DNA of 64,000 nt from a plasmid. Below the pieces are notes generated by a model. That model searched no databases and had not been told where the DNA came from. It saw only the letters and a list, made by a program, of their open reading frames with translations. The first letter of the stretch is position 1, and each line of letters opens with the position of its first letter. This document shows, in pieces, positions 1 through 64,000 of this stretch. Where the stretch lies: sequence record NZ_CP015380.1. One strand, written 5' to 3'. The translations under genes were made by a program, and so were the position numbers.

Positions 1-1381
1 AACGGCAGCCAGCTGTTTGCCACTAATACCAATGTGGGGACGAATACCACGAACTTAGCCAACCTGGGCACCAGTACCGCCAGCGCACTGGGCGGCGGGG
101 CCGCCTACAACAGCACGACCGGTGCGTGGACCGCCCCGAGCTACACCGTACAGGGAAGCAGCTACAGCAACATCGGTGATGCGTTTGGCGGCGTAGACAG
201 CAGCCTGACCGCGCTTAACAATAGCGTGTCGTCCGGTAGCACGGGGGTCGTGCAGCGTACCAGTACGGCTAACGTCGCAACCTTGACCGCAGCCGGTGGA
301 ACAGCCTCTGCACCGGGAGAGGCCCAGAAGCTAACTAATCTGGCTGAGGGGAAACTGACCGCGGATTCAACGGATGCCGTCAACGGCAGCCAGTTATACG
401 CTGTAGCTGATCAGGTTTCTAAAATACTACCGACATTGCTGGCCTGACCACTATTGTTAACAATTCGACTGAGAGCAATCTAGTGAAACAAAGCAGTGAG
501 GATAACAGCATCAATATCGGCGCTAATAAGGCGGGGAAAACCGTGTCTATCGGGGTACGGAAGGTAACCGAATCTTAAGTGGCGTGGCCGACGGAGTAGC
601 GGCCAATGATGCTGCCACAGTAGGACAATTGCAGGGGGTTATGGGCAATATCAGTAGTCGAGATGATACTGGCTTGGGCGTGGCGAAAGCGACTGGTAAA
701 AATGGATTAGCGGTCGGTGCGGGTTCGGTGGCTTCAGGCGACTTCAGTACGGCTAACGGTGCGGGCGCGCAGGCCACGGCGGCTAACAGTAGCGCTAGCG
801 GTAGCGGTGCCAAAGCAACGACTGAGAATTCCTCTGCGTTCGGCCAGGGGGCTACAGCCTCAGGGGCGAGTGCGCTAGCGGTAGGACAGGGTAGTAGCGC
901 CACAGGTTCACAGACTGTTGCATTAGGTACGGGTAGTCATGCTAGCGGTGCCCAGTCCGTGGCGTTGGGCAATGGTTCAGTGGCAGATAGAGACAATAGC
1001 GTTTCCGTCGGTAGTGTAGGTCACGAACGTCAGGTAACCAATGTCGCCGCGGGTACGGCCAGAACCGATGCTGCCAACGTGGGGCAGGTCAATGACGCTT
1101 TCCAGAGTTTAGGCAAAAGCGTTAACAAAAAGATTAATGATCTGGATGATAAGCTGACCGGCGGGATAGCCTCGGCGATGGCGATGTCGGGTATTCCTCA
1201 GGTGTATCAACCTAACTCAAGTTTGGTTGGTGCCTCGGCTTCGACGTATAACGGTCAGTCAGCTATTTCGGTCGGTGTCTCTAAAACATCTGAAGATGGA
1301 AAGTGGATTTTTAAAGTCAACGGCAGTGGTAATACCCAGAGTGACTTTGGTGCCTCAGTGGGGGTTGGGTACCAGTGGTAA
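1..1381 (+). pseudogene. YadA-like trimeric autotransporter adhesin, C-terminal part, disrupted by frameshifts
   Basis: Coding continues in three frames (1..447, ~449..575, 584..1381). It carries repeated NGSQL(F/Y)A and SVGHERQVTNVAAGT..DAANVGQV stalk/neck motifs. The C-terminal membrane anchor ends ...GASVGVGYQW, typical of the YadA family. Confidence 0.7.
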
Positions 1382-1558
1382 GACGGTTTACCCACTCGCC
1401 ATGACACCTGACATATTCACTTTGGGTTAGATTAACGGGCGGCTCATAGGTCGCCCATTATCTCATTAACGCTCTACCACTCGCATTAAAGTGTCGATAA
1501 AAAGGGTGTGCAGGGCCGATCGAGAGGAGCGCTTGGTACATCAGAGGATATCCTGACC

Positions 1559-2122
1559 ATGAAGAACGTTACGATGGATAAATTAAATATCACCACGCTT
1601 GTGCCTGAGAGCAATTATGCACCTTACTTTCAAGGGGTCTCGGTCATTTCATCATGTACCTATATGTCTCAAGGTTTGGTTTATTTGTGTCAGAGCGTTA
1701 AGTGCGTCGCTCGCACTTATCTGATTGACTTTTTTTCCGCTAACTATTTATTTAAATACGGCGCCACACTGACGAGTAAAAAGTTCTTTGCTCCCTATCA
1801 TCACTATGTCGTCCACGTATCCATGGGACAGGACACGATGTTTGCTGACTTGATGGCGCTTATTGTCATTACTAATAATCTACCGTTAACTAGCACGATT
1901 ACGATATTGAGCAAGCTGCCGCCAGATTTTATTTATCACACGCTCCACCTCAATCTGCATAAGCGGGTTACCCTTACAAGATGTCGATGGATATGTGCCA
2001 AAAACCCGCCGTCGTATATCAGCGCAACGATACCCTGCCCATCTCGTCACTCTACGGCGGTTATGTTGGAAAGGGGGGAGACGGCCGAAAATAGCCGTTA
2101 TATCGGGCTAACATGCTTTTAA
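1559..2122 (+). CDS. hypothetical protein (AT-rich, no recognisable domain; start uncertain)
   Basis: Long ORF (six-frame track 1508..2122) upstream of and co-oriented with the EAL gene. No motif recognised. Confidence 0.25.
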   Translation: MKNVTMDKLNITTLVPESNYAPYFQGVSVISSCTYMSQGLVYLCQSVKCVARTYLIDFFSANYLFKYGATLTSKKFFAPYHHYVVHVSMGQDTMFADLMALIVITNNLPLTSTITILSKLPPDFIYHTLHLNLHKRVTLTRCRWICAKNPPSYISATIPCPSRHSTAVMLERGETAENSRYIGLTCF

Positions 2123-2258
2123 ATCAATATGTTAATAATTTTTCGCTACCCTCATTCGGGAATAAGGAATGTGAAAATGAGAAGTAAACAATTCCACCAT
2201 CATAAACTCTCTGGGCTCAGAAAACTGTCACAACTTCCAGGCAAAGAAGGGCAAGTGT

Positions 2259-3029
2259 TTGCTGGATTTATTCATTCAAAAAAAAGTCTCCATGCCCCCT
2301 TTAGCTAGCGAGGCGGAGGCGTTTAAGGCATTAGCGGATGGCGCTATCTTTCCATTTTATCAACCAGTCGTGAACAGAGATAAACATATCCTAGGTTATG
2401 AGTTGTTGATGCGCTGGCAAATAGGTGATGACATTCTTTCCCCGGCGGTGTTTATGGCGAACTTTCATTCTAGCCGGCTGTGGCAGCAACTCACGGAAAT
2501 GATGGTGCATTCAGCGATTAATACAATTCTCCGCTTTCGGGGTAGCACCACTTTTGCTGTCAACCTACCGGATTGCTTGCTCTACGAGGAGTGGATTGAA
2601 CATATTATGAAGCAGGTACGACATCGTTTAGTGGGTAAAGCTTCGATGTCACGCTTAGTGTTTGAAATTAGTGAACATTCCGTTCTTACCGAGCTATCCG
2701 AGGGCGGGAGGGCAATCGCCTTGCTGCGGGAGAATGGGTGCCGTGTATATTTGGATGATTGCTTTGGGGAGACAAGCGTTATTTTTCCCGTGAAAAATAT
2801 TCCGCTCGACGGATTTAAGATAGATAAAAGCATTGTCGATACTTTTCAAAACAACACGTATCATGAAAATTTGATACGGTCGTTGATTTATTTATGTTGC
2901 CTGAACCAGACAATTTGCATTGCCGAAGGAGTCGATACTCCGGATAAATTTGAGGCGCTGGCGGCGCTAGGTATCAACGCTTTTCAGGGATATCTAATAG
3001 GGAGACCGGAGGTTCTGAGTTTTGATTAG
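2259..3029 (+). CDS. EAL-domain protein (c-di-GMP phosphodiesterase-like, possibly degenerate)
   Basis: Motifs FPFYQPVV, EISEHS, YLDDCFGE, GFKIDKSIV and QGYLIGRP match the EAL-domain signature blocks (YQP, E.TE, DDFGTG, KIDKSF, QGYLF..P). Confidence 0.6.
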   Translation: MLDLFIQKKVSMPPLASEAEAFKALADGAIFPFYQPVVNRDKHILGYELLMRWQIGDDILSPAVFMANFHSSRLWQQLTEMMVHSAINTILRFRGSTTFAVNLPDCLLYEEWIEHIMKQVRHRLVGKASMSRLVFEISEHSVLTELSEGGRAIALLRENGCRVYLDDCFGETSVIFPVKNIPLDGFKIDKSIVDTFQNNTYHENLIRSLIYLCCLNQTICIAEGVDTPDKFEALAALGINAFQGYLIGRPEVLSFD

Positions 3030-3574
3030 AAGCCCTGTTATAGAGGAAAAACGGTGCTATATGGTGAGGCTAAAAGATATTCTGAGCGTGATAAAGTCCT
3101 AAACCCCCTAACCATGCTCCGGATTTTCGCGCATATACTGTGTACCCTCTTTTTATTAAACCCCAATGGGCTGCTGAAGGCGATTTGTCTCAATGGCCCA
3201 CGCCAACAAAAAATAATTAATCCGCTTTGCGATGTTTGGGAAGAGCTGCCGCGCGGACGTTTTCATATATCGATGTGTCGACGGCAATGATAAGATTTCG
3301 CGCCTGACCGTTTTATTCGATATCAGGCAGGGACAGTGACCTCTGCTTGCCCGCGCCGAAAAAACACGCACCGTTGGCGCACGGGAATGCAGCGGTGCTA
3401 ACGCACCGCATATCTCCCCGTTTCGTGATGTCAGAGTAGTGTGTTGCGTTGTGTTTCCATACAGCCTATTGCCTATTGCTGTTCTTCTTCCTCTCCATCT
3501 TCTTCATCTTCTCCTGAATATACATCTTTCTGCTGTAGTGCTTTTTCTCTTTACCTCTTAAAAATCCAAACAAC

Positions 3575-3840
3575 AGCCTATGGGGCACCGAGGGCGTGTG
3601 CTGTTCCGGCCCAAGATGACTGACACAACTAGTCGCGCCCTGACTGCGGGCACGCCAAGTTTTACGCAGCCACTCGACGTGTCTGCGCCCATGCGGGGTA
3701 GAGCCGCTGCTGTAAGGTCAACAGCATCGCTTGCTGTGACCTGCTGGTCACGCCGCTTTCACTGCCGGCGAGAGAATGCCGGCGCTAAGGGGCAATGCCG
3801 TTTCGCGCCCGCGCGTTTCGTCATTGCGGCGGGTTTCTGC
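3575..3840 (+). promoter_or_regulatory. Frpo/ssi-like structured leading-region element, copy A (immediately upstream of ssb)
   Basis: About 250 bp highly similar to 6585..6845. It contains the long imperfect palindrome gcttgctgtgacctgctggtcacgccgc and is preceded by a polypyrimidine tract. Position upstream of the plasmid ssb matches the single-strand promoter (Frpo/ssi) elements of F/ColIb leading regions. Confidence 0.5.
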
Positions 3841-4182
3841 TCATCAACGCTGGCTGATTTCCCCCCTTTGAGTCCGAACGCCGGGGCTGAGATAACCACA
3901 ACGCGTCTTGCTGTCCAGGGACGCAAAAGCCTTTCGCAATAAATTTATGGCGGCCATTTCGCAAGCTTCATTAGACCGCCATAAATTTCCCGCTCACCCC
4001 GGACAGCTTCACCACGCTGTGCTGATTGACGCCCTTGCGGCGTACGGCTCTCAAACGGGTGAAGGTAACAACCAGCGGGAGTGTGCAGCAGGTCCCCGCA
4101 AAACGTCAAAACCGCGGCCCCGGCAACTCAACGGGTGATGGTTTTTAAAGGCAAAAAATCAACGAATATCAGGAGAGACACT

Positions 4183-4710
4183 ATGGCGAGCAAAGGCGTT
4201 AATAAAGTGATTTTAGTGGGACATTTAGGCCAAGAACCCGAAGTACGCTACATGCCAAATGGGGGCGCGGTGGCTAATTTATCACTGGCCACCTCAGAAA
4301 CATGGCGTGATAAGCAATCGGGCGAACAAAAAGAAAAAACCGAATGGCATCGCGTTGTGGTGTTTGGCAAGTTGGCTGAAATCGCAGGGGAATACCTGCA
4401 AAAGGGCTCACAGGTCTATATCGAGGGGGCTTTGCAAACTCGTAAGTGGACAGACACGCAAGGGAACGAGCGTTACACCACCGAAATTATCGTCAACGTG
4501 GGCGGCACTCTACAGATGCTGGGCAACCGTCTTGAAGCCAACCCAACCCCAGCACCGCAGACCAGCGGTCAGCCACAACAACAGGCAGCAACTCCCACAG
4601 CTAAAAAGGCCAGCAAAGTCAAAAAATCCAAGACCGCCGTACAGCCAGAATCTCAGCCGCAGAGCGGGGACTTCCCGCCGATGGATTTTGACGACGATAT
4701 CCCATTCTAG
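4183..4710 (+). CDS. ssb: single-stranded DNA-binding protein, plasmid leading-region type
   Basis: The protein [44 protein letters not shown]...DDDIPF is a canonical SSB OB-fold with the acidic C-terminal tail. An RBS aggagag precedes the ATG at 4183. Confidence 0.9.
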
Positions 4711-4896
4711 AGTTGACTTGCCCTGCGAGAGCGGGGCTTAAACAGGAGAAATACTATGTCAGACAATATCGAGGCCAAGCCCTTAAAATCCCTGTCCGAT
4801 GGCACCTTCACCCGCGAACACGCAGTAAGCAGTAAGCGAGGTGCCGGATGCTAGGACATCCGGCAGACATTAATCAACACTATCGAGGTATCAACC

Positions 4897-5196
4897 ATGT
4901 CAGAGAAGAATACTAAAGCAACCCGTAATGCGAGTAAAGCGAGCAAAAAATCTCCCCCAATGGCGCAGGCCGAAGCAGCCAACACCGCGCTGCGTGATAT
5001 TCCCGTTTCTATGGTTAGCGTGAGTTCACTCGCCCATTCAACGCTGAACGTGCGCAAACAAGCCCCTGATGCTGCTAAATTGGCAGAGCTTGCCGAGAGC
5101 ATTAAAGCGGTTAGCCTTTTGCAGAATCTGGTGGCGTTCGAACAGTCAGATAGCCTGTTAACGTCCATCAGTTTGCGGCAACGCAGGCCATCATAG
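4897..5196 (+). pseudogene. ParB/Srx-like nuclease-domain protein (leading-region yubM-like), truncated after 99 aa
   Basis: The N-terminal motif IPVSMVSVSSLAHSTLNVRKQ...AELAESIKAVSLLQNLV is typical of ParB N-terminal domains. The ORF stops after 99 aa where homologues continue. Confidence 0.5.
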
Positions 5197-5450
5197 ATGT
5201 CGAGCATAAGCAGCTACGCGGCACATAACTCGGACAACATCCTTATGCGCGGGCTTTATTCCGCCACTTACGTGGTGGCGCGATGCGCATCACCGCCAGA
5301 GATAGACGAAGAAGATATCTAATGTATTGGGGATGTCTGTGTCACCACAGGCTAACCTTCATTTCAAAATGGTGAGTGTGTTAGTAAAACTTAGCTCTTA
5401 AAATGAATACAGATGTAATACATGTGAATTATACATGTATTCATTTTCTG

Positions 5451-5744
5451 TTATAAAAGCCGCTTTTGAGCCATCTCATAGGCCTTCTCGGCTTCTCGTT
5501 TGCCGACAGCAATCACCCATATAACTATCTCATCATCGATAACCTTGTAAATTAGACGAAAGCCTGATGCTCTTAGCTTTATTTTAAAGCAGCCAGCGAG
5601 ATCTCCATGCAATCTCGCTGATTCAACGTAAGGGTTTTGCTGCAGTTTTTTTAGCTTCTTTTTGAATTGTTCGCGGACAGTTTTTTCAAGCTTATTCCAT
5701 TCCTTGAAAGCCCTTTCGTCAAATTCAATACTAAAAGTCATCAA
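5451..5744 (-). CDS. relE: RelE toxin (type II TA)
   Basis: The 97-aa protein IEFDERAFKEWNKL..VREQFKKKL...CFKIKLRASGFRLIYKVIDDEIVIWVIAVGKRE aligns residue-for-residue with E. coli RelE as recalled from memory. Confidence 0.85.
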   Translation of the reverse strand: MMTFSIEFDERAFKEWNKLEKTVREQFKKKLKKLQQNPYVESARLHGDLAGCFKIKLRASGFRLIYKVIDDEIVIWVIAVGKREAEKAYEMAQKRLL

Positions 5745-5985
5745 CGTTAACCCTGATCCGTTTGCCCGGATTTTTCATCCTTTCTCTGACGACCGCCAAG
5801 ATATCAGCATCCTCATCATCTTCACTCACCATCACTGAGACTTCAGCAAAAGGCAGTTTTTCGTTCTCTACGACATATCGCAGGAACAGACGAAGTGCAT
5901 CAGAAGGAGACAGATTCAGTTTTTCAAAGGCCTGATAGGCATCTTTTTTCAGCTCGTCATCTACGCGGATTTGGATTGTGCTCAT
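5731..5985 (-). CDS. relB: RelB antitoxin
   Basis: The 84-aa protein MSTIQIRVDDELKKDAYQAFEKLNLSPSDALRLFLRYVVENEKLPF matches the RelB/DinJ fold. It overlaps relE by 14 nt. Palindromic operators lie upstream at 6020..6120 and 5400..5450. Confidence 0.85.
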   Translation of the reverse strand: MSTIQIRVDDELKKDAYQAFEKLNLSPSDALRLFLRYVVENEKLPFAEVSVMVSEDDEDADILAVVRERMKNPGKRIRVNVDDF

Positions 5986-6120
5986 TGCAAATACTCCGAT
6001 AGTTCATGTCCAATTATTATACACGCACTACATATGTAATGACAAATGTAGTGCTATATTATCTTGAATACGAATGGGGAATACCTCTTTAATGAATTAC
6101 ATTTGTATTACACGTGTAAT

Positions 6121-6335
6121 CTATTTGTGTTTCAATAATTGTGCATAATCACGATGATCGAGCGAGAAGGTCACGACCAACTGTGGCGCGACATCGAGCG
6201 CAAATACCTTTAGATAAACTTCGGTGCTTTCATAACGTTCATGCCCCATATAGGTTTGAACGACCTTAGGCGGAACATGATTGAAGAACAGGTGCATCGC
6301 AAAGCTGTGCCTAAATGTTTTTGGATTGAGTGTCT
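6121..6335 (-). pseudogene. C-terminal remnant of a tyrosine recombinase (ResD/Xer-like), no start
   Basis: The reverse-strand translation ...PKTFRHSFAMHLFFNHVPPKVVQTYMGHERYESTEVYLKVFALDVAPQLV... parallels the C-terminus of the recombinase at 57459..58250 (HTFRHSYAVHLLMNGIHIKQVQALMGHKRMENTEVYTKIFALDV). There is no N-terminal part. Confidence 0.55.
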
Positions 6336-6584
6336 GTAAAGCAAATTGTACCCCCTCCTCGGATGGATTGGATGTTGCTCAACAATAAGCTTTGCCAGGG
6401 TGTCCGGTAAACAAACAACGACAAACGCTGCTGTGGCTTCGCCACGGCGGCGCTCTTCATTTCACATTATACGGTCTTAAATCCCTTCACCAATAGTCTT
6501 CTTAATATCTAGATTTACTCTAGTTCTCCTGCTGTTCTTACCAACTTACCTATTTCTCGCTTAGACCCAAAAACAAAGCAAATG

Positions 6585-6845
6585 CCCTTGGGGCACCGAA
6601 GGCGTGCGCCGTTCCGACACACGACGACTGACACAACTAGTCGCGCCTAAACAAACGGGCACGCCAAGTTTTACGCAGCCACAAAAGGTGTCTGCGCCCA
6701 TGCGGGGTAGAGCCGTTGCTGGCAGGTCAACGGCATCGCTTGCTGTGACCTTAAGGTCACGCCGCTGTCACTGCCGGTGATAAAGCCACCGGCGCTAAGG
6801 ACGCCACGTTTTTAACGTGGCGAGTGTGTGCCTGCGCATTTATCG
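6585..6845 (+). promoter_or_regulatory. Frpo/ssi-like structured leading-region element, copy B
   Basis: Second copy of the ~250-bp element, in the same orientation as copy A. It lies ~300 bp upstream of the DUF932-like start of ORF 7128 and is also preceded by a CT-rich tract. Confidence 0.5.
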
Positions 6846-7127
6846 CCTGATTACCCACGCTCATGCGTTCTTTGCGGAGGGCTGGGTTTAGCACCACCCC
6901 CGTTCTAAACACAAAAGAGAATAAATGCCGCAAGCGGCCTTTTGTGTTTAGCCCTGGTCTGTCGCAACAACGCCCATTGCCGCAAGGAACTCATCGAGAG
7001 ATGGCTTAACCATCAGAGTAAGAAAAAATGCAGCTGGCACACACGAAACGTCAACACCGCCGCTGCAGAATCTATCGAAAGATAGGGAAGCCCGCTCAAG
7101 CATTTATTTAAATTTGGAGGTCATACC

Positions 7128-8678
7128 ATGAGACTCGCATCCCGCTTTGGCAATATTAACTCTGTACGTCGCGATCGTCCGTTAACGAATGATGAACTAG
7201 CACAATACGTCCCGAGTGTTTTTTCTGAAGAAAAACATGCGTCCCGTAGTGCGCGATATACCTATATTCCGACTATCACCCTGCTTGATAAATTGCGCGC
7301 TGAAGGATTCCAGCCGTTTTATGCCTGTCAAACCCGTGTACGCGATGAAGATAAGCGCGGTCATACCAAACATCTACTACGTTTGCGTCGTGAAGAAGGG
7401 ATCGCCATTACGGGAAAGGAAGTGCCTGAAATTATTCTGCTCAATAGCCATGATGGTTCGAGCAGTTATCAAATGCTGCCGGGAATGTTCCGATTTGCAT
7501 GCGCCATCCGCTACCTGCACGGCATAGAGCGTAACGGCGAACCCTTCACCATCCGTGACTGGATGCGCGGGGTACGTGAAGATGGCAATAACGGTTGGTT
7601 GTTTATCTCATCGAATGCCGATACTCACGCGTCCCTTAAGCCGGTGATATCGATGTGGCTGTCGTTGGCCATTCGCGGCCTATTGGCGATGGGGGAGAAT
7701 CGTCAGCGCCGCGTTTGGTTTTTTGCCGATGAGATACCAACCCTGCATAAACTGCCGGATTTGGTAGAAATCGTGCCCGAGGCGCGAAAGTTCGGTGGTT
7801 GCTACGTGTTGGGCTTCCAGTCCTACGCCCAGTTGGAAGATATCTATGGCGCCAAAGGCGCTGCCACGCTGTTCGATGTGCTTAATACCCGCGCCTTCTT
7901 CCGCTCGCCGAGTAAGCAGATTGCGGATTTTGCCGCCGGTGAAATCGGTGAAAAAGAGCAGCTCAAAGCTTCCGAGCAATATTCTTACGGTGTCGACCCT
8001 GTGCGTGATGGCACCTCGGTGGGCAAAGACATGGAGCGTGTGACGCTGGTGAGCTACAGCGACATTCAAACCCTGCCCGATTTAACCTGCTATATCACGC
8101 TGCCGGGGCCGTACCCGGCGGTGAAACTGCCGCTGAAGTACCAGACGCGTCCCAAGGTCGCACCGGAATTTATCGCCCGCACTATCGATACCGACGCCGA
8201 GACGCACCTGAGTGCCGTACTGGCCGCTCGTGAGGAAGAAGGACGTGGGATTGCCGAGCTCTTTACCCCTGATGCTGAGACAGCCGAACCCGCCTCGACG
8301 GAAAATGAGCCCGTTGCTGAGACAGCGACTCAAACTCAAACGACACCGCCTGTTACGCCTCTTCGCGAAGAGAGCGCACCGAAGCCAGCACCCAAAACGT
8401 CACCTAAGGCAGCTGCCGCATCGACAACGGCGGCCAGCGCCACCGCAGCGGCGGTGGTTGCACCGGTCGGCGGCGTAGAGCAAGAACTCGAGGAACATGA
8501 AGAGGCGTTACCGCCGGGTATTGATAGCCAAGGCGAACTGGTTGATCCGGATGCTTACGAGCGTTGGCAAGCTGAGCATGAGGCTAACGGCCAGCGCACG
8601 ATGCAACGCCGTGAAGAGGTCAATATCAATCACGGTCAGTCGTCTCTCGATGACGTTGAAGTAGGAGATACATTTTGA
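7128..8678 (+). pseudogene. traD: chimeric ORF: DUF932-like leading-region protein N-terminus fused to the C-terminal part of type IV coupling protein TraD
   Basis: The first ~140 aa ([19 protein letters not shown]...) resemble DUF932 leading-region proteins. From ~7560 the sequence is T4CP-like ([48 protein letters not shown], Walker-B region) and ends in a Pro/Ala/acidic tail like TraD. The N-terminal two-thirds of TraD are missing. Confidence 0.55.
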
Positions 8679-8684
8679 GGGTAA

Positions 8685-9083
8685 CTAGATCCAATCTTCC
8701 AGCCGCAGACCAGAAACACGCTCAAACTCACGTGTATTGTTAGTGACAACGATAAGTCCACAACTCCGAGCATGACCAGCAATCATCAGGTCATAGGGGC
8801 CAATAGGTTTACCAAAGCGCGCTAGCTCAGCCCTAATTTGACCAGAATGTGCGGCTGCATAGCAGTCGTAATTAAGTACGGATAAACGTGCCGTAAAACC
8901 TTCAATGATGGCTAAGTTACGCTCAGGTGCGGTGCTTTTTTCCGCACCATAAATGAGCTCCATTAAAGTCACTGAACTAATACAAAGTTGATGACTGTGG
9001 CAATTGAATTTTTCGCGTACAGACTCCGGTTTATTTTTAATGGTGAAAATACAAATGTTGGTATCAAGCATGTATTTGAGCAT
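8685..9083 (-). CDS. vapC: PIN-domain toxin VapC
   Basis: The 132-aa protein MLKYMLDTNICIF...VTNNTREFERV has PIN-domain acidic residues. Its ATGA overlaps vapB. Confidence 0.85.
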   Translation of the reverse strand: MLKYMLDTNICIFTIKNKPESVREKFNCHSHQLCISSVTLMELIYGAEKSTAPERNLAIIEGFTARLSVLNYDCYAAAHSGQIRAELARFGKPIGPYDLMIAGHARSCGLIVVTNNTREFERVSGLRLEDWI

Positions 9084-9310
9084 TACAGGGCCTCACGCTC
9101 TTGCATTTCAGGTTGTTCGCGCTCAGACATAAAGTCATCTGTAACCGAATTTCCCTCAAACCAACTATCCCATGATTCTCCGGCTGGCGTAATTAAGCGA
9201 GTTCGACCTATAGCAATGATCTCTACACGTTTGACATCTTCGGGTAGTGCCACGGCTTTGGGTAAACGAACAGCCTGACTGCGATTGCTGAGGAATACGC
9301 TAGTTTCCAT
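9083..9310 (-). CDS. vapB: VapB antitoxin
   Basis: The 75-aa protein METSVFLSNRSQAVRLPKAVALPEDVKRVEIIAIGRTRLITP is a SpoVT/AbrB-like VapB/MvpA. Confidence 0.8.
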   Translation of the reverse strand: METSVFLSNRSQAVRLPKAVALPEDVKRVEIIAIGRTRLITPAGESWDSWFEGNSVTDDFMSEREQPEMQEREAL

Positions 9311-9422
9311 GTGTGTCTCCTTTGGATATACGAGATGTATATCCAGTGTAGTTTACTTGTTGGATATGTCAATGGGATATCCCTCTTCTATTTAAGATAC
9401 AACAAACAAAAGGTTATCTGCG

Positions 9423-12012
9423 ATGATGAGTTTTAGCCAGGTGAAGTCGGCAGGCGGAGCAGCAGGCTACTACACCGACAAAGACAATTATTACGTCTTG
9501 GGCAGTATGGATGACCGTTGGCATGGCGAGGGCGCCAAGCTGTTGGGTTTAGAGGGCTGCATCGATAAAGACACCTTCACCCGTGCGCTTAAGGGATTAC
9601 TGCCTGACGGTTCCGATTTGTCCCGTCTGCAGGGTGGCAGTAATAAGCACCGTCTGGGCTATGACCTGACTTTCTCTGCACCCAAGAGTGTTTCGGTGAT
9701 GGCGATGCTGGGCGGTGATAAACGCCTGATTGAAGCCCATAACGTTGCGTAATGAGGCAGGGGAAAGCCAACAGATAAAACTGTCGGCGTTAAATAGCCA
9801 GTGGTCGTTGTATCGCTCAGAGCAGCTGCCGGTTGCCGTGGGGGAAAAACTGAACGTGCTGGGGAAAATGCCAGAGCACAAACTGCGCGCCGGTGATGAT
9901 CTCAACGTGGTCAGTCATGCCGAGGGCAAGATAGCCGTGGTACGTAATGGGAAAGGAGTCGCTCAGCCGCTACCCGTGGGCAATTCACCGTTCTCTGCGA
10001 TAAAGGTGGGGCATGCGTGGGTGGAGGGATTAGGGCGCTCGGTCAGTGATGACGCTACGGTCTTTGTGGCCGCAAGCAACCGCGACCTCGACAAGATGAC
10101 CTTGAACCAACTGTCGCGCAGCGGCGCACAGATACAGATGTATTCGGCGCAAAGCCCCGAAAAAACGGCTGAAAAACTCACACGTCATCCGGCGTTTAAG
10201 GTTGTGACGCAGCAGATAAAAGCCGTGGCGGGCGAGTCGGTTCTCGATGAGGCGCTACAGCACCAGAAAACAGCGCTCAATACGCCGGTACAGCAGGCGA
10301 TGCATTTGGCTATCCCCACGCTTGAAAACCAAAAACTGGCGTTTTCGCACGTCTCTCTTCTGGCGGCGGCGCAGGAGTTCGGTAACGGTAAGCTCTCGCT
10401 GCCGGCGATTGAGCAAGAGGTTCAGCAGCAGGTCAAAGAGGGGGCATTAATCGCGGTCGATGTCGCTCAAGGGCACGGCAATGATTTGCTGGTCTCTCGG
10501 GTGTCCTTTGAGGCAGAAAAAAGCATTATTCGCCATATCGCCAAGGGGAAAGAGGCGGTCGCACCTCTGATGAATGACGTCCCCGAGAGCCTCTTAGCAG
10601 GGTTGACGACGGGTCAACAGGCGGCGACGCGCATGATACTCGAAACGCCCGACCGTTTTGTGACGGTACAAGGTTATGCCGGCGTGGGCAAAACTACCCA
10701 GTTCCGTGCGGTGATGCAGGCCATTAATACCTTGCCTGAAGAATATCGTCCTCGCGTCATCGGGCTAGGTCCTACTCATCGCGCGGTGGGAGAGATGCGT
10801 GGTGCGGGGCTTGATGCCCAAACGCTGGCCTCTTTTCTCTATGACACCGCACAGCAGCAGCGGCAGGGGGAAACACCGGATTATCGTAATACGGTTTTTG
10901 TGGTGGATGAAAGCTCGATGCTGGGCAATACCGACATGGCCAAAACTTATGCGCTGATTGCGGCAGGCGGTGGACGGGCGGTCTTTAGCGGAGACAGTGA
11001 CCAGCTGCAGCCGATTGCACCGGGCCAACCGTTTAAGCTGCAGCAAAGGCGCAGTGCTGCCGATGTGGCCATTATGCAGGAAATCGTGCGCCAGACCCCC
11101 GCGCTCCGGCCTGCGGTGTATCGCATGATTGAGCGTGATATCAGCGGCGCGTTGGCCACGGTGGAGAGTGTCGCACCGGTACAGGTGCCGCGCCAACCCG
11201 GCGCGTGGGTCCCTGACAGTTCGGTAATGGAGTTTACCCGCGAGCAAGAAAATGCGATACGAGAAGCCATCCAAGAAGCGGGTAAAGGTGTGAATATTGA
11301 TGAGAGTAAGCCTACGACTCTTTACGAGAGCATCGTCGCAGATTATATGGGGCGCACGCCTGACGCCCGCGCGCAAACGCTGATTGTGACGCACTTGAAC
11401 GACGACCGTCGCGTAGTGAATGCGATGATACATAACGCCCGTGAGAATGCCGGCGAACTTGGCGGTAAGACCTCTATTCCGATTTTAGTCACGGCGAACG
11501 TACGCGACGGTGAACTCAGGCGACTGAGTACGTGGGAAGAACACCGTTGTGACCGCGTGCTCATGGACAATATCTACCATCAGATAGCCGATATTGATAA
11601 GCAGGCTGAGCTAATCACGCTGCGCGATAACGCCGGCAATACGCGGCTACTCTCCCCCCGCGAAGCCGCCAGTGAAGGGGTAACGCTGTATAAGCAAGAC
11701 GTGATAACGGTCGGTGTGGGCGACAAAATGCGCTTTTCAAAAAGTGACAATGAGCGGGGCTATATTGCCAACAGCGTGTGGACGGTCTCGGATATAGCGG
11801 GTGACAGTGTCACGCTAACAGACGGTCAACAGCAGCGCACGGTGAAACCCTATCGTGATGAAGCGCAGAGCCATATTGATTTAGCCTATGCGGTCACCGC
11901 ACACGGTGCGCAGGGGGCCAGTGAGTCCTTTGCCATTGCACTCGAAGGGACCGACGGTGGCCGCAAGCAGATGGTGAGTTTTGAGTCAGTGTACGTTGAC
12001 GGAGACAACTAA
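9423..12012 (+). pseudogene. traI: TraI relaxase-helicase remnant (frameshifted and C-terminally truncated)
   Basis: ORF 9423..9752 (MMSFSQVKSAGGAAGYYTDKDNYYVLGSMDDRWHGEGAK...SAPKSVSVMAMLGGDKRLIEAHN) matches the F TraI relaxase N-terminus. It shifts frame into the 760-aa ORF 9730..12012, which has a helicase Walker A (GYAGVGKTT). That ORF stops at ...VYVDGDN, roughly 1000 aa short of full-length TraI. Confidence 0.8.
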
Positions 12013-12289
12013 AGACCAATAATGCCTTCGCTTACAACGGACAAGCCGTGCCGCTCAGAAGTTTAAGTTCCTCCCATCGCTATGCGACGGGCCCCATACA
12101 AATCACTTTAGTTACAACACTCTCAACATCCACACAGCAATCCGTGCACATCGGCAGCCACAGAGCGAAACCTATCCCACTGCAAAGCGGCTCGCCACCG
12201 GCCCAAAGGGCCGGAAATGAGTCGCTTTATAAGTGGATGTTGTAACTAGAGAATTTGTGTTGCTGTAAGTCATGTGGCGGATTGTTTCA

Positions 12290-13760
12290 GGTACATGCTC
12301 GTAAGCGGCTCTACGACCCGCTAACGCGGAGATACACCCCAACTGCGGCAAAGCCTTGTAGTGGTCACTCCGACCGCATAATGGAACTTCTACGCCGCTT
12401 TTAGTGGGTTTAACTTTGCAGCTATCGTGTTCTGTCAAAAAAAGTCGCTTCTAATTTAGACATACAGCCCCCTAAGCGCTGCCAGCAAGCTGCCAGCACT
12501 AAGTCCCCGATACATCGCGGCTACGCCGCGCTAACGGGGTTAAAAGGACTTAAATCAGCATTTTTATCGCTGTAAGTCTGCATGGCTCTTCAGGGCGGGA
12601 GGGGTATAAGGATCTTTTATGATCCTACTCCGGCTTACGCCGGGCTTCGGCGGTTTGACTACAGATTCATATAAAACAACATCATGCCGCCTTACATGCG
12701 CTACGCGCATCTAAAGACAGATATTCAGCATCAAACGGCTTCTGTGTTTTCAAGACCCCATAGCACCAGTGAACAAGCTTGCGCATCAGTGCACCAATAG
12801 CACACATTTTGACCTTGCCACGCTGGCATAAACGCTTATACATCGCCTTCATCATTGGGTTAAATCTCAGACCGCACAACGATGCTAGATACAGTTTTGC
12901 CCTGACTTTCGGTGGCCCAATTTTTGACAATCTCGGTTTCCCTCTGACCGATGTGCCGGAGTTTTTTTCGACAGGAACGACGCCCAGAAAGGCAGCTACC
13001 TGCTCTGCTGTGTCGAAATGATGACTCCGCAGGATAACCAGCATATTCAGTCCTAACTGAAAACCCACGGATTTTATCGATGTCAGCAGGTCAAAATCCT
13101 TCTTTAATTCAGGATGCTGGTCGAAATGGGTCAGGATAAGAGCGTCCAGATGCTCCAGCTCTGCACTCAGATTACGAAGCACATTTTCGATCGATTCAGC
13201 AACAATAGGAGGGATGTCCGTTGCCCTGCATTTTTCCAGTCTGTTTTTTGCGCGGGTACAGTCTGTGACGAATGCATCGCGGCAACGCAGAAGTGCGTTG
13301 AGATAGCGGACATTTTCCGGTTGGTGGTTCCCATGGCTCCGGCTCCTTAAGTGCCCCATAACAGGCCAGCATATAAGCGTCCACTTTGTCATTTTTTGTC
13401 AGAATATCCATGCCGCGGGCAAATTCTCTGCTGCGGTGTGAGTTGCAAGCGATACCTTTGCTCCGGCATTGTGCAGACCGTAAGCCAGCGATTCGTGATA
13501 AACCCCGGTGGCTTCCATGATGATATGAACATCTTCTGGGATGCTGTGCTGCTTATGGAGCCAGTTGATTACAACACTGGCCGCATTGAAATCATTTTTA
13601 AGCTTGCGGGATTTTACCTTGCCTTTAACGCCTTCACGCAGCAGGCACAAATCCAAAGTTTTCTTACTGACATCAATACCTAACTGAAACATAGGTGTAT
13701 TCTCCTCACTGAACCATCACGCCTATTATCCTTGTACATGCAGAGTCATCGCTCTTGGCA
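12290..13760 (-). mobile_element. IS110-family insertion sequence (IS1111-like layout), transposase inactivated
   Basis: The transposase runs in three minus-strand frames. ORF 13399..13692 is the N-terminal DEDD domain (MFQLGIDVSKKTLD...IIMEATGVYH). ORF 13196..13411 carries KNDKVDAYMLACYG. ORF 12682..13392 is the C-terminal part with AKNRLEK. A ~400-bp structured non-coding region lies 3' of the transposase (12290..12680). The boundaries given are approximate. Confidence 0.6.
12682..13692 (-). pseudogene. IS110-family transposase with two frameshifts
   Basis: See the mobile element at 12290..13760. Three overlapping ORFs cover one transposase. Confidence 0.7.
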
Positions 13761-14083
13761 ACAGTTCAATGTTAATGCTGGCGTGAAAGGTGAAGCGGAG
13801 GGCTTTTACTGCAAATCAAGGTTCGTGCCATTTAGGGGGGGACAAGCTCACTCTGCCTCATATGATGGTAGCTAACCACCATATGTTTATTACATACAAG
13901 GGGTGGGAAGGGGATTGAGGATACCTATCAACGCAGGGCGGCTACGCCGCGTTTCCGGCGCCATTTAACGTCCAACAACGTCTGGCGCCTCCATGCCGCA
14001 AAGCGGCATCAGTCAGATGGAATATTCCACCGAATGTGCTACTATCCGTGTAAGTTACACATCTTATCTGGAGTATTTCTATC

Positions 14084-14317
14084 ATGAGCATTAAACGTAA
14101 TAAACAGAGTGTCACCGTGACTCTGGAACGTAGCCTGCTGTCACGGGCTCGTGAAGCCGGCGTTAATATGAGCGCTACGTTAGCTGCTGCACTTGATACA
14201 GAACTAAAAAAAAATGCAGCGATGCGCTGGCTCGAAGATAACGCAGAATCTGTTGCTGTACTAAATCGTATTGGGGAAGAAACGGGATGTTTTTCTGACG
14301 AGTACCGGAGTTTTTAA
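14084..14317 (+). CDS. ccdA: CcdA antitoxin
   Basis: The 77-aa protein has the pattern RITVTLERSLL...NMSATLAAALDTEL...RWLEDNAESVAVLNRIGEETGCFSDEYRSF, parallel to F CcdA. It lies immediately upstream of ccdB. Confidence 0.8.
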   Translation: MSIKRNKQSVTVTLERSLLSRAREAGVNMSATLAAALDTELKKNAAMRWLEDNAESVAVLNRIGEETGCFSDEYRSF

Positions 14318-14319
14318 CA

Positions 14320-14634
14320 ATGCAATTTACTGTATACCGAGGTATCGGTAAAAACGCGGCTTTCCCATTGTTAATCGATATTACCAGTGACATCATTGGT
14401 GATATTAATCGCCGTCTGGTTATTCCTTTAATGCCTGTGGAACGTTTTGGGCATCATCGGCCACCGGAAAGACTTAACCCAGTACTGGATATGACTGACG
14501 GTAAAAAATACGTATTGATGACTCATGAAGCCGCGACTATTCCGGTAAAAGCGCTTGGTGTAAAATTTTGTGATGCAACAGCATATAGGGTAGTCATCAA
14601 AGGTGCTGTTGACTTCATGTTGGATGGAATCTGA
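14320..14634 (+). CDS. ccdB: CcdB toxin (gyrase poison)
   Basis: The protein MQFTVYRGIGKNAAFPLLIDITSDIIGDINRRLVIPLMP...DFMLDGI aligns with F CcdB ([38 protein letters not shown]...LMFWGI). Confidence 0.85.
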   Translation: MQFTVYRGIGKNAAFPLLIDITSDIIGDINRRLVIPLMPVERFGHHRPPERLNPVLDMTDGKKYVLMTHEAATIPVKALGVKFCDATAYRVVIKGAVDFMLDGI

Positions 14635-14847
14635 AGCTCTGCCGTCAAACGATATGCGTTCGCTTGATGGTTAGGAAATTGGATCCGTTTTTTCCTTTAG
14701 ATCAGAGGTAAAAGAAGGTGATAGGGCCATGAGTTTCATCCGCTCAGGTAGAACCTCCCTAAGCTGCTAATAACCATCGCTTCTTTTCTAGCTGCTGATG
14801 GCGTTCGGCCAGCAAGGGGGCCATTTGGAAAACGGAGCCCATTACTA

Positions 14848-14885
14848 GGGGACTGAAGCCCAACCGTACGAAAACGTACGCTAAG
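14848..14885 (+). repeat. Tn3-family 38-bp terminal inverted repeat (left)
   Basis: Read directly from the sequence. Paired with 19460..19497. Confidence 0.8.
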
Positions 14886-15158
14886 TACGTTTATTGAGCT
14901 AAAACTATCGAGATCCTGTAGCCCCATTTTTTCGCTTTTACTACTGCCGGTTCTGCTTTTCCGGCCTGCAATACCACCAGTTGTTCGTTATGCGCTTTCA
15001 ACGCCATTAATTCACCAGTCATCGTCGCTTTAGATTCCCTTGCCTCAACAGCCTCTTTCAAGGCTTTATCCAGTGCTGTTTTCCTGGCCTTTGCGGGTGG
15101 ACTTAACCTGAAAAAAGTCGTTAAAAATAGTTACCCTTCATTCTTTGATAAAATCTCA

Positions 15159-15953
15159 ATGCTGTCTCTGTATTTGCTTCTGGTGTTTATGGGGGCCACG
15201 GTTGGTGGGATCCCTGATATTAAGGGGCAACTCTCCGTCGCGGGCTTTAATGATCTGATCATTGCGTCAGATACATCGGTGATAACCTTTATTACCCTGG
15301 TCGCTGTAGGCAAGCTGAGTGGAGAAAAACGGCCTCCCCGTAATGCTTCACACCTGCAGAACAGTCTTTCAAATCTGCTGTCAATTTTTCTTCCCACGCT
15401 CTCTCAGTTCATCACGGTGGCGGCCGGCTTTATACTGGGGTTAAAAGGGTTAATGCCCGACCTGTACGCAGACCACATTATCTCTTTGCTTCTGTATCTG
15501 TTGATATTTTCCGTCGCGGTAAAATTATCGTATTCGAATATTAGTATAAAACGCGTGCTGTTAAATAAAACCAACCTGTGGCTAACGTTGGTCACGATAT
15601 TGTCATCATTTATGGGAGCCGCGCTGGCATCATTGTTTATCAACGTACCGCTCCATGAAGTTCTGGCGATCGGATCCGGTTTTGTATGGTATACCCTTTC
15701 TGGAACGCTGTTCACAAAAATGGGCAATCCTCTGTTAGGAACCGTGGCTTTCTTAAGCGAACTGTTTCGCGGGATATCTGCGCTGATGCTCATTCCGCTG
15801 ATTTCGCGGTTCGGTTACAGCACCGCTACCATCGCTATATCCGGTTCAACGGCTCTTGATGTGACGCTGCCGGTTGCGCGACTTATATCCCTTTCTTCTA
15901 TTACCTTTAAAGAGGCCTTTTGGCAGCGGAGAAAGGACAGTAGAAAAACTTAA
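15159..15953 (+). CDS. DUF340/LysO(YbjE)-like inner membrane protein
   Basis: A 264-aa polytopic membrane protein with two homologous halves. The assignment to the LysO family is by overall resemblance only. Confidence 0.4.
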   Translation: MLSLYLLLVFMGATVGGIPDIKGQLSVAGFNDLIIASDTSVITFITLVAVGKLSGEKRPPRNASHLQNSLSNLLSIFLPTLSQFITVAAGFILGLKGLMPDLYADHIISLLLYLLIFSVAVKLSYSNISIKRVLLNKTNLWLTLVTILSSFMGAALASLFINVPLHEVLAIGSGFVWYTLSGTLFTKMGNPLLGTVAFLSELFRGISALMLIPLISRFGYSTATIAISGSTALDVTLPVARLISLSSITFKEAFWQRRKDSRKT

Positions 15954-16110
15954 CCACGGCGATTGACCTGATTTCATCGACTAATGACCTGTGAGCATGT
16001 CACGGCCCATCCCTTCCTCCTCTTATAGTAAAGCTACTCGCAGCCACCCAGCCTGATTATGCTAAACGCAGTAGCTGGGCTTCAAATCTAATGAATCACT
16101 GGAGCAAATA

Positions 16111-16890
16111 ATGAAATTAACGCAAATCCGCAATGCCACTCTCTTGCTGCAATATGCCGGTAAAAAATTCCTTATCGACCCAATGCTCGCAGAAAAGGAA
16201 GCCTGGGATGGTTTTGCCGGAAGTGCCCGCCCGCACCTGCGTAATCCCATGGTTGCCTTGCCTGTGCCTGTAGAAGATTTACTGGCTGTTGATGCCGTTA
16301 TCCTGACCCACACTCATACCGATCATTGGGACGAAGCAGCACAGCAGTCTGTTCCTAAAGACATGCTTATTTATACGCAGGATGAAAAAGATGCGGCGCT
16401 GATCCGTTCTCAGGGCTTTCTTAACGTCCGCGTTCTGAAAGATGAAAATCATTTTGTTGACGGACTGACGATTTATAAAACTGACGGCCAGCACGGCAGT
16501 AACGAACTATACGCCGATACCCAATTGGGTGATTTACTGGGTGACGCATGCGGTCTGGTCTTCACGCATCATGATGAAAAAACGCTTTATATCGCCGGTG
16601 ATACCGTCTGGGTCAAGCCTTATATAAAAAGCCTTCAGCGCTTCAAGCCGGAGATTGTGGTACTCAATACCGGCTATGCGGTCAACGACCTGTACGGTCC
16701 GATCATCATGGGAAAAGAAGATACCTTACGCACACTTAAGATGTTGCCGACTGCGACCATCGTGGCGTCTCACATGGAATCAATCAATCATTGCCTCCTT
16801 ACCCGCGCAGAATTACGCGAGTTCTCACTTGAACATGGCATTGAAGATAAAGTCCTTATTCCTGCAGACGGTGAAACAATGTCTTTCTGA
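16111..16890 (+). CDS. MBL-fold metallo-hydrolase
   Basis: HxHxDH motif in ILTHTHTDHWD, with a later conserved His/Asp (FTHHDE...GD). Confidence 0.7.
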   Translation: MKLTQIRNATLLLQYAGKKFLIDPMLAEKEAWDGFAGSARPHLRNPMVALPVPVEDLLAVDAVILTHTHTDHWDEAAQQSVPKDMLIYTQDEKDAALIRSQGFLNVRVLKDENHFVDGLTIYKTDGQHGSNELYADTQLGDLLGDACGLVFTHHDEKTLYIAGDTVWVKPYIKSLQRFKPEIVVLNTGYAVNDLYGPIIMGKEDTLRTLKMLPTATIVASHMESINHCLLTRAELREFSLEHGIEDKVLIPADGETMSF

Positions 16891-16919
16891 TAAGCCAATA
16901 AGATTTATTTGGGCGAAAA

Positions 16920-17993
16920 ATGTATTCCGACAGGTCACCTGTTATCCTCTGGTCAATCGGAATCAGCAATACTGCCGCCGGTGATCTGGTGGCTCTCCTT
17001 TACGGCAAGGTTAACGTTATGTCTGTATTGACGGTCGCCGTGATTGCCACGGCCGGATTCAGCCCTTTTCACTTTTCAGTCCCCTGTATTATTTTCGGAC
17101 AGTCTATGCCGCAGTCGGATTTATTCCGCGTGGAAATTTGTGCTGAAAAACCGGGCGTCGTCCTGTCAGATATTGGCCTGTCAATCAATGTGAAACATGG
17201 CCTCGAGCTACTTGACGTCGCAGACATTGTTATCGTGCCCTACTGGAATCATCCGGAAGAGCGACCTTCTCAGGCGCTACTTGACAAGCTGATAAGCGCA
17301 TGGCAGCGCGGCGCAGAAGTGGTTGGGCTTTGTCTCGGTGCATACGTGCTGGCCTATTCTGGGTTACTGGATCAGCGCCGGGCGGTAACACACTGGGAGT
17401 TCGAACAGGACTTCGTTGAACGATTTCCAGCCGTTTGTCTGGACAGCAACTCGCTGTATACCAGCGATGAACGCCTTATTACCTCTGCCGGCACCGCCGC
17501 CGGTATTGACTGCTGTCTTAATATTATCCGGGATCATTACGGTTCAGCGGTTGCTAACCGTGTAGCAAGAAGAATGGTGGTTCCTCCTTATCGGGAAGGC
17601 GGCCAGGCACAGTTTATTGAACGCCCGGTCCCTGTATCTACGCGGGACGGAAAAATGAACGAGCTGATGGACTACCTGCGTCGCAATCTGGACAAGCCGC
17701 ACGACCTCGACTCGCTGGCGGGATTTGCCAGCATGAGCAGGCGGACACTTACCCGTCATTTTTTTAAGGCAACCGGGACAACGCTGGGTGGCTGGCTAAA
17801 CGCTGAGCGTCTTCAGAGAAGCCAGGAGCTGCTGGAAACTACGGACAGCAGTATTGAAAACGTGTCTGATATTGCCGGGTTTCAGTCGCCAATCTCTTTC
17901 CGCCAGAGTTTTAAGGCGAAATTCAGCGTCAGCCCAAGCGAATGGCGCCGGGCATTTCGCGGTCCTGTACCAGTTGATCACGGAAAGGCCTGA
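16920..17993 (+). CDS. GlxA-family AraC-type transcriptional regulator (DJ-1/PfpI-like domain + AraC HTH)
   Basis: The N-terminal class-I glutamine amidotransferase-like fold has the nucleophile elbow in GLCLGAYVLA. The C-terminus has the AraC HTH pair (RRTLTRHFFKATGTT...IENVSDIAGFQSPISFRQSFKAKF). The start codon is uncertain; it may be the internal M at ~17022. Confidence 0.7.
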   Translation: MYSDRSPVILWSIGISNTAAGDLVALLYGKVNVMSVLTVAVIATAGFSPFHFSVPCIIFGQSMPQSDLFRVEICAEKPGVVLSDIGLSINVKHGLELLDVADIVIVPYWNHPEERPSQALLDKLISAWQRGAEVVGLCLGAYVLAYSGLLDQRRAVTHWEFEQDFVERFPAVCLDSNSLYTSDERLITSAGTAAGIDCCLNIIRDHYGSAVANRVARRMVVPPYREGGQAQFIERPVPVSTRDGKMNELMDYLRRNLDKPHDLDSLAGFASMSRRTLTRHFFKATGTTLGGWLNAERLQRSQELLETTDSSIENVSDIAGFQSPISFRQSFKAKFSVSPSEWRRAFRGPVPVDHGKA

Positions 17994-18121
17994 GCGGAAG
18001 CTAAGAAATCATAATAATTTTAGAAAACTGGCAGCCTGATACCGGAATAAAAATTTGTTCCTGAAATGAGTGAACTGGCTCATTCTTTAAGGGGGCCGCT
18101 TGGAAAACGAATCTATGGCCA

Positions 18122-19330
18122 CTCCCGTTTTTGCAACACCGATTTTGACAATAAGTTGGCTTGCTTGAATCTATCCGGCGTCTGAATGGGATTTTATTTC
18201 CGCGCCTGATGAACCTCAGAAAATATACGGCTTCAATGAGCCTTTCCGTTTTACAGCTTCCTCAACAGGCCGATAGGCCGTTAGTATCATCAATATTAGT
18301 ATTCGCAAAACCAGATCAGTGATTCTTTAAACCGGTGTATTTCTGCCGTTATGCTACATAAGTTTGCTATCGTGCAGTTAAGGCCTAGGCTATTCTGGCT
18401 AGCTTGTTTGCTAGAGCACAAGTGACGACAAAGTTCCTTTTCCGGCACAGTAAATCCCTGACCCAATCGGCCAATTTTCCAGACTGGTGTTCCAGTTTTT
18501 GTATGAATACCCTGGCACATTGAACCAACAAAGTTCGGATCTTTTTGTTACCTCGCTTACTAATTCCCAGCAATGTCGTCCGACCTCCCGTCGCCAATCT
18601 CAGTTGAAATAGTATTCGCTGTCAGTGTTCCGACGCCGGGAATGCTCAGCAAGCGCTGTCCAATCTCATCTTCGTCCAACTTTCGTTTCAACTGGGATTC
18701 AAAATCTTTAATCTGCTCAATAAGATAGTGATAATGCTGTTATAATTTCAGCAATAACTGGCTGAGGTAAAAAGGCAAACTATTGTCCTCAGTTGGCTAA
18801 TAACGGCAGTTCCTCGGGGGAACGCTAATGCCAAATTCCAGCAGAAAAGCATGCATTTGATTACCTTATCCTGAACCAGGGATTAACGGATAGGGTGCAG
18901 AGCCCGCATTGCCTGCTGAGATTCCGTTCTAGGTTGCACAAAACGCATAGATGGACGCGATGCAGCTTCACAAATAGCTTCGGCGTCGAAAAAGTCGTTT
19001 TTGTTACTTTTAACGAATGGACGGACAAATTGTGGTGATATCAGCTTTGGAAAATGCCCCAATTCTTCCAACTTGCGAGCCATAAAGTGAGAGCCTCCGC
19101 AGGCTTCCATTGCGATGGTTGTAGCAGGGCATGTCGCCAAAAATTCGATTAACCTTGGCCGGGTAAATTTTTTACGGTAAACAGCCTTGCCGCGACGATC
19201 CTAGCAATGAATATGGAAAGAGTTTTTACCCAGATCAATACCAATGAGCGCAATGTTTTCCATGATAGTTCTCCGAATGAAAGCCTGTCCTCAGCACAGT
19301 AGCGGGAAGGAGGGAGTGGCCATCTCATTA
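18122..19330 (-). mobile_element. degenerate IS110-family element, copy 1
   Basis: Minus-strand fragments include MENIALIGIDLGKNSFHIHC-stop (19263..19204) and ...IAMEACGGSHFMARKLEELGH (18883..19140). The C-terminal fragment is ...GISKRGNKKIRTLLVQCARV...ALANKLARIA (18385..18597). Its ends match the copy-2 remnant at 40988..41328. Confidence 0.55.
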
Positions 19331-19459
19331 AATATCCTACTCTAAGGCGATTTCTTAAGCAGACATGACAGGCAGCTCTGAGCGAGGAGCGGACGCTGCC
19401 CGACAGACCTGATGTGCAACTGAGCCGGTTAGAAAGCACCAGTTTGGTTAAAACACATA

Positions 19460-19497
19460 CTTAGCGTACGTTTCCGTACGGTTGGGCTTCAGACCCC
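19460..19497 (-). repeat. Tn3-family 38-bp terminal inverted repeat (right)
   Basis: Read directly from the sequence. TSD TACTA follows at 19498..19502. Confidence 0.8.
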
Positions 19498-20806
19498 TAC
19501 TAGCGTTATTTAAATCGTGAGTCCCAGTTTTTTTCCGATAACTATTGGCCCTTGTTACCATCGTGCAGAAATAACAATAATATCTGAATACTAAAAGAGT
19601 AACTATAAACCTAGAGTTCATAAAAAAGCGACTTGATATGGACGTAGTAATATCAAGTCGCAAATGTTATATACACGTATATAACAATGAGTTTTCACAT
19701 TCTCTGTAGTGCAAGGAAACTATACATAAATCAATACCAGGTTTCCTTAATGAATATTGTTTTATTTATGAAATATTGAAGTAAAAACTTAAAAATAAAA
19801 ATCCAATAACAAACACATAACATTAATAATATATTTGGTTATTTTAACATTAGTAACTCTATGAAAGACTCGATCTTGCCTTAAAAGTTACATATTCCAT
19901 ATTTCACGACTCACACCTCGACAGGACATTTATTTAATTAAATGCTTCTAGCTATTATAAACATAAATACTATTTTTATAAAAACAGGATACAGTAAAGA
20001 TGCGGTAATGTTATTTTTATCTCTGAGGGAAGAGGATTGCATAGGGTTTTACTTATAGCAATTAAATATCTAAGCTTCTAGGAGAGGGGACTATTAAAAG
20101 TGGGTGTCTTTATTTATAATTTATGTAATGAGTTAAGCGCATTATTTAATGTAATTTAAAGTCATTATTTTGTAATGGTTTTTAAATATTATTTCTTTTA
20201 CATGCATTGTATTAACTTAAAACATGAACGAAATTATTTATTGAGCTACGACATCACGAATGCCGTATGGTAATTTGAATCATGATTAAATACTATTGGT
20301 TTATAATCAAACACATTTCTGATAATTAAGTTGAGCGTATTGGTTAAAAATACACTGAGCGTTGATATAGCTAAATCGTATTGTATTCGTAGAAATACTA
20401 TATATATCTAGAACTTATGGATATTTTATTTTTTAAGGTAATATATAATACAATGGTGAGTCGTGTTATCTTATTAATAATAAATCATTACTCTTGGAGT
20501 CTATATGCACCAGGTGAAATTAGATTAGATGACATATGAAATTATCTATCATAATACTAATACACGCGTTATTTTACTTGAGTGTTACTATCAGATTATT
20601 GTGAGTCTACCTAATATAAGGATTTAAAAAATAAGGTTATTTACAATGACTCTGCATCACAAGAGTCATTGTTATTTAAGGTTATCATCACCACTTAGTT
20701 GTATTTTACTTATTTATATCATAATTATATAAAGCAATCCATCAGATGGTTAATTACAAGGATTTTAGTGGGGTTTACTGTGACTAAATATAAGATAAAT
20801 ACTTAT

Positions 20807-21871
20807 CTACTTTTTAAAAAGTATATTATTTACTGATAACTTTAAGACTTCAAACTGCTTAGCCAGCTCCAAACTTAGCCATATATAGCCATATACTGAA
20901 GCTTCATAATTATTAACATCAGTGTTATCATATAGCAAAGACTGATGGAGATTGCTTACACTATCACTTAGTTTTATATTAGTCATATCAATAGATGATA
21001 GCTGGCCAAGTTCTAATGTATCCTCTATATCCTGTAGTGCATTTACTGTCATATAAATAGACTCATGTAACTCTGATGAGTTAATTATTAAGAAATGACT
21101 TTTCCTTGATTCCCAGTGTGCATGGGCCTGTGACTCAAGAATACATATGATATTGGTGCATGTTTTTTGTATTAGTTCAAACTCCTCTTTACTTCTATGG
21201 CACTCCTTACATGCAGCTACAATCAAAGATCTTAAACTCACAATATCCAAAACAATTTTTTGGATTTCTTTATCTAAACAAGGCTGTTCAATTAGATTTC
21301 GGGAGTTGACTGTTTGATAAAGTTTAGAAAGTCGATTAATAATACATCCAAGTTTTAAACGCCAGTGAACGTATGCTCTCTGTGGATACAATCCAGTGAA
21401 AATTATAGCAAGAAAAGCGCCAAGTATTATATTAGCGCTGCGCCAAAAAGCCGTCATAACATCACCAGCAGGAGCACTAGATACAACGGATAATGTAATT
21501 CCAATTAGTAATGCTAAATATGGTTTTTTACCTAATGTTAGATAGCCACAAATGAACATACATATTGCACACCAAATTAACATATATGCAAATGAAAACA
21601 TCTCGATTTTTAGTGCTATAATTCCTAGTATTGCACCAGCAAGTGTTCCACCTATACGTTCTAGCGCTCTTGGCACCGCACTACCTAGGAATGAGATAGG
21701 CCCCATGACAACAACAAGTGTAATTAATGGCCATGTATGATCTGGTAGATTAGCAAAATGCAATATTACAAATGTTAAGACAAATGAAATTGAAATACGA
21801 ATGGCATGTACAAATCTGAAATGTTTATAAAGAAATTTCTCTCTTTTGGTTATTTTAACACATCCGCTCAC
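20807..21871 (-). CDS. FUSC/ArAE-like inner membrane protein
   Basis: 354 aa, with N-terminal multi-TM region then a soluble coiled C-terminal half. Very AT-rich. The family call is tentative. Confidence 0.35.
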   Translation of the reverse strand: MSGCVKITKREKFLYKHFRFVHAIRISISFVLTFVILHFANLPDHTWPLITLVVVMGPISFLGSAVPRALERIGGTLAGAILGIIALKIEMFSFAYMLIWCAICMFICGYLTLGKKPYLALLIGITLSVVSSAPAGDVMTAFWRSANIILGAFLAIIFTGLYPQRAYVHWRLKLGCIINRLSKLYQTVNSRNLIEQPCLDKEIQKIVLDIVSLRSLIVAACKECHRSKEEFELIQKTCTNIICILESQAHAHWESRKSHFLIINSSELHESIYMTVNALQDIEDTLELGQLSSIDMTNIKLSDSVSNLHQSLLYDNTDVNNYEASVYGYIWLSLELAKQFEVLKLSVNNILFKK

Positions 21872-22228
21872 TTAATCTCCAATTTCTATTAATAGAATAT
21901 ATGGAATTATTATATAAAAAACCAACCCACTCACAAACTATTAATTTTCTTATTATTGCAATCTAACAGTTAAAAACATTTAGTAATAAAGTTTTCGGGA
22001 TTCCGCGCTAGTGATTGAGTACCAATCCGAAATGTCGAATTTTTTAATGGGTGGTATCATTGACTTAAGAATAGAATGATATTTTAAAATTAAATATTGG
22101 TATTGTTAAAATCTAAAATATGAATGAGATCAGCTAAAAAAATAGCGTATACGCCCTTATTATCTAAAGACAAGGACCTGGCACAGGCCTGCAGGGATTT
22201 AGGTGGGACTGCTGTCCCATCGACTATG

Positions 22229-22994
22229 GGTAATGATTCCAATTAGTAGAACATGTGTTTTTCAATGAAGGCCCCGGTGACCTTTTCATGTAGTTCAATT
22301 GAGCGTGAGAAGCAGATTGTTTTTCGGGCCAAACGCTTGATGCGGGTTCTTAGCGTCAGATTGTTACGCTCAATACGCTGAGTGAATATTTTGCCAGCCA
22401 GATGCTTCTCTTTCGGCACTTCTCTGGCATAACCTCCCCAGTCATCGCTTGTTATCATGCCGATATTAAACGGAGTGAGCAGGGTCAGCAGTTCACGACA
22501 GGTATCATCTGTCCGTGGCCCGAATGTATAAGCCAGAATGCCACTTGTTCTGGTGTTGTATGCGTACCAAAGCCAGTGCTGTCGGGCTTTACTGCCGACA
22601 AAGCTCCATTGCTCATCGAGTTTGCAGATAAGCGCCACATCTGCATGAGCGACCGGAGAGGATGTTATTCGCTTCAGCGCGAGCTTTTTAAAGTATGAAT
22701 GACGGTATTAATGCCGATTTTGAGCGTCCTTGCAGTATCCCGGACGCCGACACCGTTGAATACCATTTAGGTAATTTGTCCTATGACGCCGAGCTTGCGG
22801 GCTTCATAAGTATAGATGAGCAGAAACACACGGGGCACTCACGACAGCGAAACCGGTCACGGCCTTTAGTAGGATTCTACCCATGACGGTAAACCTGAGC
22901 AGACTGACAATGGGGACAATGAACAGTAACGCTGGCCATGAGAAAACCTCAAAGCGGGCATTATATCTCAATTCAACTAATTAGATGCATAACC
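22229..22994 (-). mobile_element. IS1-family element, copy A (766 bp)
   Basis: IS1-like termini ggtaatgattccaattagtag at 22229 and ggttatgcatctaattagttg (minus strand) at 22994. InsB-like ORF 22243..22638. The insA region 22650..22920 is broken by two stops and a frameshift, identical to copy B. Confidence 0.8.
22243..22638 (-). CDS. insB: IS1 InsB-like transposase segment
   Basis: MALICKLDEQWSFVGSKARQHWLWYAYNTRTSG... parallels IS1 InsB ([31 protein letters not shown]...). Confidence 0.7.
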   Translation of the reverse strand: MALICKLDEQWSFVGSKARQHWLWYAYNTRTSGILAYTFGPRTDDTCRELLTLLTPFNIGMITSDDWGGYAREVPKEKHLAGKIFTQRIERNNLTLRTRIKRLARKTICFSRSIELHEKVTGAFIEKHMFY

Positions 22995-23275
22995 AACCTT
23001 TGGCGATTTCACACGTAACAGGATTATCCATATATTGGACGAAGCCGAACAAGGTCAAAATGGATTTAACTACCGTGCGGAACGTACCGATGATGAGGGA
23101 AAATCATTCCCTATCACAACGATAAATAGATGCGCATATACATCGTATTGACTCGATCGTAGGTATATAAATAAACACCAAAGTGGTAACTAGGTAACCT
23201 ACTCTATTAGAATGGCTGGCGCATGCGACCTTCTAATAGGAAGCAGTTACCCGTCTCATTATTATAGTTGCAATA

Positions 23276-24730
23276 TTAGTACAAGCCTAAAACCTTCCAC
23301 CACATTAAGCCAAATATTAGGAATACTGCTTGATTAATGAGACTAATAATAAATCCTGTTCGCCACCACACACCGGTCGGAACATATCCGGCACCAAATA
23401 GAATAGGGCCACGAGCATGTGTGTATTGAGTCAGTGAACAGTAGAGGCTGCTGGAAAAGGCTAGCATAAGCGCAGTTGGTACAGTTGGAATACCTAAATT
23501 AATACTAACACTGAGGAATACCCCATATAGAGCAGCTATCTGAGCATTACCGCTGGCAAAGAAATAGTGTGTGTAAAAATATGCAGCATTTAATAATATT
23601 AGAATGATTATCCAGTTAGTTCCATGCATAGTATGACCAATGCTGTTACCTATAAGATTGCCAAACCAAGTTGTAAAGCCTAATCTTTTTAACTGGTTTG
23701 CCATCATAAGTAATGCTGCAAACCATATTAATGTATCCCAAGCATCCTTTTCATTTTTCACATCATCCCAATTGAGCACACCAGATAAAAGCAGAGCTGA
23801 TAGGCCAACAAATGCAGCAATCGTTGGATCGATACCCCATCTGCTACCAAAGATCCATAGCACTAACAACAATAGAACGGTTCCAATCATCATATATTCA
23901 CTGAGTGAAATCGAACCCATTTTCGATAATTCAGCACGTGCAATGCTCGGAGCATCAGGCGTTTTACGAATTTCTGGTTTTGTTAACCAATAAACCAAGG
24001 GAGGGATAAGAATCAAAGAAATTAGACATGGAATTATAGATGCCATTAACCATCCGCCCCAACTCAAGGTAACACCAGCGTTGGCTGCCAATTTTACCGC
24101 GAGCAGATTCCCAGTATAACCGGTCATGAACATGGCAGCAGTGACATCATTGACATTACCGATACAGGTAACTAAAAATGTTCCAATCTTACTTCGAGAA
24201 GCATCGTCAGGTCTCGAATCGAAACTGCGTGCTAGTGAATCTGCAATCGGATAAATGACACCACCGCATCGTGCCGTATTACTAGGCATAGCAGGAGATA
24301 AAATTAAGTCTGCAAAAGCTAAGCCGTACGCCAAACCTAACGTGCGCTTTCCCAGTAAACGAATCATTAACAGTGCAATACGCCGACCTAACCCCGTTTT
24401 TATGAATCCTCTAGCAATCATAAAAGCAACAACAATTAACCAAATTAACGAACTATTAAGATCACTTAACGCTATTTTAACGTTATCAGCAGAGCTTGTA
24501 TCTCCTGACGAATGCACCAAAGCAAAGACAGTTATTCCGATAAATCCAACTGCGCCAATAGGCAAAACTTTAACGACAATACACGCGATAGTGGCTATAA
24601 AAATAATTGTTGAATGCCAAGCGGGTACGCTCAATCCATTAGGTTGTCTTAGATACCAAAATATTGCAGCAATCATGGTTATGATAATTAAAGGTAGCCA
24701 TCGCACATTATTCTGCTGTTGACATGTCAT
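23276..24730 (-). CDS. DASS-family (CitT/TtdT-like) divalent-anion transporter
   Basis: A 484-aa polytopic membrane protein with two repeat halves and conserved DASS motifs (GN..AV-type hairpin regions). Adjacent to malic enzyme. Confidence 0.6.
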   Translation of the reverse strand: MTCQQQNNVRWLPLIIITMIAAIFWYLRQPNGLSVPAWHSTIIFIATIACIVVKVLPIGAVGFIGITVFALVHSSGDTSSADNVKIALSDLNSSLIWLIVVAFMIARGFIKTGLGRRIALLMIRLLGKRTLGLAYGLAFADLILSPAMPSNTARCGGVIYPIADSLARSFDSRPDDASRSKIGTFLVTCIGNVNDVTAAMFMTGYTGNLLAVKLAANAGVTLSWGGWLMASIIPCLISLILIPPLVYWLTKPEIRKTPDAPSIARAELSKMGSISLSEYMMIGTVLLLLVLWIFGSRWGIDPTIAAFVGLSALLLSGVLNWDDVKNEKDAWDTLIWFAALLMMANQLKRLGFTTWFGNLIGNSIGHTMHGTNWIIILILLNAAYFYTHYFFASGNAQIAALYGVFLSVSINLGIPTVPTALMLAFSSSLYCSLTQYTHARGPILFGAGYVPTGVWWRTGFIISLINQAVFLIFGLMWWKVLGLY

Positions 24731-24810
24731 AAGGCATCTCTTCTCATATGTATTATACGTTGGGCTCCCCCAACGTAATTTTTTTGGAAAACTTAATAAT
24801 AAATATTTAA

Positions 24811-26487
24811 TTAGAAAGAAATACGTTTGTAATTTTGATACTCAGGCTTCCAAAAGGTATTTTCTAATTCATCCTTAAGTTCAAAAACAGTCATTTGTTT
24901 TGCGACACCATCCTCTACGCCAGCTAATGCAACAGCAATGGCTATTTTTTTAGATATATCATGAATATTTGTCAATTCTGGTAATAGAGTACCCTCAGGA
25001 TTTTCAATCATTGGAGATGATTCAGCAAGAACCTTACTAGCAGCAAGGAACATATTTTCCGTCACTCGTTTTGCTTTAGAGATCAAAACACCAAGGCCAA
25101 GTCCAGGAAAAATATATGAGTTATTACATTGGGATATAATATATTTTTTTCCATTATAGATTACTGGTTGAAATGGACTACCTGTAGCAATAATTACATT
25201 TCCATCGGTCCACTCAATAATATCTTTTGGTACAGCCTCCACACGAGATGTAGGGTTAGATAGTGGGAGTATAATCGGCATTGTGAAACTGGAATACATG
25301 GACTTAACAACCTCCTCGGTAAATAACCCAGGTACACCTGAAACACCAATCAAAATTGATGGCTGGATATGGGTTACCAGTTCTGCTAGATCCTTCCCAT
25401 CAGGTGAGAATGAGAGGCTTTCCCTTGTGTGGGCTAATCTATATTGAAAGTCCGTTAGCATTGGGGTATCTTTTAATATCAAGCCATCTTTGTCGACTAG
25501 AAATATATGACTTCTGGCTACATCCTCATCTAACCCATCATTCCTAAGTGCTGCAATGATTAGTTCAGCAATACCGCAGCCAGCAGAGCCTGCTCCGACG
25601 AACATAATTCTCTGTTCAGATAGTCGTATGTTATTATGAAGGCATGCAGCAAGAATCGACCCTAACGCTACAGTTGCAGTTCCTTGAATATCGTCATTAA
25701 AACAACATAGTTTATCCTTATACATTTGAAGCAAAGGAGTTGCATGCTTTAGAGCAAAATCTTCAAACTGTAGCAGTACCCCTGGCCAACGACGCTCAAT
25801 AGAGGAGATAACCGTATCGATAAACTCATAATATTCAGAATCTAAAATACGCGGATGACGAGCTCCCATATATAGAGGGTTATTTAATAGTTCTTGGTTG
25901 TTTGTTCCGACATCTAGCATGATAGGCAAGCATTGGTGCGGAGGTATACCACCGCAAGCTGTATATAAAGATAATTTTCCGATAGGGATGCCCATGCCAC
26001 CGATGCCCTGATCACCTAAGCCAAGAATACGTTCACCATCGGTGATCACGATAATTTTTATTTCATCGCCAATAACATTACGAAGAATACTTTCAATTTT
26101 ATTTCTATCTTCCCAAGAAATAAATAGCCCTCGATTCTTACGCCATATTTCTGAAAAATGTTGGCAGGCATAGCCGACAGTTGGAGTGTAAATTAATGGG
26201 AGTGAGTCATCTATGTTTGATGTTATATAGTGATAAAATAGAACTTCATTAGTATCTTGTAGATTCCTCAGAAAAATATGCCTAGCCTCATCAGTAGTAA
26301 ACCGATTCAACTGAAATCGGATACGTTCACTTTGTTCATCTATCGATTCAACTACAGCAGGTACAAGTCCGTGAAGGTTGAATTCATCGCGCTCACTATT
26401 ACTAAACGCGCTTCCCTTATTAAATGAAGTACAGCTTAGCAATGATTGGCCTGAAAGATGAGTGTATCGCATTATAACTCCTACCAT
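24811..26487 (-). CDS. NAD(P)-dependent malic enzyme
   Basis: Malic-enzyme blocks are present: YTPTVG, FEDFA, FNDDIQGTATVAL and GAGSAGCGIAELI (Rossmann). The probable true start is at MRYTHL (26472). Confidence 0.8.
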   Translation of the reverse strand: MVGVIMRYTHLSGQSLLSCTSFNKGSAFSNSERDEFNLHGLVPAVVESIDEQSERIRFQLNRFTTDEARHIFLRNLQDTNEVLFYHYITSNIDDSLPLIYTPTVGYACQHFSEIWRKNRGLFISWEDRNKIESILRNVIGDEIKIIVITDGERILGLGDQGIGGMGIPIGKLSLYTACGGIPPHQCLPIMLDVGTNNQELLNNPLYMGARHPRILDSEYYEFIDTVISSIERRWPGVLLQFEDFALKHATPLLQMYKDKLCCFNDDIQGTATVALGSILAACLHNNIRLSEQRIMFVGAGSAGCGIAELIIAALRNDGLDEDVARSHIFLVDKDGLILKDTPMLTDFQYRLAHTRESLSFSPDGKDLAELVTHIQPSILIGVSGVPGLFTEEVVKSMYSSFTMPIILPLSNPTSRVEAVPKDIIEWTDGNVIIATGSPFQPVIYNGKKYIISQCNNSYIFPGLGLGVLISKAKRVTENMFLAASKVLAESSPMIENPEGTLLPELTNIHDISKKIAIAVALAGVEDGVAKQMTVFELKDELENTFWKPEYQNYKRISF

Positions 26488-28192
26488 ATAAATTAATTAA
26501 ATAGCTTATTTTCTAAAAGGTATATTCACGATTTTCTTTTAGCAAGTAGTTTATAGTGGCTACTAATTAACCTATATAGTAGAATTGCATTCAAATTATG
26601 ATTAATATGCGCAAGTGAAATAATAGCTGTGTAAAGTTAACAAAATATCTCATGGAAAAACTATTTCTTATCATTTTTGATGTATGAATAAACAATTTTT
26701 TAGCATGTGTGTTATTTAAGGAGTAAGTGAAACCAAAAATGTATTTTTCTTGGTGTATGGGATCGAGGGACAGTGATGTAAAAAAGCAAGTTATGGAGAT
26801 AACTTATTGTTTGTAATGAAATTAATTGATGTTGACTCTCCATTCAGAATGTCATCCGATAACGAAAACGTATAGTGGTCTAACATATTTATATAACTAT
26901 GTTTAAGCGGGGATAACCTCGCCAGATGTACCTCCTACGGTATTTCACCCCACCGTTCACTATTCTCCAGCCAGAGATCTCGACGGAACAAAGAATCCTG
27001 AAAACGTTCCAGCAGGCACAACGAATAAACCCGCGCGTAGAATCCGGCCATCTCTGCCATAGACTAGGCGTTCTAGGGGCCAGAAGTGATTTGCTCTGGA
27101 ACATCGTCGAGCATGCGTATTTTTGAGCCTTTCAGCTCGGTCAGATAATGGATTATGGACAATGATTGTTGGCCCGCAGGGCCGGCTGAAAGTGTAAGTC
27201 ACGCAACATCGCGGACAAGTGCTGGCAAAATGCCATATCTGATAACCCAGAAAACCTAGTTATGAAGCCTTGATTGGCCAACATGAATGTGGCGCCTAGA
27301 AGCCATATCTTCTCAGAACAATGACCTCGACTGATTAATGCGTTGGTTTGAAGGTGTTTCTGGGGAGAGGCAATGTTAAGCAACATCACCCTAAAAAGGA
27401 CATTATTTGAATATTAGTCTAATGCGACAGAGTACAACGTATGTATTCTAATATCTGAGTAATGAATTTAAGCTATGAATTAGGAGTACTCTCATTTATA
27501 CTACCTATGCTTAATTAAATTGTATCTTAAAAATTATTGAATTAAGTTTAACAAATGTTCATGATTAAATGTTAGATGTATGATATGAAGGCTGAGATAG
27601 AATAGTTTACATTATTTTACAAATGGTTCTTAACGTTAAAATATTCGTTATATATTGTTTTGTTAATGTGTGTTTTTTATTTGTTTTTATGATTTTCTAC
27701 TTTTCAGATAAGATAAAAAATAAACAAATGAAAAACGACTGTAATTAATTTTAAAATTCAGACAAACAAATAGAATATAACTTTCTTTTTTTTACAAAAT
27801 CCTGTTACTTATCTAAAAACAAAAAAAAATAGCATCTTATCCTGTTTTTATCAAATTAATGGCCTGTATATTTGTTTTTTGTTTTTAATCATTATAATAA
27901 GCTAAGCATGTGTCCCTTATGTCTATTGCATATATAGGATCGAGAAAACAATGACAATACTGAGCTATATCCTCCCATGATATAGTGATGCTTCATGCTA
28001 TAAGTATCAGATTGTTTTTCATTACAGAAACTTGCTATAGGGATATATATTTTTATCTATGTTCATACTCTGGTGAGTGTATATGTAAATCGTAACTTCA
28101 ATGTCAAAGAATGGGGCAGATGGTTTTAATTTTAAAATGCATTTTTCTTACTTAATATTCATTATTCTACATTATTAGCTATAGAGTTTTAT

Positions 28193-31100
28193 ATGAAAAA
28201 ATCCCCCCCTCCTTTTACCTCTGAAATAAAAATAGGTAGAAAATATATCCGTGCCATTGCACACCTGAATATCGGTATGCAGGTTGTATTTCCTTTAGTG
28301 ATGTCATTTACCCCAGTGATGGTCGCAAGAGCTGAAACAGAAGACAAAAAATTCCTCACGACCAGCGCCCCAGTGACAACTATTCCCTATGTGTTACAAC
28401 CTGGGGATTCGATTGCTCAGATAGCAGAAAAATTTCACCTCACCGTGGCACAGCTTAAAACGCTGAATCAATATCGAACCTTTGCCCACGGCTTTGAATC
28501 AGTGCGCGCTGGGGATGAGATCGACGTTCCCGTTCAATCCAAAAGCATCGCCACTGATGCTGGCAGTGATGACAGCGCAGCACTGGCTCAGCGTGCCCAG
28601 CAGGCCGGTCACTTTTTACAAAACAATCCCAACAGCGACAGCGCGAAAGATTTGGCGCGCAGCCAAGCGTTGGGTGCAGCGAACAGCAAAGCGAATCAAG
28701 AAGTGGCCAGTTGGCTGAACGGCAAGGGAAAAGCGCGGGTAAAATTGGATGCCGACCGTGATTTCTCACTAAAAAACTCTGAGCTGGATGTGCTGTATCC
28801 GCTGTGGGAAAACAACGCCCATCAGGTGTTTACGCAGGGTTCGGTGCATCATACCGACAGCCGCAACCAGTCCAATCTGGGGTTGGGCTACCGCTATTTT
28901 GAAGGCACCTATTTGCTGGGCGCCAACACCTTCTTTGACCACGACTGGTCACGCAGCCACTCGCGTTTAGGCCTCGGTGCCGAATATCAGCGCGATTTCC
29001 TCAAAGTGGCCGCCAACGCCTACATGCGTCTGACTAACTGGAAAAATTCACCGGACTTCGATAACTACGAAGAACGCCCAGCCAACGGGTGGGACATTCG
29101 TACCGAAGGCTATTTACCTGCCTATCCGGGCATCGGCGGCAAGCTGGTGTATGAACAGTATTACGGCGACCGCGTCGGACTGTTTGGTAAAGATAATCAG
29201 CAAAAAGATCCGGTAGCGGTGACGGCCGGCGTTAACTATTCGCCTTTCCCGCTGATGAAGTTCAACGTCGATCACCGCATGGGTAAAAGCAATCAAAACG
29301 ACACCCGTTTCGGTATCGATCTGAACTATGTGTTTGGTGCGCCGTTAGGTCAGCAGTTGGATAGCAGCCTGTTGGCGGCGAGCCGCAGCTTGGCCGCGAA
29401 TCGTTACGACTTTGTCGAACGTAACAACAACATCGTGTTGGAATACCGCAAAAAAGACACCATCAGCCTCCGGTTGGCCTCGCAAATCAGCGGCTACAGC
29501 GGTGAAAGTAAATCGCTGGGCGTGTCGGTCAACAGCACCAACGGCGTTGAGCGCATTGAGTGGACCGCGCCAGAACTGCTGAGTCAGGGCGGGCAGATTG
29601 TTCAGGTTTCTGAACAGCAGTTCAACGTGATCATTCCTGAATATCAATACGGCAACGATGCCAACAACAGCTATGTGGTGAGCGGCGTTGCCTATGATAA
29701 ATCCGGCAATGCATCGCCAAAAGCGGAAAGCTTAGTGGTTGTTGCCTCGGCTGCGGTGAGTACGGTTAACAGCATGCTAACCCCGATGGAGCTTCAGTTA
29801 CCGAACGACGGTACCTCTACGGCTAAATTGACGCTGGTATTGCGTGATGCGAACAATCATCTCATCAGCGGTGTCGCCGATGACATCAAAACCACACTAA
29901 GTCCCGTGGGTCGCGGCCAGCCAGATGTCACGGTGAGTGCTTTTAGTGAAGACATGACCCGCATGGGCACCTATAACGCCACCGTCACGGCGGGCGAAAA
30001 TATGGGTGAATATAAAATTACGCCTGAAATCCATAATGCCAAACTTGCGTCAGCGACGCTGTATGTCGGCAGAGCACCGGTGATCAGCGGTTTAATCATG
30101 AGCGGCAAGCTGGCGTTAGGCGAGCAGCTATCGGGTCATTATCAGTTCGATAGTAACAGCGGCAATGCACAAGATGCCTCTCTTTACCAATGGGGCAATA
30201 AAGGGCAAACCACAGGGCTGAATGGCGCTGAGACCATCGTTACTTCAGGTAGCGTGCCGGGCTATACGCTGGTCGCCAGCGATGTTGGGCAGGTAAAAGA
30301 GCTGTCGGTTCAGGCGCGTAACGGGGTGGAAACCTTAGGGAATACGCTGACGGTCACTACGGCTCCGGGCGATAGCGGCAACAACACCGAAGGTGGCGGA
30401 GAAGGCGGTGCGATCGTGGATGAAACCGCAGCACCAAGCATCAGCGATGTGACGATAAGCGGTAAGCTTTCGCTAGGTGAAGCGCTGAGCGGTCGTTACA
30501 CCTTTGTGCCGCACACCGGCAACACAACCGATACGTCGGAATACCAGTGGGGCGTGGAAGGCACGACCGCAAGCGTAGTGGATAACGGCGGTGGAAAAGC
30601 GATCACTCAAAGCGGCGTGGTACCAAGCTATACCCTGCAAAGCAGCGATGCGGGTCAGGTGTTGGAAGTTTCTGTGCGGGCTAAAAACGCTGCCGATGTG
30701 TATGGCAACAGCGCCACGGTGACCACCGCACAAACAGGCGGCGGCAACAACACCGAGGGCGGTGGTGAAGGCGGCGTGATTGTTGATGAAACGGCAGCGC
30801 CAAGCATCAGCAGCGTGGCTATCAGCGGCAAGCTGGCGGTTGGCGAAGCACTGAGCGGCAGCTACACCTTTGATGCCAAGACCGGTAACCCAACGGATAC
30901 TTCCGAGTATCAGTGGGGCGCGAAAGGCTCAACCGCAAGCGTAGTGGAAAGCGGTGAAGGCAAAGCAATCAGCCAAAGCGGCGTAGTGCCAAGCTACACC
31001 TTACAAAGCAGCGATGCGGGTCAGGTATTGGAAGTTTCTGTGCGGGCTAAAAACGCTGCCGATGTGTATGGCAACAGCGCGACGGTGACCACCGCACAAA

Positions 31101-40652: not shown

Positions 40653-40987
40653 ATACTTTTTAAAATAAAGCTTAATAACATCATTACAGTGATGATTGAC
40701 CGGAGTAACTGCTCACCGCCGTTTATAGCGCTGAGTGGTTATTGTCCGTGAGTGCCACTACATGACAGTACGGAATTTAGTTTCAGGTATACTTCAGATG
40801 GGGACTCTTACAAGACGTACGGCGGAATTTTTAAAATATCTAGTTATTCTGCTTGAAACGTGAATTCTTGTGCTAAGTGCTCTTGTAGTGGCACAGTAAA
40901 TTTGGGAACCTGAGTAAAGGTGATATTCTTACCTCAACATAAAACAGATGATTTAATGAACAAGAAAACTAAGCGTACTATTGTCAT

Positions 40988-41328
40988 TCCCGTTTTTGCA
41001 ACACCGAATATGACGATAAGTTGGCTTGCTTGAATCTATCCGGCGTCTGAATGAGATTTAATTCCCACGCTTCGATGAATTCCACGCCTGATAAACCTCC
41101 AGAAAAAGAACCGCCACAGACTTCCATTGCGATGGTTATAGCGGAACATACCACCAAAATTCGATTAACTTTGGCCGGGTAAATTTTTTACGGTAAATAG
41201 CCTTTCCACGACGGTCTTGGCAATGAATCCGGATCCATACCAATGAGCGCAATGTTTTCCATGATAGTTCTCCGAATGAAAGCCTGTCCTCAGCATAGTA
41301 CTGGGAAGGAGGGAGTGACCATCTCATT
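40988..41328 (-). mobile_element. IS110-family remnant, copy 2 (internally deleted: ends only)
   Basis: The end cccgtttttgcaacaccga...gttggcttgcttgaatctatccggcgtctgaatg matches 18123..18200. The segment with the transposase start MENIALIG matches 19200..19330. Confidence 0.5.
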
Positions 41329-41779
41329 AGTATTAATAAACATCGCAAGCCATCTAACCGCATGCGGCTTTGCTGTTTTACTTTGCTATTTGTGAAGGCC
41401 AGAATTTCTTCCAGACAAAAGTATTTCACCTCACGACGGAGTTGTCTCCCGTCTAGCGGCTCATTTAAAACTTCAGTATGATTTTTGGGCTGAGTACACA
41501 TCAAGAGAGGTCACACGCTGGGAGCATCTGGCTGAACTCTACCGCTGTCCGGAATGATCTCCCTTTAACTGGGGGCAGCAAAAAAACTGTATTCGCCACC
41601 TGTATCCCCACGCCATGCGGATAGACAGATTTTTTTACTCGCGGAGGAAATGCTCCCCTGGCTCCACAATAGTAAGGTTATTTTTCCCTCTATTGAGGTG
41701 ATTGAACGAACCCTAGCTGAAGCAACAACGCTTGCCGACAGGGCTGTTTTTTCAGCGCTGACCGCGCAGGGCAGCGGCA

Positions 41780-42186
41780 CCGGACCGTCTGCAGGTATCT
41801 GAGGTGGAACAACCTTCACGGGTGGTTTGACTGCTTCATCCTAGGGGAAAATAAACGGTAAAAATGTTCTGCAACATATCGACCGGCTAAATACGATAGA
41901 GTCGCTGGCACTACCTGACGGTATTGCGCTTTCCGTGCACCAGAATCGGCTCCTGAAACTCGCACGCGAAGGCAGGAAAATGAGTCGTCGGGATCTGGCA
42001 AAATTCACGAATGTTCGCCGTTATGCCTCACTGGTTTGTATCATATTTGAAGCCAGAGCCACATTGACTGACGAAGTTATTGATCTACACGAGCATATTC
42101 TGGGCAGTCTGTTCAGCAGGGCAAAACGCACTCAGGCCGAACGACTCCAGCAAAATGGAAAGCTGATTCAGAGCAAACTGAAATAA
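41780..42186 (+). pseudogene. tnpA: Tn3-family transposase TnpA, N-terminal fragment
   Basis: ...GKINGKNVLQHIDRLNTIESLALPDGIALSVHQNRLLKLAREGRKMSRRDLAKF..RRYASLV..ATLTDEVIDLHEHILGSLFSRAKR matches the conserved TnpA N-terminal (DUF4158) region. It is interrupted upstream and truncated at 42186. Confidence 0.6.
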
Positions 42187-42299
42187 TACGTTACCGTCGG
42201 GCAGGCAATAGGGCTCTGTCGCATTACCGTAGGCAAGTCAGCAAAAGTTACGCTGCCTTTTTTATGCAGCCAACAGATCAAATTGTTCCGCGGGTGATA

Positions 42300-43033
42300 A
42301 ACTCCCTCCAGTGGAATATTGACGATGCTTTTTGCGTATCATGTGGACTAACTCAATGCCCGCTAATATCGTCTGTGCTCGACGAAATGATTTGAATTCC
42401 AACATTGATCGGATTCGACATTTTATATTCGGTGATCCTGTTCAACCAGATTATTCAGGTATTTGCTCTGCCTGACGGTAATCATCCCTTTCGCCGGTGT
42501 ACCGATATTGAGTATGGCCCGTGCTGCCGTGCTGGCACCACTTTTATCAATATTCACCACCTCCGACTCGCCGTGATGACGAATGGCGTTGCGAAAGAAG
42601 CACAGCGCCGCTGCAGCATCCCGTTTGGCGGTCAGATAGTCTAACCTGCAGTATCTACCGTACGGTAGAGATATTTCCTTTGCCTTTTAACTTTCGTCCA
42701 TTCGCCATCGACGCCAACTGAACGTTTATATCGGTGAAATGCCTTATCCTGCAAGGGCACCAGACGGATAATCCATCGGTGAAGCGTAGCGTGGTCAACA
42801 ATAATGCCACGATCTGCCATCATCTCCTCAAGATTACGCAGGCTGAGGGCATAAGCGAGATGCCAGCGAACGCACTGAGCGATAGCATCAGTGGGGTAAT
42901 GCAAGCGACAGAAGGCTTTTCGGATGAGAGGCATGAGCTGGCAACATCGTAAAAAAAACAGAATGTTACCTGATTCCTCCTTAATGCGACATAGACTGCA
43001 ATAGCAAACAGGTTTTACCTCCTCAATAATCAT
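42300..43033 (-). pseudogene. IS6-family (IS26-like) transposase, disrupted
   Basis: ORF 42641..43033 (...FCRLHYPTDAIAQCVRWHLAYALSLRNLEEMMADRGIIVDHATLHRWIIR...GEWTKVKRQRKYLYRTVDTAG) parallels the IS26 Tnp N-terminal half. The C-terminal half is out of frame or missing. Confidence 0.6.
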
Positions 43034-43274
43034 TCGATTTTCTAAACAAAAATCAGGCTGATATTATTATTTTAGTTATTGTAAGTTATTTAATAATATG
43101 TAAGAAGGGCATAATTACCTATTTCTAATAGAAGGGTAAAAAAACAATATGAATATAAGCATAAGCCTTACACATGTCCCCTAGCGCCTACAAAAAAAAA
43201 GACATATACGACATATCTTCCCTCTTTCATTTGTGTATATTATTTAATTAAATGTTACCAATTGAAAGGAGTTT

Positions 43275-43658
43275 GTGATGTTGATGATATTTGCAAAAAA
43301 AATTCTACCAATCATTGGTATATCTTCAATGTTAATGCTTGCTGCTAATGTGACTGAAATAAAACATGCATATCAAAACCATAGTACAGGTTACGACTTG
43401 TTTAATTATTCAGGTTATAAATATAGTTACCCATCATATAGGTATGCCGGTTATAAATATACTTCTTCATCATATAAGTTAGATAATGCGTTATCTGATA
43501 AACTAATGGAGCATCACATTGATCAACTTCATGGTAATTGTAATGAAGACTATAATTGCACTGCTGATGTAGGTAATTTACATACTGTAAAAAAAAACGG
43601 TGCTATAACTAGGTCGTTTAAAAAGGAATTAAAATATATATATAAGTATATTAAGTAA
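43275..43658 (+). CDS. small Tyr-rich secreted protein
   Basis: Signal-peptide-like N-terminus, then SGYKYSYPSYRYAGYKYTSSSYK repeats and four Cys in the C-terminal half. AT-rich. Confidence 0.4.
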   Translation: MMLMIFAKKILPIIGISSMLMLAANVTEIKHAYQNHSTGYDLFNYSGYKYSYPSYRYAGYKYTSSSYKLDNALSDKLMEHHIDQLHGNCNEDYNCTADVGNLHTVKKNGAITRSFKKELKYIYKYIK

Positions 43659-44434
43659 ATACCTAGGAGGAATATTGATATTTTTATCTAAGGATACATT
43701 ATTCATTATAACCTATTAATTTTTTCAATAGCATTGGGTATATAAAAATAAAACATTAAGTAGAAGTACGGCAGCACGGCAATCCCCGTCAGCTCACCAA
43801 ATAGGTCCGATGCTTACCAACGCTGGCGATCATTACCGTCACCTTAATCGCGGCTAAGAATAGACCTTTTCTTGGAATGCCGTCTGTCTTTATTCATTTC
43901 ACCGTAAACTTTCGGGAAGTTGCCATCGTGTGCGGCGCGAGCTCCTGCCTGACCATCCATGAACCTCAAGGCGAATGCGATAAATGCAGATACTACTGGC
44001 CCTGCCCAGCTACCTATCATCGTGGAAGAACTGCTCGCAAACGGTGCGTCTGATGCCGCCATCTGTGAGGCTGGGTATATAAGATATAAAACCTAACATC
44101 CATAATATTAGTTTGACTAATTAAAATTAATATTGGTTAGCATCTTTTAAATTGTAGGGGTTAAAGATTAGTTGTGAATTCCATAAACTACACTTGAGGG
44201 TTTTTACTTCTCCTCATCATAATTAACTTATAAATTCCATTCTAAAACCTATGAATTATAAAATGATAATTAGAATAATTATCACCTCCTACATCAGTAG
44301 GAGGCGCCCTTCACAAGAAAGGGTTTGTGACTATTTTAATCAAACTATTAATAGTTTATATTGCTTGCTATATGAGTATACTCTTTCATTTAATTATTCT
44401 TGATGTACACATCTAGCTAAATGAGGATGTAATC

Positions 44435-45049
44435 TTGAAAGTAATTGTTGTTGATGACCACCCTTTTGCAAGAGTAGCTATACGCACGTTGCTCGAAAAT
44501 GCAGGTTTCACTATTACCCATGAAATTGACGATGGTGCAAAAGCATTAAAGTTAATTAATCGATACAAACCAGATATTGTTATTTTAGATGTTGACATCC
44601 CTACAATCAGTGGAATTGAAGTTGTTGATAGACTAAGGTGTAATTTGTTTGCAGGAATTATTATCGTTGTCTCTGCCAAAAATGAACTCTTTTATGGTAA
44701 GCAAAGTGCAGATAGTGGTGCAAATGGCTTCGTTGGAAAAAAGGAAGGGGTTAAGCATATTCTTTCCGCAATAAGCGCAGCCCAAAATGGTTATAGTTAC
44801 TTTCCATTTGCATCAACTAAATTCATTGGAAGCCAACCATCTGATCAAGATAAACTAGAACAACTTTCAGCTCAAGAAGTAAGGGTTATGAGATATTTAT
44901 TAAATGGTTTAGACATGATGACAATAGCATCTAAAATGTGCATTAGTAACAAGACCGTCAGTACTTATAAAGGCCGATTAATGGAAAAATTGGAGTGTAA
45001 ATCATTAATGGAACTTTACTCATTCGGAAATAGAAATAATATAATCTAA
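44435..45049 (+). CDS. EvgA/BvgA-type response regulator (NarL/FixJ family), orphan with no adjacent kinase
   Basis: Colinear with E. coli EvgA as recalled from memory (VVDDHPFARVAIRTLL...KPDIVILDVDIPTISGIEVV...IIIVVSAKNE.FYGK..ADSGANGFV.KKEG...ISNKTVSTYKGRLMEKLECKSLMELY). Confidence 0.8.
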   Translation: MKVIVVDDHPFARVAIRTLLENAGFTITHEIDDGAKALKLINRYKPDIVILDVDIPTISGIEVVDRLRCNLFAGIIIVVSAKNELFYGKQSADSGANGFVGKKEGVKHILSAISAAQNGYSYFPFASTKFIGSQPSDQDKLEQLSAQEVRVMRYLLNGLDMMTIASKMCISNKTVSTYKGRLMEKLECKSLMELYSFGNRNNII

Positions 45050-45391
45050 TTCGTTTTTTTTAAAAAAAGAGCTTATCAATATTTTTTATATATAATCTGT
45101 ATTGAAATAAGATACTGATATTAACTTTATTAATTTAGCTATTTGAGAGTTATTAACTCTGGGTATAGATACTTTGTTTAACATCAGTATATCAACAATT
45201 CCAAAACAAAACGCTTTAATATAGGAAGGAATCTTGAAATGTCGATATAATTTCAACGGCTTAAACAGCTAACCTTTGTGTTATCTTAATTCATTATATG
45301 GCTTTGGCGACTTGATACCCCCCAGGATCCATATCAAGTCGCAATTTTTTTAGTTCTCTGGACAGTTGAGCTACACCAAGAGCCGCCGACG

Positions 45392-45592
45392 ATGATCGTT
45401 ATAATCACAATATATTTGAGAGTACAGCATCTTATTGAGGTGCTCACTTCCATAGTCGCCTGCGCCAGTCTTGATAAGAGGCTCGAGGCCAGGCGAGGAT
45501 TTCTAAAAACCACCGTAGCTTTGGCGAATAAGCTGACTGAACCGTACCGGGTTTCTTGGAGAATTTTTAGTCCGGGAACTCAGGCTGCCTGA
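45392..45592 (+). pseudogene. IS110-family transposase C-terminal fragment
   Basis: The tail ...TTVALANKLTEPYRVSW resembles IS110-family C-termini (compare ...ALANKLARIA at 18385). A weak call. Confidence 0.3.
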
Positions 45593-45595
45593 TCT

Positions 45596-45916
45596 TTATC
45601 CATCAGGGAAGCATAACGTTTGCTCTGCTTCAACTGGTGCTACATAGCCGATGCGTTCCAGCAATCGGCGGTTATTGAAACAGTCTACCCAGCCCAACGT
45701 CGCCAACTCCACATCCTGCCTGTCTTTCCAGCTCACCTCCACTTTGTATAACCCGTTGATACTTTCTGCCAACGCGTTGTCATACGAGTCACCTACGGTA
45801 CCTACTGATGCCATCGCTTCAGCCTTTTTCAATCGTTGCGTATACGCCAGAGAGACGTATTGGGAGCCACGATCACTATGATGGATGATGCCACCATCAG
45901 GTCTTCTGGCCCACAA
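45596..45916 (-). pseudogene. IS3-family OrfB (integrase core) fragment
   Basis: HSDRGSQYVSLAYTQRLKKAEAMASVGTVGDSYDNALAESINGLYKVE is the DDE-motif C-terminal region of IS3-family transposases. There is no N-terminal part. Confidence 0.6.
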
Positions 45917-46518
45917 CGCCTATTCCAGCGCGTCCAGAACCAACGAGGTTTCCAGGTTAGTAATTGAATTTATATATTGCAAAATCACGTCGCTATTTAA
46001 TAAAAAAGAGTGACGAACTGTAGTGCGATATAGCCGTGGCAGTATATTCATTGTCACTAATTTTCTGAATAATTGAATAAAACATCAATAACCAATAGGC
46101 CGCCTTTAAATATTTTACATTTATCACCAAATAGAAAAATCTATAAATAACTTAAATAGACACACTAATCAACTGAATGTTGATATTAAAAATAACGGCA
46201 CCACAATATCAATAGTAAATATAAAGTGTGAAAAAATTTGGCTACAAAAAATAAAACGTATTTACACATCATGGATTCAAACATTTCTTGATAGCAGAAT
46301 CATATAGGTGAGTGGTTTTTAATCATAGAGGTTTAAATTTAAAATAAAGAAAAAATATTATAGTTCAAGATAAACAAAAGCACCCTGACATTATTACCCT
46401 CCAAGTGTAAGCTCATTCTGAAAATGATGTGAAGGGGTTGTTTTATATTAGTGTATTAGCCTAATATATTCTGGTCAGTTAGGCTTTTATGTAAACCACA
46501 GGAAGATAGAGTACATTA

Positions 46519-46596
46519 TCCGCCACTAGCTCAGCAGGAAGAGCCAATGGCCTTATAAGGTATGGGTGCGGGGTTCGAGACCTCGGTGGCGGTCCA
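46519..46596 (+). other. tRNA-like sequence (tRNA pseudogene or att-site remnant?)
   Basis: The acceptor stem ccgccac/gtggcgg, D-arm gctc-agcaggaa-gagc, T-arm cgggg-ttcgaga-cctcg and 3' tCCA can all be drawn. No regular anticodon stem can be formed: the region reads caatggccttataaggtatgggtg. Confidence 0.3.
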
Positions 46597-46973
46597 AATT
46601 TCACATGTTTTTTCATACATTCGAAGAATACATATGAATATGCGAGAATACACAATCTCTTAAATCATAGGCATTTAGTTGCATCATATCTCAGAGAGAA
46701 TGGTGGTCAATAAATTATGGCGTATACGCAGTAGCGCGCGGGTAAGGCTGGCGAAATGTCTATGCCACCCGGTATCAGGTTGGCCTGCGCTTAAGTGGTG
46801 ATACCACTGGGATAAATTATCGAGCACCATATCTCTTTTATAGCTTGTGCTGTCGAAGAGCAGGCACGTCAGACGTTCGGAGATAAACGCAGAAGGATAA
46901 GTTATAAATCAATGCTACTCATGAAATTTAATTTTTCGTGTGTTAAAAATAAATATATTAAGGAGCGGCGCGT

Positions 46974-47492
46974 ATGGGATTCTTAAATAGATTATTCTTG
47001 AGAACCAATGAAAAAGACCGGCATTATGTAGTCGCTTTTTTTATTGGTATCATCTCAGGGGTTATTTCTGCATTTGTTAAAACAGGTACAGAGGGGATCC
47101 TTCCCCCTCGAACTCCCGATAGAGCATCACCACCAGTACAATTATTAACCGACTTGGATGTGAACTGGCATACTCTAGTTTATAATTATTCAGCACAACC
47201 TGTATACTGGGGCGGAAATTTCGTACACATCGTTTTTTCGGTGCTTGCAGCTATATTTTATTGTATTGTTGCAGAGATTTTCCCTCGGATAACAATGGTA
47301 CAAGGGATTGTTTTTGGCCTTGTTTTTGCGTTTATTTGCCACGCTGTCATGCTGCCACTACTGAGTTTATCACCATCTTTGCAATACTTACCTGCAGATG
47401 AAATTATTTCAGAGATAATCGGTACAAGCCTTTGGATTTGGTCTATTGAATTATTGCGGATTGCTATGAGAACTAAATTGATTAAGCGATAG
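46974..47492 (+). CDS. DUF1440/YagU-family inner membrane protein
   Basis: IGIISGVISAFVKTGTEGILPPRTP...IFPRITMVQGIVFGLVFAFICHAVMLPLL...IGTSLWIWSIELLR parallels E. coli YagU blocks. Confidence 0.6.
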   Translation: MGFLNRLFLRTNEKDRHYVVAFFIGIISGVISAFVKTGTEGILPPRTPDRASPPVQLLTDLDVNWHTLVYNYSAQPVYWGGNFVHIVFSVLAAIFYCIVAEIFPRITMVQGIVFGLVFAFICHAVMLPLLSLSPSLQYLPADEIISEIIGTSLWIWSIELLRIAMRTKLIKR

Positions 47493-47713
47493 GTCATACC
47501 TGTATTTATAAAGGCTATATATGTATAGCCTTTACTTTTAATTCTATTTAATCATTAATAATAAGTCGATAATCTTAATGTTGACTATAAGAAGTAGGAT
47601 CGTACGACGAGACCGCCTTCTGATCTATACATTATTATTGTTTTTATCTTTATAATAATAGATTTTTATATTTTATTTGTACTTTTATATAACTAGTCAT
47701 AGATAAAAGAGAC

Positions 47714-48479
47714 GGTAATGCATCTAGTTAATTGAATTGAGATATAATGCCCGCTTTGAGGTTTTCTCATGGCCAGCGTTACTGTTCATTGTCCCCATTG
47801 TCAGTCTGCTCAGGTTTACCGTCATGGGTAGAATCCTACTAAAGGCCGTGACCGGTTTCGCTGTCGTGAGTGCCCCGTGTGTTTCTGCTCATCTATACTT
47901 ATGAAGCCCGCAAGCTCGGCGTCATAGGACAAATTACCTAAATGGTATTCAACGGTGTCGGCGTCCGGGATACTGCAAGGACGCTCAAAATCGGCATTAA
48001 TACCGTCATTCATACTTTAAAAAGCTCGCGCTGAAGCGAATAACATCCTCTCCGGTCGCTCATGCAGATGTGGCGCTTATCTGCAAACTCGATGAGCAAT
48101 GGAGCTTTGTCGGCAGTAAAGCCCGACAGCACTGGCTTTGGTACGCATACAACACCAGAACAAGTGGCATTCTGGCTTATACATTCGGGCCACGGACAGA
48201 TGATACCTGTCGTGAACTGCTGACCCTGCTCACTCCGTTTAATATCGGCATGATAACAAGCGATGACTGGGGAGGTTATGCCAGAGAAGTGCCGAAAGAG
48301 AAGCATCTGGCTGGCAAAATATTCACTCAGCGTATTGAGCGTAACAATCTGACGCTAAGAACCCGCATCAAGCGTTTGGCCTGAAAAACAATCTGCTTCT
48401 CACGCTCAATTGAACTACATGAAAAGGTCACCGGGGCCTTCATTGAAAAACACATATTCTACTAATTGAAATCATTACC
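47714..48479 (+). mobile_element. IS1-family element, copy B (766 bp), inverted relative to copy A
   Basis: Internal ORFs identical to copy A. Termini ggtaatgcatctagttaattg at 47714 and ctactaattgaaatcattacc at 48479. Confidence 0.8.
48070..48384 (+). CDS. insB: IS1 InsB-like, with premature stop relative to copy A
   Basis: Same protein as 22243..22638 but ends ...RTRIKRLA-stop. Here ggcctgaaaa replaces ggcccgaaaa of copy A, a CGA-to-TGA change. Confidence 0.6.
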   Translation: MALICKLDEQWSFVGSKARQHWLWYAYNTRTSGILAYTFGPRTDDTCRELLTLLTPFNIGMITSDDWGGYAREVPKEKHLAGKIFTQRIERNNLTLRTRIKRLA

Positions 48480-48535
48480 CTTTTGCTGACTTACCTACGG
48501 TAATGCGACAGAGTCGATGAACACATATCTTTATT

Positions 48536-49846
48536 TTAAAGAATATTTTTTATTTTATCTGAGAGTGTGCTTTTAGGTATTTTTAACGCTTCAGCAGTTT
48601 TAGTTAAACTTCCTCTTTGACGATTTATTTCAAGAATAATGAGACTGCGTTCAAAATGTTCAACCATTTGAATAAGTGAATTAGCACTTTCATCAAATGA
48701 AGTGTTATGCTCATCCTTGATCCCAAGCACAAACCGCTCGGCATAATTTCGTAGTTCACGAATATTCCCAGGCCACTGAGCTGCCATTAACTTATGAAGC
48801 AATACAGCCTTAATTTCAGGTGCAGGACGATCAAAACATGCTGATGCTTGAGAAACAAAAAGATTGAAAAGCAAAGGAATATCTTCAATTCTATCACGTA
48901 GTGCTGGTAAATGAAGATTAATAACACTCAACCGGAAATGAAGATCAGCACGAAAAAGGTTATTTTCGCTAAGTTCAACTAAATTAGTTTTACTTGCACT
49001 AATAATACGAATATCAATAGGTATAGTTTTATTTGAGCCTAACCTCTCAAAACGCCGCTCTTGCAAAACACGCAAAAATTTTACTTGCATACTGAAAGGC
49101 ATACTCTCTACCTCATCGAGAAATAGCGTCCCCTTATCTGCATATTCCAGCTTCCCAATCCGGGTTTCCGTTGCACCGAGAAATGCACCAACCTCATGAC
49201 CAAAAATTTCGCTATCAAACAATGATTCAGGTAGTCCGCCACAATTAAGTGCAACGAAGGGGCCTGATCTACCACTAAGGTCGTGTATACAGCGCGCCGC
49301 AAGTTCCTTACCGGATCCTGTTTCGCCATAAATCAAAATATTTGTCGGCGTCATCGCAATATCTTTTATTGTCTCACGAACCTCAGTGATAGCCGATGAA
49401 TTCCCAATAAGACGGCTCTCAAGTGCGCTTGCATCAGCAAGTTTACGACGTAATTGGTTGTTTTCATAGATGAGACGTCGCTTATCAAGCGCTCGGCGTA
49501 CTATATTCAGCAATTGTTGAGGAGTGAAAGGTTTTTGCAAAAAATCATATGCACCATTATGCATAGCTTCTACGGCAGTTTCTACATCACCATGACCAGT
49601 AATAATAATGATAGGAACATCAGGATTTATGGCGTTGAACTCTTTCTGGAATGTAAGTCCACTCATGCCAGGTAGTTTCATGTCCGTCACAATTATACCG
49701 TGCTGCTTCAGCTCAGGCAGTAAAAAACGTGCGTCTTCGACAGAGCCAACTCCAATAGCACGTTTATTATCTAATTTCAGCGCCTGAACGCAGCCATGTT
49801 GAATATCTTTATCATCTTCAATGATTAAGATGTCTATATCGTTCAT
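48536..49846 (-). CDS. sigma-54-dependent response regulator (NtrC/DctD family)
   Basis: Receiver domain (ILIIEDDKD...DMKLPGMSG). AAA+ sigma-54 activator domain (GETGSGKELAARCIH, GAFLGA, ESLFDSEIFGHE). C-terminal HTH. The probable start is MNDIDIL at 49846, with an RBS ggag 8 nt upstream. Confidence 0.8.
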   Translation of the reverse strand: MNDIDILIIEDDKDIQHGCVQALKLDNKRAIGVGSVEDARFLLPELKQHGIIVTDMKLPGMSGLTFQKEFNAINPDVPIIIITGHGDVETAVEAMHNGAYDFLQKPFTPQQLLNIVRRALDKRRLIYENNQLRRKLADASALESRLIGNSSAITEVRETIKDIAMTPTNILIYGETGSGKELAARCIHDLSGRSGPFVALNCGGLPESLFDSEIFGHEVGAFLGATETRIGKLEYADKGTLFLDEVESMPFSMQVKFLRVLQERRFERLGSNKTIPIDIRIISASKTNLVELSENNLFRADLHFRLSVINLHLPALRDRIEDIPLLFNLFVSQASACFDRPAPEIKAVLLHKLMAAQWPGNIRELRNYAERFVLGIKDEHNTSFDESANSLIQMVEHFERSLIILEINRQRGSLTKTAEALKIPKSTLSDKIKNIL

Positions 49847-49859
49847 AAATGTTCTCCAA

Positions 49860-51692
49860 TTAATTATCTTTATGCAATGGTAGACGAATGATAAAGCGTG
49901 CCCCTGTTTCGACATTAACCGCTGATAATGAACCTTTAAAAGATTTTATGATATCAGCAGAAATAGCGAGGCCCAATCCTAATCCATGTGATGTTTTTGT
50001 TGTAAAAAAAGGTTCGAAAATATGTTCAATAACGTTGAGCGGAATGCCTGGGCCATTATCTTCAATTTCAATAACAGCGGAATCACCATCCTTATACCAT
50101 TTGGCCGTTATATTACCCGCCGAATTTTCATGCGAAATAGCATCAAGGGCATTACTGATTAAATTGACTAATACTTGCTCAAGTCTAAGGTTATTACATA
50201 AGCAATAAATCTCACTCGATGGTGGTATGCGAGTAAATGTAAAGTTATTTGTTTTAAATTTATGACTCAATAACAACATTGCATTGTCTATACTGATTTT
50301 TAACGAAACTGAGCTTATTGAATCATCACCGACACGAGAGAAAGTACGTAACTGATTGCTTAACTGACCGATAAAATCAACTAATCGAGCGATTCGCGCT
50401 AAATTTGATCGAGCTTCTTCCCATTCTCCTATTTCGATAAAACGCATCGTATTTGCTGAAATCATGCTAATTGCTGCTAATGGCTGATTAATTTCATGTG
50501 CTAATCCGGCAGAAAGCTGCCCAATAGCTGCGAGTTTTTCATTATGAAGCAACTCTTTTTGCATATTTCGAAGAATATTTTCACTATTGACTCGCTCTTT
50601 TATTTCCGCCTCAAGATTAATTGTTTTTTTTGCAAGTTCATACGTTCTTAGCATGACAAGATTTTCAAGCGATCTATTTTTTTTCTTTAATGCTTGCTGT
50701 TTTTCAATTTTCAGAGATAAAATTTTATTACGTTGGACAATTATTTTGAATAGTATTGCACAAAAAGCAAACGTAGCGATGATTCCCCCTATTTTAGGCC
50801 ATATTGCCTTAAAAATAGCACTCATGGGTAAAAGCCTTACTAATGTCATATTGATATCGCTAACATAACTCTCACTTGCCATATAGTACTTTTTGGCTAC
50901 GCTAACAATCCATGAGTCGTCATTTTCTTTTATTATATTCCTATAATCTAGCATAGGAATATCATTGACCCGATATCTCTGTTCTTCCGATATTTTCTGA
51001 TACTGTAACTTAGGTAATGGTGAGATTGAATGATAAAACCAATTCGGATTGCTAGAACTTGCGATAATGTCATGTTGATCTAAAAGAATTATCTCACCTT
51101 CACCGCCTCTAGTATTGATAAGATCATCTAAATTAACTTTAACTGAAATAGCCCCTATCTTCTCGCCATTCCAACTTATTGAGTTAACTAAAAAGTAACC
51201 TGGGATACCGTTTGAGACCCCAACACCAAAGTATCCAATAGTATTATCTGTATCTGCATTTATAAAGTAAGGTCTATGTGAAACATTGCAGCCAATAGCG
51301 CTATCGCATTGTCCAAAGTCACTTGATGAGATTATGTTACCGCCCAGGTCAATGATATAGATAGAGAGGGCGCCTGTGCGCACTTGGATAGACTTTAAAT
51401 ATCTATTCATTTCTTTTGTTTGCTTTTTAGCGTCTTTTTCTCTGAGTAAGTTAATTATTTTTTCGTCACGAGATAATGAGTACGGCATAAATTCGTAGCG
51501 TTGTACACTTAAATTCAGTGCTAAGCCTATCTCATTGAGTTGTTGCCTCAAGAGTATTTTTTGGTTTTTAACCTCGTTTACAATAACATAGCAACTATAA
51601 ATCAGCACCAAAGAAAATATGATAACGATTAAGACAAACTGTTGTAGCTTAGGGTCACGCAAAATCTGGTTGTGCTGATGATGTTGTGGCAT
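49860..51692 (-). CDS. sensor histidine kinase with periplasmic Cache-like domain (DctB-like)
   Basis: An N-terminal TM helix, a ~270-aa periplasmic domain and a second TM helix. H-box LSAGLAHEINQPLAAI, N-box NLISNALDA, G-boxes DNGPGIP and GLGLGLAIS. The stop lies 14 nt upstream of the regulator start. Confidence 0.75.
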   Translation of the reverse strand: MPQHHQHNQILRDPKLQQFVLIVIIFSLVLIYSCYVIVNEVKNQKILLRQQLNEIGLALNLSVQRYEFMPYSLSRDEKIINLLREKDAKKQTKEMNRYLKSIQVRTGALSIYIIDLGGNIISSSDFGQCDSAIGCNVSHRPYFINADTDNTIGYFGVGVSNGIPGYFLVNSISWNGEKIGAISVKVNLDDLINTRGGEGEIILLDQHDIIASSSNPNWFYHSISPLPKLQYQKISEEQRYRVNDIPMLDYRNIIKENDDSWIVSVAKKYYMASESYVSDINMTLVRLLPMSAIFKAIWPKIGGIIATFAFCAILFKIIVQRNKILSLKIEKQQALKKKNRSLENLVMLRTYELAKKTINLEAEIKERVNSENILRNMQKELLHNEKLAAIGQLSAGLAHEINQPLAAISMISANTMRFIEIGEWEEARSNLARIARLVDFIGQLSNQLRTFSRVGDDSISSVSLKISIDNAMLLLSHKFKTNNFTFTRIPPSSEIYCLCNNLRLEQVLVNLISNALDAISHENSAGNITAKWYKDGDSAVIEIEDNGPGIPLNVIEHIFEPFFTTKTSHGLGLGLAISADIIKSFKGSLSAVNVETGARFIIRLPLHKDN

Positions 51693-52129
51693 TTTGTTTA
51701 TCTCGCAGAGTCACTGACGTCCAACATAACAGCATGAAGTTAAAACACATAAAGGTAATCTAGTCAATAATAACACATCGATGTTAAACAGAATACTAAC
51801 GGATATTTAGTCATTACCCATAAAATTAATGCGTGTATTTGTCTTTGGTCAGAAATAAAAAATAAATAAGATATGAAATCCGAATTACCGTAGATAATAA
51901 AACCAATTATTTCGGATTTTCGAAAAAGTTATTTTAATAGTGGTTTTTAAATTTAATAACATCTAATTAAATTGACTCAGATCATAAATTAAAGCACGTC
52001 TTACTGAATATACTCAGCGCCGTTGAAGATCACTGAGTTAATGTTCGCATATGTACTTGTAAAAAATACTCTATGGAAATGATATTTTTTTAATTTATAA
52101 CTGCGTTCTCTTTTTAAGAGGGTTGTCGT

Positions 52130-53818
52130 GTGTTTCTAATTCATTCAATTTTTCAAATGTCACCTGAGATAGCGCTATTCCTTTCTCTTGCTATTGGTAC
52201 ATGGATAGGGAAATTCAAATTCGGTAAATTTCAGCTTGGCGGCGTTGCGGGTGCACTTGTAATATCTGTCGCTCTAAGCCAATTCGGTGTAACCATTGAT
52301 GACGGCGTTAAAGCTGTTCTTTTTGCTCTATTTATTTATGCCGTTGGCTTTGAAAGCGGGCCTCAGTTCTTTAAATCTTTAGGCTTAAAGTCTATAAGAG
52401 AAATCATACTTGCTATTGTCATGGCTGTTAGTGGGCTTATCACCGTTGTCATTCTTGCAAGAATGTATGACCTAGATAAGGGCACAGCAGCAGGCATTGC
52501 AGCCGGTGCATTGACGCAATCAGCTATTATTGGAACAGCTAGTTCTGCCATCGAAAAGCTAGGCCTTTCACCTGAATTATCCCAGCATTTACAGGCTAAT
52601 GTTGCTATCGGATATGCTGTCACCTACATATTTGGCTCGTTGGGCGCGATTATTATATGTGTCAATATTCTCCCTTGGTTTATGCGCCGAGGTTTACGTG
52701 AGGATGCCATAAAAGCAGAAGCAACACTATTAAATGGCGCTAGAAATTATGGATTTGGCGAAACGCCTGCACTTCCTAATATTGTAGGCCGAGTTTTCAA
52801 AGTCACATCTGCTGCTGGGTTGACAATTTCTCAACTAGAGAAATCTGCGACTGAAGGAAAGATTACCGTTGAAAGGCTTAAACGCTCAGGTGATATCATT
52901 GGTTTAAGTGGTGAAACGACCTTAGAGCTGGGCGATATTATCCTCATTGTTGGTCGTCGCAGTAGCGTAGTCCAGTTGGATGAAATAGTTGGCCCTGAAA
53001 CTAAAGATAATGATGGGATGGAAGTCGTTATTTCCACCCGAGATATCATTATTACCAATAAAGCCTATACGAATAAAAAGATTGCATACATTTCCAGCAC
53101 AGCCACTCAGGAGCTACGTCACGGTATTTATTTCCTACAGCTCAAGCGCGGGGAAGGTTCACTTCCTTTAGTCGGAGAAACGCTCATCAAGTCTGGTGAT
53201 GTTGTCACTGTTTATGGCGTGAATGAAGATATCCAGCGCTTTGCAAAAGAGGTTGGTCCTGTTATCAGCGTTAGTGAAAAAACAGATCTCTTATTCCATG
53301 GGATTGGTGTTTCTGTTGGCCTGCTCATTGGTCTCGCCGTCGTTCATATTGGCTCTATTCCTCTCACATTAGGAGCCGGTGGTGGCGCGCTATTTTCTGG
53401 GCTTATTTTTGGCTGGTACCGTTCACGCCATATGGTGATGGGAAATATGCCAACGCCAGCATCTACGCTGCTAAAAGACTTAGGGCTTGCTGGATTTGTT
53501 GCTGTAGTAGGACTTCAGTCTGGTCAACAAGCCATTAGTACTATTGCCCAAAGTGGAATATCCATCTTTATGATCGGTGTCGCAGTCACCATCATTCCGC
53601 TATTTATTACCATGCTTGTTGGTCGATACATTTTGCATTACGACAATACCGCGATATTTGCAGGCGCCCTCTCAGGAACAAGGAGTGCAAATCCTGCTTT
53701 TGGCGAGGTATTAGAAAAATCCGGTAATTCTGTACCAACAGTTTCTTTTGCTATCACATACGCGCTTGCAAATGTATTCCTTACATTGCTTGGGCCATTA
53801 GTTGTTGCTTTCGTTTAA
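52130..53818 (+). CDS. aspT: AAE-family aspartate:alanine antiporter (AspT/YidE/YbjL architecture with two TrkA-C domains)
   Basis: 562 aa. Two homologous membrane halves are separated by paired RCK_C/TrkA-C domains (GKITVERLKRSGDIIGLSG...GDIILIVGRRSSV and ...GETLIKSGDVVTVYGVNEDI). Lies immediately upstream of asdA. Confidence 0.65.
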   Translation: MFLIHSIFQMSPEIALFLSLAIGTWIGKFKFGKFQLGGVAGALVISVALSQFGVTIDDGVKAVLFALFIYAVGFESGPQFFKSLGLKSIREIILAIVMAVSGLITVVILARMYDLDKGTAAGIAAGALTQSAIIGTASSAIEKLGLSPELSQHLQANVAIGYAVTYIFGSLGAIIICVNILPWFMRRGLREDAIKAEATLLNGARNYGFGETPALPNIVGRVFKVTSAAGLTISQLEKSATEGKITVERLKRSGDIIGLSGETTLELGDIILIVGRRSSVVQLDEIVGPETKDNDGMEVVISTRDIIITNKAYTNKKIAYISSTATQELRHGIYFLQLKRGEGSLPLVGETLIKSGDVVTVYGVNEDIQRFAKEVGPVISVSEKTDLLFHGIGVSVGLLIGLAVVHIGSIPLTLGAGGGALFSGLIFGWYRSRHMVMGNMPTPASTLLKDLGLAGFVAVVGLQSGQQAISTIAQSGISIFMIGVAVTIIPLFITMLVGRYILHYDNTAIFAGALSGTRSANPAFGEVLEKSGNSVPTVSFAITYALANVFLTLLGPLVVAFV

Positions 53819-55423
<1,605 letters not shown>

Positions 55424-55443
55424 TTCTGTTTAATAAGTAAAAT

Positions 55444-55466
55444 AGCACCTCCAGTGGAGGTGCTAT
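55444..55466 (+). terminator. hairpin downstream of asdA
   Basis: tagcacctccagtggaggtgcta is a perfect 9-bp stem with a 5-nt loop, 20 nt after the asdA stop. The U-tract is weak. Confidence 0.4.
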
Positions 55467-55999
55467 TCGCCAATGCCGTAATATACCTAACCATGCATCT
55501 ACCGAAAAAATCGCAAAAGTCGATTTATGCATAGCGTTAAAAGTGTAGTAATATCGAGGAAATGGCCATACTATACATTATTAAATATGTGTCAACTTCC
55601 TGATTGCTTTGATATCACCCTCCCCTCATTGTAACAATTCAGATTAGTATTAGCATAACACTGCATACCTCTAAACTTAGAGTATACTACTGGGCGAATT
55701 TATATAACTATATATGGATAAGTAATATCCTATAATCAATAATTTTCTTGGAGCTGGTTATTTCTCATGAGGTATAGCTTTCATCTACTAGATATGAATA
55801 GATGTGACTTAACCTATTCAAAGAATCAATAAAACCTTTCAAGGTAAATTTTGGCCTGATGGTAAATATTATGGTTTAAGTAAATTGAGTCATTTGATTT
55901 AAAGTGTCATCTATTTCACACAACAAGACATATAATATCATCTTATTGTATGGAATATTTTATTTATCACTATTAGTGGATATTTATGCTGAATAACTT

Positions 56000-56743
56000 T
56001 TATGTTTTCTTTAAATTACTGTGCTTTACCCAAACCCTAAATGTTATTAACAATAGAATGAAAAATGCCAGATATAATCCAAGGAAATCAAATTCTTGAC
56101 TCAATTTGACGGTGATAAATGCTCCTAAAAAGAAATGGATAATGACCATAATGTAATGTCTTCCTTCATCAAGATCTTGTTTCCGTTGGGATGTGTCATT
56201 CTTTTTGTTGCATGCCTTAATTATATGAGTGATCATCAAAATATAAACAGTCGTGACTACAGATGTAGTAGTTGGATAACTCGTCCCTCCACTTTTTATT
56301 ATATAGTTTTGTATGTACATAAATACTAATCCAATAGTCACTAGTGGCATTACGGATGCATTTGGTGTTAAGTGTAGTAAGTTATTAGTATACATGTAAT
56401 GACCTAGCTGCATGAATAATATAAGGAAAAAGCACGCAGTACTGAGGCCTATGGCATACCCATATAGAGGGCTACTTTTTTTAAAGGTATAACGGTCCGC
56501 AACAAATTGATGACCAGCACCTATTATCATCCATATAACAACGATGAGAATATGATATATAGATGAAAAATCAAATGAATTCTCAGCTAAGGAATTAATA
56601 CCAAAAACCATATTTGATGTCATGTATCCAATAAGTGCTTTATAAAGGAATTTAAAACTAATGATTTCAATGCTGCCACCAATGAAACTCATCGCGTAAT
56701 GGATTTCATGATTAACTGTTTTATATATGCTAATCTTATTCAT
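56000..56743 (-). CDS. DUF1275/YoaK-like membrane protein
   Basis: A 247-aa six-TM protein with motif GYMTSNMVFGI resembling the YoaK family F.SHMTGNT motif. Tentative. Confidence 0.4.
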   Translation of the reverse strand: MNKISIYKTVNHEIHYAMSFIGGSIEIISFKFLYKALIGYMTSNMVFGINSLAENSFDFSSIYHILIVVIWMIIGAGHQFVADRYTFKKSSPLYGYAIGLSTACFFLILFMQLGHYMYTNNLLHLTPNASVMPLVTIGLVFMYIQNYIIKSGGTSYPTTTSVVTTVYILMITHIIKACNKKNDTSQRKQDLDEGRHYIMVIIHFFLGAFITVKLSQEFDFLGLYLAFFILLLITFRVWVKHSNLKKT

Positions 56744-57458
56744 TATTTTCTCGAAGTCATGGGATTATACTTATTTGAATTTATCATTATATATAGCTTA
56801 GTCAACTAATATAGCGAAAGGCTTTTTTTCAAAATATTTCAGTTCAATTTCATTTAATGTTTTAGTGAGCATAAAACAAAATAAAGAGAATATCATCAAC
56901 AAAATAATAAAATAATCCAATTTTATTATTTAATACCAAAAATTTTAAATCCAGGGCTTACATTTAATTTCAAAGTGTCAAATTATATTTGATGCCTAGA
57001 TATATTCGCTTAAGCACACTGTTTGCTGTTGATTGGCCACTTACGTCGTAATGTATCTTAACTTAACTTTTTCTCCATCATCTCTTACTGACTACTCACC
57101 TAGGTATCTCATTATCGGGTTATTCACATGCTTGCACTTTGCACTACCTTGCTTTTATCTCACTGTTGGGTATTTCCGCCAGAATCCCCAAAGGCCATAC
57201 GTAGCCTTGCAATTTGGCTGCAGGCCTTGCTGGCTATGGGTTCGCAAACCTCATAGACTGCGTTAGCGCTGTTCTGGGCGTGCTACGGATATCGCTGCTG
57301 TTTTGTTTTTTACGCTTATTTCGTTTTTTCCCCAATCCTAGCACTGACCGATCACCGATTTATTCCCCTTCCCTGTTATCATCAAGCTCGGCAAAATAGT
57401 CACTAAGAAACTGTCTTTTGAATTTTGGCCACCTGCCAACGCGACACCATGGCAAGTA

Positions 57459-58250
57459 TTGTGTGTTTTTTGTACCAAAATACACGAGGTTGCGGAGATT
57501 AAAAAATTGAGCCTGATACCCCACAATCTAGAACAGATTTCACGTAGCGCGATCGGTTTGCCGGGTGACTATGCGCGCGCTGTTCGCTTACGTGAAATGG
57601 CCATCGCCGCCGATCTGGATGTGCCCCGCTATTTATTGGCGCCGGAAATTTCAGTGCTCCTTAGCTATCTTCCTGATTTGCGTCAGCGGGTATTGATTGA
57701 AACATTATGGAACACTGGTGCTCGGATCAACGAAGCATTGGCGCTCACGCCGAGTGACTTTTTTTTCAACGCGGATATGCCCTTCGTCAGACTGCGGACC
57801 TTGAAACAACGGGCTCCGCGAACTCGAGGACGTCCGACGAAAGAAGAACAGCAAGAAGTACCGTTTCGGGCGGTGCCTTTGCCCGATGAAGATTACGTTC
57901 GCCGACTGCAGGAATATTTTGCGACCTTTAGACTGCTGACGCGCCGAGCGACACCGATGTGGGATGTGGCCAGCCAAGAGACCCCCCGTAACTGGCTAAA
58001 AGCGGCGGTGGAAAGAGCAGAACGTGACGGCGTTACATTCTCAGTGCGGCCTATTACGCCACACACATTTAGGCACAGCTATGCCGTGCATCTGCTGATG
58101 AATGGCATACATATCAAACAGGTACAGGCATTAATGGGGCATAAGAGAATGGAGAACACGGAAGTGTATACGAAAATTTTTGCGCTCGATGTGACGCCTG
58201 ATTTGAGTTTTTCGATGTCGCCGGCACAGGCCAAATTAATGTTGCGCTAG
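57459..58250 (+). CDS. resD: tyrosine site-specific recombinase (F-plasmid ResD-type resolvase-like)
   Basis: 263 aa with R...HxxR...Y catalytic context (TGARINEAL, HTFRHSYAVHLLMNGIHIKQVQALMGHKRMENTEVYT). The size and the RepFIA/ccd neighbourhood match F ResD. The start codon is uncertain. Confidence 0.6.
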   Translation: MCVFCTKIHEVAEIKKLSLIPHNLEQISRSAIGLPGDYARAVRLREMAIAADLDVPRYLLAPEISVLLSYLPDLRQRVLIETLWNTGARINEALALTPSDFFFNADMPFVRLRTLKQRAPRTRGRPTKEEQQEVPFRAVPLPDEDYVRRLQEYFATFRLLTRRATPMWDVASQETPRNWLKAAVERAERDGVTFSVRPITPHTFRHSYAVHLLMNGIHIKQVQALMGHKRMENTEVYTKIFALDVTPDLSFSMSPAQAKLMLR

Positions 58251-58849
58251 TCCGTCATACGAAGATGAAAAACGGAAAAGCCTTCATGCTCAGGTTGCTG
58301 TTGGGCGCGGAGGTGGCACTGTTCTAATAGGGGGAAAATACCGGAGATATCCCCAGTGAATCGTACCGCGAGTGTTTTGATAAGTTTTCCATTCTCATCA
58401 AAAGAGGGCTGTAGATCCTCTTTGGGTGTATAGATTGCGCTGGCAGTATTAGAGCCCTTCCAATGCTGATCCCACTCTTTACGTGAGACCATAAAATCTA
58501 GCCAACCCATTGTTTTTAATGTCTCAACGAAGTACGTAAATCGAAATAAATCACTTTGGGCAGCTAATTCTTCAGCACTTGAACGGTATATATACTCTAC
58601 TTTTTTGAGTAAGTTGGCCCCGAACCCATATTTTTTACCCTGAGCGAGCAGCCATATAATGTCTGGCGCAACGCTTTTTGGAAACAGCTTGCGCTTTTGG
58701 GCTGTTAGCAGCCATTGCATGACAAACACATGCTGCTCCAGCGATGAATGCGCTTTTCCTTCTTTTTGGGCTAGGCGTACTGATGTTAGAAGACACCAAG
58801 CCAGATGTGCTAATTCTGATGTGGGACGCGTATGGTAAGGAACCGTCAT
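58247..58849 (-). CDS. hypothetical 200-aa protein convergent with the recombinase gene
   Basis: Clean ORF with no recognised domain. Confidence 0.35.
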   Translation of the reverse strand: MTVPYHTRPTSELAHLAWCLLTSVRLAQKEGKAHSSLEQHVFVMQWLLTAQKRKLFPKSVAPDIIWLLAQGKKYGFGANLLKKVEYIYRSSAEELAAQSDLFRFTYFVETLKTMGWLDFMVSRKEWDQHWKGSNTASAIYTPKEDLQPSFDENGKLIKTLAVRFTGDISGIFPLLEQCHLRAQQQPEHEGFSVFHLRMTD

Positions 58850-59042
58850 GTCAGTGCTTTATGTTGAATGTAATGATGTGGAGAATATTAGCATAAGGAT
58901 ATAAACGTCGTGCAAATGAGAGGCTTTATTTATGAAAATCAGCCTATTGAGTATTCATCCACTTATGAAGAGATCGAAGACAGGTTGAGATTTGTACGGG
59001 GAAGTTTGAAGAACGAATGGCTAGCTAAGCTAGCCCTTAAAC

Positions 59043-59626
59043 GTTTGAATGCTTAACTTAGTGGCGGATTTGGTCCAGATCGTCTTCGGAAAGACCGGTC
59101 ATTTTCATGACGGTATTACGGTCAAGACCGTTTTGCAGCATGGTACGGGCTATTTTTAGGGTTGCTTCACACTCACATTTTTCAATACCGCGTTGTTAAC
59201 CGAGTTGGATACCTTTCTCGATGCCCTGTTCAATACCTTTTTCGATACCTTTTTGTTCAAGCTGTTATGAGTGCGTCTCAGTGTCGCGGCATACGCTGTG
59301 CCAGTTCGCAAACAAAGGCTTCATGCCTGCCTGTACCAGCGATACTACTTGTGTTGAAGAGAGATATCCCGCTAACAGGGTTGTGGCCAGTTTGACGATT
59401 AGCTCCGCAAGATCCCGCTGATGGATATGTTTTGCAGTAATGTCAGTGCGGCCATGCGACGATGATCAACAATCTCATCATCACGAATAATATCTGGTTG
59501 TGCGAGAAATTGTCGGAAAGTTGCATCATGGGGCGTTGGCATAGAGCTTTTCTTTTTCATCGTTTTTAGCTCTGATAATGACATCCGCATTTTATCATAA
59601 GCTGCCAAAAGAAGACGATGATACAC
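59043..59626 (-). pseudogene. Rpn/YhgA-like (Transposase_31, PD-(D/E)XK) recombination-promoting nuclease, disrupted
   Basis: Minus-strand N-terminal piece ...SSMPTPHDATFRQFLAQPDI... (59399..59626). C-terminal piece ...GIEKGIEQGIEKG...IEKCECEATLKIARTMLQNGLDRNTVMKMTGLSEDDLDQIRH-stop (59043..59290). Stops and gaps lie between them. Confidence 0.55.
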
Positions 59627-59892
59627 ACATGGCTAGTGATACCTATCAGTATCAGTTTTTATTTGTACACTCGCGAAGACAATGGAAAAAAATAAGGCGT
59701 GGGTCTATAAAATAGCCCAATTTATCTAACCTTATCAACAATGTCGACAATGAGCTTTCTCTTTATTCGCCTCTGTTTCAGCATCAGGCACTAATTTTCC
59801 AGAGCAAGGTTGCGAACTAACTGTTGCGCGGATATAAGGCCATAGCAGTCGTAGCAATTACGATTATTTGTTTAGCTTCTGTATTATAAAAT

Positions 59893-61830
59893 GGCGATTT
59901 CAGCCTGAAATTCTTGTTAAAAATGAAGATAATTCATAGAGATAAGTATGAAATTAGTATGGCGAATTTCTGATGCGTATCTAGGATAACAGTCCAACTA
60001 TTTTTCATGCCGGATTACAGGAGACTGAACATAATAAAGCCTCAAATAAGGGCAAATTGTCACACTCGATAGAATCGGATGAACAATCAGGTATCTGTCC
60101 GGTATCGCCACGAACATAGATCCTACATAAATTATTTAAGGGCAATTTGCCACAGTAAATCCAGCCAATGTCTCAACGCTTTATTTTTATCGCTAGACAA
60201 GCGTTGTATGGACGGCAATCTTCAGTGATTGATGAGTAATATCGCGACAATATAAGCACCAGTGCTGCATCAAACGTAAATCTAGCTAAATAGAGGAGCT
60301 AGATACCAATAGACTCCAGCTGTAAACTATTGGCGATTTCAGCCTGAAATTCTTGTTAAAAATGATGATAATTCATAGAGATAAGTATGAAATTGGTATG
60401 GCGAATTTCTGATGCGTATCTAGGATAACAGTCCAACTATTTTTCATGCCGGATTACAGGAGACTGAACATAATAAAGCCTCAAATAAGGGCAAATTGTC
60501 ACACTCGATAGAATCGGATGAACAATCAGGTATCTGTCCGGTATCGCCACGAACATAGATCCTACATAAATTATTTAAGGGCAATTTGTCACAGTAAACC
60601 CATCTAATGTCTCAACGCTTTATTTTTATCGCTAGACAAGCGTTGTATGGACGGCAATCTTCAGTGATTGATGAGTAATATCGCGACAGTATAAGCACCA
60701 GTGCTGCATCAAACGTAAATCTAGCCAAATAGAGGAGCTAGATACCAATAGACTCCAGCTGTAAACTATTGGCGATTTCAGCCTGAAATTCTTGTTAAAA
60801 ATGATGATAATTCATAGAGATAAGTATGAAATTGGTATGGCGAATTTCTGATGCGTATATAGGATAACAGTCCAACTATTTTTCATACCGGATTACAGGA
60901 GACTGAACATAATAAAGCCTCAAATAAGGGCAAATTGTCACACTCGATAGAATCGGATGAACAATCAGGTATCTGTTCGGTATCGCCACGAACATAGATC
61001 CTACATAAATTATTTAAGGGCAATTTGTCACAGTAAACCCATCTAATGTCTCAACGCTTTATTTTTATCGCTAGACAAGCGTTGTATGGACGGCAATCTT
61101 CAGTGATTGATGAGTAATATCGCGACAATATAAGCACCAGTGCTGCATCAAACGTAAATCTAGCCAAATAGAGGAGCTATATACCAATAGACTCCAGCTG
61201 TAAACTATTGGCGATTTCAGCCTGAAATTCTTGTTAAAAATGATGATAATTCATAGAGATAAGTATGAAATTGGTATGGCGAATTTCTGATGCGTATCTA
61301 GGATAACAGTCCAACTATTTTTCATGCCGGATTACAGGAGACTGAACATAATAAAGCCTCAAATAAGGGCAAATTGTCACACTCGATAGAATCGGATGAA
61401 CAATCAGGTATCTGTCCGGTATCGCCACGAACATAGATCCTACATAAATTATTTAAGGGCAATTTGTCACAGTGAATCCAGCCAATGTCTCAACGCTTTA
61501 TTTTTATCGCTAGACAAGCGTTGTATGGACGGCAATCTTCAGTGATTGATGAGTAATATCGCGACAGTATAAGCACCAGTGCTGCATCAAACGTAAATCT
61601 AGCCAAATAGAGGAGCTAGATACCAATAGACTCCAGCTGTAAACTATTGGCGATTTCAGCCTGAAATTCTTGTTAAAAATGAAGATAATTCATAGAGATA
61701 AGTATGAAATTAGTATGGCGAATTTCTGATGCGTATCTAGGATAACAGTCCAACTATTTTTCATGCCGGATTACAGGAGACTGAACATAATAAAGCCTCA
61801 AATAAGGGCAAATTGTCACACTTAGTAGAA
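59893..61830. repeat. 4.4 tandem copies of a 439-bp unit carrying iteron-like 19-mers (expanded incC-like region)
   Basis: Unit starts (ggcgatttcagcctgaaattcttg) at 59893, 60332, 60771, 61210 and 61649, an exact 439-bp period. Each unit contains taagggcaaattgtcacactcg and taagggcaatttg(t/c)cacagtaaa, matching the F RepE iteron core TGTGACAAATTGCCCTTAA in reverse complement (F iteron consensus recalled from memory). Confidence 0.9.
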
Positions 61831-62149
61831 TCGGATACACAATAGGACATTGAATATCGTTTTTGTCTTCGTACTGCTACATCTTTCCAGAGGTTTTTTC
61901 ATCACAGAATATTCGTTCACCGCTTTAACATTTTGATTCAAACATCGTTTGGGACATCATTCATAATGATATCGCGATCAGCAACGTGAAGAGGCAAAAT
62001 CACTAACTATATTGCTCCCTGCACCTGTGGCACCAGCCGTTGAGAAAATAGGGCTTAGTATAACTGAGGTTGTATTCGGCAGGAGAAACTGCTTCAAGAG
62101 TCAATTTGGCCAGATGGGGAATGGAGAGAACAATGGTATTTAATTGTAA

Positions 62150-62830
62150 GTTATTGGCGATTTCATCCTGAAATTCTTAATAAAAAGATATCTAATTCAT
62201 GAACATAAACATGAAATCGTCATGGCGAATTTCTGATGCGTATTTAAGCTAACAGTTACTCGATTTATCATCCCGAATTATCGGAGGCTAAACACAACAA
62301 ATCTTCAATCAGAGCAAATTTTTACACTTAGCAGAATCTGATTAGCAATAACGCACCGAACATCGTGCTGATCATTGGTACTTCCAAATCTTTTTCAGGG
62401 CAGTTTGTCACAGTACGTCAGTACCCTTCTTTTTGTCACTTTACAGATTTTTCAATATAACACCACACACCATGGTATCAGCCATTGAGTCAAATAGTGC
62501 TCAACATAGCTAAATTCATGGCTTAGGAAAAGGCTGATAGTCATGAGATGCAACTGCAAATTATCGGCGATTTCAGCCTGAAATTATCAACTGAAATATA
62601 GATAATTCATGAAGATAAACATGAAAACGGCATGGCGAATTTCTATTATGTATTTAGGATAACAATCCCTAGATCTTCCATGCTGCATTCGCCGGTGAGG
62701 TAATTAAAATTTCATTCAGGGCAACTTGTCACACTCAGCAAAATCAGGAACACAATAGGCATTAAATATCATTTTACCATTGCTTGCTATACCTTGATTA
62801 AGGGCAGCTTGTCACAGAATATCAGCCAAC
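62150..62830. repeat. two diverged copies of the iteron-bearing repeat unit
   Basis: ttggcgatttcatcctgaaattctt... at 62155 and tcggcgatttcagcctgaaatta... at 62568. Each retains one or two (c/a)agggca(g/a)(c/t)ttgtcaca motifs. Confidence 0.6.
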
Positions 62831-62990
62831 TGCTGTAGATCTTAATTTTTGTAAGTACTCAAATACCGTCCTCGCTGTCATTCGTAAAAATATCAATCTC
62901 GTGATCGCAGCGTGAAAGGGCAATAACAAGCTCGAACAGCAGCTATACATCAGAAATGATAGACAATGATTACATATAACCACTGCAGTT

Positions 62991-63827
62991 TTAGCATGAG
63001 GGTAGATGGCCTCTCCCTAACACACAGGGTGGAAGTTGTGTAGGTAAACTGAATAAAGCTAGGGGAGTAGCGCAATACTTACAAAAGACGTTGGTCATCA
63101 ATGAAAGTGAAAACGATGTGAGTGGTCTGTCGACCTTTTTTTTCTCAGAATAAGATACTTTCATTGGAGTGCGAGAGTTGATCTCTTCAACAACAGGTTG
63201 TAAGAAGCGACGTCGAAAATCGGGCATACGTGTATAGCTTTGCGGCAGTTGATAACGTTCCATCATCCAACTGATAGTCAACGACAATACACCAGAGCCA
63301 TCAGGCTTTCGATACTGGCATAGTGATTCGTAAAGTCTCATAGCATATGGGCTAGTGATCTCTTTTGTCTCGCTAAGTCTAAATTGTGTAAAACGATTTT
63401 GTAAACCGATAAAGTAAGGGATCAGGAAAGGATTGATATGAACGCTGTACGTCCCTCTAGCAGGGCTATAAGCACGTTTAATGAACCACGGGAAGGATTC
63501 ATAGCCTTTTTCACCGCCAGCGTCCTCTTCAGGTCGATAGACGGTTATTTCCTTGCCTGCAAACCCTTTTAGAGCTTGACGTATATCCTTACTGGCCTCT
63601 GCCGATGTTAGGCCAAAAGTACTGGCGTATTGTGATACCTGAATTTCACAGGTGCCATCATGTTCAGTCAAGGAGCCATCATGACGCCGAATTTGTTCCA
63701 CAAATAGATAGAGCATACGTTTCTGATCGCGAGTTAGGCTATATGCGGCTTCCGTCAGCTCATTGGACTGAACAATGCGCGGACTATTCTTTCTTCGTTT
63801 TGTATTTATGAGTGGAGTATCAGTCAT
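62991..63827 (-). CDS. repE: RepFIA replication initiator RepE (Rep_3 family)
   Basis: [47 protein letters not shown]...[10 protein letters not shown]...[52 protein letters not shown]...[17 protein letters not shown] is near-colinear with F RepE recalled from memory. The C-terminus is ~30 aa longer than F RepE. The six-frame ORF extends to 63887; the start at 63827 is inferred from homology. Confidence 0.9.
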
Positions 63828-63840
63828 GACTTCGCCCGTG

Positions 63841-64000
63841 GAAATGTGACAATACATAAGGTTGTCACTGTATAGTATCCCTGTCAATAACCCTGTGAAT
63901 TATTGAATAAGGAAAGGGTGATTTGTCACAGTATTTAGGGCATTTTGTCACACTTCAACCACTTAATTGAGGGCAAAAAGTCACATATAAAGGGTAATTT
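63841..64000. promoter_or_regulatory. ori2-like iteron cluster and repE operator/promoter
   Basis: The inverted repeat gtgacaatacataaggttgtcac (an operator-like half-iteron IR) is followed by at least three direct iteron-like motifs (tttgtcacagtatttagggca, ttttgtcacacttcaacc, aaagtcacatataaagggtaa) running to the window edge. Confidence 0.65.

Follow-up and report, generated by a model that had tools for sequence, protein, structure and literature searches.

Among the closest described systems are non-autonomous members of the Tn3 family such as the TIME, TIME-RES and TIME-COMP elements; mobile insertion cassettes are another non-autonomous kind. TIMEs are 50-500 bp long, have two similar IRs and contain no open reading frames, and a TIME-COMP has a whole TIME copy at each of its two ends. 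Transposition in trans was captured experimentally for TIME-RES and TIME-COMP elements 1.2-3.9 kb in size, which produced 5-bp duplications where they entered AT-rich DNA (Szuplewska et al. 2014, PMC4133298). In TIME-COMPs, differing duplications mark independent events (Gomi & Yano 2026, PMC13367494). The element described here resembles these groups in its Tn3-family 38-bp inverted repeats (IRs), the lack of a transposase and a 5-bp duplication in AT-rich DNA; passenger genes and a mosaic make-up are also possible among them. In contrast to TIMEs, it is 4650 bp long and bears genes, and in contrast to TIME-COMPs it is bounded by a single IR at each end with no repeated terminal module. Unlike the cargo-carrying element proposed in an earlier note on this DNA, it can be described as a Tn3-family transposon that is defective and mosaic, with remnants of three other mobile elements in place of its former interior.

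The window, i.e. the whole stretch of 64,000 nt that was analysed, belongs to an IncFII-type plasmid (NZ_CP015380.1) with a backbone closest to Hafnia plasmids. CcdA and CcdB, identified by Pfam, are encoded just upstream of the element, which begins 208 bp downstream of ccdB, in agreement with the earlier placement after ccdAB. The neighbourhood is full of mobile-element remnants, and an Rfam scan of the whole window returned no families. TnX, TnY and TnZ are used here as working names for three transposon lineages. The features of the locus are as follows.

14816-14835, plus strand: 20-bp motif GGGGGCCATTTGGAAAACGG outside the element, matching the outer half of IR_Y at 18 of 20 positions
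14843-14847, no strand: left-hand TACTA of the target-site duplication
14848-14885, plus strand: IR_L, TnX-family terminal inverted repeat of 38 bp, in agreement with the family consensus at 37 of 38 positions
14886-15078, minus strand: TnX left arm, subterminal motif TACGTTTATTGAGC followed by the tail of a DNA-binding-protein gene
15076-15087, no strand: junction 1, a deletion/recombination joint with imperfect microhomology TTTNCCTGG
15076-15953, plus strand: LysO' (Lys_export), truncated at both ends, called ORF 15159-15953
16111-16890, plus strand: intact MBL-fold hydrolase with 97% amino-acid identity to its counterpart among the TnZ passenger genes
16920-17993, plus strand: GlxA-type AraC regulator (DJ-1_PfpI + HTH_18), intact, 96% amino-acid identity
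18091-18110, plus strand: outer part of IR_Y, the Tn21-like 38-bp IR of a third transposon (TnY)
18111-19329, minus strand: decayed IS4321/IS5075-like insertion sequence (IS1111 group), 12-bp subterminal IRs at 18115-18126 and 19312-19323
19330-19346, plus strand: inner part of IR_Y, AAATATCCTACTCTAAG
19347-19398, plus strand: 52 bp of TnY subterminal sequence, common to Klebsiella plasmid copies
19399-19431, no strand: 33 bp without an assigned source, holding junction 3 (deletion joint)
19432-19459, minus strand: TnX right arm, 28 bp which in complete relatives separate the tnpA stop from the IR
19460-19497, minus strand: IR_R, 38-bp terminal inverted repeat, 37/38 against the family consensus
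19498-19502, no strand: right-hand TACTA of the target-site duplication

IR_L reads GGGGACTGAAGCCCAACCGTACGAAAACGTACGCTAAG on the plus strand and IR_R reads GGGGTCTGAAGCCCAACCGTACGGAAACGTACGCTAAG on the minus strand. The two are identical at 36 of 38 positions, start with GGGG and finish with ...ACGCTAAG, as is typical of Tn3-family ends. The window contains no further copy of this IR, and shuffled sequences lead to an expectation of 0. Both deviate from the family consensus at one base; the A that IR_L has at position 5 is absent from the 32 other IR copies compared. IR_L is of the left-arm type and IR_R of the right-arm type, they lie in inverted orientation, and about 52 conserved bases survive in each terminal region. 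The TACTA copies on both sides would agree by chance in about 1 in 1000 cases for 5 bp; duplications around relatives are AGATA, TGCTA and GTTAA. The ends are genuine, because these repeats also delimit complete Tn3-family transposons at other loci. With IRs identical or nearly so to those of autonomous relatives, one end of each arm type and a 5-bp duplication, they result from a single transposition event. The two 38-bp IRs, the perfect direct repeats and the bona fide Tn3-family transposition claimed in the earlier note are thereby borne out. Its assignment of the termini to the Tn21/Tn1721 type is not supported: in comparison with reference IRs, the sequence is nearer to Tn1000 and Tn3 (31/38 and 29/38) than to Tn21/Tn1721 (22-23/38). 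No match to the IR sequence was found in the literature.

A complete TnX of 6364 bp is located on plasmid pJSRIV004_1 of Serratia sp. JSRIV004 (NZ_CP074141.1; locus L004, 703-7066), flanked by AGATA. It contains tnpR, and its TnpA matches NF033527 with 1058 bits. Other copies are found in Salmonella arizonae CCUG 6322T, Pantoea, Photorhabdus and Xenorhabdus, and in many Enterobacterales genomes the same IR adjoins TnpA genes 88-98% identical to that of the Serratia plasmid. The layout is IR - variable cargo - res - tnpR - tnpA - IR. TnX is apparently a widespread, unnamed Tn3-family lineage with variable cargo. The window element shares with the autonomous copies the 38-bp IR, bar one base per end, the subterminal motifs, a 5-bp AT-rich duplication and the right arm, which including the IR spans 66 bp and is 95.5% identical to pJSRIV004_1. 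The autonomous copies, in contrast, possess res, tnpR and a 1002-aa Tn3-family TnpA, all of which the window element lacks. TnX-family transposases are common in plant- and insect-associated Enterobacterales.

The absence of transposition genes, stated in the earlier note, was confirmed. With tblastn, no TnpA was detected inside 14848-19497 using three Tn3-family TnpA queries, and no TnpR was detected in the element using Tn3-family TnpR queries. In a BLAST comparison, the element matches its complete relative at the two ends only, so res is missing as well; no res-region homology was found against the complete TnX or the complete TnZ (locus L001). The TnpA and the res/resolvase module of autonomous Tn3-family transposons are thus both lacking. 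A cognate (TnX) tnpA is found neither in the window nor within 10 kb in relatives. The tnpA fragment noted earlier at 41780-42186 is real. It covers 41331-42210 and is 87% identical to genes annotated as Tn3-family transposases, yet it is degraded and bears no similarity to TnX TnpA. It was rejected as a trans-acting source, as were the non-cognate fragments at 26797-27231.

The interior of the element contains three joints, two of them deletion joints (one with microhomology) and the third a true transposon-end joint. On the left, 228 bp of the TnX family remain. The motif TACGTTTATTGAGC is the conserved subterminal sequence of the TnX left arm and is followed by the last 45 codons of a 361-aa 'DNA-binding protein' gene (ORF 14891-15061). 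This gene is present at full length beside the same IR in the pPrAq plasmids of Pectobacteriaceae, which the left arm matches and whose res-tnpR region is 96% identical to that of pJSRIV004_1. Junction 1 joins the gene tail to codon 10 of LysO.

The LysO-MBL-AraC block is part of the passenger region of TnZ, a different complete Tn3-family transposon with other IRs (9231 bp; Enterobacter sp. JJBC plasmid unnamed4, NZ_CP136939.1; L001, 5615-14845). Relatives of TnZ are found on plasmids of Shigella, Klebsiella, E. coli, Pectobacterium and Pantoea. The block has the same gene order and 94-95% nucleotide identity in TnZ, whereas the TnZ IRs are identical to the TnX IRs at 25 of 38 positions and the TnZ TnpA is 64.5% identical to the TnX TnpA. 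TnZ also has two passenger genes that the window lacks (MFS transporter, isochorismatase), along with a tnpR and a tnpA of its own; of this region the window holds just a fragment, which starts 28 bp inside LysO and runs to 9 bp short of the tnpR stop. In the cargo, Pfam confirmed Lys_export, Lactamase_B_2 and DJ-1_PfpI+HTH_18, the three genes named in the earlier note, but LysO is truncated at both ends and the cargo is not the element's own. In LysO', residues 38-276 of the 310-aa reference are aligned and conserved; lost are the start, 28 bp at the 5' junction and 70 bp through a deletion at 15875/15887. The likely start of the AraC regulator is 17019, according to the annotation in relatives. 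The occurrence of the same cargo elsewhere without these IRs, which the earlier note had regarded as evidence against its reading, is nearly what was found, the cargo residing in TnZ between different IRs.

The TnZ homology ends exactly at the outer end of IR_Y (18088/18089), so this joint is a transposition joint. IR_Y is a third 38-bp Tn3-family IR inside the element that the earlier inventory overlooked. IS4321 and IS5075 (IS1111 group, IS110 family) are described as targeting the 38-bp IRs of the Tn21 family (Partridge & Hall 2003, as summarised in PMC11187229). The insertion in IR_Y has the DEDD transposase, the 12-bp subterminal IRs and the fixed position in a Tn21-type IR that characterise these elements. 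It is 92% identical at the nucleotide level to 1327-bp copies from Klebsiella plasmids, its insertion point and orientation match theirs, and both equal those in loci L003 and L034. Unlike an intact IS of 1327 bp with a 334-aa transposase, the window copy measures 1219 bp, has four deletions (17, 68, 13 and 10 bp) and encodes the transposase in three fragments. The later IS110-like insertion reported in the earlier note is thus present, but it sits in its canonical target, IR_Y, and did not enter the cargo as such. The pair of IR_Y and IR_R (189 bp without the IS) was considered as a TIME and rejected, the two IRs being only 24/38 alike. Altogether, the 4.65 kb nest three Tn3-family lineages and one IR-targeting IS.

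The element occupies one identical site, with the same TACTA and flanks, in all 28 related places, which stem from three exact-protein look-ups (MBL, CcdB and the FUSC neighbour) and in many cases from the same few plasmid records. The check for an empty site (...GGAGCCCATTACTAGCGTTATTT...) in related plasmids, proposed in the earlier note, yielded none: the exact-protein look-ups returned occupied sites only, and a PLSDB query with the joined flanks (distant mode) gave only a 90-bp remnant of an IS91 end. Complete host assemblies with the plasmid are GCA_964063325.1, GCA_964063335.1, GCA_000980975.1, GCA_020515765.1 and GCA_004308165.1. PLSDB contained no full-length copy at a second site, and no less-deleted intermediate was found at the TACTA site. 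In an IR scan of 185k species genomes, the cargo was present at 0 of 24 TnX IR loci.

The favoured reading, with a probability of roughly 55%, is that a complete TnX inserted at this site and afterwards lost its interior there through nested insertion and deletions. The anatomy, the sources of the pieces, the genuine ends and the one shared site are established by the data. In the order of events that we infer, a single replicative transposition of TnX 208 bp downstream of ccdB would have duplicated TACTA, by the ordinary route of cointegrate formation and resolution. The LysO'-MBL-AraC fragment would have been brought in from the TnZ passenger region, and the left end of TnY would have been acquired with its IR already struck by the IS4321/IS5075-like IS at its specific target. 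Nested insertion and deletions would have left the TnX left arm and the last 66 bp, a shell that today cannot move unaided and passes vertically with the plasmid. Decay in place is favoured because every related contig has the same single site with identical flanks, because a cognate tnpA is missing from the window and its surroundings in relatives, and because junction 1 shows microhomology in a neighbourhood that holds mobile-element remnants. It is further favoured by decaying TnX copies elsewhere: L021 keeps only the last 226 tnpA codons, L027 has an internal tnpA deletion, and L015 and L026 contain frameshifts. Against it, the gutting is undated relative to the TACTA event, and assembly in place requires that a TnZ carrying TnY landed inside TnX on this plasmid. 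The clean loss of every transposition gene with the termini kept also resembles a trans-mobilised cassette, and non-autonomous elements of up to 3.9 kb do move in trans (PMC4133298).

In the alternative, which is somewhat less probable but a serious contender, the mosaic was built elsewhere and moved as a 4.65-kb cassette to TACTA by a TnX transposase acting in trans, with host recombination resolving the cointegrate. The retention of both IRs and subterminal motifs, of left- and right-arm types and of a perfect 5-bp duplication is consistent with such a transfer, as is the lack of all transposition genes. Cognate transposases are widespread in Enterobacterales, and the pieces are nearest to different hosts (Pectobacteriaceae; Enterobacter/Shigella/Klebsiella; Klebsiella). 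The captured TIME-RES and TIME-COMP elements provide a precedent. On the other hand, movement of TIME-type elements was proven by capture or by several insertion sites with different duplications, whereas a single site was found among all copies and related contigs here; by the standard applied to TIME-COMPs (PMC13367494), this gives no evidence that the gutted form moved. The transfer also requires one event more than decay in place. Since res is lacking, a simple insertion in trans needs extra host recombination for cointegrate resolution, no cognate tnpA is present in the window, and the position-5 base of IR_L occurs in no other copy.

Mobilisation of the shell in trans is possible, but the earlier note's conclusion that the element must have been mobilised in this way is a non sequitur, as a complete TnX gutted in place gives the same structure. 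Decay in place, following a single ordinary insertion, is no less likely, with one site in 28 related places, no second or empty site and no cognate tnpA nearby. Intact IRs and a target duplication prove past transposition, not movement of the transposase-less form. The element can be regarded as an ordinary transposon fossil; a new kind of mobile cargo carrier is not proven. Movement in trans, if true, would mean that non-autonomous Tn3 derivatives bounded by single IRs can be larger and more varied in composition than described so far, an incremental advance over TIME-RES and TIME-COMP. The res-less shell may still work as a cargo cassette moved in trans by TnX-family transposases, although this is less likely than not. 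Whole passenger blocks of competing Tn3-family transposons would then spread between TnX ends, and these Tn1000-like IRs would evade IS4321-type insertion, which inactivates Tn21-like ends and has struck IR_Y.

That each IR comes from a separate, partial copy of TnX and that the TACTA match is coincidental, as the earlier note had considered, is very improbable: the patchwork interior with its three unrelated joints and the arms that are not contiguous TnX sequence would fit, but the chance of a 5-bp match is ~0.001, one left-arm and one right-arm end lie in inverted orientation, and just two IR copies exist in 64 kb.

The motif GGGGGCCATTTGGAAAACGG lies 7 bp before TACTA, with 2 matches against 0.01 expected. 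Because of this half-IR, a general habit of TnX of inserting beside other Tn3-family IRs was considered and dismissed, a regex search of the 300-bp outer flanks of 34 ends having revealed none. The scan of metagenomes for junction 1 led back to this plasmid, which differed by 2 SNPs over 3071 bp.

The 14848-19497 element is bounded by genuine ends of one Tn3-family transposon, here termed TnX, and its interior is a patchwork from four sources. Its parts are listed below, where TnZ denotes a second Tn3-family transposon and IR_Y the terminal repeat of a third.

14848-14885: IR_L, 38-bp terminal repeat
14886-15078: TnX left arm, including the final 45 codons of a gene for a 361-aa "DNA-binding protein"
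15076-18088: LysO'-MBL-AraC block, fragment of the TnZ passenger region
18089-19398: third transposon end (IR_Y transposon)
18111-19329: IS4321/IS5075-like element, splitting IR_Y
19399-19497: right end, 33 bases without assigned source, then TnX right arm and IR_R
19460-19497: IR_R, 38-bp terminal repeat

IR_L and IR_R lie where an earlier note had placed them, are identical at 36 of 38 positions and are the sole two matches to this repeat within the window, none being expected from shuffled sequences. TACTA directly abuts the outer ends of both, as also claimed; a 5-bp match would arise by chance with a probability of about 0.001. The same IR (TnX consensus GGGGTCTGAAGCCCAACCGTACGAAAACGTACGCTAAG) encloses a complete 6364-bp transposon on plasmid pJSRIV004_1 of Serratia sp. 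JSRIV004, which carries three passenger ORFs, tnpR and a 1002-aa TnpA (NCBIfam "Tn3 family transposase", 1058 bits) and is flanked by the duplication AGATA. The conserved TnX terminus reaches about 14 bp inward beyond the IR. One end of the element has the left-arm form seen at the left ends of the pJSRIV004_1 copy and two further comparison loci (L005 and L027), and the other is of the right-arm, tnpA-side type, with the 28 bp inside IR_R matching the Serratia sequence from the tnpA stop to the IR. From the duplication and the matched arms it follows that both IRs derive from a single TnX transposition event, but not what TnX carried when it inserted. The termini had been described as Tn21/Tn1721-like. 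Against what we take to be the reference repeats, the TnX IR resembles those of Tn1000 (31/38) and Tn3 (29/38) more closely than those of Tn21/Tn1721 (22-23/38).

When one genome per species was scanned, the TnX IR turned up at 24 loci across Enterobacterales, among them Pantoea, Erwinia, Rahnella, Serratia, Yersinia, Xenorhabdus, Photorhabdus and Salmonella arizonae. Many of these have a TnpA beside the IR that is 88-98% identical to the Serratia protein, and two more intact IR pairs are flanked by the duplications TGCTA and GTTAA. Decayed copies, with tnpA truncated, internally deleted or frameshifted, occur elsewhere. TnX genes carry routine annotation in database records, and since a literature search gave no match to the IR sequence, the lineage seems to be unnamed. 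In Rouxiella silvae (NZ_MRWD01000022.1, 1638-4352 of the retrieved locus), a 2.7-kb TnX derivative with an ABC-F ATPase gene retains just the final 226 codons of tnpA. Its insertion site is the 3' end of another Tn3-family tnpA, and the 5-mers on its two sides are unequal (GTGCA vs GCAAA).

The gene whose tail lies in the left arm of the element is found at full length in pPrAq plasmids of Pectobacteriaceae. Strain CE90 has it on pPrAq1, directly inside a TnX IR (37/38), and behind it comes a res-tnpR module that shares 96% identity with that of the Serratia TnX. The adjoining LysO'-MBL-AraC block matches, at 94-95% identity, a block carried by plasmids of Enterobacter, Shigella, Klebsiella, E. 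coli, Pectobacterium and Pantoea. In these relatives it belongs to the passenger region (MFS transporter, isochorismatase, LysO, MBL, AraC) of the complete 9231-bp TnZ. TnZ possesses its own IRs, tnpR and tnpA; the element retains only a fragment of it. Pfam confirms the three cargo ORFs proposed earlier (Lys_export, Lactamase_B_2, DJ-1_PfpI+HTH_18). Owing to the loss of the first 28 bp and a 70-bp deletion, only residues 38-276 of 310 of LysO align (91% identity); MBL (97%) and AraC (96%) are intact.

TnZ homology ends exactly at the outer end of IR_Y, reconstructed as GGGGGCCGCTTGGAAAAC(G)GA + AAATATCCTACTCTAAG, which is 28-29/38 identical to what are presumably the Tn21 IRs. The inserted IS has 12-bp subterminal repeats (ATGGCCACTCCC) and shares its position and orientation within the IR with the 1327-bp copies in Klebsiella plasmids; it is 1219 bp long, with four deletions and a fragmented transposase. 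According to Partridge & Hall 2003, as cited in PMC11187229, the IS4321/IS5075 group targets terminal IRs of Tn21-family transposons.

The three junctions differ in character. At junction 1 (15076-15087) the two parent sequences share imperfect microhomology (TTTNCCTGG), which marks it as a deletion or illegitimate-recombination joint. Junction 2 (18088/18089) adjoins the outer end of IR_Y, 9 bp from the tnpR stop of TnZ, and is therefore a real joint made by transposition of the IR_Y transposon into TnZ. Junction 3 (within 19399-19431), likewise a deletion joint, contacts none of the IR ends.

The absence of TnpA, resolvase and res, claimed previously, holds: neither protein turns up between IR_L and IR_R in a tblastn search with Tn3-family queries for TnpA and resolvase, and BLAST to the complete relative matches the two termini only, so the element is without res. 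A cognate TnX tnpA is also absent near the element.

The location just after CcdA/CcdB (Pfam) was given correctly; in F-like plasmids, resD would normally occupy this position. PLSDB holds no full-length copy of the element. Exact-protein look-ups (MBL hydrolase, CcdB and the FUSC neighbour) gave 81-94 index blocks for each protein. In every contig retrieved (GCA_964063325.1, GCA_964063335.1, GCA_000980975.1, GCA_020515765.1, GCA_004308165.1, ENA and Logan metagenomes) the element has identical flanks and TACTA, in the constant context IncFII repA - (IS110/IS91) - ccdAB - element - FUSC - IS1; in the variant OZ061316.1 its left end is lost to IS66. There, an IS66-family element (6342-8924 of the retrieved locus) has taken the place of the left IR and of the element's ccdAB side, and the left neighborhood consists of a YadA-type adhesin and an EAL-domain gene. 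When metagenomes were scanned for junction 1, the same plasmid came back, differing by 2 SNPs in 3071 bp. Neither an empty site nor a second insertion site was found in PLSDB, the look-up contigs or the metagenome scan. The backbone is nearest to Hafnia plasmids.

Two histories fit the element. The favored one, with a probability of roughly 0.55, is decay in place: a complete TnX would have inserted first and later been gutted by a nested insertion and two deletions. It needs one event fewer, via the normal resolution pathway, and fits the decayed TnX copies elsewhere, the single insertion site, the lack of any cognate tnpA in the vicinity and the mobile-element debris around it. More tentatively, the mosaic may have been assembled elsewhere and then moved by a TnX transposase supplied in trans. 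Both termini are cleanly retained, and TIME-RES and TIME-COMP elements of 1.2-3.9 kb, captured with 5-bp duplications, provide experimental precedent (PMC4133298), but the published mark of independent movement, different duplications at different sites (PMC13367494), is not displayed by the element. Of the earlier proposal of a non-autonomous, trans-mobilized element, the ends, TACTA and the missing functions stand; that it must have moved in trans does not, as in-place decay also fits. Two unrelated ends with a coincidental TACTA are very improbable. The element falls outside the definition of a TIME by size and of TIME-COMP by its lack of flanking TIME copies. The most apt description is a defective single-IR-bounded Tn3-family derivative, and it belongs to the established category of non-autonomous, passenger-carrying, mosaic derivatives of this family.

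Further remnants were noted. The tnpA fragment previously reported near 42 kb is real (41331-42210, with 87% identity to annotated Tn3-family transposase genes) but degraded and non-cognate. It is a 5' part of a tnpA from another Tn3-family lineage and is abutted by a second IS4321-like end fragment (41142-41329, subterminal repeat 41311-41322); the arrangement looks as if this IS family had struck another IR here. On Serratia marcescens pAM01 (7089-7370 of locus L006), sequence 74% identical to the transposase-proximal end of the IS4321-like element begins 15 bp outside a TnX IR. Two short TnpA fragments at 26797-27231 (-), 57-69% identical to TnZ and 34-55% to TnX TnpA, represent a further, distinct Tn3-family remnant. 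Seven bp before TACTA, a 20-bp motif (14816-14835, GGGGGCCATTTGGAAAACGG) is 18/20 identical to the outer half of the Tn21-like IR_Y, a half that coincides exactly with the portion to the left of the IS4321 insertion, and may be a remnant of another such end; the next 18 bp lack IR resemblance. Between ccdB and the element, a 90-bp segment (14664-14755) is 83-90% identical to unannotated sequence just past IS91-family transposase 3' ends in Serratia, Yersinia and Erwinia plasmids, and is probably an IS91-family terminus remnant. The IS110-family element at 12682-13692 (-) is not IS4321-like, and its transposase is split into ORFs of 97 and 236 aa. Some related plasmids have an IS91-family element between or beside its two halves; OZ061321.1 lacks the IS110 element. 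A very AT-rich (GC 27-38%), non-coding 1.3-kb stretch (19503-20806) with several short direct repeats of AAATACTATTTTTAT-like motifs separates the element from the FUSC gene. At 28193-34735, a 2180-aa ORF lies within a GC-rich island (53-59%) flanked by AT-rich DNA. At other places on their backbone, related plasmids have large adhesin genes of the YadA and intimin/invasin types.

Follow-up and report, generated by a model that had tools for sequence, protein, structure and literature searches.

The window, a 64,000-nucleotide stretch of plasmid DNA (NZ_CP015380.1), holds a self-contained module of 6.9 kb (48531–55467) that adjoins an IS1 element on an F-like plasmid of Hafnia alvei. The F-like setting named in the original prediction is borne out by matches to H. 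alvei plasmid traI, traD, traX, finO and repA at 7.5–14 kb of the window, and the four genes of the module were confirmed as open reading frames where they had been placed: a regulator (48536–49846) and a sensor kinase (49860–51692) on the minus strand, and, divergent from them, aspT (52130–53818) and asdA (53837–55423) on the plus strand. The full-length IS1 (47714–48480, minus strand) lies next to the regulator gene at its 3′ end, in the opposite orientation to a second copy (22228–22994; Pfam DDE_Tnp_IS1), with 99.2% identity across the 767 bp alignment of the two. Homology with a H. alvei locus (L008) runs from 48531, ~50 bp from the IS1 end, to 55467. A GC-rich hairpin (55440–55468) lies 17 nt past the asdA stop codon at the right end of the conserved module; because a T-run is absent on the plus strand there, its function as a terminator is uncertain.

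The same four genes recur as a conserved unit in Hafnia, Rahnella, Serratia, Enterobacter, Pantoea, Klebsiella and one metagenome contig, and our sample of aspT–asdA modules with the two-component system comprises nine distinct loci from six genera plus that contig. Plasmid carriage is rare, yet not unique: asdA occurs in 70 of 72,556 plasmid records, which agrees with the earlier view of unusual plasmid cargo, but the whole module is also borne by a 122-kb plasmid of E. cancerogenus and a megaplasmid of P. agglomerans.

AspT, an aspartate:alanine antiporter of the AAEx family, is read from a GTG start behind an AGAGGG ribosome-binding site. It scores 736 bits against TIGR03802 (cut-off 547) over residues 4–562, contains two Asp-Al_Ex repeats and TrkA_C domains (Pfam), and matches the Tetragenococcus halophilus AspT structures 8XW5 and 9VEB along its full length (E = 3e-55). 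AsdA is a PLP-dependent L-aspartate 4-(beta-)decarboxylase (NF006755, 810 bits, cut-off 321; TIGR03801, 785 bits). Its residues 3–527 align without gaps to 2ZY2 (E = 8e-231), including the N-terminal region and a 12-residue segment, and this end-to-end alignment with a solved AsdA rules out a generic aminotransferase. The predicted aspT–asdA pair is thus bona fide.

In Tetragenococcus, electrogenic aspartate/alanine exchange by AspT and decarboxylation by AspD generate a proton-motive force (PMC13631041). By homology to this two-protein cycle, AspT would bring L-aspartate in and L-alanine out, AsdA would convert aspartate to alanine and CO2, and together they would consume a proton and generate proton-motive force. 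Other lactic acid bacteria likewise carry asdA on plasmids (records from Enterococcus and Lactiplantibacillus). The module described here differs from that of Tetragenococcus in its gene order, aspT then asdA, in its enterobacterial host, in its complex promoter and in the divergent two-component system that it brings along.

A two-component system with an altered regulator loop

The sensor kinase is 99% identical to a H. alvei protein (P0001) and consists, in order, of a first transmembrane segment, a periplasmic double-Cache domain of ~250 aa (DctB/AauS-type), a second transmembrane segment, HisKA and HATPase_c (the last two by Pfam). The dCache_1 match (E = 1.2e-7) falls under the Pfam gathering cut-off. 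Residues 50–278 match the sensor domain of Vibrio cholerae DctB (3BY9, E = 3e-26), the best solved periplasmic-domain match, and the sensor also matches S. meliloti DctB (3E4O, E = 1e-12), in agreement with the earlier reading of a Cache-domain, DctB-like kinase. The ligand is most likely external aspartate or a C4-dicarboxylate, upon which the kinase would phosphorylate the regulator.

The regulator open reading frame spans 48536–49915 (minus strand), but translation probably begins at M24 (49846), behind a GGAG ribosome-binding site; a 100%-identical H. alvei protein (P0121) has the same start. Pfam and NCBIfam place it in the NtrC family of response regulators, with receiver, AAA+ and Fis-type helix–turn–helix parts (Response_reg, Sigma54_activat, AAA_lid_14 and HTH_8). 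Both Walker motifs, A (GETGSGKE) and B (DE), are intact. The L1 loop is atypical and reads GAFLGA, not GAFTGA, at residues 220–225 (codons GGT GCA TTT CTC GGT GCA). The threonine of GAFTGA contacts sigma-54 (PMC3467059), and its replacement suggests a regulator without sigma-54 contact. The Walker motifs and the full Sigma54_activat domain (205 bits) are nevertheless kept, which counts against sigma-54 independence.

Architecture of the aspT–asdA promoter region

The intergenic region (51693–52129; 29% GC) contains no match to TGGCAC-N5-TTGCW with up to two mismatches and no GG-N10-GC on either strand, in agreement with the earlier failure to find a convincing -24/-12 element by eye. Nor is there a -24/-12 promoter in the intergenic regions of any of the nine aspT–asdA loci, where a conserved candidate occurs in 0/9 and the best sigma-54 match is ≤7/11. 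The sigma-54-driven expression originally proposed is therefore not supported: the observation named in advance as refuting it, the lack of a sigma-54 promoter upstream of aspT, is made here and in all nine orthologous loci.

A 9-bp inverted repeat is present, AAATCCGAA (51876–51884) and TTCGGATTT (51911–51919), although its spacer is 26 nt rather than the 28 nt first described and its span (51876–51919) is a few bases off the earlier 51875–51925. Taken alone the repeat is marginal: when this AT-rich region is shuffled, 18% of the shuffles contain a perfect 9-bp inverted repeat with ≤40 nt between its arms, and 2.5% do when the arm must hold at least three G/C. It gains significance because it is conserved in related loci. 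The repeat, whose arms belong to the left halves of two tandem dyads, is better read as a by-product of these dyads than as a single long repeat; the suggested activator site falls inside a conserved operator. Dyad 1, TCCGAATTACCGTA (51879–51892), is degenerate here and corresponds in the intergenic alignment to the first dyad of the orthologous loci; its centre would lie at about -135, counted from the predicted transcription start. Dyad 2, TTCGGATTTTCGAA (51911–51924), centred at about -103, has one mismatch to the AauR operator consensus TTCGG-N4-CCGAA (PMC7962211), of which the Serratia fonticola and P. agglomerans loci carry perfect copies. The dyads are 32±1 bp apart in the other loci and lie about midway between the two divergent operons.

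Downstream of the dyads, in the best-conserved block of the intergenic alignment, sits an FNR/CRP-family box, TTGACTCAGATCAT (51972–51985, plus strand), centred at about -42.5. The box in the window has two mismatches, and by itself such a match is not significant (68 found across the window, 54 expected). However, a box with at most two mismatches is present in 9/9 aspT-linked loci, always 60–61 bp past the centre of dyad 2. A predicted sigma-70 -10 hexamer, TATACT (52009–52014, plus strand), follows 23 nt after the box, with no -35 element, and places the predicted transcription start near 52021 with a leader of ~110 nt. A -10-like hexamer (TATACT, TATAAT or TAAAAT) stands exactly 23 nt past the box in all nine loci, and the composite of box and -10 arises in 0.4–1.8% of shuffles per region. 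Dyads, box and -10 form invariant columns in an alignment with a mean column identity of 63%.

The sequences bound by CRP and FNR overlap, and the right half-site of the box is ATCAT, ATCAC or ATCAG in most loci (TCAC in L008, ATCAT or ATCAG elsewhere), not ATCAA, so CRP or another protein may bind there. We consider it quite unlikely that this TTGAT-N4-ATCAx box is bound by CRP, which would give catabolite control, or by another CRP/FNR-family protein, with carbon source rather than oxygen as the signal: the left half is the FNR-type TTGA in 9/9 loci, not the GTGA that CRP requires, and the box lies at -41.5/-42.5, the classic class II FNR position. A fermentative decarboxylation that generates proton-motive force also fits anaerobic induction.

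Promoter type and regulator motif in related loci

In 9/9 aspT–asdA loci the regulator motif is GAFLGA, GAFPGA or GVFPGA. Five sister loci, of Pantoea, Tatumella-like and metagenome origin (L012, L014, L049, L101 and L102), encode the same two-component family beside a malic enzyme and an AAEx (AspT-family) transporter. They share the decarboxylase-plus-transporter logic, the dyads and the dyad spacing, and their regulators are 58–72% identical. They differ in their co-directional genes, in an enzyme of malic or malolactic type, in a regulator that reads GAFSGA, and in their promoters: 5/5 have a sigma-54 promoter matching at 10–11/11 positions (for example TGGCACGGCAGTTGCT) behind dyads at equivalent distances. 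Predictions drawn from the initial loci were borne out in four fetched later (L015, L049, L095 and L100), and for L101 and L102 the cargo type was correctly forecast from the regulator motif alone.

Regulators linked to aspT make up a single clade inside a large GAFSGA/GSFSGA family. Their codon changes are single-nucleotide steps, TCN (Ser) to CCN (Pro) to CTN (Leu), and the adjacent FGHE residues are relaxed too (FGF, FGC or FGY). The association of motif loss with promoter type comes down to essentially one evolutionary transition. Rouxiella offers a second, less informative case, with GAFPGA and dyads but neither a sigma-54 promoter close by nor an identified target gene.

These comparisons bear on whether the phosphorylated regulator acts conventionally, from the upstream dyads on a cryptic or highly divergent sigma-54 promoter of aspT–asdA. 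A complete Sigma54_activat AAA+ domain with both Walker motifs, tandem dyads ~100–135 bp upstream in classic enhancer geometry, sister modules that are plainly sigma-54 driven, and the database annotation of the family as sigma-54-dependent all favour such a system, and certain enhancer-binding proteins that naturally carry unusual motifs, such as GVATGV in D. vulgaris, are still predicted to use sigma-54 (PMC4641369). We nevertheless hold it to be unlikely, given the missing GG-N10-GC, the change of the contact Thr/Ser to Leu or Pro across the whole clade, and a conserved promoter that is organised differently; in NifA, GAFSGA is tolerated and a Thr-to-Pro change is inactivating (PMC4641369). 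Of the DctD-like sigma-54 activator first proposed, the NtrC-family architecture stands, whereas the sigma-54 part is not supported.

Proposed control and known relatives

On the sequence evidence we favour, with moderate confidence, a sigma-70 promoter of FNR type that is controlled through aspartate sensing by an enhancer-binding protein no longer tied to sigma-54. The phosphorylated regulator would bind the two AauR-like dyads and serve as an atypical, sigma-54-independent co-activator, like Rhodobacter capsulatus NtrC, which acts from distal tandem sites. Its target in the aspT–asdA lineage would be the promoter defined by the FNR-type box and the -10 hexamer, on which co-activation from -103/-135 is putative. 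Under this reading, expression of the operon would require aspartate as well as anaerobiosis.

The two-component system could also act on the same sigma-70 promoter indirectly, by displacing H-NS-type silencing, as a repressor, or mainly through autoregulation of the divergent kinase/regulator operon. A GC content of 29% is typical of H-NS targets, the dyads lie roughly equidistant from both operons, and the atypical enhancer-binding protein NtrX of Brucella is a repressor (PMC6158489). We give these options a low probability. The dyad-to-box spacing is strictly kept across genera while the sequence between diverges, which speaks for stereospecific contact with the promoter complex and against a general anti-silencing effect, and the ATPase motifs of the regulator are retained.

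Co-activation without sigma-54 would place the regulator beside R. capsulatus NtrC and HupR, Escherichia coli TyrR, Pseudomonas putida PhhR, M. xanthus HsfA, B. abortus NtrX and V. cholerae VpsR, NtrC-like proteins with a non-canonical GAFTGA that work with sigma-70 and the housekeeping RNA polymerase (PMC6158489). Relative to this group, its change is minimal (a single residue, with ATPase motifs intact) and recent, the GAFSGA sister clade being still on sigma-54 promoters, and it is coupled to a predicted FNR-type class II promoter. We found no description of such an arrangement in the literature searched.

The module also resembles Pseudomonas AauS/AauR in its double-Cache kinase and NtrC-family regulator, in a probable ligand class that includes aspartate, and in its tandem dyads, which match the AauR footprint consensus with 0–2 mismatches; JGI names some family members AauS or AauR. 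Identity is only ~33% for the kinase and ~56% for the regulator, however, and DctB/DctD-labelled proteins are equally close. AauR works with RpoN at a -24/-12 promoter (PMC7962211), whereas the module has none and carries GAFLGA. Rhizobial and Vibrio DctB/DctD share the domain architecture and tandem upstream sites, but differ in serving dctA rather than decarboxylation and antiport, in having a sigma-54 promoter and in an unaltered L1 loop; the ligand of the module's kinase is putative.

The aspartate module and its two-component system

The module at 48531-55467 consists of a regulator and a kinase gene on the minus strand, divergent from aspT and asdA on the plus strand. Curated models make the identity of this cargo unambiguous. 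AspT (52130..53818, plus strand, from the ORF call and TIGR03802) scores 736.4 bits on TIGR03802 (cut-off 546.95), with residues 4-562 on model positions 3-562, and contains two Asp-Al_Ex and two TrkA_C domains in Pfam. Its residues 10-560 match the solved AspT structures 8XW5, 8Y1X and 9VEB (E = 3e-55), which is a full-length match to the T. halophilus antiporter. AsdA (53837..55423, plus strand, from the ORF call and NF006755/TIGR03801) reaches 809.8 bits on NF006755 (cut-off 321) and 784.8 bits on TIGR03801 (cut-off 435). With both proteins above their curated cut-offs and matching solved proteins over their full length, the gene identities in the original prediction are borne out. The concern that the decarboxylase might instead be a generic aminotransferase falls, because AsdA residues 3-527 align without gaps to residues 4-528 of 2ZY2, a solved L-aspartate 4-decarboxylase (E = 8e-231). 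A 12-residue AsdA segment is kept in this alignment and the N-terminal extension is present, which ordinary class I aminotransferases lack, while generic aminotransferase models cover only residues ~130-350; this end-to-end architecture rules the generic enzyme out.

The cargo is of the same kind as the known AspT/AspD-AsdA cycle and shares its chemistry. Exchange of aspartate for alanine together with aspartate decarboxylation makes proton-motive force and uses up a proton (PMC13631041). By homology to that system, AspT would swap external aspartate for internal alanine and AsdA would decarboxylate the aspartate, and the cycle would yield proton-motive force with the consumption of one proton. 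The same divergent four-gene unit is found in a second Hafnia alvei locus (L008), Rahnella bruchi, R. bonaserana and Serratia fonticola, as well as on a 122-kb Enterobacter cancerogenus plasmid, a Pantoea agglomerans megaplasmid, a Klebsiella pneumoniae contig and a metagenome contig.

The kinase (ORF 49860..51692, minus strand) and the regulator (ORF 48536..49915, minus strand) are 99% and 100% identical to H. alvei proteins, respectively. M24 (49846) is the most likely start of the regulator, since it has a GGAG ribosome-binding site, avoids overlap with the kinase gene and is shared with an identical database protein. HisKA and HATPase_c domains are present in the kinase, and dCache_1 matches weakly (E = 1.2e-7, under the gathering score). 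Hydrophobic segments at residues ~19-38 and ~300-319 bound a periplasmic double-Cache (tandem PDC) domain, which matches the Vibrio cholerae DctB sensor 3BY9 (E = 3e-26) and Sinorhizobium meliloti DctB 3E4O/2ZBB (E = 1e-12), in agreement with the DctB-like Cache sensor originally proposed. DctB, AauS and MifS form a clade of carboxylate-sensing kinases (PMC8694187), and the two-component system belongs to the corresponding DctB/AauS/MifS-DctD/AauR/MifR group. Proteins labelled DctBD and those labelled AauSR are equally distant from it, and its operator is AauR-like. The cargo suggests aspartate or a related C4-dicarboxylate as the kinase ligand.

The regulator combines a receiver, an AAA+ domain and a Fis-type HTH_8 (PF00072; PF00158 Sigma54_activat, 205.6 bits; PF25601; PF02954), with Walker A (GETGSGKE) and Walker B (LFLDE) both present. 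In the L1 loop, which normally carries the GAFTGA motif, it reads GAFLGA and lacks the sigma-54-contacting Thr/Ser. In PspF, F85 and T86 of GAFTGA contact region I of sigma-54, and bulky replacements of T86 abolish this interaction (PMC3467059). GAFSGA is regarded as tolerated, and a Thr-to-Pro change inactivated Bradyrhizobium japonicum NifA (PMC4641369). Enhancer-binding homologues with altered GAFTGA motifs (TyrR, HupR, HsfA, PhhR, NtrX and VpsR) work with sigma-70 (PMC6158489). We found no mention of GAFLGA in an enhancer-binding protein in the literature searched.

Intergenic dyads and a candidate FNR-type promoter

The intergenic region (51693..52129) was scanned and aligned with those of the aspT-linked loci, nine distinct loci with aspT-asdA and a kinase and regulator of the same families. 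The alignment has 63% mean column identity, with the invariant columns gathered in a few blocks. A 9-bp inverted repeat had been proposed here as a possible activator site; it exists, at 51876-51884 and 51911-51919, with slight corrections to its coordinates and a spacer of 26 nt rather than 28. Taken alone, the repeat is marginal, occurring in 18% of shuffles, or in 2.5% if a G/C-containing arm is demanded. A single long palindrome was dropped as a reading in favour of two tandem dyads, because each orthologous locus has two separate palindromes of 14-17 bp, and the left halves of dyad 1 and dyad 2 together make up the inverted repeat. Dyad 2 (51911-51924, TTCGGATTTTCGAA) resembles TTCGG-N4-CCGAA, and dyad 1 (51879-51892) is a degenerate copy in the window; perfect TTCGG-N4-CCGAA dyads occur at the S. 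fonticola and P. agglomerans loci. TTCGG-N4-CCGAA is the DNase-footprint consensus of Pseudomonas putida AauR (PMC7962211). The tandem spacing of 32±1 bp is kept across loci. The window dyads lie at about -103 and -135 from the predicted start, and the operator region was correctly located in the original prediction. By reading, some loci have an IHF-consensus site in their AT-rich spacer, which the window lacks, and a search of 51600-52300 against Rfam returned no match at E ≤ 1.

The failure to see a -24/-12 element by eye agrees with our scans: in 51693..52129, TGGCAC-N5-TTGCW is not matched even with two mismatches allowed, and GG-N10-GC is missing from both strands. On both strands of the nine aspT-linked loci, the sigma-54 consensus is matched at no better than 7/11, with no positionally conserved GG-N10-GC. 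Weak GG...GC matches in Rahnella, Serratia and E. cancerogenus (6-8/11) were dismissed, as their positions are not conserved. A cryptic sigma-54 promoter of aspT-asdA would fit the Sigma54_activat domain that the regulator retains, but we consider it unlikely, since neither the window nor the aspT-linked set yields a conserved promoter of this type. With no L1 Thr/Ser and no cognate -24/-12 promoter, the regulator is not classed here as a sigma-54-dependent activator and is nearer to the atypical enhancer-binding proteins that depend on sigma-70. The original interpretation thus stands in its cargo, its sensor type and its operator region, and its sigma-54 control of aspT-asdA is probably wrong, given GAFLGA in L1 and the lack of a -24/-12 promoter in the window or conserved among the nine loci.

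A different element is conserved at these loci. In 9/9 aspT-linked loci, the centre of a TTGAT-N4-ATCAx, FNR-like box (51972..51985 in the window) lies 60-61 bp downstream of the dyad 2 centre. Compared with TTGAT-N4-ATCAA, which in a class II FNR-dependent promoter is centred near -41.5, the box has 2 mismatches in the window, where the match alone is not significant, and 1-2 in the orthologues, with the TTGA left half invariant. Exactly 23 nt past the box, all nine loci have a -10-like hexamer (TATACT, TATAAT or TAAAAT), and the composite of box and hexamer arises in only 0.4-1.8% of shuffles per region. Occupation of the box by CRP instead of FNR is an improbable alternative, to which we give slightly less weight than to the cryptic sigma-54 promoter; the left half-site is TTGA, the FNR type, in all nine loci. 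The predicted -10 hexamer at 52009-52014 gives a predicted start near 52021. A sigma-70 consensus scan upstream of aspT found no -35/-10 pair, as an activator-dependent promoter without a -35 would show none. A riboswitch or attenuator in the predicted 110-nt leader was also considered and abandoned because its folding is no better than that of shuffles (z = 0.36).

Taken together, a slight balance of probability favours, on sequence grounds, an aspartate-sensing system with an FNR-type sigma-70 promoter and a sigma-54-independent regulator, of which sigma-54 independence and FNR are the weakest links. The DctB/AauS-type kinase would sense aspartate or a related C4-dicarboxylate, and the phosphorylated regulator would bind the dyads, which are predicted to lie near -103 and -135, and act jointly with an FNR-family protein at about -42.5 to switch on a sigma-70 promoter without a -35. 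The operon would then be on when aspartate is present and oxygen absent. Such conditions sensibly suit fermentative, energy-conserving decarboxylation. The scheme has a parallel in the anaerobic C4-dicarboxylate genes of Escherichia coli, which are under combined control by DcuSR and FNR. The regulator might instead act in anti-silencing, repression or autoregulation; with the box and hexamer held at fixed distances from those dyads, we regard this as doubtful, on a par with a cryptic sigma-54 promoter, and retain activation from the dyads as the preferred reading.

Malic-enzyme sister loci and a proposed sigma-factor switch

Five sister loci (L012, L014, L049, L101 and L102) have a malic enzyme and an AspT-family (AAEx) transporter gene co-directional with, and upstream of, the kinase and regulator genes. 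All five have strong sigma-54 promoters, matching at 10-11/11 (TGGCACGGTAAATGCT, TGGTACGCCGGTTGCA, TGGCACGGCAGTTGCT, TGGCACACTCCATGCA and TGGCACGCGCAATGCA), located 61-122 nt before the first gene and preceded by a like dyad pair at about -96 and -128. These operons, from Pantoea stewartii, other assemblies and metagenome contigs, encode a malic or malolactic-type enzyme, AAEx, a DctB-like kinase and a GAFSGA regulator, and by sequence look like malate decarboxylation/antiport modules. In L101, a perfect FNR box (TTGATTTAGATCAA, ~345-358) lies 73 bp upstream of dyad 1 within a sigma-54-type malic-enzyme locus, which could be a hint, from one locus only, that FNR input predates the promoter switch.

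The L1 motif follows the same division. Regulators of the aspT-linked loci have GAFLGA (Hafnia, Rahnella), GAFPGA (Enterobacter, Pantoea, Klebsiella, some Serratia and the metagenome contig) or GVFPGA (S. fonticola). GAFSGA or GSFSGA occurs in the malic-enzyme-linked regulators and in about 75 more distant family members, and GAFTGA or GAYTGA in relatives still more distant. In a neighbour-joining tree, the aspT-linked regulators are a single clade nested in the GAFSGA family. Codons at the L1 position are compatible with a path of one-base changes, Ser (TCN) becoming Pro (CCN) and Pro becoming Leu (CTN). FGHE, which lies shortly before L1 and is normally invariant, is also relaxed in this clade (FGF, FGC, FGY), while Walker A and B are intact.

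From the first eight loci, we built a hypothesis in which aspT-linked loci lack a sigma-54 promoter, have an FNR-type box and encode a regulator with neither Thr nor Ser in its L1 motif, and malic-enzyme-linked loci have a sigma-54 promoter and GAFSGA. It was checked on six loci fetched later: L015 and L049 from a metagenome scan, L095 from the plasmid collection, and L100, L101 and L102, picked by L1 motif alone. All six fit the prediction, including the 60-bp and 23-nt spacings. The main caveat is that the association of motif with promoter reflects essentially one evolutionary transition. A tentative reading, with the odds just against it, is that an enterobacterial NtrC-family clade recently left sigma-54, keeping its dyads and their distance, exchanging -24/-12 for an FNR-type class II sigma-70 promoter and changing the contact Ser/Thr to Pro/Leu, with the ancestral state (GAFSGA and a sigma-54 promoter) surviving in the sister malic-enzyme modules. 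What would be new is the smallness and recency of the change alongside a surviving ancestral-type sister module: TyrR, VpsR and Rhodobacter capsulatus NtrC are too diverged to reveal such a minimal step. If true, the two kinds of module would be a natural before-and-after pair for sigma-factor switching by an enhancer-binding protein, a minimal recent rewiring from sigma-54 to sigma-70 by one loop residue and a promoter swap with the enhancer unchanged. The annotation 'sigma-54-dependent' would then be wrong for the whole regulator clade.

asdA also occurs in other settings. Neither a linked two-component system nor dyads nor an FNR-like box accompany the aspT-asdA pair of a Chimaeribacter plasmid, so the regulatory arrangement is clade-specific and not general to asdA. 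A scan of genome contigs with AsdA returned seven loci, two from Rahnella with the two-component system and five from Variovorax without it. In Variovorax (L003-L007, ~6400-11560), asdA (61-62% identical) follows two tandem AAEx genes, 57% and 36% identical to the window AspT, with no linked DctB-like two-component system. A Rouxiella locus (L013, 7280-11169) encodes a separate regulator lineage with GAFPGA and a Walker B changed from DE to DK, losing the glutamate. Paired dyads precede its kinase gene by 286 and 318 bp, with no adjacent decarboxylase or transporter cargo and no nearby sigma-54 promoter at 9/11 or better; the locus adds little because its cargo is not identifiable.

Plasmid context and neighbouring genes

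At 7.5-14 kb the window matches the H. alvei plasmid NZ_CP050151 with 92% identity in the transfer and replication genes traI, traD, traX, finO and repA, so the F-like plasmid context of the original prediction is real. Local gene order is the same in an H. alvei assembly contig (L097). Searched for near-identical DNA, the plasmid and E. coli collections gave no match to 48400-55600, and homologues were therefore reached through proteins. The module is discrete, with nucleotide homology to the second H. alvei locus spanning 48531 to 55467 and then ending. Between these two, aspT-asdA is about 93% identical in nucleotides, and the kinase, regulator and intergenic region are 67-85% identical (300-nt windows). 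Identity changes abruptly at the aspT start, and kinase residues 251-300 are only 52% identical in amino acids, a mosaic that could stem from recombination or from diversifying selection on the sensor.

asdA was found on 70 of 72,556 plasmid records, mostly megaplasmids. The cargo is uncommon on plasmids, as had been suggested, but not unique to this one, since E. cancerogenus and P. agglomerans also have plasmids with the four-gene unit. The cargo shows that an aspartate decarboxylation cycle of the proton-motive, acid-consuming kind circulates on conjugative Enterobacterales plasmids.

Two full-length IS1 copies (22228-22994 and 47714-48480), inverted to each other and 99.2% identical over 767 bp, bracket a 24.7-kb segment. 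The aspartate module begins some 50 bp beyond the right-hand copy, a hint that the cargo region was put together by IS1. The segment contains a second decarboxylase-plus-transporter pair, a malic enzyme (24811-26487, minus strand; Malic_M and malic domains, 38% identical to the Pantoea module enzyme) followed by a DASS/Na_sulph_symp transporter (23276-24730, minus strand). The sigma-54 consensus scan listed no match just upstream of this pair (23276-26487). A FUSC-family protein is encoded at 20807-21871. An intimin/invasin-like inverse autotransporter of 2180 aa (28193-34735, plus strand; LysM, IAT_beta and Big_2) has about ten 366-bp tandem copies at 30375-33987 with 81-90% identity, and its GC content of 57-58% and AT skew of 0.25-0.29 are both unlike the remaining window.

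Farther along, an MscS-like mechanosensitive channel (35657-36811) and a 281-aa sigma-70-family sigma factor with regions 1.2, 2 and 4 (38194-39039) precede a CFA synthase (CMAS) that is apparently split by a frameshift into two overlapping ORFs (39475-40077 and 40029-40652). The CMAS is intact, at 387 aa, in the H. alvei contig L097, and S. fonticola (L009) likewise has a CMAS next to asdA. Shortly before the split gene, positions 39355-39368 form a perfect FNR box (TTGATTCCGATCAA). These putative stress genes, the channel, sigma factor, CFA synthase and the malic enzyme with its DASS transporter, neighbour the aspartate module, and together with the decarboxylation modules they look like a stress or acid-fitness cargo set. 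At the far end of the window, tandem 439-bp units (59892-61843; 4.4 copies, 98% identity) continue as weaker copies to ~62775, towards a second replicon initiator of the Rep3 family (62991-63887, minus strand), and could represent an iteron or incompatibility region of unusual length belonging to a second replicon.

Follow-up and report, generated by a model that had tools for sequence, protein, structure and literature searches.

Copy control by iterons and partition by ParABS are classic functions of plasmids and are usually seen as separate modules with separate cis-acting sites. In the RepFIA replicon of plasmid F, ordered ori2/oriS–repE–incC, the incC region comprises five iterons within ~250 bp that are inverted relative to ori2, and the partition genes sopABC lie downstream. 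IncC regulates copy number negatively and confers incompatibility, and in excess it blocks replication from oriS in trans (PMC13028717). The F centromere, sopC, consists of twelve 43-bp tandem units, each with a binding site for a ParB-family protein, and on both F and P1 replication-initiator complexes block the propagation of ParB (PMC6238139). In P1 a single parS, built from box A heptamers and box B hexamers (TCGCCA), immediately follows parB. ParB binding needs only A2-A3-B2, and its specificity is set by box B2, which also determines P1-specific partition incompatibility (PMC10999674). On chromosome II of V. cholerae, spreading or binding of ParB2 competes with the initiator and promotes replication (PMC3688505).

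The locus described here lies in a 64,000-nucleotide stretch of a plasmid (NZ_CP015380.1), the whole of which is referred to as the window. A 3.2-kb stretch next to its repE gene is, judging from the motifs it contains, probably a composite array that acts in cis in plasmid maintenance, in which additional centromeres are interspersed with copy-control sites resembling incC. As in sopC, tandem units each carry a ParB-family binding site, but the unit is ten times longer, the site is of the complex P1 type and initiator sites are present in each unit. Whereas P1 has a single parS, seven extra copies are found here on the far side of the replicon, interleaved with the initiator sites. No description of parS–iteron composite arrays was found in the open-access literature, and the array would represent a new arrangement of known parts, in which segregation and copy-control sites are interleaved in one repeating unit.

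A tandem array downstream of repE

The whole array lies downstream of the minus-strand repE, in ~3.2 kb of non-coding DNA. Tandem Repeats Finder places a tandem array at 59892–61843, with a period of 439 bp, 4.4 copies, 98% matches and zero indels. A repeat search recovers seven in-register copies of the 439-bp unit at spacings of 439, 439, 439, 439, 507 and 410 bp, the last two of which (u6 and u7) have diverged to 73% and 61% identity to the reference unit. The first-pass annotation, which had described a 439-bp unit repeated 4.4 times at near-identity with two diverged copies and had argued for recent amplification, is in full agreement with these results. The units are as follows.

59826–61850, no strand: near-identical units u1–u5, period 439 bp, 4.4–4.6 copies (Tandem Repeats Finder, repeat search, alignment)
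62089–62498, no strand: diverged unit u6, 73% identity to the reference over 220 nt (motif conservation)
62499–62990, no strand: diverged, repE-proximal unit u7, homologous to the repE-proximal unit of a Hafnia plasmid (alignment)

Within each unit a predicted complete P1-type parS comes first, followed by one or two 19-bp RepE iterons, giving seven parS and 12 good iterons over the array. Thirteen positions vary among the units, which share alleles at them in patterns, and the five near-identical units would have arisen by recent unequal recombination. When u2, u6 and u7 are compared, the parS boxes are 78–90% invariant and the iterons 68–82%, against 18–39% for the remainder of the unit; by this measure, the motifs in the old diverged units are selectively conserved relative to the rest of the unit.

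An Rfam scan of 59000–64000 at E≤1 returned zero RNA families. Since the array contains no ORF of at least 50 aa and its non-motif parts are poorly conserved, a hidden gene or small RNA is unlikely. A promoter/terminator scan did no better than shuffled sequence, with 19 promoter-like sites against 15.4 expected from shuffles, and zero terminators. The possibility that the units are extra origins was considered and rejected, as DnaA boxes with at most one mismatch are absent inside the array.

P1-type parS sites in every unit

The most conserved part of the amplified unit is the predicted, complete P1-type parS centromere. All seven copies align gaplessly, from box B2 to box B1, with the annotated P1 parS (NC_005856, 58912–58994), and the invariant columns of this alignment lie within the ParB-binding boxes. 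Every site listed below was identified by alignment with P1 and by pattern search.

59892–59965, minus strand: parS u1; read on the plus strand, B2 (TGGCGA), A3, A2, a spacer of P1 length, A1 and B1
60331–60404, minus strand: parS u2
60770–60843, minus strand: parS u3
61209–61282, minus strand: parS u4
61648–61721, minus strand: parS u5
62155–62228, minus strand: parS u6, box A3 ATTTCAT; also matches canonical parS 3′ of annotated ParB genes in PLSDB
62565–62638, minus strand: parS u7, box B2 TCGCCG; also matched in PLSDB

The layout is that of P1: box A heptamers and box B hexamers follow the order B-A / spacer / A-A-B at exactly the P1 spacing, but box A4 is absent. Box B2 reads TCGCCA, as in P1, in six of the seven units, and the 20-mer core of the site occurs seven times in the window against 0.00 occurrences expected by chance (pattern search). 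The spacer is AT-rich and has exactly the P1 length, but its sequence is unrelated to the IHF site of P1; its best match to WATCAANNNNTTR has at least two mismatches, and the annotated IHF site of P1 itself does no better.

A blastn search of the parS region against a phage collection did not retrieve P1, the match being too short, and the P1 reference parS was obtained by its accession, NC_005856. The parS part of the diverged units matches DNA directly 3′ of annotated ParB genes in PLSDB plasmids from Enterobacter, Salmonella, Citrobacter, Xenorhabdus, E. coli, Cronobacter and Pantoea. While this position directly after parB is the canonical one, the array sites lie downstream of repE, ~4 kb from the parB-adjacent parS of relatives. 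Other P1par replicons commonly have two to four parS in a cluster without RepE iterons.

RepE iterons in the array

The iteron core here is the same as in F ori2, TGTGACAAATTGCCCT; twelve sites in the array match its reverse complement, GGGCAnnTTGTCACA, with no more than two mismatches. With up to three mismatches allowed, 15 matches fall within 59800–64000, compared with one in the remaining 59 kb of the window. Two degenerate iteron relics are also present. The sites below come from the core match search unless stated otherwise.

60049–60064, minus strand: RepE iteron core, u1 first
60139–60154, minus strand: RepE iteron core, u1 second (one mismatch, GTGGCA)
60488–60503, minus strand: RepE iteron core, u2 first
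60578–60593, minus strand: RepE iteron core, u2 second (perfect match to the F core)
60927–60942, minus strand: RepE iteron core, u3 first
61017–61032, minus strand: RepE iteron core, u3 second
61366–61381, minus strand: RepE iteron core, u4 first
61456–61471, minus strand: RepE iteron core, u4 second
61805–61820, minus strand: RepE iteron core, u5 first
~61889–61906, minus strand: degenerate relic of the u5 second iteron (unit alignment)
62311–62326, minus strand: degenerate u6 first iteron, AGAGCAAATTTTTACA (repeat search, unit alignment)
62397–62412, minus strand: RepE iteron core, u6 second
62718–62733, minus strand: RepE iteron core, u7 first
62801–62816, minus strand: RepE iteron core, u7 second

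The count is consistent with the roughly 11 to 13 iteron-like sites initially proposed for this region. The accompanying description of an amplified incC-like iteron region stands only in part: the iterons do lie downstream of repE, as in F, but the best-conserved part of the unit is parS. In addition, the array iterons run the same way as those of the origin, whereas the iterons of F incC are inverted. The 12–13 array iterons are moreover spread over 2.9 kb, each group following a parS, and are spaced far more widely than those of F incC. By analogy with incC, very low copy number and strong incompatibility would be reasonable inferences (PMC13028717), but the analogy may fail quantitatively because the array iterons are direct, not inverted, and much more widely spaced.

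The repE gene, the origin and the partition genes

As the first-pass annotation had recognised, repE is preceded by ori2-type iterons and an operator.

62991–63827, minus strand: repE open frame, 278 aa, Pfam Rep3_N and Rep3_C; the authentic stop would be at 63079–63081 if the A-run were A9
63136–63143, minus strand: A8 homopolymer with a 1-nt deletion; A9 in six other assemblies of the region and in Hafnia
63845–63868, minus strand: repE operator-like inverted repeat, TGTGACAA...TTGTCAC (from sequence), adjoining a promoter-like site at 63899–63872 (consensus match only)
63915–63930, minus strand: origin iteron 1 (core match search)
63937–63952, minus strand: origin iteron 2 (core match search)
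63970–63985, minus strand: origin iteron 3 (core match search)
63991–64000, minus strand: origin iteron 4, start only, cut by the end of the window; complete in assembly L148

RepE is a Rep_3-family initiator (Rep3_N, 5.5e-32; Rep3_C, 8.2e-14), and the intact RepE of a near-identical relative has 81.6% amino acid identity to F RepE. The RepE of the window is 98% identical in amino acid sequence to its Hafnia counterpart over residues 1–231, with the last 21 residues in another frame. The frameshift at A8 is probably a homopolymer sequencing error; a second homopolymer frameshift in the window affects cfa, at a G8 run. The 1-nt deletion in the A9 run of repE had escaped the first-pass annotation, as had the parS that starts each unit and the direct orientation of the iterons.

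The arrangement of the origin follows that of F, with four iterons in the direction of repE, the operator inverted repeat, an AT-rich region and a DnaA box. Three iterons, the start of the fourth and the operator are in the window, and the full fourth iteron, the AT-rich stretch and the DnaA box TTATCCACA are found beyond its end in the near-identical L148. An assignment to RepFIA is apt for the initiator and the iteron core, but MOB-suite, via PLSDB, types the nearest relative in that database (Hafnia alvei; 98% amino acid identity in RepE) as rep_cluster_1729, not IncFIA.

Six other assemblies that span the array (L148 and L154–L158), retrieved via the DUF2913 neighbour, are 97–99.8% identical to the window. 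The plasmid of the window itself is absent from PLSDB and from the GTDB representative genomes, and an exact-protein search with its frameshifted RepE gave no match. Unlike F, the window has no sopABC, and tblastn searches of the window for ParA or ParB homologs returned none. It had been proposed that the partition genes expected after incC are absent and replaced by an Rpn-family pseudogene. An Rpn remnant does flank the array (59061–59560; residues 1–27 fused to 162–317, with a frameshift), but in all six other assemblies a P1-type parA–parB pair, divergent from repE, lies just past the position of the window end, with an eighth parS following parB. Their ParA comprises HTH_54 and AAA_31 (N-terminal HTH, type Ia) and their ParB contains PF08775, both as in P1, although this ParB is only 50% identical to P1 ParB. 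These assemblies also carry an intact repE, the fourth origin iteron, the AT-rich region and the DnaA box, and from them we infer that the window plasmid encodes parA and parB as well.

A second array in Hafnia alvei

A plasmid of Hafnia alvei HAMBI_1279 (NZ_CP139993, region 15.7–24.2 kb) has the same array–repE–ori–parA–parB–parS layout with direct iterons, and an array of its own in which a 265-bp unit, present in 4.1 tandem copies, combines a ParB site and a RepE iteron. This unit differs in holding only the parS-small half and one iteron, and 7 kb, including an IS91 insertion, separates the array from repE. Because DNA identity within repE is only 83%, the Hafnia amplification was independent. 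In the Hafnia repE-proximal unit, the homolog of u7, the parS boxes are eroded and the iterons intact, so that one motif can be lost while the other is kept. The Hafnia record lists no features over the corresponding stretch, although the PLSDB gene table is incomplete.

A probable composite maintenance locus and its alternatives

In a composite maintenance array, the cognate proteins would be RepE, whose gene adjoins the array, and the P1-family ParA and ParB encoded divergently just outside the window. ParB loading at all eight parS would nucleate a large partition complex, and the replicon core (array–repE–ori–parA–parB–parS) would be bracketed by centromeres. RepE on the 12–13 array iterons would act like F incC or P1 incA, through initiator titration and pairing with the origin iterons, thereby holding down copy number and conferring incompatibility. 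As RepE–iteron complexes are known roadblocks to ParB propagation, interleaving would provide a separate ParB loading site for every segment between iterons. Since unit number varies among assemblies, the array may also allow the dosage of both kinds of site to be adjusted quickly. Binding of ParB and RepE, effects on copy number and stability, and crosstalk are all predictions drawn from the sequence.

Several other explanations of the array have to be weighed. Were it purely an amplified copy-control locus of the incC type, only the iterons would matter and the parS-like sequence would be a passenger or relic. The 12–13 F-core iterons downstream of repE and the Hafnia repE-proximal unit, with intact iterons and decayed parS boxes, fit such a reading, but the parS boxes are best conserved in the old diverged units (78–90% against a background of 18–39%), the B2-to-B1 architecture retains the exact P1 spacing, a cognate P1-family ParB is encoded on the same replicon, and the Hafnia array independently amplified parS-small with an iteron, all of which makes it improbable. 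Alternatively, selection could act on one type of site only, with the other co-amplified within the duplicated segment. The interleaving could then be functionally meaningless, a by-product of duplicating a segment where both sites happened to adjoin; in the repE-proximal (ancestral) unit of the window and of Hafnia alike, parS and iterons are neighbours ~155–160 bp apart, the near-identical units are too recent to reveal selection, and parS clusters without RepE iterons are common elsewhere. Such hitch-hiking is nevertheless rather unlikely in view of the conservation of both motif types in u6 and u7 and of the fact that the units amplified in the two lineages differ (439 bp and 265 bp) and each contain both motifs.

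The array might also serve mainly to exclude competitors by titrating P1-species ParB and IncFIA-like RepE. This would accord with the P1-like TCGCCA at box B2 in six of seven units, B2 being the P1 partition-incompatibility determinant (PMC10999674), with an iteron core that is the same as that of F, and with the trans-acting block of oriS by excess incC (PMC13028717). Exclusion is, however, a side-effect expected from any centromere or iteron cluster and therefore leaves the interleaving unexplained, and the plasmid itself has to tolerate the array; we hold such a weapon to be very improbable. Misassembly had been named at the outset as an outcome that would undo the repeats, and an expansion error could be suspected given that homopolymer frameshifts (the A8 of repE and the G8 run of cfa) suggest an error-prone long-read assembly and that unit number differs between assemblies. 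Against this, the array length of 3200 bp is reproduced exactly in three of the six other assemblies, which derive from other samples, and the differences at the 13 variable positions are patterned and unlike random noise. The remaining three assemblies are short by one to three units, so that 439-bp copies range from 1.4 to 4.4, and even the shortest keeps more than one 439-bp unit and both diverged units; the smaller numbers in short-read metagenome contigs may be due to assembly collapse. The array is real, and an artefact is extremely improbable.

The composite maintenance array could go further than co-residence of the two site types. It is possible, and we put it forward tentatively, that ParB at parS and RepE at the flanking iterons constrain each other, by mutual roadblock or competition, that handcuffing is relieved or reinforced by the state of the partition complex, and that gain or loss of a 439-bp unit would retune copy number, stability and two incompatibilities in one step. 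The action of ParB2 at the RctB 39-mers of V. cholerae chromosome II is a possible model for such competition. There, too, a centromere (parS2-B) adjoins initiator-binding negative-control sites, which provides a precedent for functional coupling; it differs from the coupling hypothesised here in that other protein families (RctB and ParB2) are involved and that only one parS adjoins the control site, where the locus here has a composite unit in repeated copies.

Both kinds of site share one repeating unit in this locus and have been amplified together, and in two diverged plasmids this has happened through different units. A physical link between replication control and segregation thereby becomes testable in a simple enterobacterial plasmid, for which F RepE and P1 ParB serve as well-understood reference homologs. 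The predicted dual incompatibility, with IncFIA-like replicons and with P1-species par systems, bears on plasmid typing and on P1-based tools. Predicted accessory P1-type centromeres such as these are overlooked by annotation. The entire 3.2 kb carries no annotation and has been left as 'intergenic' DNA.

A P1-type centromere in every repeat unit

The 439-bp repeat lies where the first-pass annotation had placed it, downstream of repE: Tandem Repeats Finder gives a period of 439 with 4.4 copies, 98% matches and 0 indels at 59892-61843. A repeat search of the window resolves seven in-register copies (u1-u7) with spacings of 439, 439, 439, 439, 507 and 410 bp; u6 and u7 are diverged (73% and 61% identity to the reference copy). 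All seven start with the same 74-bp architecture, TGGCGATTTCAGCCTGAAAT, a 36-nt spacer and ATGAAATTGGTATGGCGA, which corresponds to the P1-type centromere parS. Aligned with the parS of the annotated P1 genome (NC_005856 58912-58994, where the ParB boxes A and B and the IHF site are marked), the seven copies match gaplessly from box B2 to box B1; the invariant columns fall in B2 (TGGCGA, the complement of TCGCCA), A3, A2, A1 and B1, and the outer box A4 is the only P1 box absent from the array. P1 parS comprises BA and AABA box clusters with an IHF site between them; ParB binding requires just A2-A3-B2 ('parS small'), and specificity is set by box B2 (PMC10999674). At ≤2 mismatches, the window has seven occurrences of the 20-nt B2-A3-A2 core where 0.00 would be expected. 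The spacer yielded no confirmed IHF site by comparison with the consensus, against which the annotated P1 IHF site scores no better.

An independent check was provided by distant BLAST searches of 72,556 plasmids using both diverged units as queries. Only the parS segment gave matches, and in several genera the matched DNA lies where genes annotated as 'ParB family protein' finish, at their 3′ end or just beyond it; in the Citrobacter case it has the P1 orientation and directly adjoins the stop codon of parB.

repE, the origin and the iterons

The sole long ORF near the array is repE, running from 63827 down to 62991 on the minus strand and encoding Rep3_N and Rep3_C (Pfam). Its upstream side, toward the window end, has three iterons as well as the beginning of a fourth. 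The repE gene, its ori2-type iterons and an operator were also recognised in the first-pass annotation. Two further features of the region are:

63845-63868: operator-like inverted repeat, upstream of repE
59061-59560, minus strand: Rpn-family remnant, residues 1-27 joined to 162-317 by an internal deletion, with a frameshift

The latter agrees with the Rpn-family pseudogene reported initially. Two related plasmids, Hafnia pA23BA and one from Y. enterocolitica, have an intact Rpn gene, with the same integrase-DUF2913 pair on one side and, on the other, a different Rep3 replicon, which has sopA and a ParB-family partition gene.

The array holds 12 iterons at ≤2 mismatches to GGGCAnnTTGTCACA plus two decayed relics, in keeping with the 11 to 13 sites estimated initially, and the iteron core is the same as in F ori2. 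At ≤3 mismatches, the F core TGTGACAAATTGCCCT has 15 matches in 59800-64000 compared with 1 in the other 59 kb. F RepE and the intact RepE encoded by a near-identical relative share 81.6% identity. The description of the region as incC-like holds insofar as 12 RepE-type iterons lie downstream of repE, but not in their orientation or in the presence of parS in every unit: whereas the incC iterons of F are inverted relative to ori2, those of the array and the origin iterons run in one direction, which is also the case in the Hafnia relative described below. The array iterons extend over 2.9 kb, each parS being followed by one or two of them.

The repE gene of the window has an A8 run (63136-63143) where six of six other assemblies and Hafnia have A9, and A8 shifts the frame of the last 21 codons in the window only. 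A second split gene, cfa (cyclopropane-fatty-acid synthase, Pfam CMAS; 39475-40652, two overlapping ORFs), is broken at a G8 homopolymer (40044-40051), which supports error-prone sequencing of the window. Both frameshifts are likely to be homopolymer sequencing errors rather than pseudogenes, while the repE A8 could be a real inactivating mutation.

Partition genes and the reality of the array

The first-pass annotation regarded the usual sopABC partition genes as absent. No ParA or ParB was detected by tblastn in the 64-kb window, and no sopABC-type genes are present there. Six further assemblies of the region (97-99.8% identity to the window) extend beyond the window end; they were retrieved by scanning metagenomes with the parS core and by exact matching of the protein encoded by the DUF2913 gene nearby. 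All six contain the fourth origin iteron, an AT-rich stretch, a perfect DnaA box and then a divergently transcribed type Ia ParA (HTH_54 and AAA_31), followed by a ParB (PF08775) that is 50% identical to that of P1, with a canonical parS immediately behind its gene. The 'missing' genes are thus of P1 type and, judging from these relatives, located just outside the window. Together with the seven array copies, the parB-adjacent site would give a plasmid with eight parS, predicted to bracket the module array - repE - ori - parA - parB - parS.

The same assemblies bear on whether the tandem copies arose by misassembly. Three of them (L155, L156 and L158), from samples other than that of the window, reproduce the anchor-to-anchor array length of 3200-3201 bp, which makes misassembly exceedingly improbable; the others lack one (L154), two (L148) or three (L157) 439-bp units, and some of these shorter versions may reflect short-read collapse. 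Thirteen positions vary among the window units, with alleles common to particular units. Despite their equal length, the three arrays show 21-36 differences from the window in 3.2 kb (59892-61850 compared), mostly on the same polymorphic columns, with the alleles redistributed among units. This pattern fits gene conversion or unequal exchange between units, or possibly assembler phasing ambiguity. As far as sequence alone can tell, the array is not an artefact.

Conservation and relatives

Comparison of u2, which is young, with the older u6 and u7 shows invariance of 78-90% in the parS boxes and 68-82% in the iterons, compared with 18-39% in the remaining segments. The nearest relative in PLSDB, Hafnia alvei NZ_CP139993 (rep_cluster_1729 rather than IncFIA according to MOB-suite, as given by PLSDB), encodes a RepE with 98% protein identity at just 83% DNA identity. 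Its repE-proximal unit is homologous to u7 (parS, ~160 bp, iteron, ~82 bp, iteron) with eroded parS boxes. Farther out lies its own tandem array of 265 bp × 4.1 copies (91% identity), each unit combining a parS-small core with one iteron 54 bp away; within PLSDB, this unit is confined to that plasmid. Two lineages thus amplified different units, of 439 and 265 bp, independently of each other, with a ParB site and a RepE site in both.

In the other RepE relatives (Klebsiella, Raoultella, Kluyvera and others), the incC-type iterons are compact and inverted, and where a parS is seen, it is a single one solely after parB. Other P1par replicons in metagenomes often carry 2-4 parS downstream of parB without RepE iterons; multiple parS are therefore not rare, but the parS-iteron composite is.

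The Hafnia array belongs to an ~8.5-kb region (15737-24158) with no listed genes except an IS91 insertion, the PLSDB gene table being incomplete. It also contains ~10 further scattered RepE iterons and a palindromic parS core, TGGCGATTTCAGGCTGAAAT, at two places, continuing with CGCCA at 16291 and with TCTCA at 15737; box B of the parB-adjacent parS reads TCACCA instead of TCGCCA. In two metagenome contigs with P1-RepA-type replicons (L050:1660-2600 and L137:1180-2060), a ~43-bp palindrome, ACTGATTACAGTGAAC...GTTCACTGTAATCAGT, precedes each accessory parS downstream of parB, and a GATTACG/GATTACT heptamer microsatellite is close by. A third contig (L110:1154-1910; Ga0209371_1000034, 379 kb) has three tandem units of ~254 bp, each with a palindromic box B-A-A-B parS core, a P1-type centromere array without RepE iterons.

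A probable composite maintenance locus

The components themselves are familiar: the replicon is of the F RepE type, and the parABS system belongs to the P1 family. Plasmids typically have one parS near parAB, 'although some have multiple' (PMC5002424). A full-text search of the open-access literature found no description of seven complete P1-type parS remote from parB, each paired with direct iterons in a 439-bp tandem array.

The array is probably a composite maintenance locus. Its parS copies would act as additional centromeres beside the origin, and its iterons, like an enlarged incC/incA, would titrate RepE and take part in handcuffing. Each half is supported separately by established knowledge: RepE binds to incC iterons, which reduce copy number and give rise to incompatibility, and in excess incC acts in trans to block oriS (PMC13028717); parS is the nucleation site from which ParB propagates, and propagation is blocked by replication-initiator complexes on F and P1 (PMC6238139, PMC5002424). 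A parS in every unit would make sense because the iterons would split ParB spreading into compartments. True regulatory coupling of ParB/parS with RepE/iterons, of the kind shown on V. cholerae chromosome II for ParB2 and the 39-mers of RctB (PMC3688505), is conceivable but rather doubtful.

That one motif simply hitch-hiked with the other seems unlikely. If only the iterons mattered, parS would be irrelevant, a reading contradicted by the conservation of the parS boxes and by the cognate ParB, and hence very unlikely. A role in competitor exclusion, compatible with the other readings, has an even slimmer chance.

Other features of the window

Two conjugation remnants (7128-12012) are a TraD-like coupling protein ORF whose N-terminal part is DUF932 and a TraI-like ORF (760 aa) with its start within the 2B domain; degradation or rearrangement seems to have affected the transfer region. 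A module of HTH regulator, LysO-family exporter and MBL-fold hydrolase (15080-19350), adjoining an IS110-family transposase, is ~94% identical to one in thousands of Enterobacterales plasmids; this cassette travels widely and has no connection with the array. Adhesin cargo (34-1381 and 28193-34735) consists of a YadA-type trimeric autotransporter split in two ORFs and an intimin/invasin-type inverse autotransporter of 2180 aa (LysM, IAT_beta, Ig-like repeats); relatives additionally carry fimbrial operons beside parB.
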